A DNA stretch of 32,000 nt from Propionibacterium ruminifibrarum. GTDB lineage: Bacteria; Actinomycetota; Actinomycetes; Propionibacteriales; Propionibacteriaceae. Under the pieces are notes generated by a model that saw nothing but the letters and a program-made list of their open reading frames with translations, made no database searches and was not told the origin of the DNA. The stretch lies in NCBI RefSeq assembly GCF_900289195.1, contig NZ_OMOH01000007.1, positions 77,471 to 109,470 on the forward strand. Direction: 5' to 3'. The position numbers were made by a program, and so were the translations under genes. Below are positions 1 to 32,000 of the stretch, piece after piece (position 1 is the stretch's first letter; the number at the start of each line of letters is the position of its first letter).

Positions 1-130
1 CGCGGCGGGTCTGAGGTGGGTTCATGCCCGGAGCCTACGCCGGTCTCCCCGCGCCGGCAGCACGATTGTTCAGACGGCCGGTGCGGGTCGGTCAGTTGTC
101 CGGCCTCCGCGAAGGGCTACCGTTGACCGG

Positions 131-496
131 GTGATGGATCGTCGGTGCTCGCGCAATGGCTGCAACGAGCGTGCAGTCGCCACCCTCACGTTCGCCTATG
201 CCGATTCCACGGCCGTTCTCGGCCCTCTCGCCGTGGCGGCCGAGCCCGGCAGCTACGACCTGTGCGAACGGCACGCCGAGTCCATGAGCGTGCCGAGGGG
301 CTGGGACGTCATCCGGGTGGAGGCGCCCGATGGGCGTCCCCCCGCCCCCGACGAGGACGACCTGTTCGCGCTGGCCGACGCCGTCCGCGAGGTCGGACTG
401 GCCGCAGAACCCGCCCCGGCCACCCCGGACGAGGACGGTGTCGTCGAGCTGGCCCACCGGGGGCATCTGCGCGTCATCGCGGACCGGCCCCGCTGA
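131..496 (+). CDS. DUF3499 domain-containing protein
   Basis: 121-aa ORF. The N-terminal RRCSRNGCNERAVATLTFAYADSTAVLGPL...YDLCERHAE pattern matches the actinobacterial DUF3499 family (Rv3258c type) as I recall it. It sits in the usual mannose-activation neighbourhood. Confidence 0.8.
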   Translation: MMDRRCSRNGCNERAVATLTFAYADSTAVLGPLAVAAEPGSYDLCERHAESMSVPRGWDVIRVEAPDGRPPAPDEDDLFALADAVREVGLAAEPAPATPDEDGVVELAHRGHLRVIADRPR

Positions 497-627
497 GCCG
501 GGTCGGCATGCAGCCGGCGATCGGCGCGGCCGGCCGGACCGGGTCACGCCCGGACTCGTTCCTGACCGCACCCTGGTCGCCGGCCGGTTCGCCGGGGCGC
601 CGGCCCTGCTGGTCTAGGGTGGTCCCC

Positions 628-1455
628 ATGGTTAACGAGTACGCCGAAGGCTTCCCCGCCCTCATCGCCTTCGACCTGGACGACACCCTGGCCCCCAGCA
701 AGTCCCCCCTTCCGGCCGCCATGGGCGCCACGATGCGCGATCTGCTGGCGGTACGCCCCGTGTGCATCATCTCGGGCGGCCAGTTCGGCCAGTTCAAGAC
801 CCAGGTGCTCGACCGGCTGCCGGCCGACACGGACCTGAGCGGGCTCCACCTCATGCCCACCTGCGGCACCCGGTACATGCGGTTCGTCGACGGCGCCTGG
901 CGCGAGCTGTACGCCCACGACCTGGAGCCCGCCCAGCGCCGGGCCGCCATCGAGTCGATCGAGCGCCGCGCCGCTGAACTCGGCCTGTGGGAACCGGACG
1001 AGGCCGTCGCAGGCGACCGCATCGAGGACCGCGGCAGCCAGATCACCTACTCGGCGCTCGGCCAGGAGGCGGCCGTCGACGACAAGAAGGCGTGGGACCC
1101 CGACGGCGCCAAACGCGAGGCCCTCCGCGAGGCCATCGCCGCCGACCTGCCCACCCTCGAGGTGCGGGCCGGCGGCTCGACGTCCATCGACATCACCCGG
1201 CACGGCATCGACAAGGCATACGGCATCGAGCAGCTGGCCGGGCAGACCGGCATCGCGCTGGGCGACATGCTCTTCGTCGGTGACCGGCTCGCACCCGGCG
1301 GCAACGACTACCCGGTGCGGACCCTCGACGTGCCATGCCACCAGGTGGCGGACCATGATGAGACGCTGGCCTACCTGAACCGACTGATCCCGGTGCTCGC
1401 CGCCGGTGACACGCCCGGCGCCGAGCTCCTCGACCTGCTCGAACCACTCGCCTGA
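628..1455 (+). CDS. HAD-IIB family hydrolase, eukaryotic-type phosphomannomutase-like
   Basis: ATG at 628 inside track ORF 145..1455; the upstream part is Arg/Pro-rich junk. HAD motif I is AFDLDDTL. SGGQF, GGSTSIDIT..GIDKAY and FVGDRLAPGGNDYPV resemble the PMM2/Sec53 motifs DVDGTL, GGSDF, GGQISFDV..GWDKRY and FFGDKTMPGGNDHEIF recalled from memory. GTG 619 is an alternative start. Confidence 0.8.
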   Translation: MVNEYAEGFPALIAFDLDDTLAPSKSPLPAAMGATMRDLLAVRPVCIISGGQFGQFKTQVLDRLPADTDLSGLHLMPTCGTRYMRFVDGAWRELYAHDLEPAQRRAAIESIERRAAELGLWEPDEAVAGDRIEDRGSQITYSALGQEAAVDDKKAWDPDGAKREALREAIAADLPTLEVRAGGSTSIDITRHGIDKAYGIEQLAGQTGIALGDMLFVGDRLAPGGNDYPVRTLDVPCHQVADHDETLAYLNRLIPVLAAGDTPGAELLDLLEPLA

Positions 1456-1523
1456 GCCGGTGGCCGGGCGCCCCGGAGGCCGGGGCATCATTGATCGTGA
1501 ACACAACGTTAGGAGCCAGCGCG

Positions 1524-1724
1524 ATGCCCACTGAGGCCGATGTGACCCTCTCCCCGGACTTCCTGCAGGTCGCGGCCTGCCCGAGCTGCCATGCCAAGCT
1601 CGCCGTCGACTACGACCACAGTGAGCTCGTGTGCACCAGCACGGACTGCGCCCTGGCCTACCCGATCATCGATGGCATCCCCGTCCTGCTGATCGACGAG
1701 GCGCGCCCGACCCAGTCCAGGTGA
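1524..1724 (+). CDS. Trm112 family protein
   Basis: 66 aa from ATG 1524, with AGGAG at 1511-1515 (8-nt spacing). It has a CPSC...CTSTDC zinc-ribbon and the YPIIDGIPVLL motif typical of Trm112/DUF343. TTG 1491 from the track is an alternative start. Confidence 0.8.
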   Translation: MPTEADVTLSPDFLQVAACPSCHAKLAVDYDHSELVCTSTDCALAYPIIDGIPVLLIDEARPTQSR

Positions 1725-1729
1725 GGCCG

Positions 1730-2743
1730 ATGAGCGACTTCGACGACTCCCTCCTCGACGACCAGGACGCCCTGGCCCGGATCGACGAGCAGCTGCGCGC
1801 CCTGGCCGGAACCGGTGCGCGCATCCGCATGGACGCCGCGGAGCTGGGCCGCCCGGACTTCGGGGCCGGGTATCGCCCGCGTGGCGTCGTCATCGTCGGC
1901 CCCGAGGCGCGTCTCGTGCGCGCCCTGCTCGAACCCTGCTGCCCGGTGCCCGTCGTGGCCTGGCCCTTCGCCGGCCTGCCGGCCTGGACCGGCCCGCTCG
2001 ACCTCGTCGTCGTCCTCGCCGGTGCCGCCGGTTCCGGCGCCGACGAGGTCTCCAGCGCCTCCGAGGCGGTGCGCCGCGGCGCGGCCGTGCTCGCCGCGGC
2101 CCCCGAGGGCTCGCAGGTCACCCGGGCCGCCGGGTCGTCCGCGACGATGCACATCCGTACCCGCAGCGCCGACGCCCTCGGCAGCGCCGTTGCGGCGATG
2201 AGTGTCCTGCACGAACTCGACCTGGGTCCGCTGGTGCGTCCCGGCGATGTCGCGGAGACCGCCGACATGGTCGCCGAGGAGTCCAGCCCCTTCCACGACC
2301 TGTCCGACAACCCCGCCAAGGACCTGGCCCTGGCGCTGGCGGACGCCATGCCACTGACCTGGGGCGGTTCCGTGCTCGCCGCCAGGGCGGCCCGCCGCGT
2401 CGCCGAGGCCCTGCGCCGGGCGAGCAGCCGTCCGGCGCTGTCGGCCGTCAGCGGGGAACTGCTGCCGGTCATCGAGGGGGCGCCGGTGCGCGACCGGTTC
2501 GCCGACCCCGACGACGGCCCCACCGAGCTGCGGCCCGTGCTCGTGATCTTCGACGACGACGAGCACAGCTCATCCATCGACGAGCAACGCGACCGGCTGG
2601 TCGCCGCAGCGGGCCTGCACGAGGTGCGCGTGTGCACCATCAACGCCACGGCGGGGGAGAGGCTCGACCGCTACGTCACGCTTCGCCAGAAGGGCCTCTA
2701 CGGAGCCGCCTATCTCGAACTCGGGTTGTCCGTCCAGAACTGA
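1730..2743 (+). CDS. conserved actinobacterial protein, probably SIS-domain (PGI/PMI-like, Rv3256c-type)
   Basis: 337 aa from ATG 1730, preceded by AGGTGAGG and 5 nt after the Trm112 stop. Coding is supported by length and codon bias. The family call rests mainly on the conserved position after DUF3499/PMM/Trm112, not on a motif I can read. Confidence 0.5.
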   Translation: MSDFDDSLLDDQDALARIDEQLRALAGTGARIRMDAAELGRPDFGAGYRPRGVVIVGPEARLVRALLEPCCPVPVVAWPFAGLPAWTGPLDLVVVLAGAAGSGADEVSSASEAVRRGAAVLAAAPEGSQVTRAAGSSATMHIRTRSADALGSAVAAMSVLHELDLGPLVRPGDVAETADMVAEESSPFHDLSDNPAKDLALALADAMPLTWGGSVLAARAARRVAEALRRASSRPALSAVSGELLPVIEGAPVRDRFADPDDGPTELRPVLVIFDDDEHSSSIDEQRDRLVAAAGLHEVRVCTINATAGERLDRYVTLRQKGLYGAAYLELGLSVQN

Positions 2744-2744
2744 T

Positions 2745-2761
2745 CGGGCCGTCACGGCCCG
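2745..2761 (+). terminator. short GC hairpin right after the SIS-like stop (CGGGCCG-tca-CGGCCCG)
   Basis: Perfect 7-bp stem with a 3-nt loop, beginning 2 nt after TGA 2741-2743. There is no U-tract, so it is only weak terminator evidence. Confidence 0.3.
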
Positions 2762-2850
2762 TCAGGGAGACAGAGATGAGGAACAATGGGTGCTCGCTGC
2801 ACGGCACATCCCCGCGCCCTGCTTGAAACCACGACCGAAGGCTCCCACGC

Positions 2851-3813
2851 ATGAGTGAAGAAGGCGGCATCAGGGCCACCATCGCCGCGCTCGCCGCCAA
2901 TCTGGCGATCGCCCTCACCAAGTTCCTCGCCTGGCTGCTCACCGGGGCCAGCTCGATGCTGTCCGAGGCCATCCACTCGCTGGCCGACACCGGCAACCAG
3001 GTGCTGCTGCTCGTCGGGGGCAGGCAGGGCTCCAGGGGTCCCAGCGAGGCGCACCCGTTCGGCCACGGACGCCAGCGCTACGTCAACGCCTTCCTCGTCT
3101 CCGTCATCCTGTTCAGCGTCGGCGGCCTGTTCGCCCTCTACGAGGCCCTGCACAAGGCCGCGGAGGTGCTCTCCGGGGGCGGGGACGAGCTGATGGCCTC
3201 ACGCTGGTGGTGGGTGCCACTCGCCGTGCTGCTCGTCAGCGCGGTGGCCGAGTCCCTCAGCCTGCGCACCGCCCTCGCCGAGACCCGGGAGCAGCGCAGG
3301 GGCAAGGGGATCATCGGTTTCGTCCGGGCCACCAAGTCGCCGGAGCTCCCTGCGGTCCTGCTCGAGGACACCGCGGCGCTGGCCGGTCTCGCCCTGGCCC
3401 TCATCGGCATCGTCCTGACCCTGGTCACCGGCAACGGGATCTACGACTGCATCGGGTCCGGGCTCATCGGCGTGCTGCTCATCGCTGTCGCGGTCCTGCT
3501 CGGCCACGAGATGCAGTCACTGCTGCTCGGCGAGTCGGCCGACCCCGAGACACAGGCCCGTATCGTGACCGCCTTGACGAGCACGCCCGGCGTCGAGAGC
3601 GTCATCCACATGAAGACGGTGCACACCGGGCCCGAGCAGATCCTGGTCGCCGCCAAGATCGCCGTCACGAGAACCGAGAGCGCCGAGTACATCGCCGCCG
3701 TCATCGACGTCGCCGAACGCAATGTGCGCTGGAACGAGCCCCGGTGCGAGTACATCTACCTGGAACCGGACATCAGGCGGTCGAGCTACCGCCCGGCCCG
3801 ACGCAAGTTCTGA
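2851..3813 (+). CDS. cation diffusion facilitator (CDF) family metal efflux transporter
   Basis: 320 aa. The TM2 signature SMLSEAIHSLADTGNQ, then HPFGHGRQRY and a C-terminal cytoplasmic domain are typical of CDF/CzcD-like proteins. Confidence 0.85.
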   Translation: MSEEGGIRATIAALAANLAIALTKFLAWLLTGASSMLSEAIHSLADTGNQVLLLVGGRQGSRGPSEAHPFGHGRQRYVNAFLVSVILFSVGGLFALYEALHKAAEVLSGGGDELMASRWWWVPLAVLLVSAVAESLSLRTALAETREQRRGKGIIGFVRATKSPELPAVLLEDTAALAGLALALIGIVLTLVTGNGIYDCIGSGLIGVLLIAVAVLLGHEMQSLLLGESADPETQARIVTALTSTPGVESVIHMKTVHTGPEQILVAAKIAVTRTESAEYIAAVIDVAERNVRWNEPRCEYIYLEPDIRRSSYRPARRKF

Positions 3814-3840
3814 ACCCCCCGCGGCAATGCGGGGAGGTGA

Positions 3841-3882
3841 CCGGGGGCGCCGGACCGCACTGCTGTGGTCCGGCGCCCCCGG
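3841..3882. terminator. bidirectional hairpin terminator between convergent CDF and DUF3039 genes
   Basis: Perfect 16-bp stem (CCGGGGGCGCCGGACC / GGTCCGGCGCCCCCGG) with a 10-nt loop. A smaller CCCCGC-ggcaat-GCGGGG hairpin lies at 3817-3834. There is no U-tract, which I recall is common in high-GC actinobacteria. Confidence 0.6.
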
Positions 3883-3894
3883 GTCGGGAACGGC

Positions 3895-4158
3895 TCAGCG
3901 GTCGGGCCCCTTGTCCTCACCCGGCTTCATCTGCTCCCAGATCTCCTTGCAGGTGGGGCAGACGGGGAACCGGTCGGGATTGCGGGTGGGCACCCAGACC
4001 TTCCCGCACAGGGCCACGACGGGAGTGCCCGTCACGAGCGCCTCGGTGAGTTTCGCCTTGGGGACGTAGTGGCTGAAGCGCTCCTCATCACCCTCCTCGT
4101 AGGTGGGCTGGGTGCGTTCCTTGACGATGGTTTCAGACCCCGGTGCCAACTGACTCAT
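3895..4158 (-). CDS. DUF3039 domain-containing protein
   Basis: These are the last 87 codons of the 606-aa track ORF, starting at ATG (CAT 4156-4158). The sequence RFSHYVPKAKL...ALCGKVWVPTRNPDRFPVCPTCKEIWE matches the DUF3039 pattern. The upstream 519 codons are antisense to the MFS gene. Confidence 0.8.
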   Translation of the reverse strand: MSQLAPGSETIVKERTQPTYEEGDEERFSHYVPKAKLTEALVTGTPVVALCGKVWVPTRNPDRFPVCPTCKEIWEQMKPGEDKGPDR

Positions 4159-4260
4159 GGGCTCATCGTCCCACACCGGCCAAGCGGTGCGGCCGGGACG
4201 GCGGGAGGCTTTCCCGGCGCTGGTGCACGATGCCGGCAGGGCGTGCTTTGATGGACCCTT

Positions 4261-5655
4261 GTGACCGGTGGAGTCAGCAGAACCAGCGCTGCGGGGGTGA
4301 GTCCCCTGCTCGTCGTCGGCATTCTCGCCGCCGTCCTGGCGACCGCGTTCGAGAGCTACGGCACGCTGACGGCCATGCCATCGGCCGCCTCGCAGTTCGG
4401 GCGCATGGACCTGTACGACTGGGCGTTCACGACGTTCATGATCTTCCAGGTGATGGCCATCGTCATCGGCGGGCGCCTGTGCGACCGGATCGGTTCCGTC
4501 ATCCCCCTGGCCGGTGGGATGGTCGTCTTCGTGCTCGGCCTGGCGGCAGCCGGCCTCTCGGTGTCGATGCACATGCTGCTGGCCACGCGCGCCGTGCAGG
4601 GCCTCGGCGCCGGCATGAGCAATGTCGCCCTCATGGTGCTCATCGGCCGGGTCTTCTCCGACGAGCGCAAACCGGCGATGATGTCGGCCTTCTCGTTCTG
4701 CTGGGTCCTGCCGAGCTTCGCCGGCCCACCGGTCGCCGCCTTCATCACCGAGCACTTCGGCTGGCACTGGGTCTTCTGGGGCCTGATCCCCGTCGTCGTC
4801 TTCTCCCTCGCCACCGGCTGGGCGCCCCTCATGCGGGTGCGCGGCCGTGACCTCGACGCAATCGACGAGGGCAACGAGGACCCGGCCAACGCGCCCGTCC
4901 CGCTGTGGGCGGCCGTCTGCGCGGCGCTCGGTGCCGCGATGATCCAGTACGCCGGGCACCGGCTCGACCTGGTGGCCGCGGTCGTCGCCCTGGCCGGGCT
5001 CGTCCTGCTCCGCCTGGCGATCCCCGCGCTCATGCCGGCCGGTTTCCTGCGGCTGGGCAGGGGCCTGCCCTCGGTCATGGTCACCCGCGGGCTCGAGAAC
5101 GGCGCCTTCATCGCCTCCGAGACCTATCTGCTGCTCATCCTCACCCAGGAGCACGGCATGGACCTGGGCCGGGCGAGCATCCTGCTGTGCACCGGGTCGA
5201 TCACCTGGGCCCTCAGCTCGTGGGCGCAGTCCCAGCAGTGGATGCGCGGGCGGATGCGCCGCGACCGGATCATCGTGCTGGGCGCCTGGCTGTGCACGAT
5301 CGGTGTCGCGGTCATGCTCGTCTGCGCCCTGGTCGAGGCCCTGCCGGTGCCCGTGCTCATCGCCGGCTACGCCACCGGGGGCTTCGGCATGGGGCTCATC
5401 GCCTCCAGCACCTCGCTGGCCGTCATGGCCCTGTCGGACCCGGCGGTGCTCGGCCGGTCCACCTCGTCGCTGCAGGTCTCCGAGGGCCTGCTCAACTCCC
5501 TCATCACCGGTGTCGCCGGCTCGGCCTACGCGCTGGGTGCAGCCGGCGGCAACTGGCCGATCGTCTTCGGCTCGGTGCTCGCCGTGACGACCACCGCCGC
5601 GGCCGTCGGTCTCGTCGCCGCCCTGCGCGTCGGCCCGGTGCACGACCCGGCCTGA
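4261..5655 (+). CDS. MFS transporter
   Basis: 464 aa from a GTG start, with about 12-14 hydrophobic segments. The GGRLCDRIG loop between TM2 and TM3 is the MFS signature. Substrate unknown. Confidence 0.8.
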   Translation: MTGGVSRTSAAGVSPLLVVGILAAVLATAFESYGTLTAMPSAASQFGRMDLYDWAFTTFMIFQVMAIVIGGRLCDRIGSVIPLAGGMVVFVLGLAAAGLSVSMHMLLATRAVQGLGAGMSNVALMVLIGRVFSDERKPAMMSAFSFCWVLPSFAGPPVAAFITEHFGWHWVFWGLIPVVVFSLATGWAPLMRVRGRDLDAIDEGNEDPANAPVPLWAAVCAALGAAMIQYAGHRLDLVAAVVALAGLVLLRLAIPALMPAGFLRLGRGLPSVMVTRGLENGAFIASETYLLLILTQEHGMDLGRASILLCTGSITWALSSWAQSQQWMRGRMRRDRIIVLGAWLCTIGVAVMLVCALVEALPVPVLIAGYATGGFGMGLIASSTSLAVMALSDPAVLGRSTSSLQVSEGLLNSLITGVAGSAYALGAAGGNWPIVFGSVLAVTTTAAAVGLVAALRVGPVHDPA

Positions 5656-5754
5656 CCCCGGTGTCGTGCGCCCGGGCCGGGGATGCCCCCGGATTCCCGG
5701 CCGGCCCCTGTGCACAACTGGGGCGGGCCGATTCGCTCATGGCATTCTTGAGGC

Positions 5755-6729
5755 GTGAGCGAAGATTCCCGCAACGACCAGAACCAGGGCTCCGGGTACG
5801 GCCACGACCTGCAGGCGGGTCAGCAGGACGGCCGGCCCGCCCAGCAGCTGCCCCCGGCCGGGTGGTACTCCGACCCGCACCCGCAGGGCATCGGCCAGCG
5901 GTACTGGGACGGCGCCCGGTGGACGCACAGCACGCGCCCCGATCCGGCCACCGCCGCTGGGGTTGCGGGCCCTGCCGAGGCCGCTCCCACCGCCCCGGTG
6001 CAGCAGGCTCAGCCCCAGCCCGGCTATCCCCAGGGCCGGCCGGGTCAGGTTCAGCCCCAGCCGGGTTACCCCCAGGCCCAGCCCGACTACGGCCAGGGCG
6101 GCTATCCCTACGTCGGCGGTTACCAGCAGCCCTGGCGCACCGAGGCGGGTTTCGCCTACCCGAGCGGCCCTGTCACCGCCGACGGCGTGCGGCTCGGCGG
6201 CTGGGGCGCCCGATTCGTCGCGTGGATCATCGACGGCATCCTGCTGGTCGTCATCCAGACCATCGTCCTGCAGCTCTTCTTCCGCGACATCGTCACCGCG
6301 ATGATGCAATGGCAGCAGGACGTCATCTCCGCCTTCAACAATGGCTCCACCGACGTCCCGAGCCCCCTCGACCCGGTCTACGGCGTGACGACCCAGTGGT
6401 ACGTGTTCCAGGTCGTCGTCCTGATCATCGGCTTCGTCTACTTCCTGCTCCTGACGCACTACCGGGGCGCCACCCTCGGCCAGCAGGCCCTCGGCCTGCG
6501 CGTCGTACCGGTCGACCGGGGCCGCGTGCCCGCCGGCCTGCCCTGGGGCCCCAGCCTGATCCGTATCGGCGTGCTGTGGGTCGGCCGTGTCATCGGCCTG
6601 CTGCCCGTCATCGGTTTCCTGGGCAACCTGGTGCAGCTCGCCGACGTCATCTATGGCCTCGCCAACAAGAAACGCCAGACCCTGCACTGCCGGTTCTCCG
6701 GCACCCAGGTCATCTCGACCCGCCCGTGA
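5755..6729 (+). CDS. DUF2510 plus RDD family membrane protein
   Basis: 324 aa from a GTG start. The N-terminal GWYSDPHPQGIGQRYWDGARWTH is the DUF2510 motif. A Pro/Gln/Tyr-rich linker follows, then a C-terminal RDD-type domain with 3 TM segments (GGWGARFVAWIIDGILL...). Confidence 0.75.
   Translation: MSEDSRNDQNQGSGYGHDLQAGQQDGRPAQQLPPAGWYSDPHPQGIGQRYWDGARWTHSTRPDPATAAGVAGPAEAAPTAPVQQAQPQPGYPQGRPGQVQPQPGYPQAQPDYGQGGYPYVGGYQQPWRTEAGFAYPSGPVTADGVRLGGWGARFVAWIIDGILLVVIQTIVLQLFFRDIVTAMMQWQQDVISAFNNGSTDVPSPLDPVYGVTTQWYVFQVVVLIIGFVYFLLLTHYRGATLGQQALGLRVVPVDRGRVPAGLPWGPSLIRIGVLWVGRVIGLLPVIGFLGNLVQLADVIYGLANKKRQTLHCRFSGTQVISTRP
6010..6076 (+). repeat. 42-nt-period tandem repeat in the RDD gene linker
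   Basis: cagccccagcccggctatccccagg (6010-6034) recurs as cagccccagccgggttacccccagg (6052-6076). The units encode QPQPGYPQG.. and QPQPGYPQA... Confidence 0.8.
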
Positions 6730-6825
6730 TCCCGCCGCTCGACTCGTCGTCGGCGGACGCCCGTCTGCGTGGTCGCCTGCCGGGCCTGCAGGGGCCTGCG
6801 GGGGAGCACTCGCTAGGGTGGGGCC

Positions 6826-9063
6826 ATGGCCCTGAGTGACCCCGCGCTGAACCGTCTCGCCGAACTCTTCGGCATCGCCACTCAGTTCTGGGACTGGAAG
6901 GGCCGCCGCGTCGACGTGACCGACGAGACGGTCATCAAGGTGCTCGCCGCGCTCGGTGTCGACGCCTCCACGCCCAAGGCCGCGGACGAGGCCGTCCTGG
7001 CGCAACTCGACAAGCCGTGGCGCCGCGTGCTGCCACCGGTCGTCGTCACGCGCGCCGGGAGCGCCTCGACGATCAATGTGCACGTCGAGGACGGCCACCC
7101 GGCCCAGGTCAGGGTCCGCCTCGAGGACGGGGGCCTCCGCGATCTGCAGCAGGTCGACAACTGGGAACCGGCACGCCCCATCGACGGACGCATGATCGGC
7201 GAGGCCAGTTTCGCGCTGCCCGCGGACCTGCCGCTGGGCTATCACCGCATCCAGCTGTTCTCCGATGACCTGCAGGCCGAGACGACGCTCATCGTCTCAC
7301 CCGCCTTCCTCGGCTTCCCTCGCGCCATGGGGGACCAGCGCATCTGGGGCTACGCCGCGCAGCTCTACTCGGTGCGTTCGGCCGACTCGTGGGGAACCGG
7401 GGACTTCTACGATCTCGGCGCCCTGGCCGGCTGGTCCGCCTCGCAGCAGTACGCGGGCTACGTCCTCATCAACCCGGTGCACGCCGCCGAGCCGGTCGAA
7501 CCACTCGAATCGAGCCCGTACCTGCCGACGAGCAGGCTCTTCGTCAACCCGATGTACATCCGCCCCGAGGCCATCGCCGAATACGCCTTCCTCGAAGAGA
7601 CCGACCGCGCCCGCGTCCAGAGCGCGAAGGCCGAGCTGGCCGGGCGGCTGGCCGGCTCCGAGCGCATCGAGCGGGACATCTGCTGGTCCCTCAAGCGGCG
7701 TGCCCTGCGCATCATCTGGGCGGCCGGGCGCGACGACCACCGGCAGATGATGTTCGAGGCGTACCGCCGCCGCGAGGGCCGCATGCTGCGCGACTACGCC
7801 ACCTGGGCGGCGCTCACCCAGGAACTCGGCCGCGACTGGCGCCTGTGGCCGCCGCAGTACCAGCGGCCGACGTCGCCGGAGGTGGACGCCTTCCGCGTCG
7901 AACACGCCGACGAGATCGACTTCCAGTGCTGGCTGCAGTGGATCGCCTCGGTGCAGGCCGGCAGGGCCCAGCAGACGGCGCTCGACGCCGGCATGGCGGT
8001 GGGGGTCGTCACCGACCTGGCCGTGGGGGTCAGCGCGGCCGGGGCCGACACGTGGATGATGAACGACGTCTACGCCGAGAACATGACGGTGGGCGCACCG
8101 CCGGACGCCTACAACCAGCTGGGACAGGACTGGGGCCAGCCGCCGTGGCGCCCCGACCGCCTCGAGGACCTCGCCTACGCCCCCTTCCGCACGATGGTGC
8201 GCAACGCCCTGCGTCACGCCGGCGGCATGCGCATGGACCACATCATCGGCATGTTCCGCCTGTGGTGGGTGCCGGCCGGCAGCGGCCCGCGCGAGGGCAC
8301 CTATGTGCGCTACGACCACGAGGCGCTCATCGGCATCATCGCCCTCGAGGCGTACCGCGCCCAGGCGATGGTCATCGGCGAGGACCTGGGCACGGTCGAG
8401 CCGTGGGTGCGCGAGTACCTCGCGAGCCGCGGCATCCTCGGCACATCCGTGCTGTGGTTCGAGGAGGAGGACGGCCACCCCAGGGCCATGGAGTCCTGGC
8501 GGGAGTACGCGATGGCCTCGGTCAACACCCACGACCTGCCCCCGACGGCCGGCTACCTCGACAAGTCGCACGTGCGGCTGCGCCACGGGCTGGGTCTGCT
8601 CACCGAGTCGCTCGAGGAGGAGGAGCGCCTCGCGGACGAGGAGCAGGAACGCTGGATGGCCTACCTCCGCGCCGTCGGGGCCCTCGACGAGTCACCGGAC
8701 GACGTCACCGAGGCCAGGGTGCTCGGCCTGTACCGCATGCTCACCCGCACCCCGAGCCGGGTGCTGTGCGCCACGCTCGTCGACGCGGTCGGCGAGAAAC
8801 GCATCCAGAACCAGCCCGGCACGATCGACGAGTACCCGAACTGGCGGGTGCCGCTGGGCGGCCCGGACGGGCAACCGCTGCTGCTCGAGGACATCTACGC
8901 GATGGAGCGGCCGATGCGGCTGGCAGCCGTGCTCAACGGCTTCACCCAGGTGCCGGCGCCGTGGGAGCGCTCCGACGAGGTCGAGTCGCGGCCCGTCAGC
9001 CGGCGCGTTCCGCTGCGGGCCGCGCCGGGACGCCACGGCCTGCCACGGACGTCACGGGCATGA
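6826..9063 (+). CDS. malQ: 4-alpha-glucanotransferase (amylomaltase)
   Basis: 745 aa. It has the actinobacterial long-form MalQ N-terminus ([16 protein letters not shown]) and GH77 catalytic-region motifs ([25 protein letters not shown]). The last ~40 aa are Arg/Pro-rich and poorly MalQ-like. Confidence 0.9.
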
Positions 9064-10079
9064 ACGCCGGGAGCGGACGGTTGGAGCTGGGGAGGCTGCG
9101 CGTCCCCGGCCGGTTGGCGCGCGCCGGCATCGACGAGGTCCTCGTCTTCCGGGTGCCGCTGCGGCACCGCTTCCGCCGCATCGACGTGCGCGACGGCCTG
9201 CTGCTGCACGGCCCGCACGGCTGGGGGGAGTGCTCGCCCTTCTGGGACTACGACGTCACCGAGTCCGCGGCCTGGCTGCACGCCGGACTCGAGGCCGCCA
9301 CCGCGCCGCTGCCGGCGCCGCTGCGCGACGAGATCCCGGTGAACGTGACGATCCCCGTCGTCGGCCCGCCCGAGGCGGCCGGGCTCGTCGCCGCCTCCGG
9401 CGGCTGCACGACGGCCAAGGTGAAGGTCGCCGATCCGCGCAGCACCCTGGCCGAGGACTGCGCCCGCGTCGAGGCCGTCCGCCAGGCGCTGGGCCCCGAA
9501 GGCCGGATCCGGGTGGACGCCAACGCCGCCTGGACCGTCGACGAGGCGGTGGCCGCCCTCACCGAACTCGACGCCGCCGCGGGCGGCCTCGAGTACGCCG
9601 AGCAGCCCTGTCCCACGGTGCCGGAACTCGCCCGGGTGCGGGCCCGGGTCGACGTGCCGATCGCCGCCGACGAGTCAGTGCGCCGCGCCGAGGACCCGCT
9701 CGCCGTCGCCCGCGCCGGCGCTGCCGACGTCATCGTCGTCAAGGTGCAGCCGCTCGGCGGCGTGCTGCGCGCCCTCGACGTGGTCGAGCAGGCCGGGCTG
9801 GACGCCGTGGTCTCCTCGGCCCTGGACACCTCCATCGGCATCTCGGTGGCGGCCACTCTCGCCGGCTGCCTGCCGGAACTGAACCACGCCTGCGGCCTGG
9901 CGACCGTCGAACTGTTCGACGGCGACGTCACCGACCACCCGGTCCTGCCCGCCGGCGGGGTGATCCCGGTCACCAGGGCCACGGTCGAGACGCCGGTCGG
10001 CGACGCCGCCGCCCCGCCGGGGCGGCTCGCCGAGCGGTGGGCCGAGCGTCTCGACGCGCTGTGCGGGGAACTGCGGTGA
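9060..10079 (+). CDS. menC: o-succinylbenzoate synthase
   Basis: Enolase-superfamily pattern ([12 protein letters not shown]..., [21 protein letters not shown]) next to menD. ATG 9060 overlaps the malQ stop (ATGA). In-frame TTG codons within the next ~60 nt are alternative starts. Confidence 0.8.
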
Positions 10080-11671
10080 CCCCGGACGCGACCGCCGAGA
10101 ACGAGTCCACCCGGCTCGCCCGGCGCATGGTCACGGCGCTGGCCGCCGGCGGCGTCCGGCACGTCGTCTACTGCCCGGGCTCACGCGACGCCCCCTTCGC
10201 CTACGCGCTCGACGCCGCCGAGCGGGCCGGATGGCTGCGGGTGCGCGTCCACCTCGACGAGCGCGACGCCGCCTTCGTCGCGCTGGGCATCGCCAAGGCG
10301 GCCAGGCTGGCCGGACGCACCGAACCCGTCGCCGTGGTCACCACCTCGGGCACGGCGGCGACCAATCTGCACCCGGCCGTCGCCGAGGCCGACGCCTCCG
10401 GCACGCCCCTCGTCGCCGTCACCGCGGACCGCCCCCATGAGATGTGGGGCACCGGCGCCAACCAGGTGACGAGACAGAGCGGCCTCTTCGGCGCCATGGC
10501 CCGCGCCGCCATCGACATCCCCGCCGGCTTCCCGGCCGACGAGCGCCTCGACGCGGCGGTCGGCCGGACCCTCGCGCCGGCCCTCGGCGCGCTGACCGGC
10601 GACCCCGGGCCGGTGCAGTTCAACGTGGGGCTGCGCGAACCCCTGGTGCCCGCCTCGGGCTGGGCCCCGACCGGGCGTCCTCCCGCCGGCGCGAGCCGCC
10701 CGCCCGCCCCGCCGCAGCGCCCGGCAGGCGTCCTCGACCTGCCCGAACGCACCCTCGTCGTCGCGGGCGACACGGCAGGCCCGCGGGCCGAGACGCTCGC
10801 CCGGGCCGGCGGGTGGCCCCTGCTGGCCGAGCCCTCCTCCGGCGCCCGCTTCGGCCCGCACGCCGTGTGCGACTACCAGCGGCTGCTGGACGACGGGCTC
10901 GCCGACCCGGCCGAGGCCGTCCTCGTGCTGGGCCACCCCACCCTGTCCCGTCCCGTCTCCAGGCTGCTGGCCCGCCGGGACCTGCGGGTCGTCGTCGCCG
11001 CCGACGGCTCACGCTGGACCGATGTCGCAGGCCTAGCCGAGGTGGTGGCGGGGCCGGTCGAGGTGAACCACCGGCCGGCCGGCGGCTGGCTGCGCACCTG
11101 GCTCGACGCCGACGCCGCGCGTCCCGCAGGAAGACCCAAGGACGAGGCGGCCGCCATGATCTGGGTCGCCCACTGCGCGCCGGACGCCCCCGCCTTGGTG
11201 ATCGGGGCCTCCGACGTCATTCGCGCCTTCGACCGCAACGCCGCCCCCGCCGGACGCGGCCCACGTGTCGTCTCGAACAGGGGACTGGCCGGGATCGACG
11301 GCACCGTCGCCACCGCCGTCGGTCTCGGCCTGGGCCTGGGCCGCCCGGTCCGCGCCGTCGTCGGTGACCTCACCGCGGCCCACGACGGGCTCGGCCTGCT
11401 CCACGGCACCCTCGAGACCCAACCCGACGTGCAGGTCGTCGTGCTCAACGACGGCGGCGGGACCATCTTCACCCGGCTCGAGCACGCCGACGCGGCCCCG
11501 CCCGGCCTGTTCGCCCGCTACTTCACCACCCGCCAGGGCGTCGACTTCGCCGCCCTGGCCGCGGCGACCGGTGCCGCCCACCACGCGGTCGACGACACGG
11601 CCGGGCTCGGTGCGCTGCTCGCCGAACCCGTCCGGGGCTGCTCACTCGTCGAGGTCCGGCTGGGACCGTAA
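10076..11671 (+). CDS. menD: 2-succinyl-5-enolpyruvyl-6-hydroxy-3-cyclohexene-1-carboxylate (SEPHCHC) synthase
   Basis: 531 aa. GTG 10076 overlaps the menC stop (GTGA). The ThDP-enzyme N-terminus ([16 protein letters not shown]..., [17 protein letters not shown]) and a C-terminal ThDP motif (GDLTAAHD...NDGGGTIF) are present. Confidence 0.9.
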
Positions 11672-11676
11672 GGATC

Positions 11677-12912
11677 TCAGCCCCGGGCCAAGCCCTGGCG
11701 CATCGGCGTCATCTTGGAACCCGTCTCGTCCCACTCCAGCTCGGCGCGGGAGTCGGGCAGGATGCCCGCCCCGGCGAAGAGCCGCGCCCTGCGCGAGCCC
11801 GGCTCGAACTGGGCGCAGCGCAGCGCCAGACCCCACTGGCCCGAGCCGTCGGCGCCCATCCAGCCCACCGGGCCCGAGAAGCGTCCCCGGTCGAGCCGTT
11901 CGACGGCCTTGATCTGGGCGAAGGCCTCGGCCCTCGGCGTGCCGCAGATCGCCGCGGTGGGGTAGAGGACGTCCGCCACGTCGGCCGCGCTGCGCCCCGG
12001 CGCCACGCGCGCCGTGATGTCGGTCGCCAGGTGCGTCACATTGGGCAGTTCGAGCAGGTAGGGGCCGTGCAGCAGCGGGGCGCTGAGCCCGGCCTGCTCC
12101 AGGTGGGCCGTGACGGAGGCGACGGCCAGCGCGTGCTCGTGCTGCTCCTTCGGGTCGGTGAGCAGCTCCTGCACCCATCCGGGCTTGCGGGTGCCGGCCA
12201 GGATCCGGCAGCGGAAGACGCCGTCGTGCACGTCGACGAGCAGCTCGGGTGTCGCCCCCACCAGGCCGTCGTCCGCGTAGATCCAGCAGTCGGGGAAGCG
12301 CGTGCCGAGCCAGTCGAGCACGCCCACCTGGCTGAGCGGACGGTCGGCGGCGGCGTCGACGCTGCGGGCCAGGACGACCTTCTCCTCGACCCGGTCGGGG
12401 TCGGCGAGGACGGCGCGACTCGCGTCGATGGCCCGCGCCCATGCCTGCTCGGCGCCGGGCGCGGTGGTGAACTCGAGGCGGGGCGCGTCGCGGTGCACGT
12501 GGTCGCGGGGCCGCGGCTCCGGCTCGCCGGCGGGTGCGATGAGCCAGGTCGGCTCGCCGGCGGCGGCGCGGACGAGGGTGAACCGCGGGACGACGAGGAA
12601 ACCGCTCTGGGCCGGGTCGAACGGGAACGAGCCGAAGGCGAGGGGGCCCGCCCGGTGCCCGGCGGCCCAGTCTCGGAAGCGCCGCCATGCGGAGGCGACG
12701 GGCCCGGGGCCGACGGCCTCGAACCGGGCGAGCTCGCCCCAGCCGACCAGGGCCGGCCCGCCGTCCGGGGCGACCCACACCCAGGGGCGTTCCACGTCGG
12801 CGGGTACGAGGCTCAGCGCGGCGCTCAGCCACTGCGCGCTGCCGAGCCCGCGCCGGTCGTCGAGGGCGGCGGCACGACGGCGCGTCAGCGCGCTGACATC
12901 GGCCACCTCCAT
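11677..12912 (-). CDS. menF: isochorismate synthase
   Basis: 411 aa from ATG (CAT 12910-12912). Chorismate-binding motifs are GATPELLV, TAAICGTP, GRFSGPVGW and FAGAGILPDS. It is convergent with menD, with only 5 nt between the stops. Confidence 0.85.
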   Translation of the reverse strand: MEVADVSALTRRRAAALDDRRGLGSAQWLSAALSLVPADVERPWVWVAPDGGPALVGWGELARFEAVGPGPVASAWRRFRDWAAGHRAGPLAFGSFPFDPAQSGFLVVPRFTLVRAAAGEPTWLIAPAGEPEPRPRDHVHRDAPRLEFTTAPGAEQAWARAIDASRAVLADPDRVEEKVVLARSVDAAADRPLSQVGVLDWLGTRFPDCWIYADDGLVGATPELLVDVHDGVFRCRILAGTRKPGWVQELLTDPKEQHEHALAVASVTAHLEQAGLSAPLLHGPYLLELPNVTHLATDITARVAPGRSAADVADVLYPTAAICGTPRAEAFAQIKAVERLDRGRFSGPVGWMGADGSGQWGLALRCAQFEPGSRRARLFAGAGILPDSRAELEWDETGSKMTPMRQGLARG

Positions 12913-13101
12913 CACATCCGCCGAGTCTAGTGGAGCGGCCCGAACCACCCGCCCCGCGGTCCCAGCGGCCCTCGGCGGCGGGGGGCGTCGGAGTCCGCCG
13001 TGCCCGGCGTTCCACGGGTCACGGCCGATTCCCCCGGCGGGCCCGGCCCTCAACAGGGGTGGGATCGGGCGGGTTCGCCGGCCGGCGCGACGACCCGGGG
13101 C

Positions 13102-14334
13102 TCAGCCGTGTTCCCATGCCTCCCCGTCGGCCCGGGCCCGTGCCAGCAGCGCCCTGACCGCCGCCCGGTCGGGTTTGCCCGAGGCCAGGGCGGGCAGCTC
13201 GTCCAGGCGCAGGACGACCCGCGGCGCCCGCTCGCGTCCGACGGCCCGTCCGGTCGCCTCGCGCAGCCGCCTCGCGTCGAGGCCTGCGGGTGCGGCGACG
13301 GCGGCGGCGACGACCTGGCCCCAGCGGGCGTCCTCCAGCCCGACGACGACGCAGTCGCTCACCAGGCCGGTGCCCAGCACCGCCTCGGCGACGTCGGGGG
13401 CGCTGATCTTGAGGCCGCCGCTGACGATGACGTCATCGGTGCGCCCGCGGATCGACAGGACGCCGTCGGTCGTCGCGCCGAGGTCGTTCGTGGCCAGCCA
13501 CCGCTCACCGTCGATCAGCCGCACGCCCGGGGCGCCGTCGAGGTAGTCGCTCATCACCATCGGCCCGCCCAGCCAGACCCGCCCCGCCTCGCCGTCCCCG
13601 GGGCGGTCCCGGTCATCCGGGGCGCTGAACGCCACGTGGACCCCGGCCAGCGGGCGCCCGTCGTAGACGCAGCCGCCGCAGGTCTCGCTCATGCCGTAGG
13701 TCAGGCGCAGCGCGAGCCCGGCGGCCCGGGCGGCCGCCACGAGCGGGGCCGGGGTGGCGGCGCCGCCGACCAGGACGGCCGTCGCCTCGGCCAGGGCCCT
13801 CGTCGCCTCGGCGTCGGCCAGCGCATCGGACAGCTGGGTCGGCACCAGCGAGACGTAGGCGCGCCCGTCCGGGTCCCGCCGGGCGGCCCGCCGCACGGCC
13901 TCGCCGACGAGCCGGGGCGTGGCCCGCCCCTCGACGACGAGGGGCGGGCGGCCCGCCACGAGCGAGCGCGCGACCACCTGCAGGCCGGCGATGTGGTGCG
14001 GCGGCAGCGCGAGCACCCAGCTGCCCGCACCGCCGAGCCTGGCATGGGTGGCCTCGGCCGAGGCCCGCAGCTGCGCCCCCGACAGGCCGACGAGCCGCCC
14101 CCGTCCGGTCGTCGACCCGGAGGTGCGCACCACCAGACGCGCCCCGGGCGGCCTGCGCACGATGCGCGAGGCGGCGTCCCCGGCCAGGGCGCCGGCGTCC
14201 TCGTGCGGCCCGGCGGGCATGAGCAGCGGCCCGTCACCGCCGGCCAGGACCGGTTCCAGGGCGCGCGCCAGCGCCCCGGCCGACGTATCGGTGCGGTCGG
14301 CGACGAGGACGTCGGGCGCGGGGGAGCCGGTCAT
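13102..14334 (-). CDS. menE: o-succinylbenzoate-CoA ligase
   Basis: 410 aa, forming the C-terminal part of the 764-aa track ORF. Adenylate-forming motifs are TSGSTTGRGRLV, YGMSET, GDLG/RGRTDDVIVSGG and GKPDR. The ATG overlaps the menB stop (ATGA on the minus strand, 14332-14336). Confidence 0.85.
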   Translation of the reverse strand: MTGSPAPDVLVADRTDTSAGALARALEPVLAGGDGPLLMPAGPHEDAGALAGDAASRIVRRPPGARLVVRTSGSTTGRGRLVGLSGAQLRASAEATHARLGGAGSWVLALPPHHIAGLQVVARSLVAGRPPLVVEGRATPRLVGEAVRRAARRDPDGRAYVSLVPTQLSDALADAEATRALAEATAVLVGGAATPAPLVAAARAAGLALRLTYGMSETCGGCVYDGRPLAGVHVAFSAPDDRDRPGDGEAGRVWLGGPMVMSDYLDGAPGVRLIDGERWLATNDLGATTDGVLSIRGRTDDVIVSGGLKISAPDVAEAVLGTGLVSDCVVVGLEDARWGQVVAAAVAAPAGLDARRLREATGRAVGRERAPRVVLRLDELPALASGKPDRAAVRALLARARADGEAWEHG

Positions 14335-15341
14335 CAGAAGTAGTACGGGTACCGCGACCAGTCCGGCGCGCGGTGCTGCAGGAAGGCGTCGCGGCCCTCC
14401 TGGGCCTCCTCGGTCATGTAGGCCAGCCGGGTGGCCTCGCCGGCGAAGGCCTGCTGGCCCGCGATGCCGTCGTCGATCATGTTGAACGCGTACTTGAGCA
14501 TGCGGATCGACTGCGGCGACTTCGTGGCGACGGTCAGGCCCCACTCGATGGCGGTGTCCTCGAGTTCGGCGTGCGGGACGACCTTGTTGATGACGCCCCA
14601 GGCCTCGGCCTCGGCCGGCGTGTAGGGCTCGGCCAGGTAGAAGATCTGGCGGGCGCGCTTGTCGCCGATCTGGCGGGCCAGCAGCCCCGCGCCGTAGCCG
14701 GCGTCGAAGGAGCCGACGTTGGCGTCGACCTGCTTGAAGACGGCGTGCTCGGCGCTGGCGATGGCCAGGTCGCAGACGACCATGAGCGAGTGCCCGCCGC
14801 CGGTCGTCCAGCCGGGGATCGCCGCGATGATGGGTTTCGGGGTGGACCGCATGAGGCGCTGCACCTCGAGGATGTGCATACGGGCCCGCCGGCCCCGGTC
14901 GATGCGGGCGGCGCGTTCGGGCGTCATGCCCTGCTCCCGGCCCTCGTGCCCGGCCCCGTGCGGGGTCTCGTCGGACTGGTACTGGTAGCCGTCGGCGCCG
15001 CGCTGCAGCTGGTTGCCGCCCGAGGAGAAGGCGTAGCCGCCGTCCTTGGGGGAGGGACCGTTTCCGGTGAGCACGATCGCCGCGACGTCGGGCGTTGAGC
15101 GGGCGTCGTCGATGCAGCGGTACAGCTCGTCGACGGTCTGCGGCCCGAAGGCGTTGCGCAGCTCGGGACGGTCGATGGCGATCCGCACCACGGGCAGGTC
15201 GTGGCCCTGCGGTGCGCCGTCGACGTCGCCGCGGGAGACGAGACGGTGGTAGGTGGTCTCGCGGAGCGGAACGTCGTCGGGGGTCGCCTCGCGCCAGCGC
15301 GAGGCGTCGAAGGTGTCGGAAACGCCGGGAAGACTGCTCAT
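14334..15341 (-). CDS. menB: 1,4-dihydroxy-2-naphthoyl-CoA synthase
   Basis: 335 aa, crotonase fold, near-colinear with MenB as I recall it (RPELRNAF, GNGPSPKDGGYAFSSGG, HILEVQRL, GGGHSL, VVCDL, ATRLAYMTEEAQEGRDAF). The active-site loop is longer than in the M. tuberculosis enzyme. Confidence 0.9.
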   Translation of the reverse strand: MSSLPGVSDTFDASRWREATPDDVPLRETTYHRLVSRGDVDGAPQGHDLPVVRIAIDRPELRNAFGPQTVDELYRCIDDARSTPDVAAIVLTGNGPSPKDGGYAFSSGGNQLQRGADGYQYQSDETPHGAGHEGREQGMTPERAARIDRGRRARMHILEVQRLMRSTPKPIIAAIPGWTTGGGHSLMVVCDLAIASAEHAVFKQVDANVGSFDAGYGAGLLARQIGDKRARQIFYLAEPYTPAEAEAWGVINKVVPHAELEDTAIEWGLTVATKSPQSIRMLKYAFNMIDDGIAGQQAFAGEATRLAYMTEEAQEGRDAFLQHRAPDWSRYPYYF

Positions 15342-15635
15342 GGGGTGAAGGTATCACCGCCCCCACCGAGTCGGCGCCGCCCGCCGTGGGAGGCAACCGA
15401 TGTCATGGCCGGCGTGCATCGCGGGCTCAGCCGGCGGATCATGGATGTCCGCCGAGATGGTCGCGCCGATGGTGTCGACGGGCGGAAGCGTGGGGCTCAG
15501 CCACCGCGCAGCCATTCACGTAAGGCGGCGCGGATTGCTTCCGATCAGGTGACCGGGCCCTCGGCCTCGTCAGCCCGGGCCCGGATCCGCTCATCGCTCA
15601 TGGTGTCACCGTGGACCGGATGCTCCCGGCCGCGA

Positions 15636-16991
15636 TCAGATGTTCTTCGCCGGCTGGCCCGCGGCGTAGACGTTGTCGAGTTCGCGGCCGAGTTCGTCGA
15701 GGATGATCGTTGGGACCGCCGGCTCGGCGTTCGAGATGCGCTGGGCGTCGATCGGCAGCTCTGCGCGGGCGGCCTCGTGACGGTCGCGGGCGGCGGCGAG
15801 CGGCTCGGCGCCGACCACCTCGCCGTTGCGCACCAGGTCGACGAGCAGCGTGCGGTCCTTCGAACCGGCGCGCGGCGCCGCGTTGACGCCGATCACCTCG
15901 GCCTGGGCCAGGCCGTCGTCGTCGATGGAGCGAAGCGCGAACTTGCGGCCGCCGATCGTCTTCTTGTTCGCCGACTTCTTCGCCACGTCGATCATGGGCG
16001 CGTCGGGGGAGTCGGCGGCGGCGCGGGCGACGAGCTTGTAGACGAAACCGCAGGTGGGATGGCCCGAGCCGGTGACCAGGCTCGTGCCGACGCCGAAGCC
16101 GTCGACGGGGGCGCCGCGCAGGGCGGCGATCTGGTACTCGTCCAGGTCATTGGTGACGATGATCTTCGTGCGGGTGGCGCCGAGCCGGTCGAGCAGCTCG
16201 CGGACGTGCTTCACCTCGGTGAACAGGTCGCCCGAGTCGATCCGCACGCCGCCGAGGTCCCCGCCGGTCAGTTCGACGGCCTTCACGATCGCGGTGTCGA
16301 TGTCGTAGGTGTCGACCAGCAGCGTCGTGTCCTCGCCCAGCCACTCGAGCTGAGCGGCGAAGGCCTCGTCCTCGGAGTCGAAGAGCATCGTGAACGCGTG
16401 GGCCGCGGTGCCCGACACGGGGATGCCCCAGGTGCGGCCGGCCTCCAGGTCCGACGTGGAACTGAAACCGGCGATCCAGGCCGCACGGGCGGCCGCGACG
16501 GCCGAGGCCTCGTGGGTGCGCCGGGCCCCGAACTCGGCGATCGGGCGCCCCTGGGCTGCCATCGTCATGCGGGAGGCGGCCGCCGCGATCGCGCAGTCGT
16601 GGTTGTAGATCGACAGCAGGAGTGTCTCGAGCAGCACCGCGTCGGCGAACGAGCCCTCGACCTGCAGCAGCGGGGAACCGCCGAAGTAGAGCTCACCCTC
16701 GGGGTATCCGACGATGGTGCCGTGGAAGCGGTAGCCGGACAGGTACTCGGCGAGGGTGTCGTCGGCGACGCCGGCCCGCAGCAGGTAGTCGATCTCCTCG
16801 GCGCTGAAGCGGAAGTTCTCGAGGGCCTCGAGGGCGCGTCCGGTGCCGGCGACGACGCCGTAGGACCGGCCGGAGGGCAGGCGGCGGGGGAACAGCTCGA
16901 AGAGCACGTGACGGTTCGCGCGGCCCGCGTGGAGAGCCGCCTTGACCATCGTGAGCTCGTACATGTCGGTCAGCAGTGACGTGGTAGCCAT
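15636..16991 (-). CDS. pncB: nicotinate phosphoribosyltransferase
   Basis: 451 aa from ATG (CAT 16989-16991). The sequence MATTSLLTDMYELTMVKAAL... is the typical PncB N-terminus. The track's 132-codon upstream extension is Arg/Pro-rich and not credible. Confidence 0.9.
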   Translation of the reverse strand: MATTSLLTDMYELTMVKAALHAGRANRHVLFELFPRRLPSGRSYGVVAGTGRALEALENFRFSAEEIDYLLRAGVADDTLAEYLSGYRFHGTIVGYPEGELYFGGSPLLQVEGSFADAVLLETLLLSIYNHDCAIAAAASRMTMAAQGRPIAEFGARRTHEASAVAAARAAWIAGFSSTSDLEAGRTWGIPVSGTAAHAFTMLFDSEDEAFAAQLEWLGEDTTLLVDTYDIDTAIVKAVELTGGDLGGVRIDSGDLFTEVKHVRELLDRLGATRTKIIVTNDLDEYQIAALRGAPVDGFGVGTSLVTGSGHPTCGFVYKLVARAAADSPDAPMIDVAKKSANKKTIGGRKFALRSIDDDGLAQAEVIGVNAAPRAGSKDRTLLVDLVRNGEVVGAEPLAAARDRHEAARAELPIDAQRISNAEPAVPTIILDELGRELDNVYAAGQPAKNI

Positions 16992-17291
16992 GGACCCACC
17001 ATACGGGCAATCAGGCCTGGATTCGATTGGTGGTCGAAAACCTGTCAGTCGGTGTTCCTCTGCCCGGGTCGTGTCGCCGAGGGGCCGGGCCGGACGCGGC
17101 CCCGTACGCACGGATGCGGCGCCGGCCCGCCGGGTGACACCTGGAGGGTGTGCGGCCGGAGGGCGTGCGGTTCTGAGCGCTCGGGTGCGACGTCCGTCCC
17201 CTTGACGCGACGGGCCAGCGGGTGCATGGCGGGTTGATCGGGGGATTGGCTGGAGTCGCCGAGGACGACTGGCCCAAGGATGCGCGCGGCG

Positions 17292-17322
17292 GGTCCGGGG
17301 CCGAGGCCGGGCCGTGGTTTTT
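17292..17322 (+). terminator. hairpin plus T5 run in the pncB/clpS divergent intergenic region (attenuator or sRNA end candidate)
   Basis: GGTCCGG-ggccgagg-CCGGGCC forms a 7-bp stem including one G.U pair. It is followed after 4 nt by TTTTT (17318-17322), which looks like a rare run in this GC-rich window. Confidence 0.3.
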
Positions 17323-17349
17323 GTTGAGTCGTGCGACAGAATGGGAGCC

Positions 17350-17658
17350 ATGGCGGAAACCCCTTCACAGGTGCCCTCCGGCGGCACTGCCGTCGTCGAG
17401 CGGCCTGCTCAAGAGGCCGTTGGCCAGCAGAACTGGGTGACGATCGTCTGGGACGACCCGGTCAACCTCATGAGCTACGTCACGCACGTGTTCTGCACCT
17501 ACTTCCACTACTCCCGTGATCGTGCCGAGCGCCTCATGATGCAGGTGCACATGGAGGGCCGGGCCGTCGTCAGCGCGGGCAGCCGTGAGCGCATGGAGCG
17601 TGACGTCAACGCCATGCACGGCTTCGGCCTGTGGGCCACCGTGGGCAGGGGCGAGTAA
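17350..17658 (+). CDS. clpS: ATP-dependent Clp protease adaptor ClpS
   Basis: 102 aa. [20 protein letters not shown]...AVVSAGSRE...GLWATV is near-identical in pattern to actinobacterial ClpS. ATG 17341 is an alternative start. Confidence 0.9.
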
Positions 17659-18246
17659 GTGCACTCCTTCCGTCGTCGCCGTGGTCAGCTCACCTGCACC
17701 TTCGAGGAGGCCGAGCTCAGCGTCATGACCAGCCTCGTCAACCAGCTCATGGAACTGCTCACCGGTGACGGCATGCCCCGGCCGGCCTCGAACGGGCTGG
17801 GGGAGCAGGACCTGTTCGCCGAGCTCGAGAGGGACCTCAACGGGGCGACGACCGACGACTTCAACCAGAACCCCGACGTCGACCCGGCCCTGCGCCGGCT
17901 CTTCCCCGACGCCTACCAGGACGATCCGCGGGCCGCGGCGGAGTTCCGTCGTTTCAGCCAGGCCGAACAGCGCGACGCCAAGTTCGACGCCGCCGTCGAG
18001 ATGCTCGCCGACCTCAACCAGGTCGGCGACGACATGCGCTGCACCGTGCCCGACGAACACGTGGACGCCTGGCTCAAGACCCTCACCGCCGTCCGGCTCG
18101 CCCTGTCCGTGCGCCTGGACATCCTGACCGCCGACGACATCGACCGGCTCGCCGAGCTGCCCGAGAACGAGCCGCGGGCCGCGATCTTCTCGGTCTACGA
18201 GTGGCTCGGCTGGGTGCAGGAGTCCCTGCTCGACTGCCTCCACTGA
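17659..18246 (+). CDS. DUF2017 domain-containing protein
   Basis: 195 aa. The GTG start abuts the clpS stop. The acidic protein has the conserved position after clpS (Rv1332-type). Confidence 0.7.
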   Translation: MHSFRRRRGQLTCTFEEAELSVMTSLVNQLMELLTGDGMPRPASNGLGEQDLFAELERDLNGATTDDFNQNPDVDPALRRLFPDAYQDDPRAAAEFRRFSQAEQRDAKFDAAVEMLADLNQVGDDMRCTVPDEHVDAWLKTLTAVRLALSVRLDILTADDIDRLAELPENEPRAAIFSVYEWLGWVQESLLDCLH

Positions 18247-18344
18247 GGGACCCACCGGGGCGGGCCCGTGCGCCGCGCGGGCCCGGACAGGTCGCCGACG
18301 CGCACGGCACCACCGTCCAGGCGGGCCACGGACCCCTGCTGGCT

Positions 18345-19217
18345 ATGATCGATGGCGTGCTCAATCCGGAACTCGACGCGGTGACCCCGCCCACGCCCGA
18401 CGCACCGTGCGGCGAGGGCGAGTCGAAGGCGCCGATCGGCGTCTTCGACTCAGGTTTCGGCGGGCTGACTGTGGCGCGCGCGGTCGTCGACCTGCTGCCC
18501 CACGAGGACATCATCTACCTGGGTGACACCGCCCGCGCCCCCTACGGCCCCCGCCCGATCGCCCAGGTGCGCGGCTTCGTCCTGGAGGCCCTCGACGATC
18601 TGGTCTCCCGAGGGGTGAAGGCCCTCGTCATCGCGTGCAACACCGGGTCTGCCGCGGCGCTGCGCGACGCCCGCGAACGCTACGACGTGCCCGTCATCGA
18701 GGTGGTCGTCCCCGCGGCCCGCAAGGCGGCCGGCATCACCCGCAACAACCGCGTCGGCGTCATCTGTACGCAGGCCACCGCGAGCTCGCTCGCCTACGAC
18801 GACGCCCTCGGCGCCTCGCCGGTGCAGCTGGTCACCCAGGTCTGCCCGAAGCTCGTCGAGTACGTCGAGGAGGGCATCACCACCGGGCCCGAGATCCTGG
18901 CCACGGTCCGGGACTACCTCGCCCCGCTGCAGCAGGCCGGGATCGACACGCTCGTCCTCGGCTGCACGCACTACCCGCTGCTGTCGGGCGTCATCAGCTA
19001 TGTCATGGGCGAGCAGGTCGCCCTCGTCTCCAGCTCGGACGAGTGCGCCCGCACCGTCTTCGCCGAACTGACCCGGCTGGGGCTGCTGCGCGACGACCTC
19101 GACCACGAGCCGGTCCGCCAGTTCATCACCACCGGTGACGCCGAGCGCTTCCAGGGCCTGGGACGGCGGCTCATGGGCAGCTTCGTCGACCAGGTGCGGT
19201 CCACCCGCATCGGCTGA
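18345..19217 (+). CDS. murI: glutamate racemase
   Basis: Motifs are IGVFDSGFGGLTV, YLGDTARAPYG, VIACNTGSA and LGCTHYPLL (both catalytic Cys motifs). I chose ATG 18345; the N-terminal ~25 aa are not conserved, so the start is uncertain. Confidence 0.9.
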   Translation: MIDGVLNPELDAVTPPTPDAPCGEGESKAPIGVFDSGFGGLTVARAVVDLLPHEDIIYLGDTARAPYGPRPIAQVRGFVLEALDDLVSRGVKALVIACNTGSAAALRDARERYDVPVIEVVVPAARKAAGITRNNRVGVICTQATASSLAYDDALGASPVQLVTQVCPKLVEYVEEGITTGPEILATVRDYLAPLQQAGIDTLVLGCTHYPLLSGVISYVMGEQVALVSSSDECARTVFAELTRLGLLRDDLDHEPVRQFITTGDAERFQGLGRRLMGSFVDQVRSTRIG

Positions 19218-19303
19218 GGAGTTGGCCGCCGATCGTCCTGCGGTGCCCGTGAAATGACACACGAGGGACGCAGGGCAAACCGGCAAAGGGACGGCGGGTA
19301 GTC

Positions 19304-20071
19304 TTGCCAAGCGTGTCTGACTCCGCGAAGACGGCGCGTGCCGACGGCCGCGCCCTGGATCAACTGCGTCCCGTGACCATCACCCGCGGCTGGCTCGACC
19401 ACGCCGAGGGCTCCTGCCTCATCGAGTTCGGCCGGACCCGCGTGCTCGTCGCGGCATCCGTCACCGAGGGCGTCCCGCGGTGGCGCAAGGACTCCGGGCT
19501 CGGCTGGGTGACCAGCGAGTACGAAATGCTCCCGCGGGCCACCAACACCCGCTCCGACCGGGAGTCGCGCCGCGGCAGGATCGGCGGCCGAACCCACGAG
19601 ATCAGCCGCCTCATCGGCCGCAGTCTGCGCGGCATCATCGACTACCGGGCCCTCGGCGAGAACACGATCGTCATCGACTGCGACGTGCTCCAGGCCGACG
19701 GCGGCACCCGCACCGCCTCGATCACCGGCGCCTACGTCGCCCTGCACGACGCCGTCGAGTGGCTGCGGGCCCGAGGCGCGCTGGCCGGTGAGCCGCTGAC
19801 CGGCTCGGTGTCGGCGATCAGCGTGGGCGTCGTCGGCGGTGTCCCGATGAGTGACCTGGCATACGCCGAGGACTCGCGCGCCGACGTCGACATGAACATC
19901 GTGTGCACCGGCTCCGGCGACTTCGTCGAGGTGCAGGGCACCGGCGAGGGCGCCGCCTTCGGCCGGGATGTGCTCGGCCGTCTGCTCGACCTCGGCCAGG
20001 CCGGCTGCGCCCAGCTGGCGGACCTCCAGGCCAGGGCGCTGGCCGATCCCGAGGGGAGGGCCTCCCTGTGA
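19304..20071 (+). CDS. rph: ribonuclease PH
   Basis: 255 aa. Motifs are [54 protein letters not shown] and [22 protein letters not shown] 19304 or GTG 19313 is the start. Confidence 0.9.
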
Positions 20072-20883
20072 CCCAGCGAGTGCTCCTGGCCACCGGCAAC
20101 ACGAAGAAGCTCACCGAGCTGCGCCGCATCATCGCCGACAACGACCTCGACCTCGAGGTCGTTGGGCTGCGCGACATCGACCCGTACCCGGACCCGGTCG
20201 AGTCCGAGTGGACCTTCGAGGGCAACGCCCTGATCAAGGCCCGCGAGGGCATGATTCACTCCGGCCTGCCGTCGCTGGCCGACGACTCCGGCCTGTGCGT
20301 CGATGCGCTGGGCGGCATGCCCGGCGTGCGCAGCTCCCGCTGGAACGGGCCCGAGCAGGAGGACATCGCCAACCTCGAGCTCGTCCTGCGCCAGATCGAG
20401 GACGTGCCGCGCGGACGCCGCCAGGCCCAGTTCGTCGCGGTCATGGCCCTCGTCATGCCCGACGGGCGCGAGTTCACCACCCGCGGCGAGATGACCGGTC
20501 ACCTGACCAACCGCTCCAAGGGATCGCGCGGCTTCGGCTACGACCCGATCTTCGTGCCCGACGAGCAGGTGCCCGACGCCGACGGCCGGCTGCGCACCTC
20601 GGCCGAGATGACCGCCGACGAGAAGGACGCGATCAGCCACCGCGGCCGGGCCGTGCGCGCCATCCTGCCGATCCTCGCCCGCGAGCTCGGGCTGCCCGTG
20701 CCCGAGGGCCTGCGCGTGGAACCCGGCGCACTCCCCGGCGCCGACCGCGAGGGCCCGGAGCCGACACTGCCCGCCAGCGAGTGGACGGCCCAGATCCCCG
20801 TCATCGGCCGCCCCGAGCAGGGCGGCGCGAAACCGGCCCCGCCCGGCGTCCCGTCCAGCGGCGTGACCCCCCTGGAGCCCTGA
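20068..20883 (+). CDS. rdgB: RdgB/HAM1 family non-canonical purine NTP pyrophosphatase with a Pro-rich C-terminal tail
   Basis: GTG 20068 overlaps the rph stop (GTGA). Motifs are [46 protein letters not shown] and SHRGRA. About 60 extra residues follow the conserved end. Confidence 0.85.
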
Positions 20884-21046
20884 GCTGGGCGGTTCTGCGT
20901 GCCGGCGAGTGGCGCGGCGGAGCTGTCAGTGCCCGCGCATAACCTTGTGGGCAAGGACTGGTCGGCCCGGGCTCGGGGCCCGCGGCGGGCCGGTGACGAG
21001 GGGCGCCGCCTCACCCGTGCGCGACGAGACGACAGAAGGAGACGTC

Positions 21047-21859
21047 ATGCAGCAATACCTCGATCTGCTCAACCGCGTGATGACCGAGGGCGTCGACCGG
21101 CCCGACCGCACCGGCACCGGCACGCGCAGCGTCTTCGGCCACCAGATGCGCTTCCACCTCGACGACGGCTTCCCGCTCGTCACCACGAAGAAGGTCTACA
21201 CGCGGGGCGTCTTCGGCGAGCTGCTGTGGTTCCTGCGCGGCGACACGAACATCGGCTGGCTGCACGAGAACAACGTCCACATCTGGGACGAGTGGGCCGA
21301 CGAGAACGGCGACCTCGGCCCCATCTACGGCCACCAGTGGCGCAGCTGGCCCGACTACGACGGCGGCACCATCGACCAGCTCGCCCAGGTGATCGACCAG
21401 ATCAGGCACAACCCGAGTTCGCGGCGCCTGGTCGTCTCGGCCTGGAACGTCGCCGAGGTGGGCAGCATGGCCCTGCCGCCGTGCCACATGCTCTTCCAGT
21501 TCTACGTGGCCCCAGGCGCCGACGGCGGGCCCGGCACGCTGAGCTGCAGCCTCTACCAGCGGTCGGCCGACCTGTTCCTCGGGGTGCCCTTCAACATCGC
21601 CTCGTACTCCCTGCTCACGCACATGGTGGCGCAGGTCTGCGGCCTGGGCGTCGGCGACTTCGTCCACACCCTGGGGGACGCACACATCTACCACAACCAC
21701 GTCGACCAGGTGCGCGAGCAGCTGTCCCGCGAGCCGCGCTCGCTGCCGACACTGCGGCTCAACCCCGCGGTGCGCAGCATCGACGAGTTCGAACTGAGCG
21801 ACATCGAACTGTCCGGCTACGACCCGCATCCCGCGATCAAGGCCCCGGTGGCGGTGTGA
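21047..21859 (+). CDS. thyA: thymidylate synthase (ThyA type)
   Basis: 270 aa, with GAAGGAGA upstream of ATG 21047. Motifs are [38 protein letters not shown] and GDAHIYHNH. Confidence 0.95.
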
Positions 21860-22404
21860 ACGCCACACCCGGCCCGAGGATCATCGCCATCGCGATGGTC
21901 GCGGCCAACGGGGTGATCGGCGACGGCGACACCCAGCCCTTCACATTCCGTGAGGACTGGGCAAGGTTCAAGGCCACCACGCTCGGCCACCCGCTGATCC
22001 TCGGGCACGCCACGCACCGGGCCATGGGCCTGCTCACCGGGCGCACCAGCATCGTCATCAGCCACGACCCGGCCTCGGTGCGGTTCCCCGACGTCCCGCC
22101 CCCCGGCGCGCGCGGCATCGCCGTGGCCGGCCTCGAGGAGGCCCTGCGGGTCGCCGCCGGGCTCGACCAGGACAAGGTCTTCATCTGCGGCGGCGGGCAG
22201 GTCTACCGCGCCGCCATGGACTGGGTCGGTGAACTCGACATCACCTGCGTGCACGCCGACGCCGACGGGCAGGTCACCTTCCCGGCGATCGACCCCGCCA
22301 CCTGGCGCGAGGTCGAGCGCACCGCCGGGGAGCAGTTCGACTTCGTCCGCTACGAGCGCATCGGCGCCCCGCGCCCGATCCCCGACCCGACCACCGGGGG
22401 CTGA
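21856..22404 (+). CDS. folA: dihydrofolate reductase
   Basis: 182 aa. GTG 21856 overlaps the thyA stop (GTGA). The [12 protein letters not shown]-terminus, the GGGQVY motif and the thyA-folA pairing support the call. Confidence 0.8.
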
Positions 22405-22406
22405 CC

Positions 22407-23831
22407 GTGCGGGCGACGGCCAGCGTGCTGCACCTCGACCTCGACGCCTTCTTCGCGTCCGTCGAGCAGCGCGACAAGCCCTCGCTGGCCGGCAAGCCGG
22501 TCATCGTCGGGGGCGTCGGCGGCCGCGGCGTCGTCGCGACCGCCAGCTACGAGGCCCGCGTGTTCGGCGTGCACTCGGCCATGAGCACCAGCCAGGCCCG
22601 GCACCTCGCCCCGCACGCCGCCTACCTGGTCGGGCGTTTCAGCGCCTACCGCGAGTCGAGCCGTATCGTCATGGCCCTGCTCGGCGAACTCAGCCCGCTC
22701 GTCGAGCCCGTCAGCATCGACGAGGCCTACGCCGACCTCGCGGTCGGTGGGCAGGCCACCTCGCCGGCCGCGCTCACCGAACTCGTGGAACGCCTGCGCC
22801 GCGAGATCACCGAGCGGACCGAGGGTCTGCACGCATCGGTCGGCGTCGGCTCCAGCAAGTTCATCGCCAAACTCGCCTCCGAGGCCGCCAAGCCCGACGG
22901 CAGCCGCATCGTCGAGCCCGGCCAGGAGCTCGACTTCATCGCACCGCTCAACGTGCGGGCCATCCCCGGCATCGGCCCGGCGACCACCGAGAAACTGGGC
23001 CGTCTCGGCATCCAGACGGTCGCGCAGCTGCGCGAGGCGAGCCGGCACGAGCTCGTCCGTGAACTCGGCCAGGCGGTGGGACAGCACGTGCACGACATCG
23101 CCTTCGCCCGCGACGACCGCCCCGTCGCCCCGCGCGGCGAGGCCAAGTCCATCTCGGTCGAGGACACCTTCGAGGAGGACATCACCCAGCGGAGCGTCAT
23201 CGCGGAGGTCATCGCCAAGGACGCCCGGCTGGTCGCCGCGCGGCTCACCAGGGCCGGCCTGTTCGCCCGCACCATCACCCTCAAGGTCCGCATGGCCGAC
23301 TTCAGCACGGTGAGCAGGTCCCGCACCCTGCTGGGCGCCACCGACCGCCCCGAACGCATCGCGGACGTCGCCCAGGGCCTGGCGGCCGCCCTCAACCCGC
23401 GCGCCGGCGTACGGCTGGTCGGTGTCGGCGTCTCGAATTTCACCCAGGCCGCCCAGGAGGAGTTGTTCGAGACCAATGACGCCGAACCCGCGGCGGGGAC
23501 ACTCGTCAGTCGCGACGAGCCCGCCCCGCCGGTCACCGTGCGCCGCGCCGGCGCCGGCTACCTGCCCGGCATGGATGTCGAGCACGAGCAGTGGGGCCGC
23601 GGCTGGGTGTGGGGCTCGGGGCACGGCGTCGTCACCGTCCGCTTCGAGCAGCGCGGCGGTCCTGTCGGCCCGGTCCGTTCCTTCAAGCTGGACGACCCCC
23701 TGCTGCACCCCGTCGAGCCCCTGCCGCTGCCCTTCGCCGTGCCCGAGGACGACGAGGCGGAGCAGCGCGGGCCCGGCTGGGCCCGTCAGGTGCACGACCT
23801 GGGGTCCACGGCCCCGGGCCCGGCCGTGTGA
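22407..23831 (+). CDS. dinB: DNA polymerase IV (Y-family) with an extended C-terminus
   Basis: 474 aa from GTG 22407. Motifs are LHLDLDAFFASVE, SIDEAYADL and SVGVGSSKFIAKLAS. A QEELF clamp-like motif lies at 23454-23468, and a Tudor-like HEQWGRGWV...VTVRF segment follows at 23568-23720. Confidence 0.9.
   Translation: MRATASVLHLDLDAFFASVEQRDKPSLAGKPVIVGGVGGRGVVATASYEARVFGVHSAMSTSQARHLAPHAAYLVGRFSAYRESSRIVMALLGELSPLVEPVSIDEAYADLAVGGQATSPAALTELVERLRREITERTEGLHASVGVGSSKFIAKLASEAAKPDGSRIVEPGQELDFIAPLNVRAIPGIGPATTEKLGRLGIQTVAQLREASRHELVRELGQAVGQHVHDIAFARDDRPVAPRGEAKSISVEDTFEEDITQRSVIAEVIAKDARLVAARLTRAGLFARTITLKVRMADFSTVSRSRTLLGATDRPERIADVAQGLAAALNPRAGVRLVGVGVSNFTQAAQEELFETNDAEPAAGTLVSRDEPAPPVTVRRAGAGYLPGMDVEHEQWGRGWVWGSGHGVVTVRFEQRGGPVGPVRSFKLDDPLLHPVEPLPLPFAVPEDDEAEQRGPGWARQVHDLGSTAPGPAV
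23621..23677 (+). repeat. direct repeat copy 1 (inside the dinB 3-prime region)
   Basis: 57 nt matching 25033-25089 at 51 of 57 positions by hand alignment, including an exact 17-nt run (ggcggtcctgtcggcccggtccg core). Confidence 0.85.
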
Positions 23832-23849
23832 GGCCCGACCGAACCGGGG

Positions 23850-23955
23850 GTACAACGCGTCCCGGTCGACAACGGCGGCGAACCACTCCAGGTCGCCGGT
23901 CACCGGATCGCGCACCGGAAGCTCATACGCGATGGCCCCTGCCCGGTGGTGCCGC
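23850..23955 (-). pseudogene. relic of a second AbiEii/MenT-type toxin 3-prime end
   Basis: It lies immediately downstream of the toxin stop. The minus-strand reading ..YELPVRDPVTGDLEWFAAVVDRDALYP parallels the toxin segment FRLARQTDPGFDLEWFARSLDTVERIHP. An exact 19-nt match exists (23877-23895 = 24088-24106). There is no start codon, and it overlaps the region just past the dinB stop. Boundaries are approximate. Confidence 0.6.
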
Positions 23956-24615
23956 TCAGTGAAGATGCGCGCGGATGTCGGCAGCCCATTCCTCCATGCG
24001 TGTTTTCACGCCGTCGAGCTCCTCGGGGCTCACCCCGTAGACACGGACCTCCTCCGGGTGGATGCGTTCCACCGTGTCAAGGCTCCTGGCGAACCACTCC
24101 AGGTCGAAGCCGGGATCAGTCTGCCGGGCGAGACGAAACAACTCCTCATCGGTGAATCGTCCCGATCGGCGGATCGCATCGACGTCCACTTGGTCACGCG
24201 CCTCGGCACGCGAGAACAGGGCGGCGACCTTGTTTCCCACGGCGTCCTCGAGGGAGAGGACGGGACCGATCCCCAGACGCACGGGCTCGTGTGCCCGCCA
24301 GTCCACGGCGAGATTGATCCCCGTCAGGAATCCTTGCGCGCCGGTCACCGTGAGCTGGGCGAACGTGCCCTGATGACGGCGGATATCGATGGAATACCCC
24401 TGTGAGCGCAGCGCGGCGATGACCCTGTCGAGGGACTGGTCGAACGTGGCCGCGGCCTGCTGGGTGGTGAACAGGTCGACGTCCTCGGTCGACCGGTCGA
24501 TCAGGCCGTGCTCGCGTATCGCGCCCGAGCCGGCGAGAGCGAAACCGGAGCCATCGCCAGTCGCCGTCAGGGCGATGCGGGCGACGCGTCGCTGCTCGGC
24601 GTGGCCGCCGCTCAC
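23956..24615 (-). CDS. nucleotidyltransferase toxin, AbiEii/AbiGii (DUF1814, MenT-like) family
   Basis: 219 aa. The GTG start overlaps the upstream gene's stop (GTGA at 24612-24615). The NTase-fold signature is LAGSGAIREHGLIDRSTEDVDLF (hG[GS]...DxD), and the size is that of the short MenT-type members. Confidence 0.7.
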   Translation of the reverse strand: MSGGHAEQRRVARIALTATGDGSGFALAGSGAIREHGLIDRSTEDVDLFTTQQAAATFDQSLDRVIAALRSQGYSIDIRRHQGTFAQLTVTGAQGFLTGINLAVDWRAHEPVRLGIGPVLSLEDAVGNKVAALFSRAEARDQVDVDAIRRSGRFTDEELFRLARQTDPGFDLEWFARSLDTVERIHPEEVRVYGVSPEELDGVKTRMEEWAADIRAHLH

Positions 24616-24944
24616 GAGGATTTCACAAGCTCGGGGAACCGGTCCTCCCACAGCTCGCGGAGCCGCGGATCCATGGTGAGGATCGGCCACGTCTCGATGA
24701 GCCGGGTACGGTTCACGAGCCGGCGTTGCTCCTCGGCGGTGCCCTCGGCGAGAAGGGCCTGGTAGGCCATGCGCCGCCACCCCGGCTCACTCACGTTCAC
24801 GGCGAACCGGTCGGGCTGCCAGCGCACGGCGTGGGGCAGGTCGATGGTCCCGTCATGAGGACCGCGCAGTTCGTCGAGCGAGTCGGGGGCCTCGTAGGGC
24901 TTGGTGTCGCGGAGCCGCACCCGACGCCCCGTCGTCTCTGCCAT
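24612..24944 (-). CDS. putative cognate antitoxin (small, family not recognised)
   Basis: 110 aa with GGAAGGAG 6 nt upstream of the ATG. It is translationally coupled to the NTase toxin. I can see no HTH. The role is inferred from position only. Confidence 0.55.
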   Translation of the reverse strand: MAETTGRRVRLRDTKPYEAPDSLDELRGPHDGTIDLPHAVRWQPDRFAVNVSEPGWRRMAYQALLAEGTAEEQRRLVNRTRLIETWPILTMDPRLRELWEDRFPELVKSS

Positions 24945-25007
24945 GGCCCGGTCTCCTTCCCGTTCACAGCGTACTCGTCTGGGGCCTGGCGGCTGTCCTG
25001 AGTCAGC

Positions 25008-25093
25008 GTGTCGGGCCGCGGGCTGATCGGAGGCACGGCGTCGTCACCGTGCGTTTCGTGCGGCATGGCGGTCCTGTCGGCCCGGTCCGATGA
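25008..25093 (+). pseudogene. decayed copy of the dinB C-terminal (Tudor-like) coding segment
   Basis: In the dinB-equivalent frame it reads ..RRHGVVTVRFVRHGGPVGPVR-stop, against dinB GHGVVTVRFEQRGGPVGPVRSF... I find no ATG or GTG start in the ~90 nt upstream that I translated, and the domain is truncated. The core 25033-25089 is repeat copy 2. Similarity is weaker and has indels at 25008-25032. Confidence 0.6.
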
Positions 25094-25249
25094 GCACAGC
25101 TGCGTCGTTGTGTCGGGTATGTCGGCCAACGTGCGGAGCGGTTCCGATCGAACGTTGGCCCGCCGAGAGTCATCGGGGTGTCACCCACAGCGCTAGGCAG
25201 GAGGTGGGGCCGCGGTGATGTCAGGCAGTCGATCGTCACGCCCGATTAT

Positions 25250-25295
25250 TTGCGTATTCCTTTCATATAAGTTACGTTAACTGCATTAAACGTAA
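25250..25295 (+). promoter_or_regulatory. candidate promoter (TTGCGT-17-TACGTT) with an overlapping inverted-repeat operator
   Basis: It lies in an 80-nt stretch (25241-25320) with 31 of 80 G+C. The -35-like TTGCGT is at 25250-25255 and the -10-like TACGTT at 25273-25278. The imperfect inverted repeat TTACGTTAA-ctgca-TTAAACGTAA spans 25272-25295, about 90 nt upstream of the PTS start. Confidence 0.4.
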
Positions 25296-25385
25296 GGCAC
25301 ACGGAACTTATTCGTTGTCGGATCCTTTCCAGGAGCGCCGATGGCGCACCAGCCATCGGCAGTGAGACCAAAGGAAGTGGAGTCA

Positions 25386-27371
25386 ATGACTGATTCCAGG
25401 CATCTCTTGGCCATCACCGCCTGTCCCAGCGGAGTGGCCCACACCTACATGGCCGCGGAGGCCCTGACCGACGCCGCGGCCGCCCGGGGCTTCACGATCG
25501 ATGTGGAGACGCACGGCTCGATCGGTGTGGAGGGGACCTTCACCCAGGACAGCATCGATCGTGCCGATGCGGTGATCATCGCCGCCGACAAGAACATCGA
25601 GCTGGATCGTTTCAGGGGAAAGCCGGTGGTCGTGTCGACGGTGTCCGAGGGCATCAATCGCGCCGACGGGCTCATCGATGACGCCCTGGTCGCGAAGCCG
25701 CTTGAGGGTGAGGCGTCGGCGTCGAAGTCGGCGGAGCACACTGGTGCCGGTGTCATCTACAAGGCGTTGATGAACGGCGTCTCCCACATGATCCCCTTCG
25801 TCGTGACCGGTGGGTTGATGCTCGCACTGGCCTACAGCATCGGCGGCACGCCCACCCAGCAGGGCCTGGTGATCCCTGAAGGGAGCTTCTGGTACCTGAT
25901 CAGCCAGATCGGCACACTGGCCTTCAACCTCATGGTGCCGGTGCTGTCCGGTTTCATTGCCATGGCGATTGCGGACAGGCCCGGGTTGGCGCCGGGGCTC
26001 ATCACTGGTTTCATCGCTACCACGCCGGCCCTTTACCACTCAGAAGCGGGCGCCGGTTTCCTGGGAGGCATCGTCACCGGGTTCATGTCGGGCTGTGTGG
26101 CACTGCTGATCAAGAAGATCAAGGTGCACAAGTGGATCGCACCGATCTGGCCCATCATCGTGATCCCGGTGCTGACCACGACCGTGGTCGGCCTGATCTT
26201 CGTCTATGCCCTCGGCACGCCCATCGCGGCGTTCTTCACCTGGCTCACCACGGCTCTCGCCGGGATGGGAGGCACCCAGGTGGGGCTGCTCGGCCTGCTG
26301 CTCGGAGCCATGATCGGATTCGACATGGGCGGACCGGTGAACAAGGTCGCCTTCCTGTTCGCCGGTGGTCTCATCGCTTCGGGAACTTCCGTGCCCATGG
26401 GCATGGTCGCCGTCGCCATCGCCACGCCACCCATTGGCATGGGAGTGGCCACGCTCGTCCGTCGTCGCCTGTTCACCGATGCTGAACGCGAGAATGGCAT
26501 TGCCGCCATCTTCATGGGTTTCTTCGGCATCACCGAGGGCGCCATCCCCTTTGCCGCAGCGCATCCTCTCCAGGTGATTCCGGCGAATGTCATCGGTTCG
26601 GCCGTGGGCGCCGCGGTGGCTGGCCTGTTCGGTGTGAGCAACGAGGTCATGTGGGGCGGAGGGATCGTCGCCGTGCTCGGAGTGGTGAACAGGCCGCTCC
26701 AGTTCTTCTGCGCACTCGCCGTGGGCGTCGCCGTCAACGCGGTCCTGGCCATCCTGCTGCTCGACCTCGGCAATCTGCGCTCACGCCGAACCGATCGCGC
26801 CATTCCCGATCAGGATCAGGACACGAGGACCGATGCCGTCGACGCCCCGGGCGATGCGGCCGGATCGCCAGTCGAGACCGCCGACAAGGCTGAGCCTGCG
26901 ACCCGGGCGGTCTCCTTCACGGACTACCTGCGGCCCGACTCGGTCATCCTCGACGAGAAGCTGATCGGCCGAGAGCAGGTGATCGCAGCCCTCGCCGCGA
27001 GGGGCACGGCCACCGGACAGCTCAAGGACGCCGATCAGATCGTCGCGACGGCCATGGACCGGGAGGCCATGGGCACCACCGCGGTCGGTGACGCGCTGGC
27101 CATTCCCCACGCCAAGTGCGATGCCGCCATCGAGCCCTTCCTGGGCTTCGCCCGGTTGTCCGCGGGCATCGACTGGGAAGCAGCCGACGGTGGACCCGTC
27201 GACCTCGTCTTCCTCATCGCGGTGCCCGAGGCCGCGGCAGGGAACGAACATCTCAGGATCCTCGCCGCCCTCGCCCGCACGCTCATGCACGAACGGGTGC
27301 GTGAGGAACTGTACGCAGCACGCACCCCCAAGGACGTCATCGACGTCCTCAGCGGACGAGTCCGGGCGTGA
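25386..27371 (+). CDS. PTS fructose-family transporter, fused EIIB-EIIC-EIIA
   Basis: 661 aa from ATG 25386, with AAGGAAG 8 nt upstream. The EIIB(Fru) site is LAITACPSGVAHTYMAAEAL (Cys13). The ~340-aa EIIC has multiple TM segments. The C-terminal EIIA type 2 carries ALAIPHAK (His575). Confidence 0.9.
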   Translation: MTDSRHLLAITACPSGVAHTYMAAEALTDAAAARGFTIDVETHGSIGVEGTFTQDSIDRADAVIIAADKNIELDRFRGKPVVVSTVSEGINRADGLIDDALVAKPLEGEASASKSAEHTGAGVIYKALMNGVSHMIPFVVTGGLMLALAYSIGGTPTQQGLVIPEGSFWYLISQIGTLAFNLMVPVLSGFIAMAIADRPGLAPGLITGFIATTPALYHSEAGAGFLGGIVTGFMSGCVALLIKKIKVHKWIAPIWPIIVIPVLTTTVVGLIFVYALGTPIAAFFTWLTTALAGMGGTQVGLLGLLLGAMIGFDMGGPVNKVAFLFAGGLIASGTSVPMGMVAVAIATPPIGMGVATLVRRRLFTDAERENGIAAIFMGFFGITEGAIPFAAAHPLQVIPANVIGSAVGAAVAGLFGVSNEVMWGGGIVAVLGVVNRPLQFFCALAVGVAVNAVLAILLLDLGNLRSRRTDRAIPDQDQDTRTDAVDAPGDAAGSPVETADKAEPATRAVSFTDYLRPDSVILDEKLIGREQVIAALAARGTATGQLKDADQIVATAMDREAMGTTAVGDALAIPHAKCDAAIEPFLGFARLSAGIDWEAADGGPVDLVFLIAVPEAAAGNEHLRILAALARTLMHERVREELYAARTPKDVIDVLSGRVRA

Positions 27372-27416
27372 ACCCGGCCCACAACACCCATCCCCGTACG
27401 GAAGAAGAACTGACAC

Positions 27417-28115
27417 ATGCTGATCCTCATCGATGATGCGAACCTCGAGGACGTGGCCGCGATCTGGTCCACACTCCCCGTGGACGGGGTCACCACCAAC
27501 CCCACGATCCTGGCCCGCCAACACCGGGACCCGCTGCGGACACTGCGTGAGCTGCGCGAGCTGCTGGGCGCCGGCCCGCAGCTGCACGCCCAGGTGGTGG
27601 GCACCGAGCCCGACGTCATGGTCAACGAGGCCCTGGCGTTGCGCGGAGAACTGGGCGAGGACCTCTTCGTGAAGATCCCGGTGACCGAGGCAGGCTATGT
27701 CGCCATGCGGCGTCTGAGTGCTCAGGGAGTGAACGTCACGGCCACCGCGATCCACGCACCCATGCAAGCCTTCCTCGCCGCCAAGGCCGGTGCGCGTTAT
27801 GTGGCCCCCTACATCAACCGGCTCGACAACCTGGGCGCGGACGGGGTGCGGGTTGCGGCCGAGATCCAGACGCTCCTCGACGTTCACCGCATGGACACGC
27901 AGCTGCTTGCCGCCTCGTTCAAGAACTCCCAGCAGATCACCGAACTCGCGAAGCTCGGTGCCGGTGCCGTCACGGCGGCGCCGGCGGTGCTGAGAAATCT
28001 GTTCCGCAACGCCACCACCGATGCGGCCGTGGCCGAACAACGCGCAGACTTGGAATCCGTCATCGGCGCGGGGCACACATTCGCCGATCTCGTCGGCTCG
28101 GAGGAGACATCATGA
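27417..28115 (+). CDS. fsa: fructose-6-phosphate aldolase-type class I aldolase (transaldolase subfamily 5)
   Basis: 232 aa, colinear with E. coli FsaA as I recall it (VDGVTTNPTI, LHAQVVG, FVKIPVT, YVAPYINRLDN, LAASFKN). The Schiff-base residue is Lys86. Gln59, Thr110 and Tyr132 occupy the FSA-specific positions. Confidence 0.85.
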   Translation: MLILIDDANLEDVAAIWSTLPVDGVTTNPTILARQHRDPLRTLRELRELLGAGPQLHAQVVGTEPDVMVNEALALRGELGEDLFVKIPVTEAGYVAMRRLSAQGVNVTATAIHAPMQAFLAAKAGARYVAPYINRLDNLGADGVRVAAEIQTLLDVHRMDTQLLAASFKNSQQITELAKLGAGAVTAAPAVLRNLFRNATTDAAVAEQRADLESVIGAGHTFADLVGSEETS

Positions 28116-30487
28116 CGACAACCATTTCCCATCGACCCAGCATCATGAACATCGAGCAGTCGCCACGCATCGGCGCGCTGCGCACCGCCATGCTCGACGA
28201 GCCACGCGTGGTCTCGATCGAGCAGGCCCGCATCACCACCAGGGTCTACCGGGACAACCCCGACGAACCGGTCATCGTCAAAAAGGCCCTGGCCCTGGCG
28301 GCGGCACTGCGGGAGATGGAGATCACCATCCGGCCCGGGGAACTGCTCGTGGGCAACCGCACCCCCACGGCCAGGGCCGGCGTGGTCTCTCCCGAGGCCG
28401 GGGCCTCCTGGGTGGACCGGGAGATCGAGACCCTGCCCACCCGGCCCCAGGATCGCTTCGACGTGGACCAGGGGACCATTGACGAGTTCCGCGAGCACAT
28501 CTACCCGTTCTGGACCGGTGTCTCGTTGGAGGACGTCATCGCCGAGCGGCACGGTCCCCGGATCAAGGAGATCTCGAAAGTCGTCAAGATCAACCAGACC
28601 GATCACGCCCAGGGGCACATCTGTCCCGACGTGGACCTGTGGCTGCGGATGGGGCCGGCCGGGCTCGGCGCCCAGGCGGAACGGCTGGGAGAAGACGCCA
28701 GCGGCGAGCAGAGGGACTTCTACCGTGCCGTCGGTATCGTCATGTCCGGCGCCTGCGACTTCCTGCAGCGCTACGCCGCCCTCGCCAGGGCACAGGCCGC
28801 CGAGTCCCCGGACCGGCGGGCGCGCGAGCTGACCGAGGTGGCCCGGGTCTGCCAGGGGCTCGCGAGCCGGCCCGCCGAGGGATTCCACGAGGCCCTCCAG
28901 AGCGTCTGGATGCTCTTCGTCATCCTGCACATGGAGTCCAACGCCTCGTCCTTCTCACCCGGCCGCCTGGACGTCATCCTGCAGCCCTACCTGGAGGACA
29001 GCCGCGGGAACGGACTGAGCGACGAGGCCGCACTCGAGCTCGTGGAGTGCCTGTGGCTGAAGTTCAACGAGATCGTGTACATGCGCAACGCCTCCAGCGC
29101 GAAGTACTTCGCCGGCTTCCCGATCGGTTTCAACATCTGCGTCGGCGGGCAGGACGTGAACGGCGAGGACGTGGTGAACGACGTCTCCTATCTGTTCCTC
29201 GCCGCTCAGTCCCACCTGGGCATGCCCCAGCCCAATCTGTCGGTGCGTCTGCACGAGGGGACCAGCGAGGAACTGCTCACCGAGGCCGTGCGAGTGGTCG
29301 CCAAGGGCTCGGGCATGCCGCAGTTCTTCAACGACAAGTCGGTCGTACCGGCTCTGAAGGCCGTCGGGATCGCGGAACACGACGCCCGCAACTACGCCGT
29401 GGTGGGCTGCGTCGAACTGACCACTCAGGGCAACAACCTGGGCTGGAGCGACGCGGCGATGTTCAACCTCGACAAGGCCCTGGAACTGACCCTCACCGGT
29501 GGCGTTGACCTGCTGACGGGGGAGCGGATCGGCCCGGACCTCGGCTCGCTGGAGAGCTACGCCTCCTACGAGGAACTGGAGGCTTCCTTCGCGAAGATGA
29601 TCGACCACTACGTCGATGCCATGATCGCTGCCTGCGAGCAGGTCGAGCGGGCCCACATGGACGTTCTGCCCACCGCATTCCTGTCGGCCGTCATTGACGA
29701 CTGCCTGAGTACCGGGCGTGATGTCACCGCCGGGGGAGCCGTGTACAACCTGTCCGGCATCCAGATGATCCAGGTCGCCTCGCTCGCCGACTCGCTGGCG
29801 GCCCTGAAGAAACTCGTCTTCGAGGAACGGCGGATCAGCCCCCAGACGATGATGGCCGCGTTGAAGGCGGACTTCCAGGGCTACGAGGTCGAGCAGGCCC
29901 TCATGCTCAACAAGGCACCCAAGTACGGCAATGACATCGCGTACGTGGACGAGCTCGGCGCGAAGTGGGCGGACTACTTCGCCGAGAAGTTGCGCTCCTA
30001 CACCAACGCGCGGGGCGGGCGCTACCACACCGGCATGTACACCGTGTCCGCGCACGTCCCCATGGGCCAGAACGTCGGCGCATCCCCGGACGGGCGCAGG
30101 GCCGGTACGCCGCTGGCCGATGGTGGCCTGTCCCCGGTGTACGGGCGCGACATGGCAGGGCCGACCGCTGTGCTCAAGTCGGTGTCGGCGATGGACAACA
30201 CGTGGACGTCCAACGGGGGCCTGCTCAACCTGAAGTTCCTCCCAGAGTTCTTCGACTCGGAGACGAACATCGCGAAGTTCGTCTCGTTCCTGAGGGCCTT
30301 CGTCGATCTGGAGATCCCTCACGTCCAGTTCAACGTGGTGCGTGCCGAGGACCTCATCGCGGCGAAAGCCCACCCCGACCAGTACCGCAGCCTGACGGTC
30401 CGGGTCGCCGGGTACACGGCCTACTTCGTGGAACTCGCCGGTGACCTGCAGGACGAGATCATCGCTCGCACCACCCAGGAACTGTAA
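28112..30487 (+). CDS. glycyl radical enzyme, PflD/YbiW-like (1,2-eliminase/dehydratase type)
   Basis: 791 aa. The ATG overlaps the aldolase stop (ATGA). The Cys loop is VVGCVELT (Cys433 at 29408-29410, Glu435). The glycyl radical motif is LTVRVAGYTAYF (Gly767 at 30410-30412). KAPKYGNDIAYVD and SPDGRRAGTPLADGGLSP are GRE hallmarks. Confidence 0.9.
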   Translation: MTTTISHRPSIMNIEQSPRIGALRTAMLDEPRVVSIEQARITTRVYRDNPDEPVIVKKALALAAALREMEITIRPGELLVGNRTPTARAGVVSPEAGASWVDREIETLPTRPQDRFDVDQGTIDEFREHIYPFWTGVSLEDVIAERHGPRIKEISKVVKINQTDHAQGHICPDVDLWLRMGPAGLGAQAERLGEDASGEQRDFYRAVGIVMSGACDFLQRYAALARAQAAESPDRRARELTEVARVCQGLASRPAEGFHEALQSVWMLFVILHMESNASSFSPGRLDVILQPYLEDSRGNGLSDEAALELVECLWLKFNEIVYMRNASSAKYFAGFPIGFNICVGGQDVNGEDVVNDVSYLFLAAQSHLGMPQPNLSVRLHEGTSEELLTEAVRVVAKGSGMPQFFNDKSVVPALKAVGIAEHDARNYAVVGCVELTTQGNNLGWSDAAMFNLDKALELTLTGGVDLLTGERIGPDLGSLESYASYEELEASFAKMIDHYVDAMIAACEQVERAHMDVLPTAFLSAVIDDCLSTGRDVTAGGAVYNLSGIQMIQVASLADSLAALKKLVFEERRISPQTMMAALKADFQGYEVEQALMLNKAPKYGNDIAYVDELGAKWADYFAEKLRSYTNARGGRYHTGMYTVSAHVPMGQNVGASPDGRRAGTPLADGGLSPVYGRDMAGPTAVLKSVSAMDNTWTSNGGLLNLKFLPEFFDSETNIAKFVSFLRAFVDLEIPHVQFNVVRAEDLIAAKAHPDQYRSLTVRVAGYTAYFVELAGDLQDEIIARTTQEL

Positions 30488-31453
30488 ATGAATGGTTCCG
30501 CCTCCGCCGGCGCGCAGCGGGCCCGTGACGGCTTGCTGCGCGCCAACGTGGTGGACATCCGCCGTTTCTCCACCCACGACGGCAGGGGCATCCGCACCAC
30601 GGTGTTCATCAAGGGCTGTTCGCTGGCCTGCGGCTGGTGCCAGAATCCCGAGACGATCAGGCCCCGTCTGGGCCCGGTCTTCTTCGCCAAGAAGTGCATC
30701 GACTGCGGCCTGTGCCTGCCGCTGTCCCGCAACGGGGAGATGACACGCGGACCGGACGGCATGGTCGCGCACCTCGAGGTCGAGGGCGAGTGGGAGGAAC
30801 TCGCCGCCGTCTGTCCCACCGGCGCGATCGCCCTCAACGGCAGGTCCTACACCGTCGATGAACTGGTGGACGTCGTGATGGCCGACCGGGCCTTCTTCGG
30901 CCACGGCGGGGGAGTGACCCTCTCGGGCGGTGAACCGCTCCTCGTGCCGCACTTCGCGGCAGCCGTCTTCGCCCGGCTGCGCGACAGGGGCATCCACACC
31001 GCCGTCGAGACGGCACTGAACGTCCGCACCGAGTTCGTGCTGGAAGCGGCGCCCCTCGTCGACCAGTTCTTCGCCGATCTCAAGATCATCGACCCGGAGG
31101 ACCACCGCCGTTGGACCGGCCACACCAACGAGCGGATCCTGGACAACCTGCGGGTGCTGCTCACCTCGCCGTGGCGCGACCGGGTGATCGTGCGGACCCC
31201 GCTCATCCCGGGCGTCACGGCCACCGACGAGAACATCGCCGGCATCGCCGGTTTCATCACGGACCTGTACCCCGATGTCCACTACGAGCTCCTCAACTAC
31301 AACCCGCTCGCCATCGCGAAGTACGAACTGGTGACGGGCCACTCCTTCCTGTTCACGGAGCAGACGAACCCGAAGCGCTACACGGCGCAGCAGATGGAGC
31401 ACTTCCGCCGGATCGCCGCCGACGCCGGCGTGAGGAACCTGGTGGAGGATTGA
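30488..31453 (+). CDS. glycyl-radical enzyme activating protein (radical SAM)
   Basis: 321 aa. The ATG directly abuts the GRE TAA stop. The radical SAM motif is CSLACGWC (CX3CX2C, 30617-30640). A ferredoxin-like insert CIDCGLC...VCPTGA and GGGVTLSGGEP (SAM-binding) are present. Confidence 0.9.
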   Translation: MNGSASAGAQRARDGLLRANVVDIRRFSTHDGRGIRTTVFIKGCSLACGWCQNPETIRPRLGPVFFAKKCIDCGLCLPLSRNGEMTRGPDGMVAHLEVEGEWEELAAVCPTGAIALNGRSYTVDELVDVVMADRAFFGHGGGVTLSGGEPLLVPHFAAAVFARLRDRGIHTAVETALNVRTEFVLEAAPLVDQFFADLKIIDPEDHRRWTGHTNERILDNLRVLLTSPWRDRVIVRTPLIPGVTATDENIAGIAGFITDLYPDVHYELLNYNPLAIAKYELVTGHSFLFTEQTNPKRYTAQQMEHFRRIAADAGVRNLVED

Positions 31454-31541
31454 GATGGTGCACTGCTCCAAGGATTTCCGCTTCTGAGCCATCGATGCCG
31501 CCCGGGCCGATAGCATGAGCGCAGGTTCGGGAGGGAGCACG

Positions 31542-32000
31542 ATGAGCGTCGACCGTGGTGAGAGGGAGAAACGCATCCTGGCGCTGCTGGGCCGTGACGG
31601 GTCCTTGTCCGTGAAGGCACTCTCCCATGACCTCGGGGTCTCGGAGGTCACGGTGCGATCCCAGCTGAGCGAGATGGAGGAACGCGGCCTGCTCACCCGC
31701 ACCCACGGCGGCGCCCAGGCCAACACCATGCGGTCCGTCCTCGAACGTGCGCACCAGCACCCGCAGGCCAAGGAACGGATCGCCCGCGCCGCCGCGTCGC
31801 TGGTCCACGACGACGACCGGATCATGATCGAGGCCGGTACCACGACCGCCCAGGTCGTGCGTTTTCTCACGGCGGTCCATGGCGTGCAGATCGTCACCAA
31901 CTCGCTGCTCGTGCTCACCTACGCCCGGCAGGTTCCCGGACTGTCAATCACCCTCACCGGCGGTGAATTCGACACCGAGTCGGAGTCGATGGTGGGCCCG
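31542..32000 (+). CDS. DeoR/GlpR family transcriptional regulator (3-prime end beyond the window)
   Basis: Not in the track because it is open-ended; I translated it by hand. It reads MSVDRGEREKRILALLGRDGSLSVKALSHDLGVSEVTVRSQLSEMEERGLLTRTHGGA (DeoR wHTH), then IMIEAGTTT...IVTNS (sugar-phosphate sensor domain). GGGAGGGAG lies upstream. In-frame ATG 31515 is an alternative start. Confidence 0.85.
   Translation, partial: MSVDRGEREKRILALLGRDGSLSVKALSHDLGVSEVTVRSQLSEMEERGLLTRTHGGAQANTMRSVLERAHQHPQAKERIARAAASLVHDDDRIMIEAGTTTAQVVRFLTAVHGVQIVTNSLLVLTYARQVPGLSITLTGGEFDTESESMVGP

Follow-up and report, generated by a model that had tools for sequence, protein, structure and literature searches.

The rumen bacterium Propionibacterium ruminifibrarum carries a horizontally acquired, self-contained cassette that probably encodes a pathway of the "anhydroglycolysis" type, known from E. 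coli since 2024. The cassette lies in the 32,000-nucleotide stretch of DNA analysed here (the window). It is a co-directional unit of five genes and ~6.7 kb that encodes, in order, a PTS EIIBCA, an FSA-type aldolase, an oxygen-sensitive glycyl radical enzyme (GRE), a GRE activase and a DeoR-family regulator.

Organisation of the cassette

Re-reading of the open reading frames showed that the five co-directional genes lie where the initial annotation had placed them, correct to the base. Searches with Pfam and NCBIfam bore out the domain identities that it had assigned, and the junction letters read as it had described. The PTS stop codon (TGA) ends at 27371, and 45 nt separate it from the aldolase start codon (ATG) at 27417. 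The aldolase and GRE genes overlap in an ATGA at 28112-28115, which is preceded by GGAGGAG, and the GRE TAA (30485-30487) is followed without spacer by the activase ATG (30488-30490). No terminator-like hairpin was predicted in any intergenic gap of the cassette, and the five genes are presumably co-transcribed. In the window, none of the five ORFs is broken and no catalytic motif is missing; their GC3 of 0.83-0.92 is in the range of real genes in this genome.

The first gene (25341-27371, + strand) encodes a 676-aa fructose-family PTS protein with the order IIB-IIC-IIA in a single polypeptide. It may start at 25341 or at 25386, since the NCBI annotation begins at Met16, giving 661 aa. Pfam placed PTS_IIB at residues 24-110 and EIIA_2 at residues 529-671, and the motifs CPSGVAHT (EIIB) and AIPH (EIIA) are present. 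The protein exceeds the respective cut-offs of TIGR01427 (fructose-type IIC, 282 bits), TIGR00848 and TIGR00829, and E. coli FrwC and its IIC domain share 42% identity. The FSA-type class I aldolase (27417-28115, + strand, 232 aa; TAL_FSA E=2.9e-47) is 35% identical to FsaB; its scores with the FSA models of NCBIfam are below cut-off. When aligned, it has D6, N28, Q59, K85, T109, A129, Y131, R134 and S166 (FsaA numbering) in common with both FsaA and FsaB; Q59 and Y131 tell aldolase from transaldolase. The radical-SAM activase (30488-31453, + strand, 321 aa; Pfam Radical_SAM and Fer4_12) scored 263 bits with TIGR02494 (cut-off 174) and has the cluster motif CSLACGWC and a ferredoxin-like insert with further Cys motifs.

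The DeoR-family gene (+ strand, HTH_DeoR and DeoRC domains) starts at 31542, with an in-frame alternative ATG at 31515, and runs past the window end at 32000, so that the window carries its N-terminal 153 aa. The region beyond was read from contig L007, which is 98% identical to the window. There, deoR encodes 252 aa, ends at about window position 32299, where the right repeat of the islet (below) lies, and is followed by cobalamin methyltransferase genes; the gene is also complete on L091 of P. australiense. The protein is presumed to be a repressor sensing a sugar phosphate. The left edge of the cassette (25250-25340, + strand) is AT-rich in a 66-72% GC genome and is the likely promoter and operator region. 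It contains a palindrome with the halves TTACGTTAACTG and CATTAAACGTAA (25272-25295), around which lies an inverted repeat (25267-25277 / 25301-25311). The half-site pattern occurs twice at 25250-25340, against 0.03 expected in the window, and we infer from the letters that the palindrome is a candidate DeoR operator.

The absence of a 1-phosphofructokinase gene and of a hydroxyacetone or glycerol dehydrogenase gene, which the initial annotation had pointed out, holds for the window and for the 3 kb past its end on contig L007. HPr and EI are not encoded in or beside the cassette.

The GRE belongs to a sister clade of PflD

The GRE (28112-30487, + strand, 791 aa) has PFL-like and Gly_radical domains. 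It carries the eliminase-type Cys-x-Glu loop previously ascribed to it (GCVE, residues 432-435) and the glycyl motif RVAGY at 764-768, with Cys433, Glu435 and the radical Gly767 as catalytic residues. The best PDB match was E. coli PflD (8yjo, E=8e-189), followed by S. dysgalactiae PflD (8id0). Scores were 632 and 608 bits for the two PflDs, 554 for glycerol dehydratase, 457 for YbiW and 133 for PFL (1H16). We built an NJ tree of 132 GREs with 200 bootstraps. One group, with 98% bootstrap support, united the window clade, P0124 and the PflDs of E. coli and S. dysgalactiae, and the enzyme was separate from YbiW, glycerol dehydratase and PFL. A grouping of the window GRE with glycerol dehydratase received 17%.

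Within this group the GRE sits in a tight clade of 84 sequences, mostly from gut Firmicutes, that is sister to PflD and has near-invariant pocket motifs. Its members come from Lachnospiraceae, Erysipelotrichaceae, Selenomonadales, Coriobacteriia and Propionibacteriaceae, a range largely complementary to that of PflD (Enterobacteria, Lactobacillales, Bacillus and Clostridium). A literature search found no expression, growth or enzymatic reports for P. ruminifibrarum or any member of the clade. Identity of the GRE is 42% with E. coli PflD and 40% with S. dysgalactiae PflD, and the two PflDs share 61%; PflD and glycerol dehydratase, at 41%, are about as distant as the window GRE is from the PflDs. 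Against the NCBI PflD equivalog the GRE scored 736 bits, below the cut-off of 1109. Judged by sequence, it is strictly speaking no orthologue of PflD. Because of the low identity to PflD and the score below the equivalog cut-off, any assignment of a particular anhydro-sugar phosphate to it is tentative.

The GRE and the PflDs have in common the motifs GNRT, NQTD..QGHI, ESNASS, AGFP, MPQ, YTVSAH and ADGG(L/M)SP. These active-site-proximal motifs are absent from glycerol dehydratase and YbiW. Wherever a position corresponds to the first shell of glycerol dehydratase, the GRE is identical to PflD. Eight PflD-signature residues are kept clade-wide (R32, R83, N161, Q162, D164, Q167, S279 and F726), mostly within the shared motifs. 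Of the PflD-pair signature columns, the GRE keeps only 17%, and 53 differences from the PflDs are fixed. In the sequence alignment, several of these adjoin pocket residues: H165 for K and I338/F340/N341 for T/Y/T; after the Cys loop, T438, N442, L443, W445 and S446 replace PflD I, T, Y, L and H. The S. dysgalactiae PflD complex with 1,5-anhydromannitol-6-P (AM6P; PDB 8ID0) resembles the window GRE in GNRT, NQTD..QGH, ESNASS, AGFP, YTVSAH and ADGGLSP. It reads IPGRTYGLHD after the Cys loop, where the window GRE reads TQGNNLGWSD, and the two also differ at K/H165, TGY/IGF and VQGIG/IQMIQ.

Gene linkage and the E. coli systems

The neighbourhood survey proposed in the initial annotation was performed on 80 species-level GRE loci, and activase, FSA, fructose-type PTS and DeoR genes were found to recur with the GRE clade. 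The activase gene adjoins the GRE gene in 74 of the 80 loci and a deoR gene lies beside it in 51; FSA is present in 36 and a fructose-type PTS in about 21. Rarer neighbours are EI (10 loci), a YbiV-like HAD (8), GldA, which is the hydroxyacetone reductase of E. coli (3), an RPE/AlsE-like epimerase (6), a GFO/IDH/MocA oxidoreductase (8) and a ROK kinase (about 5). Linkage to FSA and PTS is scattered over the entire clade tree, and about half of the related loci have neither FSA nor PTS within 7 kb.

Two reviews, one from 2025 (PMC12441222) and one on GREs from 2026 (PMC13450708), state that YbiW cleaves 1,5-anhydroglucitol-6-P (AG6P), and PflD cleaves AM6P, to 1-deoxyfructose-6-P (both after Ma et al., JACS 2024, 146:26187, PMID 39283600). 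In their account a PTS makes the anhydrohexitol phosphates, and aldolases split the product into G3P and hydroxyacetone. The literature bears out the substrates, the product and the FsaA/B cleavage that the initial annotation had named; its label of "dehydratase" needs correction. The YbiW/PflD reaction is that of a ring-opening C-O lyase/isomerase, not a dehydration. PDB and UniProt still call PflD/YbiW proteins "probable dehydratase".

Inspection of the E. coli loci recovered the gene sets that had been likened to the cassette, gldA-fsaB-ptsA / frwC-frwB-pflD-pflC-frwD and ybiV-ybiW-ybiY / fsaA. The frw-pflD locus, the 1,5-anhydromannitol branch, resembles the cassette in its fructose-family PTS, PflD-type Cys-x-Glu GRE, group-2 activase and FSA aldolase, and its GRE falls in the superclade of the window GRE (98% bootstrap). 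In contrast to the one IIB-IIC-IIA polypeptide of the window, its PTS is divided among FrwC, FrwB, FrwD and PtsA. The window cassette also lacks the GldA and the EI/HPr fusion of the E. coli locus, and its regulator is DeoR, whereas in E. coli a putative regulator, YijO, is encoded next to frwD. Unlike frw-pflD/ptsA-fsaB-gldA, the window genes form a single co-directional unit on an islet inserted at dinB. The ybiV-ybiW-ybiY / fsaA set, the 1,5-anhydroglucitol branch, shares GRE, activase and FSA with the cassette, and 1-deoxyfructose-6-P would be expected from both. A YbiV-like HAD phosphatase is encoded near ybiW and also at some window-clade loci. YbiW is 37% identical to the window GRE and lies in a separate clade, its pocket motifs (GNQA, ESNGHS, AGSP, GCIE...YRCTG) are unrelated, and ybiW has no adjacent PTS gene.

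The cassette is a strain-variable islet at dinB

Beyond the initial annotation, we found the cassette to form an islet that varies between strains. It is inserted at the 3' end of dinB (22407-23831), between direct repeats derived from dinB. The left repeat (23709-23803, + strand) spans the final ~95 nt of the homology in dinB and matches L007 8583-8677 at 97.9%; the right repeat follows shortly after the window end, at about 32292-32386 (window numbering). The equivalent repeat in P. australiense L091 is 383 bp long (96%). The five genes are carried by one P. australiense strain and missing from another, and L088 is the empty site in that species. Homology to the P. australiense cassette starts exactly at window position 25250. 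The cassettes of P. ruminifibrarum and P. australiense are 95% identical vs ~90% for flanking core genes, and the GC content of the cassette is 66% vs 72%.

The insert also holds an AbiEii-like module (23956-24944), a passenger that is outside the pathway. It consists of two overlapping reading frames. One encodes an AbiEii-like nucleotidyltransferase toxin (- strand, longest ORF 23956-24780; Pfam AbiEii E=2.6e-10); on L007 and L090 it is called as 219 aa, at about 23956-24615. The other, an ORF of 110 aa (24612-24944, - strand), is a possible antitoxin. PADLOC returned weak AbiEii matches only, with no match for the 110-aa ORF. The module was found in L007 and L090 and is missing from the P. 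australiense cassette L091.

Proposed pathway and alternatives

In the pathway that we consider probable, the fused EIIBCA would import a 1,5-anhydrohexitol, most likely 1,5-anhydro-D-mannitol and possibly 1,5-anhydro-D-glucitol, and phosphorylate it at C6. Under anoxia the activase would place a radical on Gly767. The Cys433 thiyl radical would then abstract the C2 hydrogen of the sugar phosphate, with Glu435 deprotonating the C2-OH, and the ring C-O bond would break, with isomerisation, to give 1-deoxyfructose-6-phosphate. The aldolase, predicted to split this compound, would yield hydroxyacetone and glyceraldehyde-3-P, the latter passing to glycolysis. Hydroxyacetone would need functions from outside the cassette for its reduction or excretion. 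DeoR may repress the operon until a phosphorylated intermediate builds up, perhaps via the palindrome at 25272-25295. Under this reading the substrate is quite possibly AM6P; AG6P or dual specificity is unlikely, and the remaining chance falls to a close analogue.

It is conceivable, if on balance doubtful, that the PflD-sister clade applies the same architecture and radical C-O chemistry to another PTS-derived sugar or polyol phosphate. This could be a different 1,5-anhydrohexitol-6-P stereoisomer, a 1,5-anhydrofructose-derived phosphate or a hexitol-6-P undergoing C1-OH elimination, and the product would be a 1-deoxy-ketose phosphate cleavable by FSA, sometimes aided by an RPE-like epimerase. 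A distinct clade with near-invariant pocket motifs would be expected of isofunctional enzymes that have a specificity of their own. The fixed differences from the PflDs, several of them adjoining first-shell positions, and the sub-cut-off equivalog score point the same way, as do the loci with epimerase, oxidoreductase or ROK kinase genes, additions for which the E. coli pathway has no reported counterpart. However, the window cassette has neither epimerase nor oxidoreductase, the first-shell positions all match PflD, and the two clades occupy largely complementary taxa as vicariant orthologues would. The stereospecificity of FSA for the D-threo configuration, which results from AM6P and AG6P, also speaks against this reading.

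We regard as highly improbable a glycerol/1,2-diol-type dehydratase or other small-molecule eliminase that lies beside the PTS and aldolase genes incidentally. The Clostridium butyricum B12-independent glycerol dehydratase (PDB 1R8W/1R9D) is in a different clade and its ADG-VSP lacks the extra Gly of ADGGLSP, although it shares the fold, the Cys433/Glu435/Asp447 numbering and the loop, and is the third-best PDB match. Its His281 and Tyr339, which bind glycerol, are Ser and Phe in the window GRE, as in PflD. The Cys-x-Glu loop is typical of eliminases and NCBI names the protein only "formate C-acetyltransferase/glycerol dehydratase family", but no microcompartment, aldehyde dehydrogenase or propanediol genes were found near the window GRE, and the FSA and PTS linkage recurs in several phyla. 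A pyruvate or 2-ketobutyrate formate-lyase, favoured by the historical names "pflD" and "formate acetyltransferase 2" alone, is almost certainly the wrong reading. The PFL loop carries a Cys-Cys pair, whereas the GRE loop has one Cys only, with x-Glu after it. The score with TIGR01255 was 154 bits vs a cut-off of 994, which, with the PFL match and the tree, sets the GRE apart from true formate-lyases; the initial annotation had named a grouping with these as refuting its reading. E. coli PflD itself has been reassigned in the literature. Finally, the cassette could be a cryptic or decaying passenger, idle in P. ruminifibrarum. Its strain variability, the unlinked HPr, EI and hydroxyacetone reductase and the broken GRE frame in P. 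australiense GCA_003666625 (residues 1-113 and 104-791 in different frames) would fit this improbable case, but the intact, gene-like ORFs of the window and near-identical cassette copies on several independent metagenome contigs speak against it.

Collectively, these results suggest that P. ruminifibrarum probably has an anhydroglycolysis-type pathway. The pathway itself is already known, and its radical enzyme here looks like one from a sister branch of PflD.

The five-gene cassette and its upstream region

The initial annotation had described five plus-strand genes within 25250-32000, coding for a fused PTS EIIBCA, an FSA-type aldolase, a 791-aa glycyl radical enzyme (GRE), its activase and a DeoR regulator, and had proposed that they act in one sugar-phosphate cleavage pathway. 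All five ORFs were found where they had been placed and with uninterrupted translations, and domain models agreed with each of the five gene identities. The tight junctions were also reproduced. The claimed 45-nt gap separates the end of the PTS stop codon (27371) from the aldolase ATG (27417); the aldolase stop and the GRE start overlap as ATGA (28112-28115), with a GGAGGAG Shine-Dalgarno sequence close upstream; and the GRE TAA (30485-30487) abuts the activase ATG (30488-30490). An 88-nt gap precedes deoR, which starts on the plus strand at 31542 (an in-frame ATG is also present at 31515) and extends past the window end. None of the terminator-like hairpins detected falls within the intergenic gaps of the cassette. 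Third-position GC was 0.83-0.92 in all five genes, typical of real genes of the P. ruminifibrarum genome, and the long antisense ORFs failed this test. One of them, a 987-aa minus-strand ORF (28955-31918), was rejected as a high-GC artefact on the GC3/GC2 test that the five plus-strand genes pass. The NCBI proteins SPF68979-SPF68982 are exact matches in P. ruminifibrarum. The PTS start is ambiguous between 25341 (longest ORF, 676 aa) and 25386 (NCBI, Met16, 661 aa); the conserved EIIB domain starts only at residue 24.

An AT-rich island (25245-25315) stands at the start of the cassette within this 66-72% GC genome. It holds a near-perfect 24-nt palindrome (TTACGTTAACTG/CATTAAACGTAA, 25272-25295), which is enclosed by a second inverted repeat (25267-25277 / 25301-25311). 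This arrangement makes the island a plausible candidate for the promoter and DeoR operator. The palindrome was absent from the Luteococcus promoters, where a different inverted repeat was seen. A sigma-70 scan gave a single match at chance level, the model being uninformative for P. ruminifibrarum, and an Rfam scan of 23500-32000 returned no credible element (best E=0.07, far below the gathering score).

The GRE belongs to a sister family of PflD

The GRE matched the Pfam models PFL-like (E=3e-194) and Gly_radical (E=2.8e-27). It carries both an RVxG[FWY] glycyl radical motif (RVAGY, 764-768) and the catalytic Cys in the loop GCVE (432-435), placing it in the PFL-like division of the glycyl radical enzyme superfamily. 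C433-V-E435 was invariant among 84 clade members, which is the Cys-x-Glu arrangement of GREs of the eliminase/isomerase type. In a search of solved structures the best match was E. coli PflD (8yjo, E=8e-189), followed by 8id0 (E=2e-181), identified as Streptococcus dysgalactiae PflD, and then by glycerol dehydratase, 9rco ('glycyl radical protein', 2025-26), propanediol dehydratase and CutC. The match to the YbiW structure was at 1e-136 and that to true PFL was far weaker (1e-37). The NCBI PflD equivalog NF007437 was not reached (736.5 bits, cut-off 1109), and identity was 40% to S. dysgalactiae PflD and 42% to E. coli PflD, the two PflDs being 61% identical to each other. Raw identity was dropped as a classifier, since the identity between E. 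coli PflD and glycerol dehydratase (41%) is about as high as that between E. coli PflD and the window GRE; a bootstrapped tree and motif analysis took its place.

The GRE is 74% identical to proteins of Luteococcus and other Propionibacteriaceae, and hundreds of proteins in Lachnospiraceae, Erysipelotrichaceae, Selenomonadales/Veillonellaceae, Collinsella and Treponema share 62-68% identity with it. For a tree, 1.8 billion proteins clustered at 50% identity were searched through a single representative of each cluster. In the resulting neighbour-joining tree of 132 full-length GREs (200 bootstraps), the clade containing the window GRE formed a separate sister branch with 100% bootstrap, and this clade, an intermediate lineage (P0124) and the two PflDs made up one group with 98% bootstrap. 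Glycerol dehydratase and YbiW fell outside this group. By descent the GRE is thus PflD-like, yet it belongs to a distinct sister family.

Publicly, the clade is annotated as 'formate C-acetyltransferase/glycerol dehydratase family'. A pyruvate/2-ketobutyrate formate-lyase was rejected: PFLs have adjacent Cys-Cys in the Cys loop, where the GRE has GCVE, and the GRE, which did not group with formate-lyases, scored 154 bits against TIGR01255, for which the cut-off is 994. Assignment to YbiW was rejected as well, on 37% identity, the position of YbiW in a distant clade and motifs that differ at each segment compared. The motifs GNRT, NQTD..QGHI, ESNASS, AGFP, G(M/I)PQ, YTVSAH and ADGG(L/M)SP are common to the window clade and the PflDs and are not found in glycerol dehydratase or YbiW. 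In glycerol dehydratase the residues H164, H281/S282, Y339, C433, E435, D447 and Y640 contact the substrate; at each of the corresponding positions, the window GRE has the same residue as PflD (H, S/S, F, C, E, D and Y).

The window GRE keeps 13 (17%) of the 77 signature columns of the PflD pair, compared with 5-9% for glycerol dehydratase and YbiW. Eight of the 77 are kept throughout the window clade (R32, R83, N161, Q162, D164, Q167, S279 and F726), mostly within the motifs shared with PflDs. Fixed differences between the clade and the PflDs number 53, and those directly beside pocket residues are H165K, I338T, F340Y, N341T, T438I, N442T, L443Y, W445L and S446H. The pocket-proximal motifs are almost invariant among the 84 clade members. 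From the alignment, this pattern fits one isofunctional family that would act on a PflD-like substrate class; 1,5-anhydromannitol-6-P (AM6P), 1,5-anhydroglucitol-6-P (AG6P) and a near analogue would all be compatible with it. One Lachnospiraceae genome (MGYG-HGUT-00152) carries two window-clade paralogues with identical pocket motifs (L017 and L033), one in a bare DeoR-GRE-activase context and the other with FSA, PTS, a PRD regulator and an RPE-like epimerase.

The partner proteins retain their key residues

The PTS protein is of the fructose family with the domain order IIB-IIC-IIA. It scored above the cut-offs of TIGR00829 (97.8, cut-off 76.9), TIGR01427 (282, cut-off 157.6) and TIGR00848 (117.6, cut-off 103.5), and it carries the phosphorylatable Cys and His motifs CPSGVAHT (EIIB) and AIPH (EIIA). 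It reached none of the sugar-specific PTS equivalogs, with FruA, MngA, FrwC and FrvB all below cut-off. The aldolase matches TAL_FSA. In an alignment with FsaA and FsaB, D6, N28, Q59, K85, T109, A129, Y131, R134 and S166 (FsaA numbering) were invariant. K85 is the Schiff-base Lys of the FSA/TalC subfamily, and Gln59 and Tyr131 are marks of FSA aldolase activity as against transaldolase. The protein fell below the cut-offs of all three NCBIfam FSA models (188 against 306, 186 against 246 and 184 against 214), indicating a divergent FSA/TalC member. The activase scored 263 bits against TIGR02494 (cut-off 174) and has both the CX3CX2C radical-SAM motif (CSLACGWC) and ferredoxin-like Cys motifs (CIDCGLC...CPTGA). 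The regulator has HTH_DeoR and DeoRC domains. Judged by the kept residues and motifs, the aldolase, activase and PTS are predicted to be competent.

PTS and FSA genes recur beside the GRE across the clade

The neighbourhoods of GRE homologues were surveyed at 80 species-representative loci, many of them on incomplete contigs, by tblastn with a protein panel and clustering of neighbouring ORFs; recurrent neighbour families were annotated by Pfam. An activase lies beside the GRE at 74 of the 80 loci, a DeoR regulator at 51 and an FSA aldolase at 36. A PRD-type regulator was found at 22, fructose-type IIA/IIB/IIC at about 21, Enzyme I at 10, a YbiV-like HAD phosphatase at 8, an RPE/AlsE-like epimerase at 6, a ROK kinase at about 5 and a GldA homologue (50-55% identical to E. 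coli GldA) at 3; single loci from Anaerostipes, Luteococcus and Collinsella serve as examples of linkage. A GFO/IDH/MocA oxidoreductase adjoins the GRE or activase at 8 of the 80 loci, among them L005 (Luteococcus), L012, L015 and L016. Linkage to FSA and PTS is scattered over the entire clade tree and confined to no single branch, and one Erysipelotrichaceae branch has DeoR, GRE and activase only. The exact partner set of the E. coli enzymes (PTS, FSA, HAD and GldA) thus recurs, which is the strongest indirect evidence that the GRE product would be the FSA substrate and would yield hydroxyacetone. The window holds no hydroxyacetone reductase (GldA), as had been stated, and the next 3 kb, seen on the 98%-identical metagenome contig L007, lack one as well.

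The GH31 and GFO/IDH/MocA genes adjoining the Luteococcus cassette (L005) raised the idea of an alpha-glucan lyase with a 1,5-anhydrofructose reductase. Structure matches did not support it: the closest structure to the oxidoreductase was dimeric dihydrodiol dehydrogenase (6e-38), with the S. morelense AF reductase 2GLX at only 9e-12, and the top match of the GH31 protein was annotated as an alpha-xylosidase. The oxidoreductase/GH31 neighbour entry at this locus has the coordinates 1359-3695 and 7253-8212. In Collinsella (L006, 5649-9535), AbiEi_4 and TP_methylase genes lie just upstream of the DeoR-GRE cassette, much as AbiE and cob-methyltransferase genes adjoin the one in Propionibacterium; the likeness may be due to chance or to a common history of the islands.

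The cassette is a mobile islet at dinB

Housekeeping genes lie upstream of the cassette (malQ, men genes, NAPRT, murI, rph, rdgB, thyA and dinB), and GC drops from ~72% to ~66% near 24 kb of the window. The menaquinone block (9100-15400) lies in the highest-GC part of the window (77-78%). It includes genes for a MenD-like TPP enzyme and isochorismate synthase as well as an AMP-binding MenE-like gene; in the syntenic P. australiense LR134442 (L088), a MenB-type enoyl-CoA hydratase gene comes after the last of these. Its gene starts are uncertain because long ORFs overlap on both strands. L007 carries a complete deoR (252 aa) with cobalamin-pathway methyltransferase genes behind it, and has no kinase, dehydrogenase, HPr or EI past the window end.

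In the complete P. australiense genome LR134442 the site is empty, and the cobalamin methyltransferase genes come directly after dinB (L088, 11015-11749). The window and L007 carry an insert of about 8.5 kb at the 3' end of dinB. A dinB-derived direct repeat of ~95 nt, which is the last dinB homology (23709-23803), occurs again directly after deoR with 97.9% identity and ends at ~32386 in window numbering (seen on L007 at 8583-8677). In a second P. australiense assembly (GCA_003666625; L091, 11015-19219), the insert is 7.4 kb and contains the five genes only; on either side of it lies a 383-bp direct repeat (96% identical) derived from the 3' region of dinB. The cassette is 95% identical between the two Propionibacterium species, compared with ~90% for the flanking core genes, and its homology starts at window position 25250. 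The cassette is therefore a mobile islet, which the initial annotation had overlooked. No integrase was found in the islet, which suggests that it arose by a single crossover of a circle carrying a dinB' fragment (Campbell-type integration).

Between dinB and the cassette, P. ruminifibrarum-type loci alone have an AbiEii-like toxin gene that overlaps with a 110-aa ORF, both on the minus strand (23956-24944). The ORF had no match in Pfam or PADLOC and is possibly the antitoxin. Since the insert in P. australiense lacks the pair, it appears to be a separate passenger or insertion. A 56-bp segment in the PTS upstream spacer (25034-25089) is 86% identical to the inner dinB 3' region (L088 11216-11271); this scar suggests that recombination took place at the site more than once. 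The GRE frame is broken in L091 (14611-16982; residues 1-113 in frame 1 and 104-791 in frame 3), reflecting either a pseudogene or a sequencing error.

Discussion

According to a 2026 GRE review (PMC13450708, describing Ma et al., JACS 2024, 146:26187), YbiW cleaves the C-O bond of AG6P and PflD that of AM6P, both giving 1-deoxyfructose-6-P, which aldolases convert to G3P and hydroxyacetone. It places both enzymes among the GRE isomerases, in which the CXE motif is retained, and cites the complexes 8ID7 (YbiW with AG6P) and 8ID0 (PflD with AM6P). A 2025 review (PMC12441222) adds that both anhydro-sugar pathways start by PTS-dependent phosphorylation. The biochemistry given in the initial annotation thus stands for the substrates, product and aldolase split, while its term 'dehydratase' does not: the chemistry is a ring opening, not a dehydration. 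The E. coli K-12 GRE loci also have the gene sets that had been described for them.

Gene sets, domains, GRE placement and recurrent linkage together support the proposed interpretation. On this comparative evidence, the cassette is a putative single-operon, actinobacterial version of PTS-GRE-FSA anhydroglycolysis, for which we infer the substrate and every reaction step. Unlike the E. coli systems, it has a GRE from a PflD-sister family without a characterised member, a PTS that is a single IIB-IIC-IIA polypeptide and a DeoR regulator; it has no linked GldA, PtsA, HPr or EI, and it lies on a small dinB islet. We found no literature on anaerobic growth with 1,5-anhydroglucitol or 1,5-anhydromannitol for Propionibacterium or members of the GRE clade. 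A more speculative proposal, which we consider rather unlikely, is that the clade of the window GRE forms a third isofunctional family among the GREs that open sugar-phosphate rings, acting on another PTS-delivered anhydro- or deoxy-sugar phosphate (neither AM6P nor AG6P) and spreading as a minimal five-gene plug-in that can enter dinB through homologous (Campbell-type) recombination. A substrate peculiar to the clade seems to us similarly doubtful.

These results would bring radical anhydroglycolysis, a recent discovery in E. coli, to the high-GC Actinobacteria of the rumen. They also draw attention to a GRE clade that is large, tightly conserved, frequent in gut Firmicutes and apparently without a tested member. 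Its proteins occur widely in Lachnospiraceae, Erysipelotrichaceae, Selenomonadales, Coriobacteriia and Propionibacteriaceae. Because the sister species has natural cassette-free and cassette-bearing strains, the islet offers a convenient minimal unit with which the pathway could be tested or transplanted. Clinically, 1,5-anhydroglucitol serves as a glycaemic marker, and in G6PC3/GSD-Ib neutropenia it is the precursor of a toxin. Should AM6P or AG6P be the substrate of the clade, 1,5-anhydro-sugars from the diet and the host could be harvested by many anaerobes of the gut and rumen; with any other substrate, the clade would carry out a new GRE reaction.
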